NCBI RefSeq assembly: GCF_000016745.1 | Contig: NC_009483.1 | Location: forward strand, 930,001-962,000 | Direction of reading: 5' to 3' | Origin: Geotalea uraniireducens Rf4 | Lineage (GTDB): Bacteria > Desulfobacterota > Desulfuromonadia > Geobacterales > Geobacteraceae | Length of the DNA: 32,000 bases | Shown here: in pieces, positions 1 to 32,000 of the stretch | Layout: every line of letters begins with the position of its first letter | How positions within the stretch are numbered: position 1 is the stretch's first letter | The notes under the pieces: model-generated | What the model saw: only the letters and a program-made list of their open reading frames with translations | Told to the model about the DNA's origin: nothing | Database searches by the model: none | Made by a program: the position numbers and the translations under genes

Positions 1-1425
1 GTAGCCGTCAAAGGTTTCCCACCAGTCCTGCCGGAAGCCGAAGAATAGGGTCAGTTTGTCCAGCAGCATGATCTCGTCCTGGGCGAACAGGGCGAAGGTC
101 CGGTCGGTTCCCTTGGATTTGTAGGTCATGGCCGCTGTAGAATTTTCATCCTGCCAGTTGGTGAGGGTATGCTCCTTGGAATGGGCCCAACCGCTACGGA
201 AGGCGCCGCCGAAGGTCAGAAGGTGGCGATCCAGCAGCGGCAGGGATGCCTGAAGATCGGCGTTGATCGCCCCGGCCGGGGTATCGGACAGTTTGCCCGG
301 GCCACCGCTTCGGGTGGCGCTGTTGGGTGGAGCTGCCGAGGTGGGGGTGGAGCCCCAACTGCTGGCCTGATACAGATAGCCGAGGTTCAGTTTAAGTTTG
401 ACCGGAGAAAATGCTGTTTCGGCGGCCAGGCCGTACAGATACTGGTCGCTGCCACCGTTTGCTCCCAGGAAGGAGGCTTCCCGTACCGTGCCGTAGGTCC
501 AGACCTCGGCACCGGAGCTGTTGCGCAGATAGGTTGCCGGGTCATCATAGAAATATTCACCGCTTGACTTCAGGAAGGTGAACCTGACTCTGGTGTCCGG
601 AGAAAACTCGTATTCTGTCTTGACAGTAAGGTTGTCCTGCCAGGTGCCGTTTTTACCCTTGTCGCCGATCCGGTAGCGGGCTGCTCCGCTGTAGTCGGTA
701 GTGTTACTGTAGCCGGTTATTCCGGCGGTCGGCTGGCTGCTCTGGACGTTGAAGTCGCTGCGGTAGCCGTTCGTGCCTACATAGTCGTTATGCAGATAGA
801 CCTTAAATTTCCCCAGAAACTTGTCGCCGTAGGAAACCGCCACGCGGCGGGAGTTCTCCATACCGTTGCCGCTGTCTAGGGCAGAACCATAGCCACCGGT
901 AAGGGTAAATTCCCGTTTTTCCGGCATCTGGGTAATCAGATTAACCACACCTCCCATGGCATAACCGCCGTAGAGGCTGGAGGCCGGTCCCTTGACCACC
1001 TCGATCTGTTCGAGACTGCCCGGTGCTATCCCCACAGAGAATACCGATCCTGCATAGGGGCTGTTGAGGGTGATGTCGTCCAGCATCACCAGTGTGCGGG
1101 ACTGCCCCGGAATACCCCGCAGGGTAATGGCCGACATCCGGTCCATCATCCCTTTGCCGCGGGTCGTAATCACACCGGGTATGATGTTGATCGCCTCATC
1201 CACCGTGGTAATATTCCGCTTATCTATCTCCTCCTTTGTTACAACGGAGACACTGCCGGGGGCGGACTCCAGATCTTGCTCGGTCCTGGTGGCTGTGACC
1301 ACGATCTGCTCCAGCCTGGTTTCGCTTCCTGCCGCGTTGCCTGGCGGTTCCGCCCCGATGGCGGCGCTCCCCAGCAGGCAGCCCGACAAAATCCCTGCCA
1401 ACGTTACGACTTTTTTTCTCTTCAT
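1..1425 (-). CDS. TonB-dependent outer-membrane receptor (BtuB-like), 5' part; C-terminus lies beyond the left window edge
   Basis: Absent from the ORF track because the frame stays open to position 1. Manual minus-strand translation from the ATG at 1425-1423 gives MKRKKVVTLAGILSGCLLGSAAIG (signal peptide), LEQIVVTATR (TonB-box-like), then ITLRGIPGQSRTLVMLDD and IEVVKGPASSLYGGYAMGGVVNLIT (plug-domain motifs). A GGGAGAA Shine-Dalgarno lies just upstream. Two cobalamin riboswitches in the leader support a corrinoid-uptake role. Confidence 0.85.
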   Translation of the reverse strand, partial: MKRKKVVTLAGILSGCLLGSAAIGAEPPGNAAGSETRLEQIVVTATRTEQDLESAPGSVSVVTKEEIDKRNITTVDEAINIIPGVITTRGKGMMDRMSAITLRGIPGQSRTLVMLDDITLNSPYAGSVFSVGIAPGSLEQIEVVKGPASSLYGGYAMGGVVNLITQMPEKREFTLTGGYGSALDSGNGMENSRRVAVSYGDKFLGKFKVYLHNDYVGTNGYRSDFNVQSSQPTAGITGYSNTTDYSGAARYRIGDKGKNGTWQDNLTVKTEYEFSPDTRVRFTFLKSSGEYFYDDPATYLRNSSGAEVWTYGTVREASFLGANGGSDQYLYGLAAETAFSPVKLKLNLGYLYQASSWGSTPTSAAPPNSATRSGGPGKLSDTPAGAINADLQASLPLLDRHLLTFGGAFRSGWAHSKEHTLTNWQDENSTAAMTYKSKGTDRTFALFAQDEIMLLDKLTLFFGFRQDWWETFDGY

Positions 1426-1444
1426 GATTTTCTCCCGCGAGTAT

Positions 1445-1595
1445 TTCGGCTGGAGCGGTATTCCGGCTCAGGGCTTCCTACTTGCCCGCCTTCCCAGGAT
1501 TTTTCCCAGTGGCTGTTTCGCCTTGCGGCGATGGGCTTTCGTTCCCATTACGGCTGCGGGGCAGCGGGGGAGTTGCACCCCTCTTCCTCGACTCC
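1445..1595 (-). promoter_or_regulatory. cobalamin (B12) riboswitch, start-codon-proximal copy
   Basis: The minus strand reads GGAAGAGGGGTGCAACTCCCCCGCTGCCCCGCAGCCGTAATGGG ... CAGCCACTGGGAAAAATCCTGGGAAGGCGG ... GAGCCGGAATACCGCTCC. This contains the conserved cobalamin-riboswitch core elements (GGTG.AA.TCC, CCCGC..C.GTAA, GCCACTG, GGGAAGGC) and a B12-box-like AGCCGGAATACC. It ends about 20 nt before the receptor RBS. Confidence 0.8.
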
Positions 1596-1613
1596 ATCCG
1601 TTTGAAAAAGGCA

Positions 1614-1650
1614 CAAAAAAAGTCCGCATATGCCGAAGCAATATGCGGAC
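1614..1650 (-). terminator. intrinsic terminator between the two riboswitches (likely expression platform of the distal one)
   Basis: The minus strand has a perfect 10-bp stem, GTCCGCATAT tgcttcggc ATATGCGGAC (1650-1622), followed by TTTTTTT (complement of the A-run at 1621-1615). Confidence 0.7.
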
Positions 1651-1699
1651 TTTTCGTATTCAAAGTCTGATAATGGTTTCACTCTCCCTTTACCACGGG

Positions 1700-1885
1700 G
1701 AATTGTTGAGTGCTAAGATCATGGCAGGTCTTCTGGCTCGCGATTCATCCTCCGGGCGCCTTCCCGGTCTTTCGACCAGTGACATAATGCCCTTCGTCCT
1801 CGCTTACAGCGGCGGGTCCGCGGGGGAATGGCTCGGTTTGAGCGGCACCCCTCTTCCCTATCAAGCCCTTGCGGGCACCGTGATC
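1700..1885 (-). promoter_or_regulatory. cobalamin (B12) riboswitch, distal copy
   Basis: The minus strand reads GGTGCCCGCAAGGGCTTGATAGGGAAGAGGGGTGCCGCTCAAACCGAGCCATTCCCCCGCGGACCCGCCGCTGTAAGCG ... ATGTCACTGGTCGAAAGACCGGGAAGGCGCC ... GAGCCAGAAGACCTGCCAT. The last segment is a canonical B12 box, the complement of 1721-1739. Confidence 0.7.
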
Positions 1886-2030
1886 CGATATTCAGTTTTT
1901 GTTGATATTTACTAAATATTGCATGATCTCTTTAGCACAACACTACATCATGTGTCAATCAGCTATTGTTTAAACAGATTAACAACAGTTGCGCGACCCG
2001 TTTCCGCTGTCAGCTCAGGATAAAAACAAC

Positions 2031-3434
2031 TCAGAATATGACTTGCGTCCTCAATCCCATGACAACTACATTGTCTGCGACTTTGTCGGCCAGCGGGTTG
2101 ATCATATACTGGAAATGGGGCGATACCGCAATCTGGTCGCTGACCTTTACCCTGTAGTATGTCTCCATCAGTTTCTCCTGGGCGGAAGCGCCGTTGACCA
2201 GGATCTGGCTGAAGCCGAAACCGACAAGGTCATCCTTACGTTGCGGAATGGGGCCGGCATACTGGAATCCGGCGCTCCAGGCGGATTTTGTTTTATATGC
2301 AGCATCGTCATGCCAGCCGTAGCGGCCGAAAAGGGTAATCTGTTCGCTTATCTGCTGGTCGATGCTCACACCGAAGCCGAAGGCGTTCTCCTGTACAAGC
2401 TTGAGTCCGCCAGGCAGGGAGCCGTCCAGGCTGCCGTAAAGCCGGTAATTTCCCTCCAGTTCCCCGAGCTTCTGCTTGTAGTCCAGTTCCACGATGCCGT
2501 AGCCGTGGTCAAGGATGTTGGCCGCCGTGGTGTCGCCGCTGCCGTAGCCGATGCCGAAGGTAATCTGGTCGCTCAGCCTTGCATTTACACGCATTCCCGG
2601 TCCGTAGGACGGAGCACCGAGGACTGGCGAGTTGACGAAAGCACCGGACAGGAACTGGCTGTTCTCATTATTGGCAATGCTGTTGTTGTCAAAATAGTCG
2701 GTCAAGCCGATCTTGCCGATCGTGAAGATGAGCCGGTCATTCATGGCCGTGTGCTCGACCCAGGCGGTTCGGAAGCGTACCGTGTCGGTCGGAGCCAGCG
2801 GGACGTTATTGAGGATGGAATAATTACCGATATGGGAATCGATGCCGGAGCCGCCGGTGGCTTCCACGTCAATCACCGCAATGGTGTTCTCCCCGACCTT
2901 GAAGTCGAAAACCAGGTCGGCCCTGCCCACTGCATCGATGAAATCTTTCGGCTTATTGCCCGCGGAGCCCTGCAGCACGCCGGTCATCCCGCCGCTCATG
3001 GTGATGTTCCTGGTGATGGCATGGAGGTTTGTCCCCAGTTCGGTGTAACGGGTCTGGAAGGCGCGGGACTGGGCGAGGAGCATCTCGCCCCGCAGCTCTT
3101 CCTTCAGATCGCTCAAAATGGCCAGGTCTTCCCTGTCAATCGCCCCGGCACCTTCCCTGGCGGCCTTTTCGGCCATCTTTTCCGTCAGCAGCTGCACCGC
3201 CACCGCAACGTCAAGGCGGTTGAGCAGGCATTGACCCTCGACAAACTCCTTGGTGAACAGCCCCTCGACCTGATACTTCTTGCCAAGACGCATGATCTCC
3301 TGGCAGGCTTTATGGCCGGATGCGACTTTTTCCGGCAGGACAAGCTCCGGGTGCATGGCAAATGCGGACGATACGGCACACAGTAAAAAGATAAATACCG
3401 ATAACCAGACTGCAACATGCTGCTTGCCTTTCAT
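2031..3434 (-). CDS. outer-membrane porin (OprB/carbohydrate-porin-like beta-barrel with an N-terminal coiled-coil segment)
   Basis: ORF-track frame 2031..3488. The preferred start is the ATG at 3434 (MKGKQHVAVWLSVFIFLLCAVSSAFA is a signal peptide), preceded by GGAGGAG. The sequence has an alternating beta-strand pattern, is rich in aromatic and Gly residues, and ends in ...GLRTQVIF with the terminal Phe typical of OM barrels. The family assignment is from memory of OprB-like sequences. Confidence 0.7.
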   Translation of the reverse strand: MKGKQHVAVWLSVFIFLLCAVSSAFAMHPELVLPEKVASGHKACQEIMRLGKKYQVEGLFTKEFVEGQCLLNRLDVAVAVQLLTEKMAEKAAREGAGAIDREDLAILSDLKEELRGEMLLAQSRAFQTRYTELGTNLHAITRNITMSGGMTGVLQGSAGNKPKDFIDAVGRADLVFDFKVGENTIAVIDVEATGGSGIDSHIGNYSILNNVPLAPTDTVRFRTAWVEHTAMNDRLIFTIGKIGLTDYFDNNSIANNENSQFLSGAFVNSPVLGAPSYGPGMRVNARLSDQITFGIGYGSGDTTAANILDHGYGIVELDYKQKLGELEGNYRLYGSLDGSLPGGLKLVQENAFGFGVSIDQQISEQITLFGRYGWHDDAAYKTKSAWSAGFQYAGPIPQRKDDLVGFGFSQILVNGASAQEKLMETYYRVKVSDQIAVSPHFQYMINPLADKVADNVVVMGLRTQVIF

Positions 3435-3507
3435 ATACTCCTCCATTGCATATAATTTGTGAGCGGACAGCCCCACATTCAAGATCAACTATTCCTGTTC
3501 AGGTTCA

Positions 3508-4554
3508 TCAGGCCACCTGTTTCCGCTTTTTCAGGAGAAAGCCGCTGAAGAACGACAGCGCAAGAGTCATCAGTGTGCCGATGATTCCCGCGACGCTGGT
3601 GCCAAGATTGCTCCCGCCTTTCATTTTCTTTCCACCCTCAGGATTCCCCCCTGCATTCTCACGTTCAGCAGGCTTCCTGAATGCATAGTCCGGCAGGAAG
3701 GCGGTCTTTTGCTGCAGTGCGGCCAACGTCCCGTGAAGTCCCTTCTCCGAACCATTCAGCTCTTCTTTTCCCGTTACCTTGGCAATGGCCCATTCCAGGC
3801 CATCGGGGTTTTTCGAGGCAAACCAGGAGACAATTCCACCTGTAAGGATGGCCGCGGCCAGGAAAGCCAGCAGTACGTTGCGCACCGGATGGTTGCCGAT
3901 AGTGCGGGCTTCCATGGCGCCCTGGAGGATTTCTGGGCGGGCCTTGTACACGAAAGACACCACCGCGACAGTCACAAACCCTTCCACAATTCCGATCGCC
4001 AGGTGAATCGGCTGCATCAGGAGCACGAACGTGGCGAACGGCAGTTCGGAGATACCGGAGAAAAGAGTTTCCAGGACGACGCCGAATGGCCCCAACTGTA
4101 ATCCGACAACGGCCGCGATCATGGTTGCCGCTGTCAGACGCGTTTGGCTCGGATTGTTGCCGACTATTTTTTTGTAGATGAACGGGTATGCGATGAACGC
4201 CGGGAAAAAACCCATATTGAAAATATTGCATCCCAGGGCCAAAAGGCCGCCATCGGCGAAAAACAGTGCCTGCACGACCAGGACCGACGCAATGGTGAGG
4301 AAGGCGGCGTAGGGGCCGAGAAGGATAGTCAGCAGGAGTCCTCCCCCCAAATGGCCGCTGGAACCGGTAGCCGGAATAGTGAAGTTGATCATCTGCGCGG
4401 CAAAGAGGAATGCTCCGAGCACCCCCATGAGCGGCACCTTGCGGTCGTCCAGCTCAGAACCGACTTTTGCTGAACAATAGGCAATGGTGCCGGCTGAAGC
4501 CGCCCACATGGTCCCCCCAACCGCCGGTGATAAAAGCGCGTCTGCCATATGCAT
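3508..4554 (-). CDS. cbiM: CbiM/NikM-type metal (Co/Ni) ECF-transporter substrate component fused to a PDGLE domain
   Basis: ORF-track frame 3508..4635. The ATG at 4554 gives an N-terminus of MHMADALLSP, the Met-His N-terminus typical of CbiM/NikM, and lies 8 nt after AAGGAGG. The protein is polytopic, with a literal PDGLEW motif followed by a C-terminal TM helix. No CbiQ/CbiO genes are adjacent. Confidence 0.8.
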   Translation of the reverse strand: MHMADALLSPAVGGTMWAASAGTIAYCSAKVGSELDDRKVPLMGVLGAFLFAAQMINFTIPATGSSGHLGGGLLLTILLGPYAAFLTIASVLVVQALFFADGGLLALGCNIFNMGFFPAFIAYPFIYKKIVGNNPSQTRLTAATMIAAVVGLQLGPFGVVLETLFSGISELPFATFVLLMQPIHLAIGIVEGFVTVAVVSFVYKARPEILQGAMEARTIGNHPVRNVLLAFLAAAILTGGIVSWFASKNPDGLEWAIAKVTGKEELNGSEKGLHGTLAALQQKTAFLPDYAFRKPAERENAGGNPEGGKKMKGGSNLGTSVAGIIGTLMTLALSFFSGFLLKKRKQVA

Positions 4555-4807
4555 GGTCATATCCTCCTTTTTGTCGTAACACGGATTATATAAAAGTAGC
4601 ACGAAACGAATACAAAAATAATTTAAGTATGTCAATAAGTATTTGAGTATTTTTATGGGCGTCGGTTCGGAAGGGGCATTGTATTCACAGAGGGCGGCCG
4701 GCGTTGTAAACGAAAACCGGGGGAAAAGCGTTATTTAGTAGTTGACCATCAGCAGACGATTTGCAATAGTTACAAAAAATTCATCCGGCAGGGTGTGGAG
4801 GGTGGTA

Positions 4808-5989
4808 ATGAAACATTGCACTACGGTTATTCTCTTCGTCTCCATCTTGGTTGCATCGGTTATTTCCGGCAGGGCGGATTTCGATGCGGGCTTAAGGGCA
4901 TACAATGATGGCGACTACGCCACGGCCATGCGTGAATACAGGATAGACGGCAGCGCCAGGTCCCTTTTCAACCTCGGTCTCATGTATGCGGAAGGGAAGG
5001 GGGTCAATAAACGGAACAGCAGGGAGGCGATGAAATGGTATCGCAAGGCTGCTGAACAGGGTTTGGCGAAGGCTCAGTTTGCCCTTGGCCTCATGTACGC
5101 TCTCGGCGAGGATGTTGCCGCGGACAAGAAGGAGGCGGCCAGATGGTATCGTAAAGCCGCCGAACAAGGACATGCGGCCGCCCAGTACAATCTGGCGCAG
5201 ATGTATGCCAGGGGTGATGGCGTCAAGAAGGACGAAACGGAGGCCGATAAATGGTATCGCAAGGCTGCCGAGCAGGGGAATGCCGCAGCCCAGTTGAACC
5301 TGGCTCAGCTATACGAAAAAGGCGCAGGCGTTGTGCAGGATAAAAAAGAGGCGGCCCGCTGGTATCTCAAGGCCGCCGAACAGGGGAACGTGCGCGCCCA
5401 GTTCAGCATCGCCATGATGTACGACAAGGGGGACGGGGTCGAGCAAAACAAAAAGGAGGCTGCGCGATGGTTCCGCCGGGCCGCTGAGCAGAATCATGCC
5501 AAGGCCCAGTTCAAGATCGGCTTCCTGTACGATAAGGGTGATGGTGTCCTTCAGGACAAGAAAGAGGCGGTGAAATGGTATCGTAAGGCTGCCGAGCGGG
5601 GGGTGTCGGAAGCCCGGTTCAATCTCGGACTCATGTATTACGCCGGATCGGGTGTGCCGCAGGACAAGAAGGCGGCTGCACGGTGGTTCCGCAAGGCCGC
5701 CGACCAAGGGGATGTTGATGCCCAGTTCAACCTGGGGCACATGTACGACCAGGGGGACGGGATCAAGCAGGACAGGAAAGAGGCGGTGAAATGGTATCGC
5801 AAGGCCGCCGAACAGGGCTTCGATCAGGCCCAGTTCAATCTCGGTCTCATGTATTTCCATGGCTACGGCGTGAAACAGAACCGTAAGGAAGCCTTCAAAT
5901 GGTTTGTAAAAGCGGCTGAACAGGGCTCGGATGAAGCAGTGAAAACCTTGGAAGTCCTCGGCAGGGGGATGCCTCTGGCCCGGCCTTAA
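4808..5989 (+). CDS. secreted Sel1-like repeat (SLR/TPR-like) protein
   Basis: Start is the ATG at 4808 (MKHCTTVILFVSILVASVISG is a signal peptide), after GGAGGG. About nine consecutive 36-aa units of the form KEAxKWYRKAAEQGxxxAQFNLGxMYxxGxGVxQDKK appear as roughly 108-bp tandem DNA repeats. Confidence 0.9.
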   Translation: MKHCTTVILFVSILVASVISGRADFDAGLRAYNDGDYATAMREYRIDGSARSLFNLGLMYAEGKGVNKRNSREAMKWYRKAAEQGLAKAQFALGLMYALGEDVAADKKEAARWYRKAAEQGHAAAQYNLAQMYARGDGVKKDETEADKWYRKAAEQGNAAAQLNLAQLYEKGAGVVQDKKEAARWYLKAAEQGNVRAQFSIAMMYDKGDGVEQNKKEAARWFRRAAEQNHAKAQFKIGFLYDKGDGVLQDKKEAVKWYRKAAERGVSEARFNLGLMYYAGSGVPQDKKAAARWFRKAADQGDVDAQFNLGHMYDQGDGIKQDRKEAVKWYRKAAEQGFDQAQFNLGLMYFHGYGVKQNRKEAFKWFVKAAEQGSDEAVKTLEVLGRGMPLARP

Positions 5990-6064
5990 AGGGAGGGGCT
6001 TCTCCCGCCTGCGGATCGGGCAGATCGACCGCGCTCGTCAATATCAAGGCCTTGACGGCAACGG

Positions 6065-6490
6065 TCAAGGAGCAGGCGTCTCAGGTTTCGGGAACAGTCG
6101 TTTCCGCCCTTCATGGTCAACGGCCACGTACGTGTACGAGGCTTCCGTGACCATGGAAAATACATTTTCCTTATCTAGCTTTATTTCCAGGAAACCCGGC
6201 TTCACCCAGACCTCCAGCCTGATGGTGACGGATGTGTTCCCGATCCGCGTAACTTGACCGTAGCAGCAGACAACATCACCGACCCTTACCGGCTTGATGA
6301 ATTTCATGGCGTCCACCGCAATCGTAACTGCGCGGCCGCCGGTAATTTCTATTGCCATCATGCCGCCGGCGATGTCCATTTGCGACATGATCCATCCGCC
6401 GAAGATGTCGCCGTTCGCGTTTGTGTCACTCGGCATCGGGGAGGTACGGAGAAGCAATTCTCCCTCCGGATATGCACTGTGGTTGGTCAA
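6065..6490 (-). CDS. acyl-CoA thioesterase, hotdog fold (YciA-like)
   Basis: PSDTNANGDIFGGWIMSQMDIAGG ... AVDAMKFIKPVRVGDVV ... resembles the YciA/acyl-CoA thioester hydrolase family. TTG start at 6490, 5 nt after AAGGAGG. Confidence 0.8.
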   Translation of the reverse strand: MTNHSAYPEGELLLRTSPMPSDTNANGDIFGGWIMSQMDIAGGMMAIEITGGRAVTIAVDAMKFIKPVRVGDVVCCYGQVTRIGNTSVTIRLEVWVKPGFLEIKLDKENVFSMVTEASYTYVAVDHEGRKRLFPKPETPAP

Positions 6491-6620
6491 GGATGCCTCC
6501 TTATGCTGTTTTGAACGGTTAAGAGCATAGCGGCTTGCCCGCCCTTCTTATCTCTTGCATAGGCTCGACAGAGGCGGCAGCTAAAGCCGCAGGGCGCAAT
6601 CAGCGTCGAGTTTGTTGTTA

Positions 6621-7232
6621 TCATGACATTGGTTGTCTGACAATAATTTTCCACTTTTCCGGTGCTACTCGTCTTAAATCGCTTAAATATATTTCGTGGT
6701 GTTTACCAACCCTGCGACTGCCGTTGTTTTCTATGAACAAATGCACATTCTCAATGGTTGGCCCTTCCTCTGAGAAGTGTCCAATATGCATTGTTTGCGC
6801 GGCCTTTCCCTCCTTGAAAGATTCAAACCTTACCAACGGCAGGGAAACAGGCTTTTTCTTCCTTGCCACTTCTTCCATTGCTTCTTTAACCATTTCTCGC
6901 GTAATGAACTCCGGTTGCATAATCATCAATGTCCATTTCCAGACATCCTTGTTTCCTGTACTGAATGCGGACATGTCATCAGCCCACCAAAGAGCTTCGA
7001 GTGGCAATACAGCATAGTCGACACCCATCTCTCCTTTTTTGACCATGAACTTCAGCGTGTAGGAAACCGGATAGAGAGCTTCGATCGCATCACTGAATGA
7101 TTGCGAGGTGTTTGGATCTCCCTCACCATCAACCATGAGGAAGTTCATTTCCGGGACATCGACGCGGACAATTTCCTTGGCCGAAGGCTGATATAGGTGT
7201 TTTAACGTTTTCTTTAAGTCCATCTTCTCCAT
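6621..7232 (-). CDS. GyrI-like small-molecule-binding domain protein
   Basis: The 203-aa ORF has an AAGGAGG RBS. Motifs NFLMVDGEGDP, LEALWW, TLMIMQPEFIT, MHIGHFSEEGPTI and HHEIYLSD are typical of the GyrI-like/SOUL-like family. Confidence 0.8.
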   Translation of the reverse strand: MEKMDLKKTLKHLYQPSAKEIVRVDVPEMNFLMVDGEGDPNTSQSFSDAIEALYPVSYTLKFMVKKGEMGVDYAVLPLEALWWADDMSAFSTGNKDVWKWTLMIMQPEFITREMVKEAMEEVARKKKPVSLPLVRFESFKEGKAAQTMHIGHFSEEGPTIENVHLFIENNGSRRVGKHHEIYLSDLRRVAPEKWKIIVRQPMS

Positions 7233-7488
7233 GGAATCCTCCTTATGATGGTCAACGAGTAAGAATTCTGCATCTGGGGCGCATACGGATTGCTATCCTT
7301 GCTGAACCCTGATAAACAGGATAAGTGCGTTAACGAAGTTATTTCCTGCCAGAAAAGCGCAGAAAATAATTTCTAACTCACTAATGACAGCATTGTAGCA
7401 CCTGAACGGAGGGTGCGCTATTCCGTGCTTGCTATTATTGCGTCTCAAATTACTCAATTTTACTCAACCACCGCACCTTGTGGTCTTT

Positions 7489-8325
7489 TCAATTCGTTAT
7501 TGACCGGTTCACGCGCGCATAACGCCGCGGCGATACTCCCAGCTCCTTGCGGAACATCTCGATGAAGGCGCTCAGGCTCTGGTACCCCAGATCGAAGGCG
7601 ATGCCCGTCACCTGCTCCCCCCGGTCCAGCCGGTCCAGCGCTTTGTGCAGCAAGAGGCGCTTGCGCCACCCCCCAAAGGTCAGTCCGGTCTCGCTGACGA
7701 AGAGCCGTGCCAGGGTGCGGCTACTGGCCCCGGCAATCTTCCCCCAGGCATCGAGACCGCGATTGTCGCCGGGGCTCTTCAGCAGAGCGTCAATCACCCG
7801 CATCACCCTCTCGTCCCGCGCCATCGGCAGGCGCAGCGGCGTCGCTTCGGCAATGCGCAACTCATCCAGCAGCACCTGCATCACCCGCCACTCTGCCCCA
7901 TCCGGCGCGTAGCTATTGCCGATCTGCACCGCTCTCAAAATCAGTTCGCGCAGAAGCGGTGCAACCTTCAGCACTGTGCACTGCAGCGGCAGACCGGTTA
8001 CTGCCGAGGGATCGACAAACAGGCTGCGCAAGGCGGTATCGCCGGGGAAATAGACCTCGTGCTCCTGATTGGGCGGTACCCAGACCGCCTGAGAGGGGGG
8101 GACCACCCAGACGTCCCGGCTGCAGATAACCCGCATCATCCCGCTGCTGGCGTAGATCAGTTGCCCCCGCGGATGGACATGGACCGCCGCACTCCCGATC
8201 TCCCGCGCCTGCATCTTCAGGGGGCTCACCTCAATTGCCAGCGAGATGACCGGCAGCTTTGCATCCAGCAGAAAGCCCTGCTCCACCGGCGGCAATCTTG
8301 TCAGTTTTGCGATATTCATTGGCAT
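7489..8325 (-). CDS. AraC/XylS-family transcriptional regulator with an N-terminal cupin domain
   Basis: The C-terminal dual HTH (SSRTLARLFVSETGLTFGGWRKRLLL ... IAFDLGYQSLSAFIEMFRKELGVSPRRY) is AraC-type. The N-terminal region has a cupin-like HxH segment. The start is uncertain (8325 or 8319; track start 8355) and there is no clear RBS. The last 11 codons are homologous to the class-B element (see findings). Confidence 0.85.
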   Translation of the reverse strand: MPMNIAKLTRLPPVEQGFLLDAKLPVISLAIEVSPLKMQAREIGSAAVHVHPRGQLIYASSGMMRVICSRDVWVVPPSQAVWVPPNQEHEVYFPGDTALRSLFVDPSAVTGLPLQCTVLKVAPLLRELILRAVQIGNSYAPDGAEWRVMQVLLDELRIAEATPLRLPMARDERVMRVIDALLKSPGDNRGLDAWGKIAGASSRTLARLFVSETGLTFGGWRKRLLLHKALDRLDRGEQVTGIAFDLGYQSLSAFIEMFRKELGVSPRRYARVNRSITN

Positions 8326-8439
8326 ACTATAGTAAGACAGCCAGATGAAAGTCAACTATACTGTTCATATCCACACGAAAAGGAGCACGCATATGATCCG
8401 TACCCATAAACAAGAGATCGTTGACCAAGAGGCACAGCC

Positions 8440-9243
8440 ATGAGCGATTTTTCCACCATTGCCTCCTTCTACAGAGAGAAGTCCCTGGTTCAGGCCAATG
8501 CGGGCAAACAGCTTATCGAACTACTGGAGATCGCGCCCGATACCGATATTCTCGATGTCGGCTGCGGCACCGGCAACCTGACGGCAGAGCTGCGCGAGAT
8601 TACCTCCGGCCGCGTGGTCGCCATCGACCCGGCCGAGGGGATGATCCGGCAGGCCCAAGCCCTTTATGGCAGCCAGGATATCGATTTCCGCATGGCCGAC
8701 GGCGATGCGCTGCCGTTCGACAACGAATTCGACCTGATCTTTTGCAGCTCGGTCTTCCAGTGGTTCCGGGAGCCGGCCGCCACCCTGGCGAACTTCGCGA
8801 AGGCGCTCCGTCCGGGAGGGAAGGTCGGGATACAGGCCCCGGCCACCAGCCGATTCTGCCCGAACTTCCTCGCAGCCATCGCACGCTGCCGCCGGGCGCC
8901 ACGGCTCGCCACCCTGTTTGCCGGATTCCGCTCTCCTTGGTTCTTCCGCGATTCGATCCACGAATACCGGACGCTGTTCGAGCAGGCCGGTTTCATCGTC
9001 ACCCACTGTCGCATCGACGAGACGCACCAGCGCTATACCGTGGACAAAGCCATCGACATCTTCAACTCCGGCGCGGCCGCAGGTTTTCTCAATCAGTCGT
9101 ACTATGCGGAGCCGCTACCGGCAGATTTCATTGAGCTGGTTTTGGAAGAGGTGAGGGCATCGTTCGAGGAACAGGCCGACGCTTCAGGGGAGATCGACCT
9201 GGTCTTTTACCGGCTTTTTGCGGTGATGCGGAACGTGGTGTGA
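8440..9243 (+). CDS. class I SAM-dependent methyltransferase
   Basis: Motif I ILDVGCGTGNLT, then FDLIFCSSVFQWF and LRPGGKVGIQ. The gene is divergent from the AraC regulator. Confidence 0.85.
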   Translation: MSDFSTIASFYREKSLVQANAGKQLIELLEIAPDTDILDVGCGTGNLTAELREITSGRVVAIDPAEGMIRQAQALYGSQDIDFRMADGDALPFDNEFDLIFCSSVFQWFREPAATLANFAKALRPGGKVGIQAPATSRFCPNFLAAIARCRRAPRLATLFAGFRSPWFFRDSIHEYRTLFEQAGFIVTHCRIDETHQRYTVDKAIDIFNSGAAAGFLNQSYYAEPLPADFIELVLEEVRASFEEQADASGEIDLVFYRLFAVMRNVV

Positions 9244-9427
9244 TGGTTCAGGGAAAGAGCTACGGAGCGGCATAAACCGGGCCGTTTGAAACCTTGCTGG
9301 AGTGGGATTTCATGGCGAAGGGAGAAGAGGCTTTGAAAAGAAAATTTTGAGCTATTTTTTTCTTATCCCATTTTGCAACATTGCAAGCCTGACCCGAGAT
9401 TTCGAGATTTTTCCCTATATTTGCAGG

Positions 9428-9455
9428 TTGACTTTGTACGTCACTGCCGTATAAT
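9428..9455 (+). promoter_or_regulatory. near-consensus sigma70 promoter driving the toxin-remnant/antitoxin locus
   Basis: TTGACT (9428-9433), a 16-nt spacer, then TATAAT (9450-9455). The ATG at 9462 is only 6 nt after the -10 box, so the transcript would be leaderless or nearly so. Confidence 0.55.
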
Positions 9456-9461
9456 CGGTGC

Positions 9462-9576
9462 ATGGTAACTTTTGTCGAATCGCCGCTGTTTACGAAGCAG
9501 GTTCATGATTACCTGACCGACGACGAGGACGATTCTCAAAACCCTCAAAGAGGAGATGGAACATGCGACTCAGTGA
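9462..9576 (+). pseudogene. internally deleted RelE/HigB-2-like toxin remnant
   Basis: The first 21 codons, MVTFVESPLFTKQVHDYLTDDE, resemble the N-terminus of HigB-2/RelE-type toxins encoded upstream of XRE antitoxins. From 9532 a different frame reads ILKTLKEEMEHATQ*, a plausible toxin C-terminus overlapping the antitoxin start. The 115 bp in total are roughly one third of an expected toxin gene. Confidence 0.45.
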
Positions 9577-9874
9577 AAAAGAACTGCTCGAACGCGATGC
9601 AAAACGTAACATCGGCGAGGAACTTCTCCAGGCTGTGCGGGACATAAAAGCTGGCAGGGTCGGGCGTGTTTCCACCATAGATGTTTCTCCCCTTGCGGCG
9701 GCCCGTCTCAAGATCGGCCTTTCTCAGAGCGAGTTCGCTCATTTGCTGGGAGTGTCTCTCCGAACCCTCCAGGAGTGGGAGCAAGGCCGTCGCACGCCAT
9801 CAGGCGCCGCGAAATCCCTCATCACCATTGCCATCAAGAAACCGGAAGTTCTAAAAGAACTGCTCGCCGCCTGA
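9563..9874 (+). CDS. XRE-family HTH antitoxin (HigA-2/NadS-like)
   Basis: RBS AGAGGAG. The HTH is LKIGLSQSEFAHLLGVSLRTLQEWEQGRRTPSGAAKSLI. The N-terminus MRLSEKELLERDAKRNIGEELLQAVRDIKAG is typical of this antitoxin family. Confidence 0.8.
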   Translation: MRLSEKELLERDAKRNIGEELLQAVRDIKAGRVGRVSTIDVSPLAAARLKIGLSQSEFAHLLGVSLRTLQEWEQGRRTPSGAAKSLITIAIKKPEVLKELLAA

Positions 9875-10014
9875 GGTTTCGAAAGCCATATTGTCCCTGT
9901 TGAGCCAACCTATTTATCCTCCTGCAAGCTGCGGGAGTTGACCAGACTGTTTTTCGGACCGGTCCAACTTCTTGGTTTGAACCTCGAATTTTACTTTTGT
10001 CTCGTGTCAAGGGC

Positions 10015-10046
10015 AGACCCCTTATAGCGCTGACCACTTATGGCGC
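10015..10046 (+). repeat. tandem pair of REP-like 16-mers (TGACCCCTTAT.GCGC family)
   Basis: AGACCCCTTATAGCGC followed by TGACCACTTATGGCGC, 13 of 16 identical. The same TGACCCTTAT core occurs at 16612-16649 and, inverted, at 15568-15580 and 19408-19482. Confidence 0.6.
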
Positions 10047-10065
10047 TTCATTTTCGGAGTAGAAT

Positions 10066-10314
10066 TCAGGCAGCACGCCCCATCTCTTCACGGATAACCT
10101 TGCGCAGGGTCTCTTCAAGATTGCCTGAATCCTTCGAGAGGTACTCTCGCAAAGCATCATTAATCAATGTCTGATACCCTTTGCCTGCCGCATCTGCACG
10201 AACACGGAACTCCTCGAGAATGGCGTCGTCAAGATAAATGGTAATCCGTGTCTTACCGGTTTGCGGCACAACAGCGCCACGCTTTGCTTTGGAAAAATCG
10301 TATTCAGCTTTCAT
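10066..10314 (-). CDS. brnA: BrnA-type antitoxin (CopG/RHH-like)
   Basis: MKAEYDFSKAKRGAVV ... TRITIYLDDAILEEFRVRADAAGKGYQTLINDALREYL is the characteristic BrnA pattern. It overlaps the stop of the upstream toxin gene by 11 nt. Confidence 0.85.
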   Translation of the reverse strand: MKAEYDFSKAKRGAVVPQTGKTRITIYLDDAILEEFRVRADAAGKGYQTLINDALREYLSKDSGNLEETLRKVIREEMGRAA

Positions 10315-10570
10315 AGTACTCCCTTTCTTTTGCGGTTGCCGGACGGGCCGAAATCATACGGATTTCTTCACCGCGGTATGAGAAGATGACAACAAGAAGC
10401 CTTCCTGTGGCATCCAAACCAATTGATATGAATCTCTGCTCTCCTTCCGCGTCCCTGTCTTCGCGCGTCAGGGCCATCGGGTCAAACAACACGGTTTCGG
10501 CATCGGAAAACCTGATCCCATGTTTGCGATAGTTGGTTGCAGCCTTGTTCGGGTCAAAGGTGATTTTCAT
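10304..10570 (-). CDS. brnT: BrnT-type ribonuclease toxin (DUF497)
   Basis: FDPNKAATNYRKHGIRFSDAETVLFDP ... RFISIGLDATGRLLVVIFSYRGEEIRMISARPATAKEREYY matches the BrnT/DUF497 family pattern. Confidence 0.85.
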   Translation of the reverse strand: MKITFDPNKAATNYRKHGIRFSDAETVLFDPMALTREDRDAEGEQRFISIGLDATGRLLVVIFSYRGEEIRMISARPATAKEREYYES

Positions 10571-10580
10571 GGCCTACCTA

Positions 10581-10609
10581 ATTGTATGTATTTTATATGC
10601 ATATGTCAA
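10581..10609 (-). promoter_or_regulatory. sigma70-type promoter of brnTA with a palindromic candidate operator
   Basis: The minus strand has TTGACA (10609-10604), a 17-nt spacer containing the palindrome ATATGCATAT, then TACAAT (10586-10581). The -35 box overlaps the MFS stop codon. Confidence 0.55.
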
Positions 10610-11892
10610 GGGTTGCCCCCACTGCCTCTCTGCACTTCTGACGCCGTCGCGGGCGTCGCATGGTGCTCGCTGCGGAAATGAAAATACGCCAAGGCCAGCG
10701 ATGCGGCTTGAAGCAGGGCGCAAAAATAGAACGGCGCGCCGATGCGCCAATCGCCGCGCTGCAAATGGGAAACCGTCGCAAGCAGCGGCGTGCTGAACAA
10801 GGGGGCCACTACCGCCATCAGGCTGTTCAGGGAGTTGACCGCCCCCAACGCCTGCCCCTGGCTTTGGGAGTCGGCGGCGCTGGAAATTATGCTTTGCAGC
10901 GACGCAGTAACCGTATAGCTAAGCAGATTCAGGAAGATTACTGCGTACATCATCCAGCCCTGGTTGGCTATGCCCCACAATATGTAGGCGATCGACGACG
11001 ACGCCAGTCCGGCAACCACAAGGCGTCGCGGACTAAAGCGTTTCAGCAGCCGTCCGAGCAGAAAACCCTGCACGACCAACGACATGATGCCGACCGCTGC
11101 GAGCGACCAGCCGTTTTCACGCGGTCCCCAGCCGAACTTGAAGGTCGTGTACAACACCCAACTGGTGAACAGCACGAATTGGGCAAGTCCGCTCAACGCA
11201 ACCACGGCGACCAATCGGCCGACACCGCTCAGCCGGGTCAGCGCGCGTAGCGACACGAGCGGGTTTGCCATCCGCCAGTGGAATGGGCGCCGGCGCTCGG
11301 CAGGGAGCGACTCGGGTAACACAAAATAGCCGTAGAGCCAGTTAATCATTGCAAAGGCGCCGGCGACGAAAAACGGGAGCTGTATGGTGATTGCGCCCAG
11401 CAGCCCGCCCATCACCGGCCCGACGATGAAGCCAACGCCGAACATCGCGCCCAACATGCCGAAACGCCTGGCACGCTCTTCGGGAACGGTGATATCCGCC
11501 ACATACGCGTTAGCCACGGCCGCATTGGCCTGCATCGCACCGCCCACCAGCCGCACCGCAATCAGCATCCACAACGCCGTGGAGAGCCCTGTTGCGAAAA
11601 AATTGAGGCCGAGTCCGCAAAAACCGAGCAAGAGCAACGGGCGGCGACCGTAAGCGTCGGACAGCGCACCGAGGATCGGCGAAGCGAAAAAATTCGCGAT
11701 TCCGAACGCGAACACCACGACGCCATACCAGAACGCCTGATTTGCTTGTGAGTCGGTGAAACTTCCGACCAACGACGGCAACACGGGAATGATCAAACCG
11801 ATAGACACCATGTCGATCAGCACGGTCAACATGATGAAAGGCATGGCCGCTGTGCGGTCGCGACGGGGCGAAAATAATTTGAAATTAATCAC
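10606..11892 (-). CDS. MFS efflux transporter, TetA/TCR-like (12 TM)
   Basis: MLTVLIDMVSIGLIIPVLPSLV and GALSDAYGRRPLLLLG (MFS motif A-like) resemble the TetA class. The start is uncertain: GTG at 11892 or ATG at 11844. The first 35 codons or so lie inside the 116-bp duplication. Confidence 0.85.
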   Translation of the reverse strand: MINFKLFSPRRDRTAAMPFIMLTVLIDMVSIGLIIPVLPSLVGSFTDSQANQAFWYGVVVFAFGIANFFASPILGALSDAYGRRPLLLLGFCGLGLNFFATGLSTALWMLIAVRLVGGAMQANAAVANAYVADITVPEERARRFGMLGAMFGVGFIVGPVMGGLLGAITIQLPFFVAGAFAMINWLYGYFVLPESLPAERRRPFHWRMANPLVSLRALTRLSGVGRLVAVVALSGLAQFVLFTSWVLYTTFKFGWGPRENGWSLAAVGIMSLVVQGFLLGRLLKRFSPRRLVVAGLASSSIAYILWGIANQGWMMYAVIFLNLLSYTVTASLQSIISSAADSQSQGQALGAVNSLNSLMAVVAPLFSTPLLATVSHLQRGDWRIGAPFYFCALLQAASLALAYFHFRSEHHATPATASEVQRGSGGNP

Positions 11893-11904
11893 GCTTAAAT
11901 ACTC
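11789..11904. repeat. 116-bp perfect direct repeat, left copy (part of the intact MFS gene)
   Basis: Checked base by base: identical to 16769-16884 at an offset of exactly 4980 bp. The flanking bases differ on both sides (11788 a vs 16768 c; 11905 g vs 16885 t). Confidence 0.95.
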
Positions 11905-11985
11905 GATCCTTTAGTTCGAAAAAAACTACGTCTCCGGCCGTCAAACCTGGAACTGCCCGGATGTCGCCTTTCTTTGTCGCTTCTG

Positions 11986-12042
11986 CCCAATTCGGCTTCG
12001 CAAATGACCTGCACGATTCCGTGTCAGATCAATTTGTTGGTT
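11986..12042 (-). other. degenerate attC-like site closing the RsgA cassette
   Basis: Minus-strand reading: GAACCAAC aaat TGATCTGACACGG aatc GTGCAGGTCA tttgcgaagccga ATTGGGC. It shares CTGAC.CGG, GCAGGTCA and AGCCG..TTGG with the 13261-13329 site. The R'' box CCAAC complements the GTTGG that starts the cassette. The R' box has decayed from GTT to ATT. Confidence 0.35.
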
Positions 12043-12133
12043 CAATCGTATCCTTCTCTTCAGGTTCCAAGAGTTGGAATATTCTTTTGCTTGTAAATGT
12101 GAATATGTGAAGGGCGTCCCCTATGCATCTATC

Positions 12134-13216
12134 TTATTTACGTGTGATTCCCAGATCTTTCTTGGCAGACTTGATGTAGCGACCAAATGCCTTATCCTTT
12201 TTTCGCTTTTCAAGATACGACAGATCATGAAACTCTGATTCACTCCTGAGTTTGATAAAGTTCTGATAGTGTGCCCGATGGAGACTTCCTTCCTCAATTG
12301 CACTCAAAACAGCACAACCTGGTTCGTTAGAGTGAGAGCAATCACTATATTTGCATTTCGATGCTAACGCATAGATATCAGCAAAGCTGTCGCCCATTCC
12401 TTCCTCAGCTCCTAAAATGCCAAATTCACGCATTCCTGGGTTATCTATCAACATTGCACCATTATCCAATATTATGAGTTCGCGACGCACCGTCGTATGT
12501 CGTCCCTCGCCTGTACCACTTACCACCTTGGTTTCAAGTATATGACGGCCAATCAACTGGTTGATCAATGTACTCTTGCCAACCCCTGATGAACCTAAAA
12601 GACAGTAGGTTTTTCCGGGCTGTAGAATTTCACGTACATTATTAACACCTTCGCCGGTGACGTTACTAAGCGCGATTACCTCCGTATTTATTCCAGCACT
12701 TCTAATTTTTTCTATTAGTTGTTGGAGAGTTTCAGGACTGACCAGGTCAGTTTTTGTAAGTAAAACGACAGGATGTACATGCCCATTTCTAACCATTACC
12801 AAGTAACGCTCAAGCCTGTTAACATTGAAGTCGAAATGACAGGCCTGGACTATTAAGGCTACGTCAATATTCGAGGCAATCATCTGGTATTCAATGATAT
12901 CTCCTGCAGCCTTACGACGAAGAACCGACTTTCTAGGAATGACGTCATGAATTATTCCATACATGTCAGAGGTGCTGTATTGAATGCATACCCAGTCTCC
13001 AACACATGGAAGATCAATTGATTGCTCGGTCATATATAGAAAACGGCCGGCAAGCTTTGCGCGAAATTCACCAGACTCATCTATTACAAGAAGTTGATCA
13101 CGATCCACAGCAACAACACGTGCAAGACGGTGTTCTGCCGAGCCCTTTTCATGTGCCTTTGCATCAAACCATTCATCCCATCCAAATTGATTTAGTTGTT
13201 CAGAAGCAGAGCTCAT
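12134..13216 (-). CDS. rsgA: RsgA/YjeQ-family circularly permuted GTPase (cassette-borne paralogue)
   Basis: The motif order G4 LLTKTDL, G1 GSSGVGKSTLIN, G3 DNPGMREF is the RsgA circular permutation. The C-terminal zinc knuckle is CKYSDCSHSNEPGCAV. The preferred start is the ATG at 13216, 7 nt after GAGGT; the track start (GTG at 13261) lies inside the attC R' box. The gene is AT-rich. Confidence 0.8.
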   Translation of the reverse strand: MSSASEQLNQFGWDEWFDAKAHEKGSAEHRLARVVAVDRDQLLVIDESGEFRAKLAGRFLYMTEQSIDLPCVGDWVCIQYSTSDMYGIIHDVIPRKSVLRRKAAGDIIEYQMIASNIDVALIVQACHFDFNVNRLERYLVMVRNGHVHPVVLLTKTDLVSPETLQQLIEKIRSAGINTEVIALSNVTGEGVNNVREILQPGKTYCLLGSSGVGKSTLINQLIGRHILETKVVSGTGEGRHTTVRRELIILDNGAMLIDNPGMREFGILGAEEGMGDSFADIYALASKCKYSDCSHSNEPGCAVLSAIEEGSLHRAHYQNFIKLRSESEFHDLSYLEKRKKDKAFGRYIKSAKKDLGITRK

Positions 13217-13260
13217 TTGACATACCTCAAAATGTACAGATTTTTTTCTCATTACTTTCA

Positions 13261-13329
13261 CGCCAACGGCTCACGGCGTGACCTGCGCGGCGCTGTTTGC
13301 CGCGTCAGAGTCTACGCCGCGGGTTATGC
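13261..13329 (-). other. attC-like recombination site
   Basis: Minus-strand reading: GCATAAC ccgc GGCGTAGAC tctgac GCGGC aaacagc GCCGC gcag GTCACGCC gtgagcc GTTGGCG. The stop codon TAA of the upstream ORF lies inside the R'' box. The 46-nt core differs at 2 positions from the site at 13951-14018. Confidence 0.7.
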
Positions 13330-13935
13330 AATTTTATAAATTATAGGGATAGCTATACCGTAAGCAACTGTAAGTACCCCAAGCGCTTCGGCTTTAACTC
13401 CACCAACAATTGCCGCTTTTAAATTAGTGTTAATTTCATTTATATCAGTTTTGATTGTGTTTATCTTTATACTTATTCTATCTTCAGAAGTCCTAATATC
13501 CCTTTTAAGTTCGTCTCTTGTTTTGTCGATTTTGTCATGAATTCTATTTACTTCTTGCAAGAGAAATTCAACTTTTTCTTCAGTATTTTTATGGCCAGGA
13601 ATCAGTCTTGCGTCGTATATCCCGCTGGCACTGAGAAGGGAATCAACTTGGAGGTTCACAGATTTTTGCTTGGCAATTAGGGGAAACCTCTTCAACCAAT
13701 CAAATATTGAATTTTTGATACTAGTTTTGGATACAATTCCAAGGTTACTATTGATCACCCAAATAATAATTAGGCCACCAATAATTTGAAATGCTGCACT
13801 AAAATTTGAATTTATTATCTGATTGTGAGATTGAAATATTCGTAGTGAGAAGAGGTGCACTGATACAAAAACTGGGAAGAGATGAAGAGGCCATGGTTCA
13901 ATTGACCATTTATATAATCTTTTAATTACCTTCAT
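13324..13935 (-). CDS. hypothetical membrane protein with a coiled-coil middle region (cassette ORF)
   Basis: 203 aa with RBS AGAGGGGAGAA. It has N-terminal TM helices, a charged coiled-coil segment (EEKVEFLLQEVNRIHDKIDKTRDELKRDIRTSEDRISIKINTIKTDINEINTNLK) and a C-terminal TM helix. It is very AT-rich, and I recognise no family. Confidence 0.7.
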   Translation of the reverse strand: MKVIKRLYKWSIEPWPLHLFPVFVSVHLFSLRIFQSHNQIINSNFSAAFQIIGGLIIIWVINSNLGIVSKTSIKNSIFDWLKRFPLIAKQKSVNLQVDSLLSASGIYDARLIPGHKNTEEKVEFLLQEVNRIHDKIDKTRDELKRDIRTSEDRISIKINTIKTDINEINTNLKAAIVGGVKAEALGVLTVAYGIAIPIIYKIA

Positions 13936-13950
13936 TTCTCCCCTCTTTTG

Positions 13951-14018
13951 CGATAACGTGTCGTGGCGTGACCTGCGCGGCGGTGTTTGCCGCGTCAGTG
14001 TCTACGCCGGTGTTGGCA
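13951..14018 (-). other. attC-like recombination site
   Basis: Minus-strand reading: TGCCAAC accg GCGTAGAC actgac GCGGC aaacacc GCCGC gcag GTCACGCC acgacac GTTATCG. It begins 6 nt after the stop of the 477-aa ORF and ends 15 nt before the start of the next ORF. Confidence 0.7.
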
Positions 14019-14023
14019 GCAGT

Positions 14024-15457
14024 CTATTTCCCGGATTTCGCTGTTGCCAAGACACCTACCAAAGATTTTGTCAGAGTCCGTTTTTCGGCACATTCGGATA
14101 TTTTGTCGTATCCATATTTGGTCATCAGGGCGAAAGGAGCGGCGGTTGCAAGAAATGGTGCAAGGGCTGGAAATAAACCAACTCCTGTAGCTGCGATTGC
14201 CATCACAGCAGTTTGGCCGTGAATTCGTCTATATTTTTCCTTTATGTCTCTTTGCTGCTTCTCATGCTCTGCAATTGCAATGGTAATCTCATGGCAGACC
14301 TCTGCTGCAACCTTATCTATATCTGTAAGAACCGATTCATGTAATCTGCCAACGGCATCTTGTAGCCGTTTTCGAAAGCCGACGTTCTCGTTGTCTTCTC
14401 TCAGTCGTATTAATGTATCAATTGATATATCGCCCAGCCAATCAAGTCTCTGAGAGGCGAGAGCTTCAATCAAGGCATTGGTTCTGGGGTTTATTAGACC
14501 AGTCTTTTCGAGTCGGGCATTGTTGGCGGTAGCAACTATCTTGTAATAGTGTGCGTGTTGATCGAGGCACATAAGCGGATGACAACCAAGTTCTTCCGCG
14601 TTTTCTAACAGATGATATTGTGGGGTAAGGCGTTCACAGATCCCGTTAAAGACACGTTGATGCTCCGGGATTCGTGCAAATATATCCAGCCACTCTTTTG
14701 ATCGCCACGTCTCCATCTCCACTTGGTATCGCTGCAATGCATCCACAAGAGGCTCATCAACAGGCCCTCCTGGCGCGACAAAAAGATGATTTCTGTCTAC
14801 GGTTGATAGAAATTTCTCGGGGTTTCGGTTTGCATAATCGAGAACCTCTTCAAGAGTTTCAAGTTTCTCATCAAGGGAGGCAGAGAACACACAACCAATA
14901 AGATGTGAAATCCCATCCTTTGTGTACTCATCTTTATCCTCTAAGATCTTTTCCATGCTCGGGAAAACGAGGACGGCGGGGTTCTGGAAGTTAGCGTCTA
15001 TGAGTGGTTTTATATGCAGGAGAGCATGAACGTTCTGAATTAAAGAGACGTGACGGAATTTTTCTTCCGTTCTTTCACGCTCAAGCCAAGGCATTACGGG
15101 GTCAGGAACGAAAACCGTGTCGCTATACAGGATACTTGTCGAGACAGAGTTCAATTGGCTTCCGAGGAATCGGCTGCCACCACCAAGAACTAATTTCATA
15201 CCGCCAAGCTGCTTTGCTAGGCGGAATGCTTCACCAGCATTCTTTCCATACAGTTGACGGAGTTGCTCTTCTAACCAAACGAAAGCATCCCAACTCCTTG
15301 GCGCAATTTGCTGGGCACGGGAACGAATTGTATCGGCGAAGTTGTCAATAGTACTGAAAGCAGTTGCTGTACTGCCGGTAGCCCTGATAAAGAACTCGTC
15401 AAGGATGGAAAAGAACGTTCGCTCATATTCTGTGATTAGTTTTATTGGGTCTTGCAT
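14024..15457 (-). CDS. hypothetical 477-aa protein with a C-terminal hydrophobic/TM segment (cassette ORF)
   Basis: Long ORF with RBS GAGGAAGGA. The C-terminus TAVMAIAATGVGLFPALAPFLATAAPFALM looks membrane-inserting. I recognise no conserved catalytic motif. AT-rich. Confidence 0.75.
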   Translation of the reverse strand: MQDPIKLITEYERTFFSILDEFFIRATGSTATAFSTIDNFADTIRSRAQQIAPRSWDAFVWLEEQLRQLYGKNAGEAFRLAKQLGGMKLVLGGGSRFLGSQLNSVSTSILYSDTVFVPDPVMPWLERERTEEKFRHVSLIQNVHALLHIKPLIDANFQNPAVLVFPSMEKILEDKDEYTKDGISHLIGCVFSASLDEKLETLEEVLDYANRNPEKFLSTVDRNHLFVAPGGPVDEPLVDALQRYQVEMETWRSKEWLDIFARIPEHQRVFNGICERLTPQYHLLENAEELGCHPLMCLDQHAHYYKIVATANNARLEKTGLINPRTNALIEALASQRLDWLGDISIDTLIRLREDNENVGFRKRLQDAVGRLHESVLTDIDKVAAEVCHEITIAIAEHEKQQRDIKEKYRRIHGQTAVMAIAATGVGLFPALAPFLATAAPFALMTKYGYDKISECAEKRTLTKSLVGVLATAKSGK

Positions 15458-15473
15458 TTCCTTCCTCGATTCA

Positions 15474-15566
15474 TGACAACTCCCTTATTCACCGGTTCAA
15501 CACGCGCGCATGAACCGGTGATCTACCCAAACGGAACATTTAATCTGTGAACATGAACAAAATAGA
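15474..15566 (-). other. class-B boundary element, copy 1 (palindrome-bearing, ends in GTTGTCA at the cassette start)
   Basis: Perfect 9-bp hairpin ACCGGTTCA acacgcgcgca TGAACCGGT. The 46-nt core at 15509-15554 is identical, apart from one position, to 24971-25016. The minus-strand 3' end GTTGTCA is a 6-of-7 complement of the R'' box TGCCAAC of the next attC-like site. Confidence 0.6.
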
Positions 15567-15567
15567 C

Positions 15568-16620
15568 TAAGGGTCAGGTCTACATTCTACACTTTTCAAA
15601 CTTTCCCTTTATCTTCTCGACCTTTCTTCCCAGCACCTCATCCGTCTCCATTTTCCTGACAAGCCTTCTGCTCGCTTCACTTATCGCCGTATCTCGTACG
15701 TTGAAGCGATCTCCTATTTCCTGAAGTCTCATTCCGCTGTATTTATGGCAAAGATAGATGCACACCTGCCTCGCTAGCTTTTCGTTGCCATGCAATGCCG
15801 CTATTGCTTCCTTCATGATTTCTTCCGGCGATGGCCTGTTGGCAAAATGCTTCAGCGCCGGAATATTCGCGTCTTCCTTTTCCCGGATATGCGCCGTTGA
15901 TATTTCATCTATAAAGTCGGCGCTCCCCAATATCGATCCACCGAAGATTTTGCTCAAAGGGCTTTCGTATTCTTTGCCGATCATATTTTCAACAAAGGTC
16001 CTGTACTTTTTCCGAGCGTCCGCTTCTTTCTTTGCAAAGCATCCTAGGATAAAACCGGTTCTCAGCCATGCTGGCGGTTTGCTTTGCCCAATGAAGCTTT
16101 GGTAGCTGGACCATTGGTAGTGCTCTGGCCTTTCGACGATTCCGGCTTTGACCGGGTTCAGGTGTATGTAGCGGGAAAGCTCCGCCAGGTATTCATCGGC
16201 CTCGACAAGGATCGCCTTGTATCTACCCTGGAACAGATGACCCGACCTCTTTCTTTTGACGTTGAAGTAGGTCGTGTATGCCCCGTTTATGTGTCGCATT
16301 ATCTGCGATAGGTTACCGGATGGTGTTTCCAGCAACAGATGGTAATGGTTGCTCATCAAACAATAGGCGTGAACTACCGCCCCGTACCGCTCCGTTGCCG
16401 ATGCAAGATATTCAAGAAACTTCTCCCGATCCCTCCGGCTTTTGAATATGTCCTTCTTTTCATTCCCACGCGACGTGACATGATAAAACGCTCCCGGATA
16501 CTCGATGCGTAAAGGTCGTGCCATTGCTCTCTCCTTTGAGCGATTGAGTGTAACGTATGGAGTTGCCCTCTATCATATCAAAGAATTCTGGTTTTGTGTA
16601 GAATGTAGACTTGACCCTTA
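15568..16620 (-). mobile_element. compact Y1-transposase element bounded by 25-bp inverted repeats
   Basis: IR-L at 15568-15592 is TAAGGGTCAGGTCTACATTCTACAC. The reverse complement of IR-R at 16596-16620 is TAAGGGTCAAGTCTACATTCTACAC, 24 of 25 identical. A single ORF lies inside, and its last codons are within IR-L. Confidence 0.7.
15580..16524 (-). CDS. IS200/REP-associated (RAYT-like) Y1 HUH transposase fused to a DnaA-domain-IV-like HTH
   Basis: YHVTSRGN, the HUH motif SNHYHLLLE, and the catalytic-Tyr region LSRYIHLNPVKAG. The C-terminal ARQVCIYLCHKYSGMRLQEIGDRFNVRDTAISEASRRL resembles the DnaA C-terminal DNA-binding domain. Confidence 0.85.
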   Translation of the reverse strand: MARPLRIEYPGAFYHVTSRGNEKKDIFKSRRDREKFLEYLASATERYGAVVHAYCLMSNHYHLLLETPSGNLSQIMRHINGAYTTYFNVKRKRSGHLFQGRYKAILVEADEYLAELSRYIHLNPVKAGIVERPEHYQWSSYQSFIGQSKPPAWLRTGFILGCFAKKEADARKKYRTFVENMIGKEYESPLSKIFGGSILGSADFIDEISTAHIREKEDANIPALKHFANRPSPEEIMKEAIAALHGNEKLARQVCIYLCHKYSGMRLQEIGDRFNVRDTAISEASRRLVRKMETDEVLGRKVEKIKGKFEKCRM

Positions 16621-16649
16621 TTGCCCTGTGTGACCCTTATTGCCCTGTG
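16612..16649 (+). repeat. tandem REP-like 19-mers, TGACCCTTATTGCCCTGTG x2
   Basis: Two perfect adjacent copies at 16612-16630 and 16631-16649. The first overlaps the outer end of IR-R. Confidence 0.85.
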
Positions 16650-16768
16650 TTCTTAAAAGCTCCTTTTTACCAGAAAAAACGTGGCTCTAAGGCCATAATC
16701 AGGGCCTATGTTGGCCAATAGATGCTATATTTCAGTTGGTTAACTTGGTCCGACCCCATGGAGACCCC

Positions 16769-16872
16769 ATGATCAAACCGATAGACACCATGTCGATCAG
16801 CACGGTCAACATGATGAAAGGCATGGCCGCTGTGCGGTCGCGACGGGGCGAAAATAATTTGAAATTAATCAC
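16769..16872 (-). pseudogene. orphan 5' fragment (about 35 codons) of the MFS transporter gene
   Basis: It encodes (V/M)INFKLFSPRRDRTAAMPFIMLTVLIDMVSIGLII, identical to the start of 10606-11892. Homology then stops abruptly at 16768. Confidence 0.85.
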
Positions 16873-16884
16873 GCTTAAATACTC
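16769..16884. repeat. 116-bp perfect direct repeat, right copy
   Basis: Identical to 11789-11904. It starts 10 bp after the stop of the radical SAM gene. Confidence 0.95.
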
Positions 16885-16893
16885 TGTATACTG

Positions 16894-18246
16894 CTAATCA
16901 ACTGATAAATGTCCCATCTCGGGATTTTCAGGATTGTTGCCAATACTCGCAAGGCAAATTCCAGCGCAAATCGAGCTGAAGGAGCAGCGGCATCGCTTGG
17001 CCTCGCGAATGGCAACAAATTCCGGTCTATGCCATAGATCCAGAATGCTTGACTCCCTGATACTTCCCGCGACAGTGTCGATAACCGCACATGGTTTGAC
17101 CTCTCCGTGAGAGCTGACGTACATAAGGCTGCGACCAGCCGCACAGCCGTAGAAAGCTGCGTCTGGCGGCACTTTTGTGTATGGAGGAGTGCCTCCAGCT
17201 TCTATTACGAGTTCTCCCTTGAACTTCTCATGCAGCGCATTAACGACTGTCCCTATCTTAGAGCGGCTTCGCTCGCTCAATTGCGGCAAGGATGCTCCCT
17301 TTCCCTTAGGAGTCAGCAAAAGAAAACGGATACTATCCACTTCGAGATCCCTAGCCAGACGAGCGGCGGTTTCCATTCCAGCAGCATTATCATGTGTAAC
17401 GGTGTATGAAATGGTTACCCTTCGTGCGGAATGCGCCTTCAAATATCTGATACTCTGAATGCTTTGCTCAAAAGATCCCTGTCGGCCGACGATGTTGTCG
17501 TGAATGACGGCGTTTGTACCATGCAGACTGACTTGGATAGAATCGAATACTGCTGCCATACGGGCCGCCAGCTTCTCGTCCACCAGCCACCCATTTGTTC
17601 CTACGGAAATGGAGCGAATGCCGGAGAGTCTTGCGACGAGTGCCAGCTCGATAAGCTCAGGGTGGCAAGTAGGCTCGCCACCCATAAATGTAATTGTAGA
17701 TACCCCGATTCGACCTGCCTGCTCCAGGAATGAGATAAGTTCTTCCAGGTTTAGTTCGTCAGGACCGGGCGATTCCGTCGTTACTCGTGAGCAGTGGCTG
17801 CATGCAAGATTGCACGCCGAAGTCAAGTCCAGTTCTATTTTCGTCGGGACCATGGAGAACCAGCTGAGTTCCCCATTTCGGTAAATGGTCCGGTATTGCT
17901 CCCCCTCGTTGAACACCATGAGTACAGCATTATCCTTGCGCACATAACCTATAATTCCTTGCGCGTAATACTGCTCCAACTCACGCATATCAGCTTCCGT
18001 CCTGCAGATCACGCAGGCAGGATTGCCGTGAATCGACTGGATCAGATCCAGGGAATCCAGCAGGTACACACCTTTTGGGCTCTCCAGGCGCCATCCTTCA
18101 TGCATGCTACAGGCATAAAAGGTGTTCTGAAGATACAAGGGCATTGCCGTGCTCGGTAGAGTCGTCCGTTCAATGCTTGCTGTGATGTGTGGTAACCGAC
18201 ACGGGACGAACTGCTCTGAGGTGAATCGAATCATTTGAGCCCTCAT
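16894..18246 (-). CDS. radical SAM enzyme with a C-terminal SPASM-like domain and an N-terminal extension of about 140 aa
   Basis: CNLACSHC is the CX3CX2C radical SAM cluster motif, in the context IELDLTSACNLACSHCS. The C-terminus has GCAAGRS ... GEVKPCAV ... CRCSFSSICAGIC (SPASM/twitch-like Cys cluster). An alternative start is the ATG at 18234, 5 nt after GAGGG. Confidence 0.8.
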   Translation of the reverse strand: MRAQMIRFTSEQFVPCRLPHITASIERTTLPSTAMPLYLQNTFYACSMHEGWRLESPKGVYLLDSLDLIQSIHGNPACVICRTEADMRELEQYYAQGIIGYVRKDNAVLMVFNEGEQYRTIYRNGELSWFSMVPTKIELDLTSACNLACSHCSRVTTESPGPDELNLEELISFLEQAGRIGVSTITFMGGEPTCHPELIELALVARLSGIRSISVGTNGWLVDEKLAARMAAVFDSIQVSLHGTNAVIHDNIVGRQGSFEQSIQSIRYLKAHSARRVTISYTVTHDNAAGMETAARLARDLEVDSIRFLLLTPKGKGASLPQLSERSRSKIGTVVNALHEKFKGELVIEAGGTPPYTKVPPDAAFYGCAAGRSLMYVSSHGEVKPCAVIDTVAGSIRESSILDLWHRPEFVAIREAKRCRCSFSSICAGICLASIGNNPENPEMGHLSVD

Positions 18247-18298
18247 GGTTCAACATCGGGAAATATTACGCGAATTGTAAAAGACGTGCATTCATTCC

Positions 18299-18592
18299 CT
18301 ACTTGGTGAGCTTGATCCCTTTTTTCTCGAAGAACTTCCGAATCGGTTCCTTATTGCTCTCGATAAACTGCTGCAAAACATCCGGGCGGTGCTGGATCAT
18401 CTCGTCGATCTCTCGATAATCATGATGAGTTGGTTCACACTCGCAGCATCCATAATCGCCTGCGTCACACCCCTTGACAGGCGGTTTCAAGTGACCGAGA
18501 AGGCTCTGCTCAAATCTTTGTATTTCCTCTCGTATAGCCGCTGCAAGTTCGTTTTTTGTTACGCCTGTTGAGGATAGTCTTTTCCCTGTCAT
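18299..18592 (-). CDS. small Cys/Asp/Glu-rich protein (97 aa), candidate substrate or partner of the radical SAM enzyme
   Basis: The ATG at 18592 lies 6 nt after AGGAGG (track start 18646). The central motif is KGCDAGDYGCCECEPTHHDY. Its stop is 52 nt upstream of the radical SAM start, on the same strand. Confidence 0.65.
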   Translation of the reverse strand: MTGKRLSSTGVTKNELAAAIREEIQRFEQSLLGHLKPPVKGCDAGDYGCCECEPTHHDYREIDEMIQHRPDVLQQFIESNKEPIRKFFEKKGIKLTK

Positions 18593-18818
18593 AATTTCCT
18601 CCTTTGATTGATGTTTCTGCGTCCATGATTGTGAAATGCTTGCCACCTTCTGTGTTCAACGGGCACCTAAGCCCTTGATACGAGACAAACTGCTGCTCTT
18701 AGTCACTTGTTTTACTGAAATGGCCTGTGTCAAGGTCTGACCCCTCAGCCTCCTTCAAAGACAGGTTCTTAAAGGCAAATGTTATGGGCGTCCCCCTTGT
18801 TATCCCTCTCCGACTGCG

Positions 18819-19388
18819 TCAATCATCCTGTTCGATGTGTGCTTCACGCCGTTTTTTGAGGTATTGCGGGTACCAGGTGCTGACAAACATAGCCGAGACA
18901 AGGAGGCTGTACGAGATGGTCTCGTACGCCCAGCTGGGCATGGCTGGCTTGATGCTCCGCTGCCATGCCAGGAATGCGTTGATGGAGAATACCACAGCCC
19001 AAATCGTTGTGAGGAGGTAATTCGTGCGTAGAAATGACGGCTGTTCCCACAGGGAAGGGTCTGTGTGTTCACGTGCGTATTCCAGGGTGAAAGGGCGCTT
19101 CAGAGCAATGCCCGCCCAGACACTTACTGCGAGGGCGCCATTGGCCAGAACGCCCATGTGCCGCACAGCCCACATGTCGTTCAGGAACACCACTGCCACA
19201 ATGGCGTAAAAAAAGAACAGGATGCTCGCCCACATAATAGCGCCCCGATGCAGCCTTTTGACCGCCATGACAACGCTCAGAACCGCTGCCACGATTATTC
19301 CCAGCTTGAGACGAAACATGGAGCCGTGTGCAATGATCAGAAAAAATATCCAGGGCGCGAAACAAAAAAGCATCTTGAAAAAAGACAT
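18819..19388 (-). CDS. hypothetical polytopic inner-membrane protein
   Basis: The ATG at 19388 follows AGAGGAA. About six hydrophobic helices (FAPWIFFLIIAHG, LGIIVAAVLSVVMAV, ILFFFYAIVAVVFL, ...). No family recognised. Confidence 0.7.
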   Translation of the reverse strand: MSFFKMLFCFAPWIFFLIIAHGSMFRLKLGIIVAAVLSVVMAVKRLHRGAIMWASILFFFYAIVAVVFLNDMWAVRHMGVLANGALAVSVWAGIALKRPFTLEYAREHTDPSLWEQPSFLRTNYLLTTIWAVVFSINAFLAWQRSIKPAMPSWAYETISYSLLVSAMFVSTWYPQYLKKRREAHIEQDD

Positions 19389-19407
19389 GATTATTTCCTC
19401 TTTGAAT

Positions 19408-19564
19408 GGCATTCATAAGGGGTCTACCATGCGGTTCATTCAGAAAAACGATTCAAAATCGTCAGGGCATTCATAAGGGGTCAAGCCTTAAAGAGGGAAA
19501 TATATGAAAATATTTTGACAGATTTAAAATTCCCTTTTCAATGCCTGACCCCATTCATTCTGAC
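19408..19564. repeat. cluster of REP-like repeats (GGCATTCATAAGGGGTC x2 plus an inverted relative)
   Basis: 19408-19424 and 19466-19482 are identical 17-mers. 19546-19564 (TGACCCCATTCATTCTGAC) is an imperfect inverted relative. The core TAAGGGGTC relates them to the Y1-element IRs. Confidence 0.65.
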
Positions 19565-19647
19565 TGCCTAATTTGCTACGGAAGAACCTAAGGGGGCAGC
19601 CCTTGGTGCGCCGGTAGGCGGCGGGTCCCCCCCCAGGCGCAACGTCA

Positions 19648-22600
19648 CTAGAAATTCCCTAGAATGGTACCTGACTCTCCTACGACTACAAAATGGCCAC
19701 TCCCATCATATGAGACCCCGTTCAAGTTGTTCGTGGTATAGGAGGCTCTCTTCGTCCAAGTGACACCATCGGGCGAAGTCAAAAGGTATCCTGAATCCCC
19801 AACCACAACGAACTGGCCACCTCCATAGGATACGCCGGACAGTTTGCTGGTAGTCCCGGATGTGCGGCTTGTCCAGAGAATGCCATCATTCGAGGTCAGC
19901 ACGGTGCCAGCTTCGCCGACGGCGACATACTGGCCACCACCATAGGTTGCCCCATACAGTGAGTAGATAGTACCGGAAGCCCTGTTGGTCCAGGCCACGC
20001 CATCTGGTGATGTCAAAATGGAACCGCTTGCACCCACCGCAACAAACTGACCGCCACCATAGGTGACACGAACCAGGTTCTGTGTCGTCCCCGAAGCGCT
20101 GAGCGTCCAGGAAACGCCGTCGGGGGAGGTGAGGATCGCTCCTGCTGCACCGACCAAAACAAACTGGCCGCCTCCATAGGCGACGCCACTAGAGGAAGTC
20201 GCAGTAGTATGACCCGTCCATGTTACGGAATCAGGCGAAGTCAAGATAGAAGCCCAGGTCACCCCGAGATATATTCCGTTTCCATAGGCGATGTCGGTCA
20301 CGGGACTGCCCGAACTGCTATTGCGATCTGTCCAGGTGACACCATCGGGCGAGGTCATTATGACACCCTTACCTCCAGACCACCCGACTGTCACGAATTC
20401 GCTGCCGGTGAACATCACGCCGGATAGCTTGTTTGTTGTGCCGGAGGTGGACGCCCAGGTAGTGCCATTGGAGGATATAAGGACCGTTCCAGCGTCGCCG
20501 GTCGCCACTGACTGGCCGTTCACATTGTTCACGCCATTCAGGTTTTTCTGCGTGCCGGAGAAGTAATTGGTCCAGGTGATACCGTCAGGAGAGGTCTGGA
20601 TCGCGCCGCTTAGACCCACGGCAATGAACTGGGCGCCATCGTAGGTCACTGCGATGAAGCTCGGCTTGAAAGACATGCCTACCGAAGGCACCCAGGCCGC
20701 CGACTGTGTTGCCCAGTCGACGCCATTCAGGGAAGTCAGCACCGTCCCTGCATTTCCTACCGCGACAAATCGCCCACCTCCGTAGGTTACGCCGTTCAGG
20801 TTGATGGTCGTTCCCGAGGACCGGCTCGTCCACGTGACACTGTCGGCAGAAGTCAGGATGAGGCCGGAATTCCCGGAGACAACATACTGGTTACTGCCGT
20901 AGGTGATGTCGCGCAAATGCGTGGCTGTGCCGGAGGAACGGCCGGTCCAGACGATACCGTCGGCGGACGTCAGGATCGTGCCGGAGTTACCGACCACTAC
21001 AAACTGACCGCCGGTATAGATCGTTCCCGTCAAGTTGGCCGTGGTTCCAGAGGCTCTAATCTGCCAGGTTGCACCGTCACTGGAGGTCAGAATGACGCCC
21101 GAATCGCCGACTGCGACAAACTGGCCACCGCCATAAACCACACGAGTCAAATTGGCTGAAGTCCCGGAGTTTTGAATGCTCCAGTTGCTGCCGCTATCTG
21201 AAGTGGCGATAACTCCCGCAGTACCTACCGCAACAAATTTGCCCGCGCCGTAGGCGACGTTGTCCAGGTTGTTACCGCCGGTCCTTGGGCTGAGCCAGTA
21301 CCAGTTACTGACATTTATCGCCGATCCTCCAGTTGTGCCACCAGTGCCGCCGGTGTAGCCTCCGGAGTAACCGCTGCTACCGCCAGTACCGCCAGTACCG
21401 CCAGTACCGCCAGTGCCGCCGGAATTGCTGGAACCGCCACTGCCGGAAAAGACGGTTTCATCACTATGGTAGAAGCTACGGTAGAGTTGCCAGCTGGCAC
21501 CATCCGACTGGCTCCAGGCTATGGCTGTATCCCCGGTTCCATCCATGGCTACGTCGTAATTGACATAGTTCAGCTGGTCATTACTCACTGCCAGGAGGTT
21601 TTTATCGGTCCAGGAGCCGTTAAGGTACTGCATTGTATATACCTGCCAGTCTGCACCATTGGCCTGGTTCCAAAGGAGAATCCCATTGCCGCTGTGATCC
21701 ATTTTTATCAGGGGGCGGTTGGCCGAGGTCGCAGCAGAGCTGACTTGTCTGGGTGAATTCCATGTGCCTGCTCGCGATTCGACAATGACTATCTGCCACA
21801 GGTTATTAACCTTCTGTTGCCACGCTACGACGGCATTGCCGCGACTATCCATGGCAACACGGGGATAATCAGTTTCCGCACCGCCGGAATCGAGCAGAGC
21901 CGGACCGGTCCACGCACCATTGCGGTATTCGTTTCTGTAGGCGTGACGCTGGATGCCATCCTGCTGCCCCCACACGATGATAGCCTCGTTATTGCTGTCA
22001 AACGATAGCTGGAAATACGAATCCGGGTCCTGGCCTGCTATACTGACTATTTGCGGAGTACTCCAAAGTCCGTTTAAGCGTTGCCTGCTGAACAACTTGA
22101 CGTGAGTATAATAATGATCATTGTACTGCCAGGCTATTACCTGGTTCCCTTTTGAGTTCAGCGCCACCTTAGGGGAATTACAGCTACCCCCAGCTGAGAC
22201 CGCCACCGGATTGCTCCATGCACCGTCAGCATACTCCTTTGCGTAGATATTATCCTGTGACCATACTATAACGGCCCTGCCTTCGTCATTCATCGCGATT
22301 GACGGCGATAGGGATCCCGGAGAAAAGGACACGCCGGAAGCTGTAATCACTTGGGGCTGGCTCCAGAGCCCGTTCCGGTACTCCATCATTACTACTCCAG
22401 TTCCCCAATCCTCCCAGACCAGAACTGCATTGCCGTTGTTATCCATGGCAACCTTAGGCGAATAAACGTTAGAAGCGTTCCCGCTGACGACCCTAGGCTC
22501 GGTCCAGGTTCCATCAGCCAGTTGACTCATGACAATTTCATAATGGCTATTGGTGCTGTTATATCTCCACCACGCGACGATGGCGTTGCCGTGCTTATCC

Positions 22601-23070
22601 ATGGCTGTCACGGCACTATTTGCCTTGCCGAAGTTTTCTGTACTGTCCCACTGACTGGTTTTAGTTGTAAAGCCAGTGGTGTATTCTCCGGGCAGTGTGC
22701 CGCCGTAAATGCTTTTTATGGTGGCGGCGACTTTAACCGTGTATCTTCTGCCGGCGGAAAGCTTATTTTTCAGCTTCAAGGTGGCAGTATTGCCGTTTAC
22801 TACAACCGTATCAGCTTCGACTGGGAAGCCTTGGTCATCCTTTACAGCAATTGCACCAGCAGTAACCGTATTAGCATCCAGGTTTGCGTCAAAGGAAACT
22901 GTTATGTCGCCGGTCCTGGTTACCTCAGTAGCTCCGTCTACTGGGGTGACACTTGCTACCTTCAGCTCGACAGGCACAGGCGTAGAGGCGGTTCCGCTGG
23001 AACCGCCGCCACAGCCAAATAAAGAAATCGCCAGAGATATCAGTAGTAAAAAATCCAGTCGTTTTTTCAT
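19648..23070 (-). CDS. 1140-aa surface lipoprotein: Ig-like (SbsA/Big-like) domain plus two different beta-propeller-type repeat arrays joined by a Gly/Thr/Ser linker
   Basis: Lipobox LISLAISLFGC. The N-terminal VASVTPVDGATEVTRTGDITVSFDANLD is Ig-like. Next come repeats of the D..GNA.(I/V)VW type, then the linker GSGGSSNSGGTGGTGGTGGTGGSSGYSGGYTGGTGG. About 18-20 units of W(T/S)..(S)SGT...L.GV.YGGGQFVAVG..G.ILTS.DG..W follow, resembling Ycf48/BNR-like propeller blades. Confidence 0.85.
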   Translation of the reverse strand: MKKRLDFLLLISLAISLFGCGGGSSGTASTPVPVELKVASVTPVDGATEVTRTGDITVSFDANLDANTVTAGAIAVKDDQGFPVEADTVVVNGNTATLKLKNKLSAGRRYTVKVAATIKSIYGGTLPGEYTTGFTTKTSQWDSTENFGKANSAVTAMDKHGNAIVAWWRYNSTNSHYEIVMSQLADGTWTEPRVVSGNASNVYSPKVAMDNNGNAVLVWEDWGTGVVMMEYRNGLWSQPQVITASGVSFSPGSLSPSIAMNDEGRAVIVWSQDNIYAKEYADGAWSNPVAVSAGGSCNSPKVALNSKGNQVIAWQYNDHYYTHVKLFSRQRLNGLWSTPQIVSIAGQDPDSYFQLSFDSNNEAIIVWGQQDGIQRHAYRNEYRNGAWTGPALLDSGGAETDYPRVAMDSRGNAVVAWQQKVNNLWQIVIVESRAGTWNSPRQVSSAATSANRPLIKMDHSGNGILLWNQANGADWQVYTMQYLNGSWTDKNLLAVSNDQLNYVNYDVAMDGTGDTAIAWSQSDGASWQLYRSFYHSDETVFSGSGGSSNSGGTGGTGGTGGTGGSSGYSGGYTGGTGGTTGGSAINVSNWYWLSPRTGGNNLDNVAYGAGKFVAVGTAGVIATSDSGSNWSIQNSGTSANLTRVVYGGGQFVAVGDSGVILTSSDGATWQIRASGTTANLTGTIYTGGQFVVVGNSGTILTSADGIVWTGRSSGTATHLRDITYGSNQYVVSGNSGLILTSADSVTWTSRSSGTTINLNGVTYGGGRFVAVGNAGTVLTSLNGVDWATQSAAWVPSVGMSFKPSFIAVTYDGAQFIAVGLSGAIQTSPDGITWTNYFSGTQKNLNGVNNVNGQSVATGDAGTVLISSNGTTWASTSGTTNKLSGVMFTGSEFVTVGWSGGKGVIMTSPDGVTWTDRNSSSGSPVTDIAYGNGIYLGVTWASILTSPDSVTWTGHTTATSSSGVAYGGGQFVLVGAAGAILTSPDGVSWTLSASGTTQNLVRVTYGGGQFVAVGASGSILTSPDGVAWTNRASGTIYSLYGATYGGGQYVAVGEAGTVLTSNDGILWTSRTSGTTSKLSGVSYGGGQFVVVGDSGYLLTSPDGVTWTKRASYTTNNLNGVSYDGSGHFVVVGESGTILGNF
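21379..21414. repeat. 9-bp microsatellite (ACCGCCAGT)x4 inside the lipoprotein linker
   Basis: Four perfect tandem copies on the plus strand encode the TGG repeats of the linker. Confidence 0.9.
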
Positions 23071-23346
23071 TGTGCCCTCGGTACTAAATCGCGATTAGAT
23101 AATAAAGAAATAATTCAGACGCATCAAAAACTTCACTATTCATTTTCGGTGGCAACAACCGGGACGCCCATGAACATCGCTTACATCCGCTCAACCAACC
23201 CTCATAAGCTTTCTTGGCACTCAGTGAGGTCTCAGGCTTGGCCACGCTCTGCATCGAGAATCGTACCAGCAGTTGATTGAACCGGTAAGGACAAAAGAGT
23301 CAATGCAAATGCAGGTTTTAGTAAATGGCTTATTATTTTGTTTCCC

Positions 23347-23418
23347 ATCCAACGGGTCGGCAGTTGACCCGCTTGCCCGGCCTTTTCGGGCGGGCGGTGT
23401 CCAACTGTCTTGTTGGCA
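23347..23418 (-). other. attC-like recombination site
   Basis: Minus-strand reading: TGCCAAC aaga CAGTTGGAC accgcccgcccg aaaagg ccgggcaagc GGGTCAACTG ccgaccc GTTGGAT. It has nested inverted repeats (CAGTTG/CAACTG and GCCCG/CGGGC). The R'' box TGCCAAC is a 6-of-7 complement of the R' box GTTGGCG of the preceding site. Confidence 0.65.
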
Positions 23419-23534
23419 ATCCTCTTCTCGTTGCGCCTCTTTAAATGGAAAATGGAGATTGACCCTCCATTCCAGACCAAGTCGTATTAATCCTTACTGG
23501 TTATGTCGCCTTTCGCTTTATTGCCTCTCCATGA

Positions 23535-24419
23535 CTATGTAGCTCTAAAGGGTATGGTCGAGCAGCTCACTGCCGGACAGACTATATTCTGCGATTTCAG
23601 TAACATTTCTACGGACGCAGCGGACAGTGCCCTCTCAATTGTTGGACCAACATTGATTTCATCAATAATGAGATTTTCGCTTTGGAGAGACAGAGGTACT
23701 TCTAGGTAAGGCACGACCATAGACGTACCAGCTCGGAACTTTATGGCGCGTGAGCCTTGTTTTGTCTTCAGAGCGGCCATAATTCTCCACTCTTTCTCCT
23801 CAGCGAACTTCGGGTGTTTCAACAAAGGCGCCAGTTTTATGAACTCCAGCATGACATCAGAAAGAAGTCGCTTGGCTTTCTCGTCCCATGCCCTCTTCTT
23901 ATCAACCGAATTGCCGACGTCGTCGGCGAACCTTTTAGCGAGGTCTGACAGAAGCTTTTGTATCTCACTAATTTGTTCGTCCCGATCGTAGATAACTTTC
24001 TTGATCGAGAAACGGGCACTTTCGACTAAAACCTTAAGCCGGTCAAGGCTAAAACCCAGACTGAAACCCTGCCCAGTTCTGGAGTACCCTCGCCACTGGC
24101 TTAGAAGATCGCCTTCCTCCGAGAAAGAACAAACAAAAATACCTATCGTTTGAGAAGGTAACAGCGTATTTATGTTGTCCTCAAAACTCTCAAGAAAAAA
24201 ATGCCCTAATGATTTGTCCAACGTATCCGTCTTCGCAAACCCCTCGTTCGTCTTGCGAAATACAGTAAGTTCTTCCTTGAGAAGGTCTTTTGCGTAGAGA
24301 AGTTCACTGGCATCATTAAGATACAGGATATTTGTTGCCCATATAGACGCACTCTCGGTGATTCCGAGTAGGCCCTGTAATGAGGTGTAGTGAAAGAGCA
24401 TTCTATCTTTAGTTACCAT
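23535..24419 (-). CDS. DUF2971-family protein (cassette ORF)
   Basis: The ATG at 24419 follows GAGGGAAGGA (track start 24545 would run through the attC-like site). LFHYTSLQGLLGI ... ILYLNDASE ... LSQWRGYS matches my recollection of the DUF2971 pattern (hYHYT ... NDP.E ... W..Y). Confidence 0.7.
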   Translation of the reverse strand: MVTKDRMLFHYTSLQGLLGITESASIWATNILYLNDASELLYAKDLLKEELTVFRKTNEGFAKTDTLDKSLGHFFLESFEDNINTLLPSQTIGIFVCSFSEEGDLLSQWRGYSRTGQGFSLGFSLDRLKVLVESARFSIKKVIYDRDEQISEIQKLLSDLAKRFADDVGNSVDKKRAWDEKAKRLLSDVMLEFIKLAPLLKHPKFAEEKEWRIMAALKTKQGSRAIKFRAGTSMVVPYLEVPLSLQSENLIIDEINVGPTIERALSAASVEMLLKSQNIVCPAVSCSTIPFRAT

Positions 24420-24436
24420 ATCCTTCCCTCGCTTCT

Positions 24437-24496
24437 CGCCAACGGTGCCGAGGCGCACCAGCGCGTCAGCGTCTGCGTGCCGCCGAGTGGTTGTGT
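24437..24496 (-). other. attC-like recombination site
   Basis: Minus-strand reading: ACACAAC cactc GGCGGCACGCAGAC gctgac GCGCTGGTGCGCC tcggcacc GTTGGCG. It begins 4 nt after the stop of the 137-aa ORF. The R'' box ACACAAC is the exact reverse complement of GTTGTGT at 24938-24944. Confidence 0.65.
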
Positions 24497-24499
24497 GTC

Positions 24500-24913
24500 T
24501 CACTTCCAACGATGACCACAACTTTTGCAACCATACCTCTTCCAAAACAGAAGCAGTGGCAGCGAAATGAGAAGGGTAAGCGCTGCAAATTTTCTCGTGT
24601 AATTCTTTGTTTCTATTTCTGTCGCACCACAGACCGGGCAGGCGGAGTCCTCAAGGTGTTCTTCTGATTCCTCTGATGCCTCTGATGCCATAGATTCTGT
24701 GGTTTCCTCAAGAATTGCCTTTGCTTCTTCTGCATTTTCTTCAGGTACATTTAGCTTCACTCCACCCAAGGCGTTCGAGTAAAGCCAGTTGGCGCCAATA
24801 GTGAACTCGTTGTCGAGGAAGCAAGTGATTCCTGCCGACTCAAGCCTCGATTTGGCAAGGCCCGCTTCCGGTAGATCCCTAAACTGAGCAATTGTTATAA
24901 GTCCGCCCGCCAT
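24500..24913 (-). CDS. DUF2007-like N-terminal domain protein with an acidic linker and a TM-split zinc ribbon (cassette ORF)
   Basis: RBS AGAGGAA. The N-terminus ITIAQFRDLPEAGLAKSRLESAGITCFLDNE is like the putative signal-transducing DUF2007 fold. CPVCG ... TM helix (FAALTLLISLPLLLFW) ... CKSCGHRW. Confidence 0.7.
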   Translation of the reverse strand: MAGGLITIAQFRDLPEAGLAKSRLESAGITCFLDNEFTIGANWLYSNALGGVKLNVPEENAEEAKAILEETTESMASEASEESEEHLEDSACPVCGATEIETKNYTRKFAALTLLISLPLLLFWKRYGCKSCGHRWK

Positions 24914-24937
24914 TTATTTTCCTCTTTCTTTTTCATC

Positions 24938-25030
24938 ACACAACTCGTTATTGACCAGTTCACGCGCGCGCATGAACCGGTGATCTACCCAAACGGAATA
25001 TTTAATCTGTGAACATTAAAACATATTAGC
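24938..25030 (-). other. class-B boundary element, copy 2 (ends in GTTGTGT at the cassette start)
   Basis: Hairpin ACCAGTTCA cgcgcgcgca TGAACCGGT. The core is shared with copy 1. The minus-strand 3' end reads CAATAAC ga GTTGTGT. Confidence 0.6.
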
Positions 25031-25096
25031 AAAGCAACTGACCAGAAAACGGCCATCTTCCAAATTGCTTCCAAAGGATGTTGACAGGAAAACCGC

Positions 25097-26020
25097 TCAG
25101 TACGCCACTTCCCATATTCCGGAAGGCGACCGCACCACAATGAGGCGGGGCGGAAAGGCCACGGAAATAGCCATTGCAGCGCACATCCGGGCTTCGTCGC
25201 CTTTGATGCGTGCGAATGAGCTCTCGTCAAACGGGTAGAGAGGAGCGCCATCTTTGCGGCTGACTACAACTTCCGGATTCCCGGTCATGGCGAAATCGAG
25301 TTGATTCCGGGTCGGGGCCGCGACCCGTATGCCTGCCGCATACGCCTGATCGAGGCATCTTGATTTTTTTACCTCAACCGGGTTCATATTCGGATTTTTC
25401 CCCAGCAATTCGTAAATGTAAGCGAAATCCGGTTTGAATGCCTCCGCCCGTTTCTTCACAATAAGGGCCAGGCTTTTCTTGTCTTCATCGCTAAGCGAGG
25501 CCATTGGCGGATAATGGTGCCATGGAAGGTCGGCCGCGAAGTCCGCGACAAATTCGCGTTGTAACACAACCTTGCCCATCGTCTTTTTGTCCTCCTTGCC
25601 CGCGTCGCTCTGGTTGGTGGCTTGATAGCGTCCTCCCTCGCTTTTCTCGGTGGACTGGTCCATCACTGACACCCAGCTAATCTGCGCATTGTAAGGCTTT
25701 TTGGCATCGGCCGGCACGAACTCGATGCGGATCGAATTCTTGCCCTTGCGCAGCGCCGCCCCCAGCGAACTCGCAGGCACCCATATCGACGGCGAGATAT
25801 CGCGTTCCTCAAACAGGACCTGGACGTTATCTTTTCGCACCTCCTGCTCGGCGAACAAGACATTGTTGATAAAAACCCTGGCATTGCCCGGTACGGTTTC
25901 GACCTGATCGGACTTTAACGGATCGCCGACATAGGGCGTGAATTTGAACTCCACATTGATTACCCCGGCCGTAGCCACCGACGTCCAGAACAGGATTAGA
26001 AACAATGGTATTTTGTACAT
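25097..26020 (-). CDS. hypothetical exported protein (307 aa)
   Basis: Signal peptide MYKIPLFLILFWTSVATAG. No motif recognised. GC content is host-like. Confidence 0.7.
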   Translation of the reverse strand: MYKIPLFLILFWTSVATAGVINVEFKFTPYVGDPLKSDQVETVPGNARVFINNVLFAEQEVRKDNVQVLFEERDISPSIWVPASSLGAALRKGKNSIRIEFVPADAKKPYNAQISWVSVMDQSTEKSEGGRYQATNQSDAGKEDKKTMGKVVLQREFVADFAADLPWHHYPPMASLSDEDKKSLALIVKKRAEAFKPDFAYIYELLGKNPNMNPVEVKKSRCLDQAYAAGIRVAAPTRNQLDFAMTGNPEVVVSRKDGAPLYPFDESSFARIKGDEARMCAAMAISVAFPPRLIVVRSPSGIWEVAY

Positions 26021-26084
26021 GGGCTACCGTCCATTTTATGATCTGCGCTGTATTGAAGAATAATTCTTCCACCTTTGTCACCCG

Positions 26085-26471
26085 CTATTTGTGACACTTC
26101 TTGCAGGGCTCGAAATTGTTATTATGGTGACAGGTCATAAGGCACCAATGGACATCGGGTTTGGCAGCATTGGCAAGGTTCCTTGCGGCCGGCGGCAATG
26201 GGTGCGGCTGATGACAATTGCTGCACTCAGGGATTCCCTTCGCCTCTTTCGAATCATGAGGCACGTATCGGTGCGGGGTAATCTTTTCGCCGCTCGCCGC
26301 CACATAGCCCGCGGTTGCCGCAGCGAGCTTATCGAAAGGTCCGTGGCAATCCAGGCAAGCTTCCTTGGAGTTTGCCGTCGTCTGACCATTGGTTTGGGAT
26401 ACGCCGGTCAAGACAGCGGTTGTCACGAATAAAAACACCCCGATCCATTTGATGAGAAATTTTCTTTCCAT
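26085..26471 (-). CDS. periplasmic tetrahaem cytochrome c
   Basis: The ATG at 26471 (MERKFLIKWIGVFLFVTTAVLTG is a signal peptide) is preferred; the track start 26786 overlaps the upstream gene. Haem sites are CLDCH, CSNCH and CKKCH plus an atypical CLMTCH (CX3CH). Confidence 0.8.
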   Translation of the reverse strand: MERKFLIKWIGVFLFVTTAVLTGVSQTNGQTTANSKEACLDCHGPFDKLAAATAGYVAASGEKITPHRYVPHDSKEAKGIPECSNCHQPHPLPPAARNLANAAKPDVHWCLMTCHHNNNFEPCKKCHK

Positions 26472-26499
26472 GACTTTCCCCGGCGATTCCCCGCTCCCT

Positions 26500-28296
26500 T
26501 TATTCCGTCGTTTTCTCTGCCGCGGCATTCCTGCCTGCGATGTAACCCTGACAAATGGCCCGGGCCAGACCGTGCTGGCTGAAGCCGCCGGCAGATTCGC
26601 CGCCGCAGTAAAGACCAGGTATGACCTTGCCTTGCATGTCTTGCACCTGGCATTTGGCGTTGATCCGCAGGCCGGCGCGCGTATCGTGGATGACGGGCGT
26701 CGCCCAGGCCGCGTAAAAGGGAGGTCTGGCGATCTTATACTTGGGAGTCGGTTTGCCGAAGTCCTCGTCCTTGCCTGTATCCACAAAGGAGTTGTACCTG
26801 GCTACCGTCTCTTCCAGATTCTTCGAAGGCATGGGGACCCGTTGATACTTCATAGCGATGTTCGTTGCCAGTTCCGGGATCGTATCGGCGGCGAAGAAGA
26901 AGCCGGCATCCATATCCACGTTGGGAGGTTTCGGGTTCCATCTCTCCCTCCTTACTGCATCGGCGTCAAAGATCGCCCAGATCGGGCCGCCGCCGTTGTG
27001 ATTATCTCCGATCCCCGCCAGAGCCGCATTGATAAAGTTATTGGGCTTATACTTGATGTTCGCTGCATTCAGGTAACTGCCGGGGACGTAAGGATCGATC
27101 ATTCCCGCATTGTTGGAGGTGAACTGATCCCCGGTCTCGTCATAGAAGCGCTTGCCCAGCATGTTTACGAGGATGACGTTTTGCCAATCCGCGACCCGCA
27201 GGCCGGACGCGCGTGCCAGGTTGAATACCGGACTTCCGGGCATCCATTGCAGATTCCGGTAATTGTACTGGCACCCGATTAACCCCGGTTTTGTAATAAC
27301 GTCGCCGAATTCCCCGGTTTGATTATATAAACCCCAAAGAGAGGCTCCGATTCCCATGGCGGCAATCTCTCCGCTGGCGTCTTGATCAGACCAGGGCATA
27401 CCTGCCAGGCCGCAATACTCCTCGGTGAGACGAGGATCGAACATCCGGCGGAAATTTACGTTGCCCGACGATCCGCCGGTGGCGATAATAACGGCCTTCC
27501 TGGCCCGGATGTTCAACTTGGTCCCTTTATTGTCCACCGCAATCCCCCGCACCCGGCCCGAGTTCGGGGGGTGTCGGTAAATGTCCGTCAGCTTGTGTTC
27601 AAGCAGGATTTGCACATCCGCCTTCTTCGCAGCGACTTCCAGCGTCCGCATCAGACCGCTACCGGAGGAGGTTCTCGATTGAACCGTGGGATCGACCGGT
27701 TTGCCTGTCTGAACCGTCGGCCAGTGCATTGCGGACGCATGCATTACCCGTGGGACCGAGTTTCCGACCGACATTCCGCTCAGGGTGTCCGGGGTTTTGT
27801 CGACAAAGACGACTCCGTGGGCGACCAGCCACTCAAAGGCCGGAGCGCTGTTGTCGGCAAAGGCCCGGATGATCTCTCTGTCGTTGTAGCGGTAATCCGG
27901 GAACCCATTGGGCTGAACGATGGACCAGTCGGTCAGGTCCTGGAAGAGGAGGTCGGGCGAATCATGGATACCGGCCTTCTTCTGGGCGCTTGTCCCGCCG
28001 CCCAGCGGAATATTTCCCTTGCTCACGATGGCATGTCCTCCGATGTCAAAAGAGGCTTCGACCAGAATGACCTTTGCTCCCGCTTCCCGTGCGACAATAG
28101 CGGCGGGGAGGCCCGTAGCCCCTGCACCGATCACGATTACATCCGTCTCTTTGTCCCATTGGGTCGGATTCTCCTTCGCGGAAAGCTCCCCCTGTTGAAT
28201 AAGAACACCGGCTGTGGCGACTGCGCTTGCCGCGGCCGATCTCTTGAGAAACTGGCGTCGACTGATTCCGTTTTTCTTCTCTTCATTGTTTGACAT
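26500..28296 (-). CDS. Tat-exported FAD-dependent oxidoreductase of the flavocytochrome c / fumarate-reductase flavoprotein type
   Basis: Twin-arginine signal SRRQFLKRSAAASAVATAG. FAD Rossmann motif DVIVIGAGATGLPAAIVAREAGAKVILVE. The C-terminal GLYCGGESAGG is typical of FccA/FrdA-like flavoproteins. A tetrahaem cytochrome gene lies immediately downstream. Confidence 0.8.
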   Translation of the reverse strand: MSNNEEKKNGISRRQFLKRSAAASAVATAGVLIQQGELSAKENPTQWDKETDVIVIGAGATGLPAAIVAREAGAKVILVEASFDIGGHAIVSKGNIPLGGGTSAQKKAGIHDSPDLLFQDLTDWSIVQPNGFPDYRYNDREIIRAFADNSAPAFEWLVAHGVVFVDKTPDTLSGMSVGNSVPRVMHASAMHWPTVQTGKPVDPTVQSRTSSGSGLMRTLEVAAKKADVQILLEHKLTDIYRHPPNSGRVRGIAVDNKGTKLNIRARKAVIIATGGSSGNVNFRRMFDPRLTEEYCGLAGMPWSDQDASGEIAAMGIGASLWGLYNQTGEFGDVITKPGLIGCQYNYRNLQWMPGSPVFNLARASGLRVADWQNVILVNMLGKRFYDETGDQFTSNNAGMIDPYVPGSYLNAANIKYKPNNFINAALAGIGDNHNGGGPIWAIFDADAVRRERWNPKPPNVDMDAGFFFAADTIPELATNIAMKYQRVPMPSKNLEETVARYNSFVDTGKDEDFGKPTPKYKIARPPFYAAWATPVIHDTRAGLRINAKCQVQDMQGKVIPGLYCGGESAGGFSQHGLARAICQGYIAGRNAAAEKTTE

Positions 28297-28457
28297 ATCT
28301 CTTCGTCCGTTCAAAATTTCGGTAGAAAAGGGTTCAGGTTTTGAAGCGGGACAATGCGCCGTGTGAGCCCTGCTTCCATTCTCCCACTGAATTAAACATT
28401 AAACATCCGCGTAACTATTTGTTCTACATGAAGTATTGGCGTTGGATAACATTCCGG

Positions 28458-28487
28458 AAAGGATGTTGAGAGGAAAACCGCTCAACA
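28458..28487. repeat. perfect 10-bp-stem hairpin shared with 25073-25100
   Basis: GGATGTTGAG aggaaaaccg CTCAACATCC. Positions 25073-25100 read aaaGGATGTTGACaggaaaaccgCTCAG, the same 5' arm and loop with a decayed 3' arm. Confidence 0.6.
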
Positions 28488-28638
28488 TCCAGCGAGCATT
28501 TTCTCCGCAGCGCCTTTAATAAGAATCGAATATATAACTGAAGCAAATTATTTGCAAAGGAGAATTGACCAAAATAAATGATTGAGGAAATCGGAGGAGA
28601 TATTAAATCGGGGACGCTGCAGCCGTCTCCGGCTCGGC

Positions 28639-29070
28639 TCAGAAGAATTCCAGCAGGCTTTCGTCGATCCCCTTGAGTGTTTCGTACCAGAACTCCCGTG
28701 CGGCCTCGACCCTGTCCCGGTCGAACTTTTCGAGCCATTCCCCCAGCCGGGGGTCCTGCTCACGGTCGATCTCCTTTTTCCCGTGATTGTCCGTCGAGAG
28801 GCACTTTACCGGGCAGACCTCGACGCACAGGTTGCAGGTGCAGCACTTAAGCCGGTCGATCTGCCACGCCTTGCTCTCCTTGGTGACAACGATGGCGTAG
28901 GTCGGACAGCGCCTGCCGCACATGCCGCAGAAGATGCACCTGTCGATGGCGTTCTCTATCCTCCCCCGGGTGATGGCGGTAAAAATCCGCTCCCGTTGGG
29001 GATACATGAGGGTGGCCGGCCCTGTGACCAGGTTTTTAGTTACCGTTTTCGTCATCGTGAAAATTTTCAT
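28639..29070 (-). CDS. 2x[4Fe-4S] ferredoxin-type hydrogenase subunit (EchF/HycF/NuoI-like)
   Basis: CIFCGMCGRRCP and CCTCNLCVEVCP cluster motifs. It follows the hydrogenase large subunit directly. Confidence 0.8.
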   Translation of the reverse strand: MKIFTMTKTVTKNLVTGPATLMYPQRERIFTAITRGRIENAIDRCIFCGMCGRRCPTYAIVVTKESKAWQIDRLKCCTCNLCVEVCPVKCLSTDNHGKKEIDREQDPRLGEWLEKFDRDRVEAAREFWYETLKGIDESLLEFF

Positions 29071-29082
29071 GGTGGCGTGTCC

Positions 29083-30162
29083 TCACCTTTCCGTGCAGCT
29101 GATGCACGGGTCCAGGGTAAGAATGATATTCGGCACGTCAGCAAGCTGCGATCCCTTCAGTACCTTGACCATGGCCGGAATGTTGCTGAAAGTGGGGACG
29201 CGCACCCGGAACCGCTGGAGAAATCTGGCTCCATTCCCCTTGACGTAATGAATCACCTCACCCCGGGGCTGCTCGACCCGGGAATAGTATTCGCCGTCGG
29301 GGGTCCCCGTTACCTTGACGTCGACCGGCCCCGCGGGAATTTTTCCCACCGCCTGGCGGATCAGATCGATGGCGTGAAAAATTTCCCGAATGCGCACGCG
29401 GCACCGGGCATGGCAGTCACCCGCGGATTCCACCACCGGCTCCACCTCCAGATACTTATAGGCCGCATAGCCGAGGGCCCGCATGTCGATGGCCAGACCG
29501 CTGGCCCGGGCCATGGGCCCGACACAACCGAGCGTATAGGCATCCTCCCGGGAAAGGAACCCAACTCCTGCCAACCTGTGCTGCACGGAGTAATCGTTGA
29601 GAAAGACGTTGCTGAGCTCTTCCAGGGCTCCTTTCAGGGTGGTCAGGCGGTTGACGATCCCCTTCAGGCTGTCGCCATCGATGTCCCGCCGTACGCCGCC
29701 CACCTTGCACACCCCCAGGATGACCCTTCCTCCGGTGGTTTCTTCGAATATGTCGAGCACCGGTTCCCGCAGCCGCATGGCCTGCATGAACAGGCTCTCG
29801 AAACCGAAGGCGTCTGCAGCAGCCCCAAGCCAGAAGATGTGACTGTGAATCCGGGACAGCTCCGCCCAGATGGATCTCAGGTAAAGGGCGCGCTGCGGCA
29901 CCTCGATCGACATGATCTCTTCCACAGCCTGGCAGTATCCCAGGCTGTGCATGAAACTGCACAGGCCGCAAATCCGGTCGGCAACGTGGGCGAAGTCGAT
30001 AAAATCCCGTTTTTCGACCAGCCGTTCCAGTCCCCTGTGGACATAGCTGATGGACGGAATGGCGTCGATAACCTTTTCATCTTCCGTCACCAGATCGAAG
30101 TGAATCGGCTCGGGAAGAATCGGGTGTTGCGGTCCGATAGGGATGATGTTTCTCTGGGCCAT
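29083..30162 (-). CDS. group-4 (Ech/Coo/Hyc-type, NuoD-like) [NiFe]-hydrogenase large subunit
   Basis: The N-terminal Ni-Fe ligands are RICGLCSFMH (RxCGxC) and the C-terminal ones are DPCISCTER (DPCxxCxxR), with the protein ending right after the motif. The 359-aa size is typical of Ech-type enzymes. Confidence 0.85.
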   Translation of the reverse strand: MAQRNIIPIGPQHPILPEPIHFDLVTEDEKVIDAIPSISYVHRGLERLVEKRDFIDFAHVADRICGLCSFMHSLGYCQAVEEIMSIEVPQRALYLRSIWAELSRIHSHIFWLGAAADAFGFESLFMQAMRLREPVLDIFEETTGGRVILGVCKVGGVRRDIDGDSLKGIVNRLTTLKGALEELSNVFLNDYSVQHRLAGVGFLSREDAYTLGCVGPMARASGLAIDMRALGYAAYKYLEVEPVVESAGDCHARCRVRIREIFHAIDLIRQAVGKIPAGPVDVKVTGTPDGEYYSRVEQPRGEVIHYVKGNGARFLQRFRVRVPTFSNIPAMVKVLKGSQLADVPNIILTLDPCISCTER

Positions 30163-30166
30163 GGCG

Positions 30167-30553
30167 TTAACCCTTCTCCTTCTGCGGCGGCGGTTCCGAA
30201 AACTTCACATTGCCGATGCTGAACGGCGTGCTGATCGCGGTCCGGTAGAGCGTGCCCCGGTAATCGACGGTTATGTGGGTAATGGTAATGCCGAAGAGAT
30301 CGTGGATCTCGTTCTCGTACAAAAAGGCATTGGGATAGATCACGCTGATGCTCGGCACTTCTTCGTCCGGCCTCACGGTAAAGCGCAGATTTCTGAAGCG
30401 GTATTCCCGGTCAAAGGAGTAGGTGAGCTCATAGGCTTCCGGCAGCGTTGTACAGCCGATCTGCACCAGCCGGTACCCTTCAGCGAAGAGCTGCGCCACG
30501 ATCCCAACCAGATCGCTCTTCTCGACGGGCACTATTTCCTGGGGTTCACTCAT
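30167..30553 (-). CDS. NuoC/EchD-like (complex I 30-kDa family) hydrogenase subunit
   Basis: The ATG at 30553 follows GAGGAG. LTYSFDREYRFRNLRFTV ... SVIYPNAFLYENEIHDLFGI resembles the NuoC/HycE N-terminal family. The stop is 4 nt before the large-subunit start. Confidence 0.7.
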   Translation of the reverse strand: MSEPQEIVPVEKSDLVGIVAQLFAEGYRLVQIGCTTLPEAYELTYSFDREYRFRNLRFTVRPDEEVPSISVIYPNAFLYENEIHDLFGITITHITVDYRGTLYRTAISTPFSIGNVKFSEPPPQKEKG

Positions 30554-30775
30554 GATTAACTCCTCGGTTGATATCATAACTCCCCCTGCCCCCCTCTTAT
30601 CTTAAGAGGGGGAACGTATCACTCCTCCCCTTAAGCTAAGGGGACCCAAAGGGCCTAAAGAGGTTGGGAGGGGTTATGGAAACTTCTTCTGCTGCTCATA
30701 TTTCTCGTCGAGGATCGCGCACGCCTTGAGCATGCCATCGATGATTGCTTCAGCAGCAGTTTGAGAGAAGACGGA

Positions 30776-32000
30776 TCAGCCTGCGCCCGCAGGAGCACGG
30801 GCAAACATGACAGCCAGCGAGTGCGGCGGCAGTTCATAGGTTTTTCCTTCGACCGCCGGCGTCTCGTCCAACGGCACGATGTCGGCGGGAGATGCGAGGG
30901 AAGTGTCGAGCCAGCGGCGCCAGCCCACTCCCGGCTGCTTACGGACCAGGGGGAGCTCAAACGCGAGGGACTCCCGCCAGGCGTTGACCATGAGATGGAA
31001 GACGAAACGGCCGGTCAGGCTCCAGGTCGTGAGGGCAATGCTGTGCGAGTTATCTCCCCAGTCGGGCCGCCCCAGCCTTACGCCGTGCCACTCAAGCCGT
31101 GCCTGGCGGAGGAGCTGGTTGAGGGTCAGGTCGGGGTCCTCAACCGCCAGGTCGCGCTTCAGTCGTGCGTCAATCAAAAGACGCACGAAGCGGCGGACGT
31201 CGCTATGTTGCTCAAGCAGCCCCCAGTCGAACCAGCCGGTCTCATTGTCCTGGCAGTAAGCGTTGTTGTTTCCCCACTGGGTGCGGCGCACCTCGTCCCC
31301 CATGAGGAGCATCGGCGCGCCGAGGGCGAGGAGGGTTACCGTCAGGAAGTTCTTCACCTGGCGGTTGCGGAGCGCCTCGATTGCCGGGTCGTCGGAGGGG
31401 CCCTCGCCGCCGCAGTTCCAGCTCAGGTTGAGGTCGGTCCCGTCGCGATTCTCCTCGCCGTTGGCTTCGTTGTGCTTCCGGTTGTAGGAGACGAGGTCGT
31501 TGAGGGTGAAGCCGTCGTGGCAGGTGACGAAGTTGATGCTCTGCTCCGGTTCCCGTTCCTGGTGGCCGTAGATGTCGGGGCTGGCCAGGAGCCGCGAGGC
31601 GAAGCGGGTGACCGTGCCGGCGTCACCCCTGAGGAAGCTCCGCACGTCGTCACGGAACTTGCCGTTCCACTCCTTCCAGCTGTCGCCGATGAAGCTCCCC
31701 ACCTGGTAAAGGCCGGCCGCGTCCCAGGCCTCGGCAATCAGCTTGATCCCCGCCAGGGCCGGGTCCGTTTCGATGTCCCAGAGAAGCGGCGGGTTCTCCA
31801 GGAGGTCTCCACGCTCGTCGCGGGCGAGGATGGAGGCCAGATCGAAACGGAAGCCGTCCACGTGCATCTCCCTCACCCAGTAATGAATGCTGTCGCTGAT
31901 GAGCCGCCGGACGATGGGATTGTTGGCGTTGAGTGTGTTGCCGCAGCCGGAATAGTTGGCGTAGGTTTCGCCATCGGGCTCCAGCGTGTAGTAGAAATTA
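30776..32000 (-). CDS. glgX: glycogen debranching enzyme GlgX (GH13), C-terminal part; N-terminus lies beyond the right window edge
   Basis: The frame stays open to 32000 (the track lists only from an internal Met at 31876). GCGNTLNANNPIVRRLISDSIHYWVREMHVDGFRFDLASIL, KLIAEAWD and FVTCHDGFTLNDLVSYNRKHNEANGE are GH13 conserved regions II-IV as found in GlgX/isoamylases. Confidence 0.85.
   Translation of the reverse strand, partial: NFYYTLEPDGETYANYSGCGNTLNANNPIVRRLISDSIHYWVREMHVDGFRFDLASILARDERGDLLENPPLLWDIETDPALAGIKLIAEAWDAAGLYQVGSFIGDSWKEWNGKFRDDVRSFLRGDAGTVTRFASRLLASPDIYGHQEREPEQSINFVTCHDGFTLNDLVSYNRKHNEANGEENRDGTDLNLSWNCGGEGPSDDPAIEALRNRQVKNFLTVTLLALGAPMLLMGDEVRRTQWGNNNAYCQDNETGWFDWGLLEQHSDVRRFVRLLIDARLKRDLAVEDPDLTLNQLLRQARLEWHGVRLGRPDWGDNSHSIALTTWSLTGRFVFHLMVNAWRESLAFELPLVRKQPGVGWRRWLDTSLASPADIVPLDETPAVEGKTYELPPHSLAVMFARAPAGAG

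Follow-up and report, generated by a model that had tools for sequence, protein, structure and literature searches.

How does the 5′ end of a transporter gene come to stand, letter for letter, on both sides of a 4864-bp insert? The question is raised by the 32-kb stretch of the Geotalea uraniireducens Rf4 chromosome analysed here (the window). A repeat search found two direct copies of a 116-bp sequence, R, at 11789-11904 and 16769-16884, spaced 4980 bp apart and identical at 116 of 116 positions; it found no second long repeat in the 32-kb window. In alignment, identity drops at once outside both ends of R, so that the perfect duplication with abrupt loss of identity described in a sequence-only reading of this DNA is borne out by both approaches. 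The left copy (11789-11904, reverse strand) comprises a 12-nt leader and the first 104 nt of an MFS gene which, as that reading held, is intact. Its ORF (10606-11892, reverse strand) encodes a TCR/Tet-family transporter of 428 aa from the GTG at 11892, is assigned through homologues and a Pfam MFS_1 match (E=2.7e-56), and has an N-terminal extension, MINFKL.S.R.DRTAA, that is kept in relatives. The right copy (16769-16884, reverse strand) is an orphan MFS 5′ fragment, again as previously described, albeit 9 nt rather than 10 bp past the stop codon of a radical SAM/SPASM gene of 446 aa (16894-18234, reverse strand). Its fusion with the insert creates a 46-codon ORF (16732-16872), whose exact fused peptide was not found in the protein collection. 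The insert itself (11905-16768) is poorer in GC (0.446) than the window as a whole (0.532) or the MFS gene (0.60).

The arrangement would be spurious if a free 4.98-kb circle and an empty site had been threaded into one contig, two states that a k=31 graph cannot tell apart. Logan k=31 contigs from four runs (SRR9436595/6, SRR29904083/4) match the window at 100% identity and break off precisely 30 nt inside R: at 16855 on the radical SAM side, at 11875 on the left of the insert and at 16798 on its right. These stops imply that the reads themselves run into and out of R through two contexts. Furthermore, since the contigs pass unbroken through both borders of the insert, J2 (16768|16769, at the right copy) and J3 (at the left copy), the insert is not a segmental duplication. 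All four junctions, with the same junction k-mers, are present in four independent read sets, which makes an assembly artefact unlikely. The source is also apparently a finished isolate chromosome, for which single reads would be expected to span 116 bp, and the insert carries no recognisable replication module besides a separately mobile Y1 unit. Taken together, we consider such an artefact extremely improbable.

The MFS gene was compared with its counterparts in one relative of each of two upstream arrangements, A (L031) and B (L078). In L031, which is ~97-98% identical, the radical SAM gene is followed by 9 nt, a single R and the MFS gene. This is an uninterrupted, empty site, in which R is a single-copy segment (9989-10104) whose ends coincide exactly with those of both window copies. 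It had been suggested that the two genes were once adjacent and that a relative with the radical SAM gene directly upstream of the MFS gene should be sought; L031 supplies that relative and upholds the former adjacency. A picture in which the insert simply dropped between the genes and created two new junctions does not hold, as J3 occurs in L078. There, the RsgA cassette is followed by 40 nt, a single R and the MFS gene, and the radical SAM gene is absent. Positions 3538-4876 of L078 align with 11944-10605 of the window at 96% (blastn), and its MFS protein is the closest found (96.5% aa). The last 40 nt of the insert (11905-11944, reverse strand) are contiguous with R both here and in L078, J3 reading ...AAAGGATC|GAGTATT.... 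With the insert already joined to R in the donor type, J3 probably predates the window arrangement.

The window's MFS gene is nearer to that of L078 than to that of L031 (44 vs 23 informative sites). Compared with L031, the radical SAM flank is 97.97% identical and the MFS flank 95.45% (Fisher p=3e-6), which suggests that the two flanks have different histories. Within R, a T at position 42 is a private allele present in both window copies, and at positions 76 and 102 both copies carry alleles common to L078.

What, then, does the insert contain? The three cassette ORFs and the Y1 transposase reported by the sequence-only reading are all real. The cassette run, on the reverse strand throughout, begins with a 'Type B' head (15475-15557), in which a degenerate stub of the 3′ end of an AraC-family gene is followed by the cassette junction GGTGAATAAGGGAG|TTG, and which is 95% identical to 24962-25019. 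An AraC 3′ end heads two different cassette islands in the window, at 15475-15557 and 24939-25019. Beyond the head, a 477-aa ORF (14024-15457) is without a family match, has 37 related metagenome loci and is kept together with its attC at ~79% in L041-L043. That attC, a2 (13951-14018), has an R″ box, GCCAAC, that pairs with the GTTGGC cassette start of L041 and L042, and an R′ box, GTTAT, that pairs with the R″ ATAAC of the next site, a1 (13261-13329). Between the two sites lies an ORF of 203 aa (13324-13935), membrane/coiled-coil-like, without a family match and the sole member of its 90% cluster; its cassette starts TTATCG and its own R″ is the complementary GCATAAC. Site a1, which is 81% identical to a2, has AAC...GTT boxes and forms an imperfect hairpin whose 5′ arm carries extra bases. 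Folded as DNA, a1 reaches -22.7 kcal/mol (z = -3.7) and a2 -18.8 kcal/mol (z = -2.7), each with a 5′ arm from which three bases bulge, and both have the form 5′-RYYYAAC...GTTRRRY-3′ with unpaired bases on one arm. Two sites of a second island, a3 and a4, resemble them by eye.

The third cassette encodes an RsgA-like GTPase of 360 aa (12134-13216, reverse strand; Pfam and NCBIfam). Its homology with L036-L040 and L078 begins at 13267-13269, a few nucleotides from the G|TTGGCG boundary, and stops at or just past the stop codon. Between this ORF and the 40 nt shared with L078 is a 175-nt segment bounded by AGG on either side (11945-12119, reverse strand), which is missing from L078 and holds an attC-like hairpin, a5 (11985-12042). 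This hairpin is weak (z = -1.6), with ATTGGGC rather than GTT as its R′; its R″, AACCAAC, matches the cassette start GTTGG, and the RsgA cassette, which starts TTGGCG, is thereby complementary at its boundary. The same complementarity is seen in the DUF2007 cassette, which starts TTGTGT and has ACACAAC as its own R″. Two clear attC sites and a weak one thus lie within ~2 kb, in keeping with an attC cluster, defined by at least two close sites with no integrase nearby; among the ORFs scanned across the 32-kb window, there was no Phage_integrase-family match.

Upstream of the cassettes lies a discrete, RAYT-like unit of 1053 bp (15568-16620, reverse strand), bounded by 25-nt inverted repeats (15568-15592 and 16596-16620) that are 96% complementary. 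It contains a Y1/REP-associated tyrosine transposase-like gene (15580-16524, reverse strand) with a Y1 HUH domain (PF01797, E=1.8e-15) that scores 92.1 bits with the NCBIfam model REP_Tyr_transpos (NF047646), against a cut-off of 80. REP-like half-copies stand upstream of the unit, both in the window and in L033. In its HUH domain and inverted REP-like flanks it resembles known RAYTs; it differs from them in that the gene has an extra C-terminal DnaA-C-type HTH and in that the whole unit recurs elsewhere. Indeed, copies 87-95% identical to it occur in the unrelated contexts L033-L035, so that it behaves like a mobile unit. We found no demonstrable role for it in the duplication of R.

With genuine cassettes as cargo and a Y1 gene at hand, the repeat might be ascribed to IntI insertion at a genomic attG site, or to the Y1 or an IS1634-like transposase that makes a long target duplication. 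Cassettes can insert at 5′-GWT-3′ genomic sites and excise imprecisely (bioRxiv 10.1101/2022.09.11.507474). The array shares with integrase-less attC clusters (CALIN) its G|TT boundaries, the lack of a nearby intI and the occurrence of its cassettes singly in other genomes, although it also holds an AraC-gene stub and the RAYT-like unit. The R borders, by contrast, are not integrase crossover sites: they have neither a G|TT or GWT crossover motif nor transposase-type ends, and J3 has no attC beside it, with 80 nt to the closest attC-like hairpin. Neither IntI insertion nor Y1 (IS200/IS605-type) transposition is known to duplicate its target. The sequence-only reading had judged 116 bp far too long for a target-site duplication, which holds for nearly all elements and fails for IS1634/IS1549, whose variable target duplications span 8-514 bp (PMC2266710) and which share with this locus a long direct duplication flanking the insert. 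Here, however, there is no DDE transposase, the insert ends (11905... and ...16768) have no terminal inverted repeats, and the inverted repeats of the only transposase-like gene lie within the insert, 148 nt from one border and 3.7 kb from the other. Insertion would also have to make both junctions, whereas J3 is found in L078. The case against transposition thus rests on absent element ends and a pre-existing J3, not on the length of the repeat. Such an origin is very improbable, and we conclude that the duplication is not the product of a transposase or an integron integrase.

We attach equally little credence to a site-specific integrative element, in which the insert and one R would form an island, with the two R copies as attL and attR and the recombinase acting in trans. 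Direct repeats that rebuild the target gene at island ends are classical for such elements, and the genes of the insert are all co-oriented with the MFS gene. Nevertheless, Pfam, NCBIfam and PADLOC scans of the insert ORFs found no tyrosine or serine recombinase, and the search of the 32-kb window gave no integrase. The Y1 unit is a module of its own, the cassettes that make up the mosaic insert have different neighbours in different genomes, L078 has the same J3 beside just one R, and both R copies carry lineage-specific alleles.

The remaining border, J2, has a different character. At the insert start (16621-16768, reverse strand), ~54 nt (~16705-16758) are alignable, in inverted orientation, with parE-adjacent sequence in L078, including a 26-nt core (16733-16758) at 96%. 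This homology ends 10 nt short of J2, and the L078 sequence runs uninterrupted past the breakpoint. The 10 nt that precede the junction (16759-16768) are filler. A 9-nt repeat, GACCCCATG, at 16752-16760 and 16763-16771 straddles J2, and the filler holds the second copy, which overlaps the first 3 nt of R. Overlap at J2 is thus at most 3 nt (ATG), embedded in the templated 9-mer. With one B-type relative compared, J2 and its filler are seen in the window alone.

These observations can be brought together if the window joins two pre-existing upstream arrangements of the MFS gene in one chromosome, with the duplicated R as their overlap. We favor this reading at somewhat better than even chance, with a Campbell-type path as its likeliest route. 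Arrangement A runs from the radical SAM gene through 9 nt into R and MFS, as in L031, and arrangement B from cassettes through the RsgA cassette and 40 nt into R and MFS, as in L078. The window would then be A through base 116 of R, followed by B from a broken upstream point onward. The sole new junction required would be J2, an illegitimate joint with a partly templated 10-nt filler, and the other join, inside R or beyond it, would be homologous. A B-type relative may have supplied a DNA fragment, broken ~4.9 kb before the start of MFS and again 116 bp inside the gene, which then recircularised by end joining and entered an A-type chromosome through a single RecA-type crossover in R. The circular intermediate, like the direction and timing of transfer, is something we infer. 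Alternatively, a linear fragment would yield the same product by one-ended, homology-facilitated illegitimate recombination.

Campbell-type integration had been proposed for this locus from the start, and it stands as the leading mechanism, with experimental precedent; template-switch insertion, offered beside it, is now part of a low-ranked rival. When a molecule with one homologous end entered E. coli, duplications of 109-950 bp were present in 56 of the 60 recombinants, having arisen by partial degradation, recircularisation and then a single crossover (Amarir-Bouhram et al. 2011, PMC3240628). As here (116 bp), heterologous DNA is flanked by duplicated residual homology, and a single homologous exchange is paired with a single illegitimate joint at circularisation. 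That system differs in being a laboratory plasmid in E. coli rather than a natural chromosome with a presumed circle, and here the donor and recipient R alleles are indistinguishable. Our locus also shares with classical homology-facilitated illegitimate recombination one homologous end, one illegitimate joint and the import of foreign DNA beside a conserved anchor gene. In the classical process, known from naturally transformable bacteria, recipient DNA is replaced, so that insertion goes together with deletion, and the joint usually has 3-10 bp of microhomology, whereas our locus retains an orphan gene stub and has a joint made of filler, in which no more than 3 nt overlap.

Several observations run counter to the joining of two arrangements. 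A crossover between diverged lineages should leave differences between the R copies, yet they are identical; either donor and recipient shared the R allele or later gene conversion homogenised the copies. A simple Campbell insertion of the insert and R into an L031-like chromosome predicts equal identities on both flanks; their inequality favors either the joint transfer of insert, R and MFS or an A-type parent that differed from L031. Additionally, what L078 has in common with the insert start is a short, inverted stretch.

Identity of the copies, down to the resident lineage's alleles and the private one among them, is what a de novo duplicative insertion would give, in which foreign DNA of 4.9 kb without R entered an A-type site and 116 bp of target were copied to both sides. 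A staggered break, replicative template switching or flap ligation could produce such an unusually long target-site duplication, the filler and templated 9-mer at J2 resemble polymerase-mediated joints, and the empty site exists in L031. Against this, J3 shows no microhomology and, together with 40 nt of insert, is kept in L078 beside its single R; it was therefore not made by insertion at an A-type site, unless L078 descends from an Rf4-like arrangement. We judge this route quite unlikely.

The arrangement may, on the other hand, be old, with a duplication that predates the split of the window, L031 and L078 and copies kept identical by gene conversion. L031 would have lost the insert by recombination between the R copies, a pop-out that would restore a perfect empty site, and L078 would have lost the radical SAM gene and its R by deletion or cassette turnover. 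Private T42 in both copies speaks for such a history, and J1 and J3 are each common to a lineage 2-5% diverged. This would require that a 116-bp repeat evolved in concert, and the insert was retained, while the lineages diverged by ~4%, and it sits poorly with the uninterrupted L078 sequence past the J2 breakpoint and with flanks that differ in their divergence from L031. It also bears on timing alone, as the origin would still need another mechanism, and we hold it to be unlikely. The possibility does affect an earlier claim: zero divergence between the copies is confirmed, but to read from it a very recent event is unsafe, because both old junctions are common to lineages 2-5% diverged and gene conversion could preserve identity.

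Most likely, then, the duplication of R is a real, instructive and essentially ordinary recombination scar. No fewer than three different neighbours occur at the upstream end of this MFS gene, namely the radical SAM gene, the RsgA cassette and Fic, which marks that end as a hotspot. The proposal of the sequence-only reading that the insert has replaced the MFS promoter is conjectural: promoter and terminator scans scored no better than shuffles, and the 40 nt directly upstream of the window's MFS gene match those in L078. A further stub, at 18673-18752, combines an MFS 3′ end with an L078-type downstream flank and lies upstream of a 97-aa/radical SAM block.

It is tempting to speculate that such orphan stubs of host genes, of which the window holds three kinds (the 116-bp MFS 5′ end, the AraC 3′ end, and the MFS 3′ end with flank), are footprints of a recurrent, integrase-independent transfer of cassette islands between Geobacteraceae chromosomes. 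An island would be excised illegitimately along with part of a conserved gene next to it, and homologous recombination through this stub would carry it into other chromosomes. We regard this generalisation as tentative and rather doubtful. The locus itself is a clean natural example, as the uninterrupted site and the donor-type arrangement were both recovered from relatives. It also calls for caution, in that a perfect long repeat around an island proves by itself neither a new transposition mechanism nor a very recent event. From this structure one would expect a reversible polymorphism, in which recombination between the R copies would release a 4980-bp circle. Cassette arrays acquired horizontally may thus be placed inside an operon by general recombination, not by their own integrase, leaving a gene-stub duplication behind.

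In gene orientation the locus opens with the radical SAM/SPASM gene (16894..18234), which ends 9 nt before the right copy of R (16769-16884). This copy is joined at junction J2 to a 4864-bp insert, and at J3 the insert gives way to the left copy (11789-11904), a 12-nt leader plus nucleotides 1-104 of the MFS ORF, beyond which lies the remainder of the MFS gene (10606..11892). The minus strand carries every gene of the region around R. The sequence-only reading had placed identical 116-bp copies around the insert, and a repeat search bears this out: 116 of 116 positions are identical at an offset of 4980 bp, R being the sole long direct repeat of the window. GC content is 44.6% in the insert, against 60% in the MFS gene and 53% in the window. 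No hairpin or unusual structure in R rose above shuffled controls.

Four runs (SRR9436595/6, SRR29904083/4) gave Logan k=31 contigs that agree with the window at 100% and break exactly 30 nt into R, at 16855 on the radical SAM side and at 11875 (left) and 16798 (right) for the insert. Because the breaks fall inside R, the reads must hold the passages from radical SAM gene to R, from insert to R and from R to insert. The contigs are unbranched across J2 and J3, so the insert is single-copy in that strain. In a k=31 graph, 'integrated' and 'circle plus empty site' look alike; however, the source appears to be the finished Rf4 chromosome, which makes an assembly artefact an unlikely cause of the duplicated R. 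We found no literature mentioning these four runs.

Close homologues of the MFS protein are numerous in Geobacteraceae. On L031, a 201-kb MEGAHIT contig whose radical SAM side is 97-98% identical to the window, the order is radical SAM gene, 9 nt, one R and MFS, and 9989-10104 is the 116-base counterpart of both window copies of R. The empty site sought in related genomes, with the radical SAM gene directly upstream of MFS, is therefore present there with a single R. An Rf4-like state could also be ancestral to L031, by pop-out through R x R recombination. The closest MFS found (96.5% amino acid identity) lies on L078, an 11.9-kb Logan contig with the RsgA cassette immediately 5' of MFS, a single R and no radical SAM gene. 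Window 11944..10605, spanning the insert's terminal 40 nt, J3, R and MFS, corresponds to L078 3538-4876 at 96%; window 11945-12119 (175 nt, with a weak attC inside) is missing from L078, between AGG repeats. In a third relative, L032, the position upstream of MFS is taken by a Fic gene. Radical SAM gene, RsgA cassette and Fic all occur in this position, so the upstream side of MFS is a variable edge that comes in at least three haplotypes. R 'starts' simply at the point where haplotypes A (radical SAM type, L031) and B (RsgA type, L078) become homologous to each other. That J3 already exists elsewhere speaks against a de novo insertion that duplicated 116 bp of target; long transposase duplications do exist (8-514 bp for IS1634/IS1549; PMC2266710), but no such element is present. 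Exact searches for a 450-aa version of the radical SAM protein and a 412-aa version of the MFS protein gave no record. Scanning GTDB genomes with the radical SAM protein returned only relatives 22-34% identical, with no synteny information; the exact 35-nt lineage-specific R pattern had no match in JGI metagenomes, and no long repeats were found flanking other indels between the window and L031.

R carries 5 differences relative to L031 and 3 relative to L078; a T at R position 42 is private to both window copies, and T76 and T102 are shared with L078. Identity to L031 is 97.97% over the radical SAM flank and 95.45% over the MFS flank (Fisher p=3e-6), with 4 differences over the final 415 nt of the radical SAM gene and 5 in the 116 nt of R, and the informative sites of MFS fall 44 with L078 and 23 with L031. 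The unequal flank identities and the MFS sites indicate that the flanks differ in history and that the right R copy looks like the MFS-side allele, a pattern that fits a recombinant origin of the locus. As both copies are the same allele, either donor and recipient shared one R allele or homogenisation came later; a recent event could account for the zero divergence of the copies, and so could gene conversion.

At J2, R position 116 meets the insert start. Window 16705-16758 can be aligned, inverted, with sequence adjoining parE in L078 (26-nt core, 96%). This alignment ends at ...GACCCCA, 10 nt short of J2, and the 10 nt before the junction (TGGAGACCCC) make a second copy of GACCCCATG, whose final 3 bases are the first 3 of R. 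J2 thus looks like an illegitimate joint with templated filler. No inverted repeats were found at the insert ends. Action of IntI or Y1 is disfavoured, the borders of R being without their sites: an IntI crossover there was considered and rejected, since neither G|TT nor GWT occurs at the break points and J3 has no attC next to it. Neither IntI nor Y1 generates a target duplication.

J1, the radical SAM/R junction, and J3 pre-exist in other lineages, which leaves J2 as the single new junction; on the most economical account, A-type and B-type chromosomes were joined by one homologous exchange and one illegitimate joint. We consider this general model somewhat better than evenly balanced. Within it we tentatively prefer a Campbell-type path, possible more than probable when taken singly, in which a partly degraded, recircularised molecule would enter by single crossover and duplicate the residual homology. 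When an incoming molecule in E. coli had one homologous end, 56 of 60 products were not HFIR (homology-facilitated illegitimate recombination); those 56 were single crossovers of partly degraded and recircularised molecules, with duplications of 109-950 bp of residual homology (PMC3240628), the same pattern as the duplicated R here. Next after the Campbell-type path we place a one-ended HFIR or double-strand-break-repair variant.

The cargo of the insert is a CALIN-type cassette run (an attC cluster without integron integrase) plus a RAYT-like unit. In gene orientation, 148 nt of insert start precede a minus-strand unit of 1053 bp (15568-16620), bounded by 25-nt inverted repeats (15568-15592 and 16596-16620) and encoding a Y1 protein of 314 aa (PF01797) that also has a DnaA-C-type HTH; the protein scores 92 bits against NCBIfam REP_Tyr_transpos (cut-off 80). 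From inverted repeat to inverted repeat the unit is 94-95% identical in L033/L034, amid RHS toxin modules of a Geobacter MAG, and 87% identical in L035. Its presence between RHS toxin modules and in L035 shows it to be an independent module. Movement of Y1 plus a DnaA-type HTH as an inverted-repeat-bounded unit is unusual compared with IS200/IS605. Copies lie at L033 9904-10956 and 6006-6979, in the RHS toxin/immunity context of the Geobacter MAG, and at L035 9489-10956; L035 has partial 5' copies in tandem, and REP-like half-sites (TAAGGGTCARGTCTA) are repeated directly upstream of the unit.

After 80 nt of minus-strand type B sequence come three cassettes, encoding a 477-aa protein, a 203-aa protein and an RsgA-like GTPase, with clear attC hairpins between them (13951-14018 and 13261-13329) and a weak one after the RsgA cassette (11985-12042). 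In each, the bases following G|TT are complementary to that cassette's own R'' box; RsgA cassette homology in six other genomic contexts begins no more than a few nt from G|TTGGCG, and the 477-aa ORF and its attC are kept in L041-L043. This complementarity, common left edge and conservation support the identity of the three as integron cassettes. The absence of a recombinase and the mosaic cargo weigh against a site-specific island; no integrase lies in the window. The insert had no match by blastn in plasmid and phage collections, nor the cassettes without known family in PADLOC, nor any sequence within or near the insert in Rfam and tRNA scans; promoter and terminator counts in the insert did not differ from those of shuffles. 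PADLOC gave the RsgA-like protein a marginal mad8 match (E=0.008). RsgA-like cassettes (here 12134-13216; homologues P0241-P0360) are very common in Geobacteraceae and Desulfuromonadaceae, in more than 100 clusters at 65-96% identity, many on long chromosomal contigs, with a constant left boundary and differing 3' flanks. This cassette appears to be a successful, perhaps domesticated one. RsgA and MFS as ancestral neighbours were rejected: both occur on the L036 contig (Desulfuromonadaceae MAG), yet are not adjacent.

Further features mark the window. A 5.5-kb segment (19509-25038) stands where L031 has 490 bp with a 161-aa gene; it holds an AraC stub, a DUF2007 cassette, attC (24437-24496), a DUF2971 cassette, attC (23347-23418) and a 1140-aa Big_5 repeat protein; the DUF2971 protein has weak PADLOC matches to candidate defence system PDC-S31. 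The 2.5 kb at 7289-9767 (SAM methyltransferase, plus strand; AraC regulator, minus strand) are in L078 and missing from L031; downstream, a GyrI-like gene (6621..7232, GC about 45%) is kept in window, L031 and L078, and after it comes an attC-like hairpin without GTT box (about 6545-6620). Also missing from L031 are 311 bp (28760-29070), the 5' part of an ORF (28639..29070; 143 aa, 4Fe-4S ferredoxin domain). An insertion of 13 nt relative to L031 (19468-19480) is a duplicate of CCTTATGAATGCC; this sequence appears again some 50 nt downstream, ahead of the 197-aa gene. Tandem minus-strand cobalamin riboswitches (1437-1611 and 1706-1897; 68 and 110 bits) have as nearest scanned ORFs, on the same strand at higher coordinates, an OprB-family porin (2031..3488) and CbiM/PDGLE cobalt-uptake (3508..4635).

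The type B repeat, considered as attC, was rejected since its outer boxes (GTT...AAC) have the wrong polarity; it is an AraC 3' stub ending in a cassette junction. This AraC-family stub (F-R-x-x-L-G-x-S-P...) heads two different cassette islands (15475-15557 and 24939-25019), the two copies agreeing at 95% with each other and, over 29 nt, at 93% with the real AraC 3' end (7490-7518), and is found also at L031 ~6870-6900, L041 ~6990, L042 ~110 and L066 1281-1348. The first cassette after it is always preceded by a conserved junction, GGTCAATAACGRR|TTG, whose arrangement of AAC box, 2-nt spacer and G|TT recalls that of an attI simple site, here with no intI nearby. Window 18673-18752, upstream of the 97-aa/radical SAM block, is an orphan copy matching at 87.5% the final 23 nt of an MFS gene together with the 57 nt following MFS in L078, and recurs at L031 8121-8200; it is a second, older gene-end duplication at this locus. 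The extra orphan stubs lend added interest to the duplicated R. The locus is a new instance of known processes, CALIN-type dispersal and Campbell/HFIR-type recombination, with no new kind of element, and the AraC and MFS 3' stubs hint that homology-carrying fragments move repeatedly in these genomes.

Follow-up and report, generated by a model that had tools for sequence, protein, structure and literature searches.

Integron integrases act on the bottom strand of an attC site folded into a hairpin and exchange strands between the G and the TT of its R' box (written G/TT below). The core of attI1 reads AAC-AAA-GTT, and attG sites are reportedly loosely defined sequences that contain GTT. A CALIN (cluster of attC sites lacking an integron-integrase) is defined by two or more attC sites that share a strand, are separated by less than 4 kb and have no intI nearby (Cury et al. 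2016, PMC4889954). Here we analyze a 32-kb stretch (the window, 32,000 nt) of the Geotalea (Geobacter) uraniireducens Rf4 chromosome, part of which is very probably best explained as a CALIN-type integron cassette array. An earlier note on this sequence had described AT-rich single-gene cassettes and attC-like palindromes on the minus strand. Our analysis confirms that observation as real and supports the integron reading of the first array.

The first array contains three minus-strand ORFs, at 14024-15457, 13324-13935 and 12134-13216 as first described, which start 15, 44 and 16 nt past GTT boxes, in line with the spacing claimed. The cargo is indeed AT-rich, with a G+C content of 38-46% in the cassettes versus 55-65% in the flanks. 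The cassette 1 ORF (14024-15457, 477 aa) is of unknown function; it has no match in Pfam, NCBIfam or PADLOC, and a PDB fold search with its confident AF2 model (pLDDT 84.9) gave no match (best E 0.16). It has 248 homologues at E<=0.001, whose neighbours vary by locus and include other cassette arrays (L072/L073), and we count this independence of the cargo in favour of the integron reading. The cassette 2 ORF (13324-13935, 203 aa) has no family match, and its TAA stop (13326-13324) lies, as had been noted, within the R'' box GCATAAC (13329-13323) of the site attC2. The cassette 3 ORF (12134-13216, 360 aa) is a paralogue of the RsgA-type circularly permuted GTPases (PF03193, 2.3e-48; TIGR00157, 171 bits, cutoff 100).

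An attC-like palindrome had been claimed for each gap, and this holds for 13951-14018 and 13261-13329, which have a 46-nt core in common with 2 differences, whereas the third, at 11985-12046, is weak and decayed. All three lie on the minus strand. The first, attC1 (68 nt; R'' TGCCAAC, R' GTTATCG), scores 84.3 bits with model R1 and 80.8 bits with model R2, and attC2 (69 nt; R'' GCATAAC, R' GTTGGCG) scores 76.3 and 75.5 bits, scores that are circular because both models were derived from the attC family itself. On the plus strand attC1 scores 9.7 bits with R1, and R1/R2 scores on the minus strand generally exceed those on the plus strand by 60-75 bits. The last site in the array, attC3, scores 12.1 bits with R1 (E 0.06) and 20.4 bits with R2 (E 0.001); it has the R'' box AACCAAC (12042-12036) and keeps the 3' arm CAGGTCA, while its R' box is disrupted (G-AA-TTGGGC) and its fold is weak. 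Folding of the bottom strand, which is the plus strand of the window, as single-stranded DNA gives the long stems and extrahelical bases anticipated for attC1 and attC2 (z about -3 against shuffles; three bulged bases). In the 68-nt sites the bulges are at positions 16, 20 and 24 from the R'' 3' end and span 6 bp from first to last, the same pattern as in VCR2 and attCoxa2 (PMC5027507). The lengths of 68-69 nt are within the 57-141 nt range. Two features speak against the attC reading: in the predicted fold the unpaired spacer that separates R'' from the stem is only about 2 nt long, versus 6 on the R' arm, where canonical sites have 5-6 per arm, and the first bulged base is a T rather than the usual G.

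A pattern derived from the core is found in 22 loci, nearly all from Geobacter/Desulfuromonadales. All of these have AAC...GTT boxes at constant spacing with unrelated flanks beyond them, and a ribosome-binding site and start codon follow directly past the GTT on the coding strand. The outer stem of the family contains 4 compensatory pairs versus a shuffle mean of 0.4, a value reached by 0 of 500 shuffles. The sites attC1 and attC2 belong to a Geobacter/Desulfuromonadales attC family with invariant AAC/GTT boxes. The decisive detail of the earlier note was that each R' box complements the next R'' box better than its own. In the first array, GTTGTCA (15480-15474) and reverse-complemented TGCCAAC agree at 6/7 positions, and GTTATCG against GCATAAC and GTTGGCG against AACCAAC both reach 5/7. 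The signal strengthens as more copies are included: out of 4 variable positions, adjacent sites agree on average at 2.89 (14/36 pairs perfect), versus 1.44 for boxes of the same site (3/80 perfect) and 1.42 for random pairs (2.3% perfect). The chimeric R'/R'' boxes show, directly in the sequence, the footprint of integrase crossover. These crossover statistics, together with the loci L076 and L077 described below, provide the independent support for the attC reading.

As had been claimed, the window contains no tyrosine recombinase, as judged from a box II motif scan (also run over all loci), tblastn with two IntI sequences and Pfam searches of the larger ORFs. The family does adjoin integron integrases elsewhere. 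In particular, locus L076, retrieved only after R2 had been built, is a complete integron in which a gene annotated 'integron integrase' is divergent from six R2 sites that lie between successive ORFs, and its attI junction G/TTGGGT matches the first R'' box, ACCCAAC. An intI gene adjoins family attC sites in L013 and in L012, and an intI remnant lies near such sites in L015; the intI genes of L013 and L015 are decayed.

The hairpin at 15474-15557, upstream of cassette 1 on the minus strand, was considered as an attC site and rejected, since it lacks an R'' box. The hairpin instead represents a conserved element of its own, D12 (this copy, D12a, reads TAAATGTTCC..GGGTAGATCACCGGTTCATGCGCGCG..GAACCGGTGAATAAGGGA-G/TTGTCA). 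Members of this repeat family are about 80-100 nt long, contain a hairpin (10-11 bp in D12a, 14-17 bp for the element across loci) and end at the G/TT junction with the first cassette. Their 3' core, AATAAC-NN-G/TT, is the cassette joining point, although the AAC is not invariant (GATCTAC-GA-GTT is one variant), and the integrase-linked junction of L012, GCTAATAAC-TT-G/TTAGAA, has a similar core shape. D12 heads arrays of identical layout in 48 metagenome contigs and in L014, and so marks dozens of similar integrase-less arrays; the box II motif scan and tblastn found no intI near the heads in the 48 contigs (about 50 loci in all). Upstream of the heads lie housekeeping genes or a transposase gene of the ISL3 family, and no protein family, RAYT included, was found in common among the ORFs that flank heads in other loci. 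A simple promoter scan upstream of D12 found no promoter. Among the non-redundant heads, 29 are followed by 700 nt or more of sequence, and 17 of these have an R2 attC match downstream on the same strand. In those 17, the 7-mer past D12 and the R'' box that comes next agree at 2.5 of the 4 variable positions, with 6 perfect matches; further exact matches were also noted. Judging from the junctions only, we infer that D12 is probably attI-like in position and in core shape.

Further attC sites of this genome occur in a second minus-strand array within the same window (23347-25019). Its head, D12b (24938-25019, ..CTGGTCAATAACGA-G/TTGTGT), is a member of the D12 family, and the reverse complement of its GTTGTGT is identical to the next R'' box, ACACAAC. 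The head is followed by a 137-aa DUF2007 ORF (24500-24913; Pfam), an attC site at 24437-24496 (R'' ACACAAC, R' GTTGGCG; 15.7 bits with R1, 27.0 bits with R2, E 9e-6), a DUF2971 ORF (23535-24419, with a likely ATG start at 24419) and an attC site at 23347-23418 (R'' TGCCAAC, R' GTTGGAT; 24.3 bits with R1, 37.8 bits with R2, E 3.7e-9), the R'' box of which matches the preceding R' GTTGGCG at 6/7. The D12 search also detects a remnant of a third head, GCGCGCGTGAACCGGTCAATAACGA-ATTG (7490-7522, minus strand), fused to the 3' end of a 288-aa ORF (7489-8355).

Cassette polymorphism among strains had been expected to have boundaries at G/TT, and comparison with L077, which is 96-98% identical, reveals such boundaries at the second array and not at the first block. 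Where the window has the second array, L077 contains one different cassette (attC 5315-5383, 45 bits), and the shared sequence restarts exactly at the TT of the G/TT of that cassette, which suggests cassette turnover among close relatives. Past closely related heads, the near relatives represented by the window, L077 and L060 have three different cassette contents. The first array and a RAYT gene together form a strain-specific insertion of 4864 nt (11905-16768) relative to L077, the ends of which are not G/TT. This block is flanked by a 116-nt direct repeat, with one copy (16769-16884) just upstream of the MFS gene and including its first codons, and the other (11789-11904) running into the intact MFS gene (10606-11892). 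The two copies are identical (116/116), each matches L077 at 111/116 positions, and L077 has a single copy at its empty site. The choice posed in the earlier note between a CALIN and an array fragment moved from its platform is thus one in which each option is partly true, as the cluster is a CALIN and the block is a strain-specific insertion.

These data are consistent with a model in which three promoterless head-to-tail cassettes on the minus strand, each ending in a family attC site, would present their bottom strand (the window plus strand) to an integrase. An integrase whose gene lies elsewhere, possibly the lone Rf4 intI in the IntegronFinder census, which may be inactive, would have brought the cassettes to D12, where AATAAC-NN-G/TT joins the first of them. 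A block consisting of the RAYT gene, the head, the three cassettes and the decayed last attC later inserted into the 5' end of the MFS transporter gene, duplicating 116 nt without G/TT junctions. Recombination of the window sites is accordingly a prediction, made from a sequence in which the last attC is decayed.

The explanation that best survives beside this one accepts the attC sites as real and regards the array as a dead fossil integron fragment, passively carried with no capable integrase, in which D12 is a leftover of attI or of the platform. The decayed attC3, the imperfect cross-boundary matches within the array (6/7, 5/7, 5/7) and the movement of the block by a non-integron event that left the 116-nt duplication are all compatible with it, as are the decayed intI genes of L013 and L015, the frequency of intI pseudogenes in general (PMC2426708) and the D12 remnants at 7490-7522, within a 2.5-kb segment missing from L077, and at the corresponding L077 site. 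However, attC1 and attC2 are intact and near consensus (76-84 bits), the three cassette contents past related heads differ, the genome encodes an intI (In0 in the IntegronFinder 2.0 table), and the strong conservation of D12 over about 50 loci argues for selection. We therefore consider a purely fossil array possible and rather unlikely.

A second explanation, in which the palindromes would have been spread by the adjacent RAYT as REP/REPIN elements unrelated to integrons, is already contradicted and highly improbable. The RAYT (REP-associated tyrosine, Y1/HUH transposase) gene at 15580-16524 on the minus strand (PF01797, 1.8e-15; NF047646, 92 bits, cutoff 80; C-terminal DnaA_C-like HTH) does adjoin the array and lies between 25-nt inverted repeats (15568-15592 and 16596-16620, GTGTAGAATGTAGACYTGACCCTTA), REPs are G+C-rich intergenic palindromes, and the short string GTCAG(N)GTCTAC is present both in the repeats of the RAYT and in the 3' arm of the attC sites. 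However, the RAYT-flanking repeats differ in sequence from the attC palindromes, which are confined to the 3' ends of ORFs on the coding strand, are bounded by AAC/GTT and show the crossover signature of cassettes, and which adjoin integron integrases in L076, L013 and L012. In addition, flanking ORFs of heads elsewhere have no RAYT in common, and the comparison with L077 indicates that the RAYT came with the inserted block. The RAYT was also considered as an integrase-type tyrosine recombinase and rejected, as it is of the Y1/HUH class; it is inside the inserted block and outside the integron machinery. A single operon of all three genes, such as a module for defence or stress, with the hairpins as internal regulators or terminators, is just as improbable: the genes are co-directional, close-set and alike in low G+C, with seemingly one upstream leader, but in the contexts examined the other two never lie beside cassette 1 ORF homologues, PADLOC gives no match, and the hairpins lack T-tracts and belong to a family that follows unrelated genes in at least 22 genomes.

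The reading of the locus as a CALIN-type array can be placed against the existing census. The IntegronFinder 2.0 supplementary table lists G. uraniireducens Rf4 with a lone intI (In0) only, which lies outside the window, and contains no CALIN entry for this genome, so that both window arrays are uncatalogued. The absence of a CALIN for Rf4 from this census counts against the reading, as two sites here apparently escape the generic attC covariance model. Since the 32 kb contain no intI and the attC cluster conforms to the published definition (PMC4889954), the window array qualifies by definition as a CALIN, one whose attI-like head is unusual.

As in other CALINs, three attC sites lie here on the same strand at distances below 4 kb, the cassettes are promoterless, contain single ORFs and are mostly of unknown function, and neither intI nor an intI pseudogene lies near the array, the lone intI being elsewhere in the genome. 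The window arrays differ in being missing from the generic census and in that the array opens with a conserved, widely distributed head acting as a cassette insertion point; to our knowledge, no CALIN with such a head element has been described. Like the sedentary chromosomal integrons of Vibrio, the locus has near-identical attC sites from a clade-wide family (46-nt core, 2 differences), cargo that is AT-rich relative to the host and, as in VCR2, three extrahelical bases at positions 16/20/24. In contrast to the VCRs, the window arrays contain 2-3 cassettes each and no adjacent intI, and the sites have an asymmetric unpaired spacer (about 2 versus 6 nt) and a T, not a G, as first extrahelical base. 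The resemblance to REP/REPIN-RAYT systems is confined to the RAYT gene with its inverted repeats and to G+C-rich extragenic palindromes, and differs in that the attC-like palindromes are not the repeats of the RAYT and have integron-specific features. Like the attI sites of L012, L013, L076, L015 and attI1, D12 stands at the array head, has a G/TT crossover with a 7-mer from the first cassette, and has a core, AATAAC-NN-GTT, that resembles those of attI1 and L012. Unlike them, it is beside intI in none of about 50 loci, has a conserved hairpin of 14-17 bp, and occurs at many unrelated chromosomal positions, at times in tandem with decayed copies. Finally, as with attG sites (bioRxiv 10.1101/2022.09.11.507474), the window cassettes lie off-platform and were presumably delivered by IntI in trans, with the difference that their landing point is one specific conserved element of 80-100 nt.

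Three minus-strand ORFs, at 14024-15457, 13324-13935 and 12134-13216, form the cargo of the first array, and the gaps between them are filled, as the earlier note had proposed, by G+C-rich palindromes at 13951-14018 and 13261-13329 whose common 46-nt core differs at two positions. On its top strand an attC site carries a 5' R'' box (RYYYAAC) and a 3' R' box (GTTRRRY), whose AAC and GTT are conserved. These triplets are found in 23-25 of the 25 sites in our family alignment and in both palindromes; at a third, decayed site (11985-12046) the GTT is disrupted and the R' box reads G-AA-TTGGGC. The lengths of the two palindromes, 68 and 69 nt, fall within the 57-141 nt of attC sites, and each follows a minus-strand ORF, in keeping with attC sites, which share the orientation of a single promoterless ORF and lie at its 3' end. 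The distance from R' to the start of the next ORF is 15-44 nt.

Folding of both palindromes as single-stranded DNA gives long stems (z about -3 relative to shuffled controls) in which the plus-strand 3' arm alone is bulged, by three single bases spaced 3 bp + 3 bp. In 68-nt sites the bulges lie at 16, 20 and 24 from the R'' end, with 6 bp from first to last, which is the pattern of VCR2 and attCoxa2 (Nivina et al., PMC5027507), although the first bulged base, usually G in attC sites, is T here. Because the bulges are on the plus strand, the top strand is the minus strand, the same as for the ORFs and as in ordinary cassettes. About 5-6 unpaired nucleotides per arm are usual between the R and L boxes of attC sites; the minimum-energy fold predicts 6 nt in the R' arm and 2-3 nt in the R'' arm. 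With three predicted pairs counted as spacer, one arm has 5 nt and the other 9 nt. Judged by sequence and predicted fold, the palindromes are attC sites.

The sites are members of a larger family. A degenerate core pattern matched 22 stretches in a collection of species-representative genomes, nearly all from Geobacter, Geomonas, Desulfuromonadales or Desulfoprunum. Every aligned copy is bracketed at fixed distances by xxxxAAC and GTTxxxx, with the similarity ending exactly there, and on the coding strand an RBS and a start codon follow the GTT. Outside the search pattern, the stem shows compensatory changes in four pairs, a number reached in 0 of 500 shuffles (shuffle mean 0.4). Covariance model R1 was built from 25 family sites, and a second model, R2, is broader. 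Both strong sites of the window score 76-84 bits with these models on the minus strand and at most 15 bits on the plus strand; the decayed third site, whose 3' arm is conserved, scores 20 bits with R2 (E 0.001). Rfam holds no attC family, and Rfam searches of the window at gathering threshold and of 23200-25200 at E<=1 left the palindromes and the array head element, D12, unmatched. The only matches were two tandem cobalamin riboswitches on the minus strand, at 1437-1611 and 1706-1897 (68.5 and 109.9 bits).

The detail that the earlier note had called decisive, complementarity of each R' box to the R'' box of the next site, holds both in the window and across the family. In the window, R' and the following R'' agree at 6/7, 5/7, 5/7, 7/7 and 6/7 positions, as in chimeric sites. 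Over 36 adjacent pairs on 23 contigs, the window included, a mean of 2.89 of the 4 variable bases match and 14 pairs are perfect. The two boxes of a single site match at 1.44/4, and random pairs match at 1.42/4, with 2.3% perfect. Such cross-boundary matching is the trace that would be expected of G|TT exchange between independent cassettes.

An alternative is that the palindromes are REP elements, since the gene adjoining the array (15580-16524) encodes a REP-associated Y1 transposase (RAYT). The REPs of such a gene should flank it as the same repeat in inverted orientation, but the repeats around this RAYT are a different 25-nt sequence; nor are placement at ORF ends, strand bias and a crossover signature expected of REPs. 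The RAYT itself carries at its C-terminus a DnaA_C-like HTH domain, which is unusual, and a 19-nt unit, CACAGGGCAATAAGGGTCA, occurs twice in tandem at 16621-16660, just outside its right inverted repeat. The view that the three genes are one operon fails on the 248 homologues of the 14024-15457 protein found at E<=0.001, which have differing neighbours, including cassette arrays with other attC types (locus L072).

Read as cassettes, the three genes lie in a region (12000-16000) of 38-46% G+C, compared with 55-65% in the window overall. The ORF at 12134-13216 is a paralogue of RsgA-type GTPases (PF03193, 2.3e-48; TIGR00157, 171 bits, cutoff 100), and no family match was obtained for the other two. 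The AF2 model of the first cassette protein is predicted with confidence (pLDDT 84.9), and a fold search with it against the PDB gave nothing significant. PADLOC matched no defence-system model to the three cargo proteins or the RAYT. Neither the RsgA paralogue nor the other two cargo proteins, both of unknown function, have any evident applied importance.

The same attC family adjoins integron-integrase genes at three comparison loci. In L076, which was retrieved only after R2 had been built, an intI annotated 'integron integrase' is divergent from six R2 matches, each between two ORFs. This locus is a complete integron with six sites, and its attI junction (...CTACTAATATG|TTGGGT) agrees with ACCCAAC, the R'' box of the first site. 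The intI of L013 is frameshifted and also divergent from its array; used as a query, this integrase finds close homologues annotated 'integron integrase', the best 87% identical. In L012, from Desulfoprunum, intI is co-directional with the cassettes. A further locus, L015, has an intI remnant, and L013, L012 and L015 all contain family sites with matching junctions.

No integrase accompanies the sites in the window. Motif scans, tblastn and Pfam searches found no IntI in the 32 kb, as had been stated, and this covers at least 12 kb on each side of the first array; the arrangement of a complete integron, with intI next to attI and array, is absent from it. A CALIN is defined by at least two attC sites on one strand and less than 4 kb apart, with no integron-integrase gene nearby. 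Sites so arranged are those at 13951-14018, 13261-13329 and 11985-12046, and, in a second cluster, those at 24437-24496 and 23347-23418. The first cluster is a CALIN because it conforms to this definition (PMC4889954), and the earlier interpretation of the region as a real cassette array was correct, the array being of CALIN type.

The main point against simple membership is that no CALIN has been called for this genome. Geobacter integrases were already known (PMC2426708), and the supplementary table of IntegronFinder 2.0 lists G. uraniireducens Rf4 with a single In0 and no CALIN, an In0 being here an intI with no attC called around the gene. In the same table G. lovleyi is represented by In0 entries and G. 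metallireducens by an In0 and one complete integron. The In0 entry for Rf4 means that there is an integrase elsewhere in the genome, and the missing CALIN entry suggests that the generic attC model misses the window sites, possibly on account of their asymmetric spacer (about 2 versus 6 nt). The arrays are uncatalogued because the generic model apparently did not call them, which suggests that several 'In0' calls in Geobacter hide cassette arrays with an attC geometry missed by that model.

The hairpin upstream of the first cassette (15474-15557), whose GTTGTCA the earlier note had read as the R' box of a site, is instead a distinct head element, D12. In neither orientation is it an attC, as there is no R'' box and the GTT and AAC are on the wrong sides of the hairpin, and its lengths do not fit a dif-like site. 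A tRNA-derived site was also rejected: locus L042 has a tRNA-like 5' half upstream, yet ARAGORN finds no intact tRNA gene. At that locus (3700-3800) D12 abuts the look-alike, which comprises a D-arm and anticodon stem and is cut at the anticodon loop. A second copy of D12 in the window, at 24938-25019, is 95% identical to 15474-15557, and a metagenome scan found the element in 48 contigs with a constant layout, TAAATGTTCC-N4-GGGTAGATCACCGGTTCAYGCGCGCG-...-GGTCAATAAC-N2-3-G|TT; the sequence that comes next is unrelated and includes an RBS and an ATG. A literature search with D12 sequence strings returned no paper.

Several properties of D12 are those of attI: it stands at the array head, has a G|TT crossover point and is followed by a 7-mer supplied by the first cassette. 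Of the non-redundant heads, 29 are followed by 700 nt or more of sequence; 17 of the 29 have a downstream R2 match on the same strand, and for these the 7-mer after D12 agrees with the first downstream R'' at a mean of 2.5/4, with 6 of the 17 perfect. Exact 7/7 matches occur at L014, L029, L035, L049 and L068 and in the second window array; the L014 array (Geobacter sp. UBA698), headed by D12, has two perfect junctions. Since the 7-mer matches the first downstream R'', cassettes would join the chromosome at the G|TT of D12, as they do at attI. The D12 core is also similar to GCTAATAAC-TT-G|TTAGAA, the attI junction in L012, an IntI-linked locus. The cognate intI expected next to an attI was found near D12 at none of the D12 loci.

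The genes upstream of D12 are mutually unrelated, and no conserved protein family was found among them. Where an identity was assigned, the gene is a housekeeping gene or encodes an ISL3-family transposase, and products encoded upstream include a Memo-like protein, an MFS transporter, an HtrA-like protease, a DEAD-box helicase, a phosphoglycerate mutase and a methyltransferase. Class A D12 units are bordered by a G|TT on the left as well; in L060, for example, CTGGTCAATAACGG|TTGCATGGCTAAT comes after the remnant of an older head. A simple sigma-70 scan detected no promoter upstream of D12, and the conserved TGCTAATAT and TATAAT motifs there are only suggestive of one. In a D12 subclass (L038, L039, L040, L051, L055 and L063), several copies of a palindrome, GGCATCTAATATTAGATGCC, and a TATAAT motif lie about 170 nt before D12 and resemble operators or binding sites for accessory factors.

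The first array is part of an insertion, and an empty site is available for comparison. This site was reached through MFS homologues in L077, a syntenic metagenomic relative with 96-98% identity, where the MFS gene comes immediately after a radical SAM gene and 116 nt are present in a single copy. In the window, 4864 nt (11905-16768), comprising the RAYT gene, the head, three cassettes and the decayed attC, are inserted in the 5' end of the MFS gene, bracketed by direct repeats of the duplicated 116 nt at 11789-11904 and 16769-16884. The two copies are identical (116/116), and each matches L077 at 111/116 positions. The outer junctions are not G|TT, so the block would have moved by another route, for which a circle integrating by homology and the repair of staggered breaks are candidates. 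Direct repeats were looked for around other D12 arrays and none were found; the 116-nt duplication therefore appears particular to this insertion. Directly downstream of the MFS gene, ORFs at 10066-10570 match by position a BrnT/BrnA toxin-antitoxin pair annotated in L077.

The second array consists of the D12 copy at 24938-25019, a DUF2007 cassette, the attC at 24437-24496, a DUF2971 cassette and the attC at 23347-23418, with junction matches of 7/7 and 6/7. At this site in L077 the head is reduced to its last 12 nt (CTGGTCAATAAC) and is followed by a single cassette, which is a different one and has an attC of its own (45 bits), and sequence in common with the window resumes exactly from the TT of the G|TT of that attC. 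This difference is evidence of cassette turnover between close relatives. A third D12 persists as a remnant at 7490-7522, and the last codons of a 288-aa ORF (7489-8355) enter it.

Comparison with L077 brought out further differences. A 5.5 kb segment of the window (19509-25038) that includes the second array stands in place of 490 nt; it encodes a 1140-aa protein (19648-23070) that has an Ig-like domain and is internally repetitive, the repeats being 117 nt long, and no attC precedes its right-hand junction. Also missing from L077 are 2.5 kb at 7289-9767, which include the 288-aa ORF and the D12 remnant that it enters, and 311 nt at 28760-29070, the latter with two ferredoxin-type CxxCxxCxxxCP motifs. 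Seven tandem 108-nt repeats (5024-5925, 63-72% identical) within the ORF at 4742-5989 lie in a region also present in L077. A 27-nt direct repeat, 96% identical between 25073-25099 and 28458-28484, surrounds about 3.4 kb that contain a flavoprotein gene, a 307-aa gene and a cytochrome c3-like ORF, the last a weak match that falls short of the Pfam cutoff. In L060, sequences matching both sides of this block are about 22 nt apart, and the block may be a second repeat-flanked insertion.

Tentatively, and with more doubt than confidence, we suggest that Geobacter-type integrons are 'distributed', with a solo In0 integrase and with cassettes at many landing pads formed by mobile D12 heads of about 100 nt. 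The head unit, bounded by G|TT in class A copies and ending in an attI-like core, may carry a promoter-like -10 element; on this view it would act as a portable attI that is served in trans, perhaps to the present day, and starts new arrays behind ordinary genes. If this reading is true, the architecture would have gone unnoticed because the standard model misses both this attC type and its arrays.

The origin of CALINs, and whether integrases encoded elsewhere still serve them, is an open point (discussion of PMC4889954), for which D12 provides a concrete, testable candidate for an insertion site served in trans. Two arrays and a remnant with a common head occur within 32 kb, about 50 further loci carry the same head, never with an integrase, and near-identical genomes have different cassette content behind the same head. 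The arrays go beyond an ordinary CALIN in having a widely distributed, conserved attI-like head without an integrase, in the evidence for cassette turnover at that head, and in belonging to an attC family that the standard tool appears to have missed.

Follow-up and report, generated by a model that had tools for sequence, protein, structure and literature searches.

Two short arrays of integron cassettes on the minus strand of a 32,000-nt stretch of the Geotalea uraniireducens Rf4 genome, referred to below as the window, are each headed by a copy of a conserved element that we call Class-B. We consider it likely that Class-B derives from the attI site of a Geobacteraceae-specific ("delta-type") chromosomal integron and now exists as a dispersed, orphan element, and that the cassettes behind it were inserted by an integron integrase, IntI, acting in trans. 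Class-B represents a single conserved family of about 95 nt with one to three copies per genome. In the window, it is found in the following setting, where a vertical bar marks the crossover point.

15480-15577, minus strand: Class-B copy 1 (B1), ending in GGGAG|TT with the crossover at 15480/15479; on its left, the copy is truncated by or directly adjoins the inverted repeat of a REP-associated tyrosine transposase (RAYT) element
15491-15519, no strand assigned: palindrome of B1, ACCGGTTCA-N11-TGAACCGGT, one match against none expected, predicted to fold into a hairpin
14024-15457, minus strand: first cassette ORF of array 1, 477 aa, no family
13951-14018, minus strand: attC of cassette 1 of array 1, R'' TGCCAAC, 55.4 bits with covariance model R1
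13324-13935 and 12134-13261 (RsgA-like GTPase), minus strand: later cassette ORFs of array 1, located 3' of the first
13261-13329, minus strand: attC of cassette 2 of array 1, 53.3 bits with R1
24944-25040, minus strand: Class-B copy 2 (B2), ending in AACGAG|TT with the crossover at 24944/24943
24954-24981, no strand assigned: palindrome of B2, ACCGGTTCA / TGAACTGGT, predicted to fold into a hairpin
24500-24913, minus strand: first cassette ORF of array 2, DUF2007
24437-24496, minus strand: attC of cassette 1 of array 2, R'' ACACAAC and R' GTTGGCG, 45.7 bits with R1 and supported by its fold
23347-23418, minus strand: attC of cassette 2 of array 2, the last site there, 50.7 bits with R1

The two copies are located 16 nt (B1) and 24 nt (B2) upstream of the first cassette ORF of their array, and were matched by a Class-B profile in nhmmer searches at 15482-15577 (E = 2.4e-25) and 24941-25040 (E = 8.5e-31). 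Together they form a repeat family (D11) of 58 nt at 95% identity, and a 28-mer taken from the core occurs twice as an exact match in the window, with none expected from 100 shuffles. The cassette stretches have a GC content of 40-47%, compared with 52-60% elsewhere in the window. An earlier note, made from the sequence of this DNA, had described a conserved repeat just upstream of the first cassette ORFs, with copies at 15474-15566 and 24938-25030. Both copies and their position were confirmed, but the extents take in six nucleotides of the cassette, as follows from the crossovers listed above and from that at 7493/7492 in a third, truncated copy (B3), which had been missed. The hairpin arms had been described correctly, with the single G-T pair of copy 2 forming on the cassette-sense strand and corresponding to an A-C mismatch on the opposite strand.

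Further members of the family were collected with an exact 22-mer from the Class-B core, which yielded 11 loci in MAGs of Geobacter, Geobacteraceae and Desulfuromonadaceae, and with an exact 21-mer, which yielded 18 loci in metagenomes. These search patterns of 21-22 nt are located inside the left hairpin arm, so that diverged copies were missed and covariation in the hairpin cannot be judged, the left arm having been fixed by the search. In total, we obtained about 29 distinct copies from Geobacteraceae/Desulfuromonadales MAGs and metagenomes, spread over about 20 unrelated contexts. Read on the cassette-sense strand, their consensus is (TTGCwTnGCTAATATTTTTTC)ATGTTCACAGaCTAAATGTTCCGTTTGGGTAGATCACCGGTTCATGCGCGCGCGTGAACCGGTsAATAACGAG|TT. 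From left to right, it consists of a left part, ATGTTCACAGaCTAAATGTTCCGTTTGG, which is kept among Class-B copies only; a GTAGATC box, single in most copies and present as two inverted boxes in six; a palindrome of 28-32 nt, ACCGGTTCA-TGCGCGCGCG-TGAACCGGT; and a tail, sAATAACGAG, followed by the crossover |TT.

About 90 nt of the element are conserved at about 90% identity across many species, with unrelated sequences on both flanks. The genes located 5' of the copies are mostly core genes, among them ordinary chromosomal genes such as those for TauE, DUF362, a PNPOx-like protein and topA, or else toxin-antitoxin pairs. The upstream flanks of about 20 copies were found to be unrelated to each other, and none of them contains an intI gene. 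The core hairpin of the consensus is more stable than shuffled sequences (z = -4.3), and more so in its long variant (z = -8.5), with no clear gain over shuffles for the fold of the 120-nt element as a whole (z of -0.3 to -1.8). The most common change in the hairpin is a C to T substitution in the right arm, observed in nine copies, which retains a G-T pair on the sense strand only.

The right end of the element is where the similarity among the copies breaks down. An automated scan placed this point at G|TT in 25 of the 29 copies, with GAG|TT in 22 of 29; beyond the junction, about 23 different GTTRRRY-type heptamers were observed. An integron cassette begins with the TTRRRY that completes its own attC site, and the heptamer at the junction must therefore be complementary to the R'' box of the next attC. 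Among about 20 evaluable copies, 15 had a heptamer that pairs in this way with the R'' box of the nearest canonical attC on the downstream side, eight of them exactly and seven with one mismatch. Counted by locus, an exact complement was present downstream at 9 of 20 evaluable loci, compared with 11% in mismatched pairs of heptamer and locus, one of the nine, that of B1, being a chance match inside an ORF. Exact complements open the attC after the first ORF at L001, L004, L005, L006, L008, L021, L023 and L026; B2 of the window is counted within the nine, and the attC has the canonical form at all exact loci except L005. Complements with one mismatch at the start of the attC were found for B1 in the window and for L010, L011, L015, L019 and L024, again canonical with one exception (L010).

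For the window, the earlier note had read the terminal sequences as CAATAAC-GA-GTTGTGT in copy 2 and GAATAAG-GGA-GTTGTCA in copy 1 and had suggested a crossover at the GTT. These readings stand: the heptamer GTTGTGT of B2 matches R'' ACACAAC at 7 of 7 positions, and GTTGTCA of B1 matches R'' TGCCAAC at 6 of 7. Since the complementarity is reproduced at other copies, neither of the outcomes that the earlier note had named as evidence against its reading, scattered copies and a heptamer match that is not repeated, was encountered. Judged from these alignments, the right end of Class-B is a true cassette junction.

The position of Class-B relative to the attC sites was examined with a covariance model, R1, built from 16 attC sites located next to Class-B loci and searched against the window and these loci; it replaced a thermodynamic attC finder that was either no better than on shuffled sequence or too insensitive. 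All 30 matches to R1, 14 of which were not in the seed, are located downstream of Class-B on its own strand, and none of the 30 is located 5' of it, although equal lengths of upstream and downstream sequence were searched. The arrays behind Class-B are short, with one to four attC sites by this model, and the element is located at their head. No conserved right end, as expected of a transposon-like unit, was found, and nothing is shared after the last attC site of different arrays, which indicates that Class-B and its array do not form a unit with a common far end.

Could the element nevertheless be an atypical, long attC site, either that of the upstream gene or that of a small cassette without an ORF, with G|TT junctions on both sides and recombined as a folded single strand? 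We consider this quite improbable, although it is one of the options that the earlier note had raised. A strong hairpin next to the crossover would fit this idea, as would the degenerate Class-B tails that precede several copies (L005, L011 and L027, and L008 with its ParE module). The motif TAACGRR|TT, which in 178 kb is found only on the strand of Class-B, at the element or 5' of it, and the C to T change in the right arm that keeps a G-T pair on the sense strand point in the same direction. However, the attC sites of class A fold with an R box, a spacer that is asymmetric and unpaired, and single extrahelical bases in the L stem, and Class-B has none of the corresponding features. No R'' (RYYYAAC) box pairs with its junction heptamer, as the earlier note had observed for the 5' end, and the folds yield a central stem only. 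This stem is perfect or contains one G-T pair, with no unpaired central spacer, bulges or extrahelical bases. The crossover falls outside the stem by 10-12 nt, canonical attC sites are absent 5' of the element, the upstream genes are mostly core genes, R1 gives no match on Class-B itself, and the tail is homologous to attI rather than to attC. Class-B thus differs from attC in every criterion tested, including the R''/R' pair, the spacer with extrahelical bases and the position after a cassette ORF; the missing R''/R' pairing and extrahelical bases lead us to conclude that it is not an attC site, and the suggestion of a long attC class is contradicted. It does share with the attC families of sedentary integrons, such as the VCR type, a conserved hairpin repeat next to G|TT at cassette boundaries, but unlike these it is never internal to an array.

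We now return to the interpretation of Class-B as a derivative of attI. Consistent with the earlier note, which had seen no intI adjacent to the arrays, Pfam scans identified no intI among the ORFs of the window. Likewise, tblastn searches with IntI1, GmeIntIA, the delta-type IntI, its N-terminal ORF and the 119-aa accessory ORF retrieved nothing in the window or at the approximately 29 Class-B loci. With no integrase or companion ORF near any of the copies, the linkage to intI by which an attI site is defined is absent.

Two kinds of intI genes have been described in Geobacter (Cambray et al., 2011; PMC3108266, supplementary file 5). One is similar to those in beta-proteobacteria and corresponds to GmeIntIA, which is listed as "functional," while the other belongs to a delta-proteobacterial clade that was flagged as "inactivated" (P to D and H to W changes), with members in G. 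metallireducens, G. lovleyi, FRC-32 and Rf4 (CP000698); the Rf4 gene was marked "predicted non-functional" (P247D, H284W; Cambray et al., 2011). These substitutions recur across the whole delta intI clade, and a well-formed array is located next to such a gene in L037. We also considered integrons of the GmeIntIA type (L033-L036) as the cognate system, but their attI is unrelated to Class-B and their attC sites are not recognized by R1. The match of the tail described below is therefore specific to one integron lineage.

Two bona fide attI junctions of the delta type, in L037 and L041, were compared with Class-B. The integrase in L037, a G. daltonii-like contig, scores 355.8 bits against the TIGR02249 "integron integrase" model, for which the cut-off is 265. 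It is preceded by a separate N-terminal ORF, and a conserved 119-aa ORF with no family is located between intI and the array. The attC sites of this array are matched by R1, belong to the attC class found behind Class-B and follow the R'/R'' chain rule exactly (TGATAAC, GCATAAC, GTATAAC). The attI of L037 ends in ...AACTGCTCATTAACGAG|TTATCA and is identical to the Class-B tail at 16 of 20 positions. In the second platform, L041, attI ends in ...TTAGATGCCGGACCTGACCGGTCAATAACGAG|TTGAGCG, and its last 19 nt, ACCGGTCAATAACGAG|TT, are identical to the Class-B tail (19/19; nhmmer E = 0.0024), in register with the junction. Both attI sites contain repeats of a GTAGAT-type palindrome and a small, weak hairpin (z of -1.4 and -2.0), the foot of which is located 8-9 nt before the crossover, compared with 10 nt in Class-B. 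The homology is limited to the last 20-35 nt, and the left half of Class-B, with its direct GTTC repeats, has no counterpart in the attI of L037 and L041.

The delta-type platforms (L037 3894-5708; L039-L042) have an unusual organization. A conserved ORF of 117-121 aa with no family separates intI from attI, intI is preceded by an additional N-terminal ORF or extension, and there are attI regions that are full of palindromes of the GTAGAT type.

Like integron attI sites, including attI1 of class 1 integrons and those of L037 and L041, Class-B heads its array and is the point at which cassettes primarily enter. Its crossover is located at the G|TT of a GTTRRRY box, with an inverted ...AAC box 2-4 nt before it and direct repeats upstream. 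Furthermore, an R''/R' hairpin is missing, and homology to the attI of L041 and L037 is seen over the last 19-20 nt. Class-B differs from attI in that it is not located beside intI and in that there are several sites per genome, in about 20 contexts. Unlike the attI of L037 and L041, it contains a perfect palindrome of 28-32 nt and the left part, and it has neither the arrays of GTAGAT-type palindromes nor the 119-aa ORF. Of the hallmarks of attI, Class-B thus displays the G|TT cassette crossover, the position at the array head and the homology to the cognate attI, and it lacks the linkage to intI. The earlier note's description of the element as an array head of attI type rather than attC type is therefore supported, and of the three options it named, that of a duplicated attI-like site that travels with array fragments is the one supported.

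The expanded palindrome and the left part are common to all Class-B copies and missing in the two real attI sites. This pattern suggests that one founder element spread to numerous loci, and speaks against repeated, independent losses of intI. First cassettes vary widely among the copies and each fits its own junction, which argues for repeated insertion at Class-B by an integrase in trans. According to this model, an integron integrase encoded elsewhere in the genome would bind the tail and crossover region of Class-B in double-stranded form. This region would recombine with the folded bottom strand of the attC site of a circular cassette, as in the integration of attC into attI. Strand exchange between G and TT would then place the new cassette directly 3' of Class-B, and because all cassettes would enter at this point, the element would stay at the head of a short array without an integrase. 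We infer that the enzyme would be the delta-type IntI and that the site would still be active. The palindrome could serve as a positioning element or as an element for an accessory protein.

A less dynamic explanation is that Class-B is a passive relic, that is, the leftover end of an attI site that was copied together with blocks of cassettes by illegitimate recombination, transposon rearrangement or long duplications, and into which nothing is inserted at present. Several observations are in line with this: there is no integrase nearby, the arrays contain only one to four attC sites, both arrays in the window adjoin long direct duplications (D6, D19) and ends of mobile elements, B3 is clearly a decayed fragment, and the intI homolog of Rf4 has been called non-functional (Cambray et al., 2011). 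Yet a relic would have had to retain about 90 nt at about 90% identity across many species, despite unrelated flanks. Nearly every copy is followed by a different first cassette with its own R'' matching the junction, a pattern that the movement of fixed blocks would not yield, and there is no common block end, with nothing shared after the last attC. We therefore regard the relic explanation as unlikely and favor the hypothesis of an attI-derived site that is used in trans.

The truncated third copy is located at a different place in the window.

7489-7520, minus strand: truncated Class-B copy (B3), consisting of the right hairpin arm and tail, GCGCGCGTGAACCGGTCAATAACGAA|TTG, with the crossover at 7493/7492

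This copy was matched by nhmmer at profile positions 77-110 (E = 2.2e-6), belongs to repeat family D16, and makes up the last seven codons and the stop codon of a gene for an AraC-family protein (7489-8355) that shows 100% identity to an Rf4 protein. Homologs of this protein at 91-94% identity end in ...YARQR*, followed by different genes downstream, and the tail derived from Class-B, YARVNRSITN/S*, is present only in Rf4 and in a relative at 96% identity (L032). In L032, the junction after the AraC-fused tail reads GAG|TTGAAAAG, still GAG|TT. B3 is a Class-B copy that was truncated and fused to the AraC gene at a short ATGCGCG overlap. We also examined whether Class-B could be a relic of the 3' end of the AraC gene, but the protein-level match (MFR..LG.SP..AR) and the MAFFT alignment on which this idea was based failed testing: the native 3' ends of the AraC genes in L012 and L013 compared with Class-B gave p of about 0.05-0.1 against shuffles and rank 177 among 1596 windows, with no nhmmer match. 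The right half of Class-B alone is found at these AraC genes, and in Rf4 and L032 only, so that the AraC tail represents a truncated Class-B copy rather than the ancestor of the family.

The gene next to B1 (ORF 15580-16524) codes for a RAYT protein (NF047646) with a DnaA-C-like HTH domain. The element to which it belongs (15568-16650) is flanked by 25-bp inverted repeats, one of which (15568-15592) is located beside B1, as the earlier note had pointed out, and by TAAGGGTCA repeats. A copy of the RAYT element at 74% identity is located right after the first attC of the Class-B-headed array in L023 (L023 1492-2603), and a RAYT-related end is located 5' of Class-B in L005. RAYT elements may have a liking for hairpin-rich arrays.

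According to another explanation, Class-B has no relation to attI and is a conserved element of a different kind, for instance an operator, RNA hairpin or REP/HUH site, that happens to be a favored target of the attG type or that is processed by an enzyme acting on single-stranded DNA hairpins, such as the adjacent Y1 transposase. The perfect palindrome is of the type bound by dimeric regulators or Y1 enzymes, RAYT abuts B1, with related ends or copies near Class-B in L005 and L023, and insertion at attG sites requires little sequence, GWT (bioRxiv 10.1101/2022.09.11.507474). However, the TAAGGGTCA repeats of RAYT are unlike Class-B and the RAYT gene is missing at most other Class-B loci, so that the different hairpin enzyme contemplated in the earlier note finds no support; nothing connects the RAYT gene with the function of Class-B. 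A substrate of REP/Y1 (HUH) enzymes would be a short palindrome in many copies, tied to a RAYT or IS200/IS605 gene and cleaved at a fixed distance from the hairpin, unlike Class-B with its one to three copies per genome. Scans of Class-B for sigma-70 promoter and terminator patterns, as well as for matches to Rfam, were negative, which disfavors a promoter, a terminator or a known RNA as its identity. Finally, identity over 19 nt with a bona fide attI is not expected of a random attG target. An unrelated element of this kind is, in our view, highly improbable, and the attI-derived origin of Class-B remains the preferred explanation.

Two additional candidates were discarded. A tRNA origin of Class-B, for which a loose resemblance of the stem to an acceptor/T minihelix would speak, was rejected because ARAGORN finds nothing and the acceptor halves do not pair. 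In L018 (approximately 3720-3790), a tRNA-like 5' half, GCCCTTAGCTCAGCTGGATAGAGTACTTGACT, runs into Class-B at ACTAAAT, with no tRNA called by ARAGORN. The LexA box has the form GGTTN2CN4GN3ACC, and by eye neither the spacing nor the bases of the Class-B palindrome fit this pattern.

The surroundings of the arrays in the window include several other repeats. A perfect direct repeat of 116 nt (11789-11904 and 16769-16884) corresponds to the 5' end of the gene for an MFS transporter (10606-11892), and the repeat pair encloses a 4.9-kb insert in which B1, its array and the RAYT gene are found. The copy on the upstream side duplicates the start of the transporter gene in truncated form, which suggests a recent duplicative insertion. 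The motif GTTAACTTGGTCCGACCCC has three occurrences (16739-16768 in the window, L005 at approximately 1091 and L009 at approximately 340), each within or beside a Class-B-headed array; the copy in the window abuts the 116-nt repeat, and the motif is possibly the end of a mobile element. A repeat of 27 nt (25073-25099 and 28458-28484) flanks an operon for flavocytochrome and cytochrome c and corresponds to half or all of a hairpin, GGATGTTGAG-N10-CTCAACATCC. An identical hairpin followed by GGAAGATGGCCGGTTTTCTGGTCA is located directly 5' of the Class-B copy in L027, and the left context is thus common to B2 and L027.

Elsewhere in the window, two tandem aptamers of cobalamin riboswitches (1437-1611 and 1706-1897, minus strand; 68.5 and 109.9 bits) are located 5' of minus-strand genes. 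Coding repeats were observed in two genes, with seven repeats of 108 nt in ORF 4742-5989 (window 5024-5925) and about ten repeats of 117 nt in the gene for a 1140-aa Big_5 protein at 19648-23070 (window 19751-21270). Compared with L032, Rf4 has an extra insert of about 590 nt (window 6065-6620 versus L032 2325-2350) that contains a 141-aa ORF (6065-6490) and is located between a gene for a GyrI-like protein and a convergently oriented repeat-protein gene.

The sequences at the left edge of Class-B are also worth considering. A degenerate Class-B tail is located just before this edge in L005 and L011 (TAACGAA|TTGC) and in L027 (AATAACGG|TTGC), and also in L003 and L020/L030. In L008 and L028, a degenerate tail is likewise found 5' of the element, and in L008 a ParE toxin-antitoxin module is located between this tail and a short Class-B copy. 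The motif TAACGRR|TT occurs 12 times in 178 kb, in all cases on the strand of Class-B and as part of a Class-B tail, of the AraC-fused B3 or of the sequence upstream of Class-B. This pattern hints that Class-B itself may have moved like a cassette, with a variable left boundary. We tentatively suggest, as a possibility to which we give less weight than to the attI-derived origin as such, that Class-B might be a portable attI, a landing pad of about 110 nt that acts as a cassette without an ORF and that, in several copies, is bounded on the left by TT(G/A) after a degenerate tail.

Clusters of attC sites that lack an integron integrase are known as CALINs (Cury et al., 2016; PMC4889954), and the arrays behind Class-B, with two to four attC sites and no intI gene or pseudogene within reach, are CALINs in this sense. 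Complete integrons and CALINs are of roughly equal frequency. Of the CALINs, 95% have no intI pseudogene nearby, and their definition makes no reference to a head site, attI being unknown for most integrons (Cury et al., 2016). The Class-B-headed arrays differ from CALINs as so defined in that each of them begins with a conserved head related to attI. Random insertion at attG sites has been proposed as the origin of CALINs (Loot et al.). Class-B and attG sites (bioRxiv 10.1101/2022.09.11.507474) have in common that cassettes are found outside a complete integron, inserted, as we propose for Class-B, by an integrase in trans at G|TT. The attG sites, however, are minimal (GWT with weak flanks), countless and mutually unrelated, a description that does not apply to Class-B, which is one attI-related family of about 95 nt. 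We found no description in the literature of the Class-B sequence or of orphan attI-like sites at the head of CALINs.

Our findings draw attention to an uncharacterized integron platform with an IntI of the delta clade that has been scored as inactive, a conserved 119-aa ORF and arrays of palindromes in attI. Class-B may serve as a head-site signature for integron-finding software in the Geobacteraceae, and it makes the action of an integrase in trans on dispersed attI-like sites testable with two or three cloned components. For the origin of CALINs, Class-B would provide a third and concrete answer in one lineage, namely array heads derived from attI that are not linked to intI. If Class-B were indeed a portable attI, a single integrase would serve a distributed integron, with small arrays at many sites, including the 3' ends of genes such as that for AraC, and at least one class of CALINs would arise by a programmed process rather than by decay.

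Follow-up and report, generated by a model that had tools for sequence, protein, structure and literature searches.

Two consecutive genes on the chromosome of Geotalea (Geobacter) uraniireducens Rf4, one of them the DUF2971 gene Gura_0798, are each followed by an attC-like hairpin. Are they integron gene cassettes, and what would they be attached to when no integrase lies close by? Integrons and attC sites have been documented in Geobacteraceae (PMC2426708, PMC3001079, PMC11434368), and a literature search gave no specific report of an integron in Rf4. The DNA analyzed here is a 32-kb stretch of that chromosome (the window), which carries two such short arrays; the second is the subject of this work. 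We find that it is very probably a CALIN, a cluster of attC sites with no integron integrase, made of two separate gene cassettes, each a promoter-less ORF with its own attC, docked at a conserved element that we call class-B. The array itself is fairly ordinary. Its unusual part is this conserved leader of about 100 bases.

The features are listed below by position in the window; a slash marks the crossover point.

25039 to 25055, minus strand: terminator-like hairpin of the 307-aa gene; the GTTG directly after it marks the class-B module on its upstream side
24944 to 25038, minus strand: class-B copy 2, conserved leader and putative docking site, ending ...AATAACGAG/TT with its G at 24944
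24443 to 24943, minus strand: cassette 1, 501 bp, starts TTGTGT... and ends with the G of GTTGGCG (R')
24500 to 24913, minus strand: ORF of 137 aa, N-terminal DUF2007, acidic linker and split zinc ribbon (Pfam PF09413, E 5.7e-10)
24437 to 24496, minus strand: attC site A, 60 nt, with R'' ACACAAC, 5-nt spacer, L stem and R' GTTGGCG (constrained fold and scanner)
23353 to 24442, minus strand: cassette 2, 1090 bp, starts TTGGCG... and ends with the G of GTTGGAT (R')
23535 to 24419, minus strand: ORF of 294 aa, DUF2971 (Pfam PF11185, E 3.8e-15, 57.4 bits, cutoff 22)
23347 to 23418, minus strand: attC site B, 72 nt, with R'' TGCCAAC, 5-nt spacer and R' GTTGGAT (fold and scanner)
23232 to 23348, minus strand: 38-codon signal-peptide-like stub 3' of the last R', read from the translation

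Two attC sites and their crossover point

The original prediction, made from the letters of the window, was built on five 7-mer boxes, and all five lie where it had placed them. GTTGTGT at the end of class-B (24944-24938) is the exact reverse complement of R'' of site A (ACACAAC, 24496-24490), R' of site A (GTTGGCG, 24443-24437) is complementary to R'' of site B (TGCCAAC, 23418-23412) at 6/7 positions, and the last R' (GTTGGAT) occupies 23353-23347. Both sites come soon after ORF stops, as had also been proposed, site A 3 nt past a TGA and site B 116 nt past a TAG. In each of them AAC/GTT triplets close an imperfect palindrome, and both lengths fall within the 57-141 nt range of attC sites. 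The spacer of both sites is unpaired, and the L stem of site B is formed by L'' GTTGGAC and L' GTCAAC. In the constrained DNA fold, site A shows three single-base bulges and site B two, all of them in the bottom strand (the + strand of the window) and there only in its 3' arm. The fold of site B is more stable than that of its shuffles (z -3.73), and site A alone is no more stable than shuffled sequence (z +0.29).

Crossover lies at G/TT, and the first bases of a cassette should therefore complement its own R''. Over nine cassettes, seven of them independent, this holds at 31/36 variable box positions (P about 2e-14 at p = 0.25); within the present array the match is 7/7 and 6/7. The start codons are found 30 nt (cassette 1) and 23 nt (cassette 2) past the G of the upstream GTT.

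A structural attC scanner returned exactly four matches in the window, all on one strand and each directly 3' of an ORF, against a mean of 0.58 matches in twelve dinucleotide shuffles. In a control on class 1 integrons it recovered 2/6 bona fide sites, only aacA4 attC, with 2 false matches in 39 kb. Given this low sensitivity, the scanner is counted here as supporting evidence only. A covariance model of our own, built from ten external attC sites, was dropped because MAFFT had misaligned the columns that pair with each other.

Sites A and B each belong to an attC sequence family that is also found 3' of unrelated ORFs in other loci (L077, L085, L082, L072; L numbers denote loci retrieved for comparison). 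A homologue of site A follows an unrelated 306-aa ORF in L077, and homologues of site B occur in the arrays of L085 and L082, which have class-B at their head. The two attC sites of the first array are 81% identical to each other. Near-identical attC families after unrelated ORFs are also a trait of sedentary chromosomal integrons (Vibrio VCRs); the present arrays differ from these in their very small size, in the coexistence of several families and in the lack of a linked intI. They differ also in the extrahelical base at the L box, usually G, which is C in sites A and B and T in the sites of the first array.

GC-rich hairpins immediately 3' of ORFs might also be ordinary terminators or species-specific REP-type palindromes, with box matches that are coincidental. 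The genome does contain REP-like repeats and a RAYT-like gene, and the stability of site A, no better than that of shuffles, would agree with such an origin. However, no T-run follows hairpin A or B, and the closing triplets, the bulges confined to one arm and the rule relating cassette starts to R'' all speak against it, as does the exact switch of gene content at GTT in several contigs. We consider this explanation highly improbable and treat the two sites as attC.

Two cassettes that move independently

Both cassettes recur next to other neighbors, with sharp boundaries. The DUF2007 gene together with site A was found in four contexts, namely the window and three metagenomic ones (L059, L094/L095 and L096). 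What precedes it is class-B in the window, another attC in L059 and yet another in L094/L096, and downstream of cassette 1 and site A there are three different genes across these contexts; homology begins exactly at GTTGTGT and stops at CACC-GTTG. Cassette 2 is present in L057 at about 99% DNA identity, with homology from CACC-GTTG onward, and is preceded there by a different ORF with its attC (GCATAAC...GTTGTCA). The first ~13 nt of the cassette hold four differences between the window and L057, and the about 99% identity applies to the remainder. More distant DUF2971 relatives (73-75% identity) likewise have a canonical attC downstream, ACATAAC...GTTAGGT in L054 and ACATAAC...GTTGGGC in L058, and in L058 the first bases of the cassette, GTTATGT, are exactly complementary to its own R''. 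Boundary-precise polymorphism, whose absence was to count against the original prediction, is what L057, L059 and L094/L096 display.

It had also been suggested that co-occurrence of the two genes elsewhere would argue for a two-gene system. In about eight independent contexts of their homologues the DUF2007 and DUF2971 genes are never neighbors, which makes them independent cassettes rather than an operon. In a single operon, the DUF2007 protein would be the partner or antitoxin of a DarT-like DUF2971 protein, and site A an intergenic hairpin or a piece of a longer DUF2971 ORF. Some gene calls invite this idea: a 322-aa DUF2971 ORF is called on Logan contigs, its GTG overlapping the DUF2007 stop (GTGA), and Gura_0798 is 307 aa long in GenBank. 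A DarT-like toxin would moreover be expected to require an antidote. But the start codon of the homologues and of RefSeq is the ATG of the 294-aa ORF, the N-terminal extension is unconserved, and the pair is seen only in same-strain contigs (L001-L003), whereas L054, L056, L057, L058, L059, L060, L094/96 and L097 have one gene without the other. Site A, furthermore, is kept with the upstream gene, and the neighbor switches exactly at its GTT. The operon is thus largely refuted and retains hardly any likelihood.

These observations show that the small integrase-less arrays of an environmental metal-reducer are no annotation noise but real products of integrons, shuffled in recent times.

A conserved leader at the head of arrays

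Copy 2 of class-B (about 24944-25038) and copy 1, at the head of the first array (about 15473-15565), are 95% identical over 58 nt, which bears out their recognition as copies of one element in the original prediction. The core of this ~100-nt conserved element was found in 29 metagenome loci. It holds a GTAG-headed palindrome (CACCGGTTCA..TGAACTGGT), is homologous to the 3' end of an AraC gene and does not have the AAC of an R''. Its conservation stops at G/TT in 21/31 copies, and GTTG stands at the upstream edge in 9 of about 19 aligned loci. On the 3' side of the break (...GAG/TT) there are variable ORFs with attC sites, the ORF and its RBS starting 15-35 nt on. Class-B thus recurs at the head of arrays: attC sites in the correct orientation lie downstream of it in L069, L072, L077, L082, L084 and L085, and none lies upstream. 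Immediately past the break stands a 7-mer that agrees with R'' of the first attC downstream, at 7/7 and 6/7 positions in the window and at 7/7 in L084; this is the signature of integrase-type insertion.

Searching Rfam with class-B gave no match at gathering or E<=10 thresholds. No integrase stands beside the element in the sampled loci; the ORFs upstream of it (17 cases) are unrelated genes, among them an ISL3-type transposase, IstB, a helicase, WYL and SWIM. One tblastn match to IntI1 was obtained among the class-B loci, a tyrosine recombinase in L067. It was rejected as a class-B-linked IntI, as it lies downstream of class-B and has an N-terminus that looks unlike that of IntI and resembles the IS91-associated type. 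Also rejected was the idea that class-B and the 3' flank of the 307-aa gene form one long attC (24936-25085), the fold of which had a z of +1.15.

From its place and its edge, we infer that class-B behaves as an attI/attG-like docking site. It occupies the attI position in the window, with no intI beside it and no predicted sigma-70 consensus promoter, and like attI and attG it contributes the sequence up to the G at the crossover and nothing beyond it, the TTNNNN that comes next being derived from the cassette. Its motif AAC-GA-GTT resembles the inverted L/R simple site of attI1. On the other hand, attI adjoins intI, which class-B does in no sampled locus. An attG site requires no more than GWT, and SALINs and CALINs can grow from it (Loot et al., bioRxiv 10.1101/2022.09.11.507474); attG sites are unconserved, unlike class-B, which is conserved over ~100 nt in many metagenomes and has a REP-like palindrome and AraC 3'-end homology.

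An element with a GTAG foot and a GC-rich palindrome also brings to mind REPs and the right ends of IS200/IS605-type (Y1/RAYT) elements. In that case class-B would be no integrase substrate, and arrays would adjoin it by chance or by hitchhiking when such an element moves. In L071, L072 and L076 the palindrome is perfect (GTAGATCACCGGTTCAC...GTGAACCGGTGATCTAC), imperfect though it is in general, and the conserved part of class-B reaches about 10-12 nt beyond the hairpin on the 3' side, which is where IS200/IS605 elements have their right ends too. Copy 1 adjoins a gene of the Y1_Tnp family with a DnaA_C-HTH, and the upstream context of class-B is variable. Against this, the 29 metagenome loci have no Y1 transposase upstream, the attC sites are co-oriented and exclusively downstream, and the G/TT break followed by a 7-mer that matches R'' makes for integrase-like junctions. 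Also in contrast to REP/RAYT systems, class-B is conserved ~45 nt past the palindrome and across distant samples, and has only two copies in 32 kb. The inverted repeat on the flanks of the RAYT-like gene is another one, 25 nt long. We therefore regard an IS200/IS605 or REP identity as unlikely, and keep to the attI/attG-like docking site.

It is possible, if still somewhat doubtful, that class-B is a widespread and so far undescribed "portable docking site" of 100-115 nt, bounded by GTT and derived from the 3' end of an AraC-family gene, that seeds integrase-less arrays at many places in the chromosomes of Geobacterales and related anaerobes. It would then be a mobile attI or proto-attI, or else an ORF-less cassette with an atypical attC lacking R''. 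An array leader that recurs in many genomes with no neighboring integrase is the more useful lead of this work, as it opens the founding of CALINs to direct tests, along with the idea that attI-like sites may have short repeated elements as their source or as their form of spread.

Origin of the array in the absence of an integrase

A tblastn search with IntI1 found no intI in the 32 kb, and Pfam scans of the neighboring genes showed no integrase; the integrase-free span around the array is 23 kb on one side and 7 kb on the other. For this reason the array is classified as a CALIN, a class defined by two or more attC sites inside 4 kb with no integrase in the vicinity, and not as a complete integron, which would have intI adjoining the array. 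Like the CALINs described in 2016 (PMC4889954), it has two co-oriented attC sites, ~1 kb apart, and promoter-less ORFs, and CALINs with two attC sites are more common than those of any other size (10.1101/2022.09.11.507474). It differs in that it starts at a conserved element that is not an attC and that recurs at the heads of other arrays, a feature outside the definitions of CALINs.

The following course of events can be envisaged. An integron integrase, presumably an IntI encoded elsewhere or since lost, would fold the bottom strand of attC into a hairpin whose R box (AAC/GTT) is followed by an unpaired spacer and by an L box that contains extrahelical bases. It would cut between G and TT of R', and the cassette would be joined to the docking site. 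This site would be class-B, conserved up to its last G, where the cassettes would enter at G/TT. Such entry would leave the original flank (TTGGAT...) on the last attC. In relatives, the empty site before insertion is predicted to read ...CTGGTCAG/TTGGATGGG...; if class-B and the cassettes entered a genomic GTT, the empty site before that event would read ...TGGCCGTTTTCTGGTCAG/TTGGATGGGAAACAAAATAA.

A truncated third cassette had been proposed for the 38-codon stub past the last R'. The stub exists; a homologue search with it was empty, it resembles none of the loci retrieved for comparison, and a third cassette finds no support. The sequence past GTTGGAT may simply be the original flank. Comparison with Geobacter sp. 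OR-1, the nearest available genome, showed the 307-aa gene as the only one in common.

Instead of having arisen by insertion at a docking site, the array could be the decayed remainder of a sedentary chromosomal integron that was once larger and from which the integrase and the true attI disappeared, by loss or by relocation. The recurrent attC families are indeed as in sedentary integrons, the two arrays are 9 kb apart, and array 1 sits within a 4,980-bp block that has a 116-nt perfect repeat on its flanks and a transposase-like gene inside. Yet the 32 kb hold no remnant of intI, each of the two short arrays starts at a class-B copy of its own, and class-B heads arrays in many unrelated contexts. 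Small CALINs have also been argued to come from insertion into attG sites (10.1101/2022.09.11.507474). We thus find decay rather unlikely, and favor cassette insertion at class-B.

The cargo proteins

Both ORFs belong to the families named in the original prediction, and the array adds two types of cargo, a membrane-anchored DUF2007 zinc-ribbon protein and a putative DarT-like DUF2971 enzyme. In the 137-aa protein, the DUF2007 domain and acidic linker are followed by a zinc ribbon (CPxCG...TM...CKxCG) whose halves, CPVCG and CKSCG, are separated by a hydrophobic segment; its Cys pairs are nearly invariant in an alignment of 35 homologues. PDB sequence searches were empty for this protein and for the 294-aa protein. 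The AF2 model of the 137-aa protein has a pLDDT of 68.6, with 77-91 in the N-terminal domain. Membrane-anchored DUF2007 zinc-ribbon proteins were found in Desulfuromonadales-type bacteria only.

The DUF2971 protein is probably a DarT-like ADP-ribosyltransferase, which may act as a toxin or phage-defense effector. Its AF2 model has a pLDDT of 90.1, and the top four PDB fold matches of this model are DarT, the DNA ADP-ribosyltransferase toxin of DarTG (probability 0.85-0.91, with E only about 0.01 and TM 0.3-0.46). In the alignment H10 is nearly invariant and Y112, E208 and E210 (E208-x-E210) are invariant, in line with the H, Y and ExE motifs of DarT (PMC12522546). Differences from DarT are the weakness of the structural match, large helical inserts and the lack of a DarG-like macrodomain partner. 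The protein also matches PDC-S31 of PADLOC, a candidate single-gene phage-defense family (E 4e-8), which fits the recent view that defense genes are stored in integron cassettes (bioRxiv 10.1101/2024.07.02.601686). A homologue with 68% identity sits in a defense island.

Cassette Boundaries and Gene Order

The array region has all its genes on the minus strand, in the order 307-aa gene, class-B (the conserved leader of about 100 nt), DUF2007 gene, site A, DUF2971 gene, site B and lipoprotein gene:

25097-26020, minus, 307-aa protein, no Pfam match
24500-24913, minus, 137-aa DUF2007 protein, Pfam E 5.7e-10
24437-24496, site A, attC site after the DUF2007 gene
23535-24419, minus, 294-aa DUF2971 protein, Pfam E 3.8e-15, 100% identical to Gura_0798
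23347-23418, site B, attC site after the DUF2971 gene
19648-23070, minus, 1140-aa Big_5 lipoprotein

The DUF2007 and DUF2971 assignments, originally made from the sequence alone, proved correct at these E-values, and the coordinates and complementarity of the five predicted 7-mer boxes were all verified. The locus is a genuine two-cassette integron array without an integrase, of an already known type. No integron integrase was found in the 32-kb window by tblastn with IntI1 (a query 100% identical to plasmid copies) or by Pfam scan of the neighbours. Because the window holds none, the locus is a CALIN, a cluster of attC sites without an integrase. Other Geobacteraceae are known to carry integron integrases and attC sites (PMC2426708, PMC3001079, PMC11434368).

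We regard the comparative evidence as decisive for the cassette reading. Boundary-precise polymorphism had been set beforehand as the test, and it was found: in the comparison loci L059, L094-L096 and L057, neighbours switch at GTTGTGT or at CACC-GTTG. The conserved block of L059 consists of GTTGTGTGATGAAAAAG..., the ORF and site A. Upstream of GTTGTGT, this locus carries a different, well-folding attC (ATTCAAC...CTTATCAC-GTTGTGT, z -4.67) in the place taken by class-B in the window, and CACC-GTTG is followed by a different ORF and, farther on, by a toxin-antitoxin-like pair. In L094/L095 and L096, cassette 1 (the DUF2007 gene with site A) stands behind a third upstream site, ...CGGCCCC-GTTGTGT; site A is truncated in L094, and a DUF2284 gene follows CACC-GTTG in L096. 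Metagenome homologues of the 137-aa protein are 93-96% identical.

Cassette 2 (the DUF2971 gene with site B) is found again in L057, where about 1 kb of DNA is about 99% identical. The alignment starts at CACC-GTTG, and upstream of it L057 has a different ORF that comes with an attC-like site of its own, GCATAAC...GTTGTCA. Textbook attC sites follow distant DUF2971 genes (73-75% identity) as well; those 3' of DUF2971 read ACATAAC-ATTCT-...-GTTAGGT in L054/L055 and ACATAAC-CACAG-CGTC(C)ACCCG...CGGGTGACG-CTCGT-GTTGGGC in L058, where one additional C on the top strand yields the canonical G on the bottom strand. The opening GTTATGT of the L058 cassette complements its own R'' exactly. Across nine cassettes, such complementarity between cassette start and own R'' holds at 31 of 36 variable box positions (P ~2e-14). 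Co-occurrence of the two genes elsewhere, proposed as a check for a two-gene system, was negative: they adjoin only in the same-strain contigs L001-L003, and the adjacency was absent from L054, L056, L057, L058, L059, L060 and L094-L099.

Models of Gura_0798 differ among GenBank (307 aa), the Logan callers (322 aa, with a GTGA overlap) and RefSeq (294 aa). The two longer models read through site A, with starts in or upstream of the attC (24420-24503). They are contradicted by RefSeq and by the homologues, all of which start near MxxxxKILYHYTS; both favour a start at 24419.

Structure of the attC Sites

The plus strand, which is the bottom strand for these genes, was folded under the constraint that the AAC/GTT triplets pair. 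The R box of site A is then 4 bp long and is followed by an unpaired spacer and a 13-bp stem carrying three single-base bulges; in site B, an R box of 8 bp goes with a 20-bp stem that carries two bulges. The bulges of both lie exclusively on the 3' arm, the strand asymmetry by which attC sites are defined (Cury et al., PMC4889954). Compared with shuffles, the unconstrained fold was much better for site B (z -3.73) and not better for site A (z +0.29). The top strand of site B, TGCCAAC-AAGAC-GTTGGAC...GTCAAC-...-GTTGGAT, has the classical R''-5 nt-L''...L'-R' layout, with its extra base in L'' at the position of the extra base in attC_aadA7.

Our own structural scanner, built on generic attC features and run over both strands of the 32 kb, called exactly four sites: A, B, and two (13261-13329 and 13951-14018) in the first array, the other small cassette array about 9 kb away. 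All four share one strand and lie directly 3' of an ORF; twelve dinucleotide shuffles gave 0-2 sites (mean 0.58). In a control on class 1 integrons, retrieved by means of IntI1, the aacA4 attC alone was recovered among six real sites, with two false calls in 39 kb, and because of this poor recovery the scan is supporting evidence rather than proof. No recognisable attC follows the first array's last gene (an RsgA-like GTPase, 12134-13261), and 12000-12133 holds just a weak TTCCAAC box.

Cargo Proteins

The DUF2971 protein is likely a toxin or defence factor. The model is confident (pLDDT 90.1), and DarT toxins take the first four places among its PDB matches, all with weak scores (E 0.009-0.024, probability 0.85-0.91, TM 0.3-0.46), ahead of a tRNA 2'-phosphotransferase. 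DUF2971 has been placed in the H-Y-E ADP-ribosyltransferase clade (PMC12522546), in agreement with our alignment, where Y112, E208 and E210 are invariant and H10 nearly so. The protein also matches PADLOC candidate PDC-S31 (E 4e-8), and a 68% homologue sits among restriction, AIPR, AAA_15 and GmrSD genes.

In the homologue search, the 137-aa DUF2007 family was restricted to Geobacter/Desulfuromonas-type bacteria. Its predicted split zinc ribbon (CPVCG, a hydrophobic segment, CKSCG) was borne out and is nearly invariant across 35 homologues; the structural model is good for the N-terminal domain and poor for the C-terminus. The acidic linker (~24670-24690) contains a 3-residue ASE tandem duplication present in none of 34 aligned homologues.

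The Class-B Leader

Class-B is the sole element outside existing categories. Copy 2, which heads this array, matches copy 1 (15500-15557) at 95%, with full similarity spanning about 24944-25030 and 15473-15565, and 29 JGI metagenome contigs contain an exact 20-mer taken from the core. The consensus of aligned copies reads ...ATGTTCACAGACTAAATGTTCCGTTTGGGTAGATCACCGGTTCAC-GCGCGCGC-GTGAACCGGTCAATAACGAG. Directly after it, 21 of 31 copies have TT and then unrelated sequence (GTTGAAC, GTTGGTC, GTTGGAA, GTTATCG and others), with an RBS and start codon 15-35 nt past the junction. Co-oriented attC sites stand downstream and never upstream (L069, L072, L077, L082, L084, L085); among them are homologues of site A (L077), of site B (L085, L082) and of the upstream attC of L059 (L072). 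In L084, the junction GTTGGAA complements the R'' of the first attC at every position. Given the TT junctions, the downstream-only attC sites and this complementarity, class-B behaves as a partner site where cassettes get inserted, and we infer that it is best read as an attI/attG-like docking site (compare 10.1101/2022.09.11.507474). It was rejected as an attC itself: it has no R'' AAC, and a long-attC reading fails (z +1.15). Class-B has no Rfam match, no consensus promoter was found within it, and no integrase lies beside it in any sampled locus.

A truncated third cassette had been proposed after GTTGGAT. The 38-codon signal-peptide-like ORF exists, but no homologues of it were found, and small signal-peptide ORFs follow several other class-B copies too. 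If cassettes enter at the G|TT of class-B, TTGGAT... could be the original sequence 3' of class-B, so that a truncated cassette is not needed.

The last ~75 nt of class-B are homologous to the 3' end (7489-7575) of an intact AraC/HTH_18 gene (7489-8355, minus), sharing 29 nt at 93% and ATGTTCCG, with an in-frame 6-nt gap (MFRLGRSPVHARA-stop versus ...MFRKELGVSPRRYARVNRSITN-stop); the class-B mini-ORF, MFRLGRSPVHARA-stop, mimics the AraC C-terminus. The class-B palindrome, headed by GTAG, is REP-like, and copy 1 abuts a Y1_Tnp/DnaA_C-HTH gene. This gene (15580-16524, minus) encodes a 314-aa protein with an IS200-like Y1_Tnp domain and is flanked by 25-nt inverted repeats (15568-15592 and 16596-16620, 96% complementary).

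In many copies a second GTTG stands some 113 nt before the junction, in some cases with a degenerate class-B 3' end ahead of it, so the module may itself be cassette-like. Such degenerate ends (e.g. CTGGTCAATAACG-GTTG) directly precede the module in L082, L067, L075 and L071, which suggests tandem insertion into a like site. In L064, L065, L077, L078 and L089, a conserved hairpin, CCCCGTGTTACTGAAACGGGG, precedes the class-B hairpin by about 90 nt; the element may extend further or be composite.

Surroundings of the Array

The 307-aa gene, originally considered host-like, is probably horizontally mobile itself: its relatives at 48-58% identity are scattered over Verrucomicrobiota, Spirochaetes, Accumulibacter and Methylococcaceae, and synteny is not conserved in L004-L053, not even in Geobacter sp. 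OR-1 (80% identity). One copy of a 27-nt repeat (96%) sits at the stop of the 307-aa gene (25073-25099), the other at the 3' end of ORF 28424-28738 (28458-28484).

A perfect 116-nt direct repeat (11789-11904 and 16769-16884), containing the 5' end of an MFS transporter gene (10606-11892), flanks a block of 4,980 bp in which class-B copy 1 lies together with the first array and a RAYT-like gene. The block has the look of a recent insertion or duplication by which the first array was moved as a whole. Elsewhere in the window, two tandem cobalamin riboswitches lie on the minus strand at 1437-1611 (68.5 bits) and 1706-1897 (109.9 bits).
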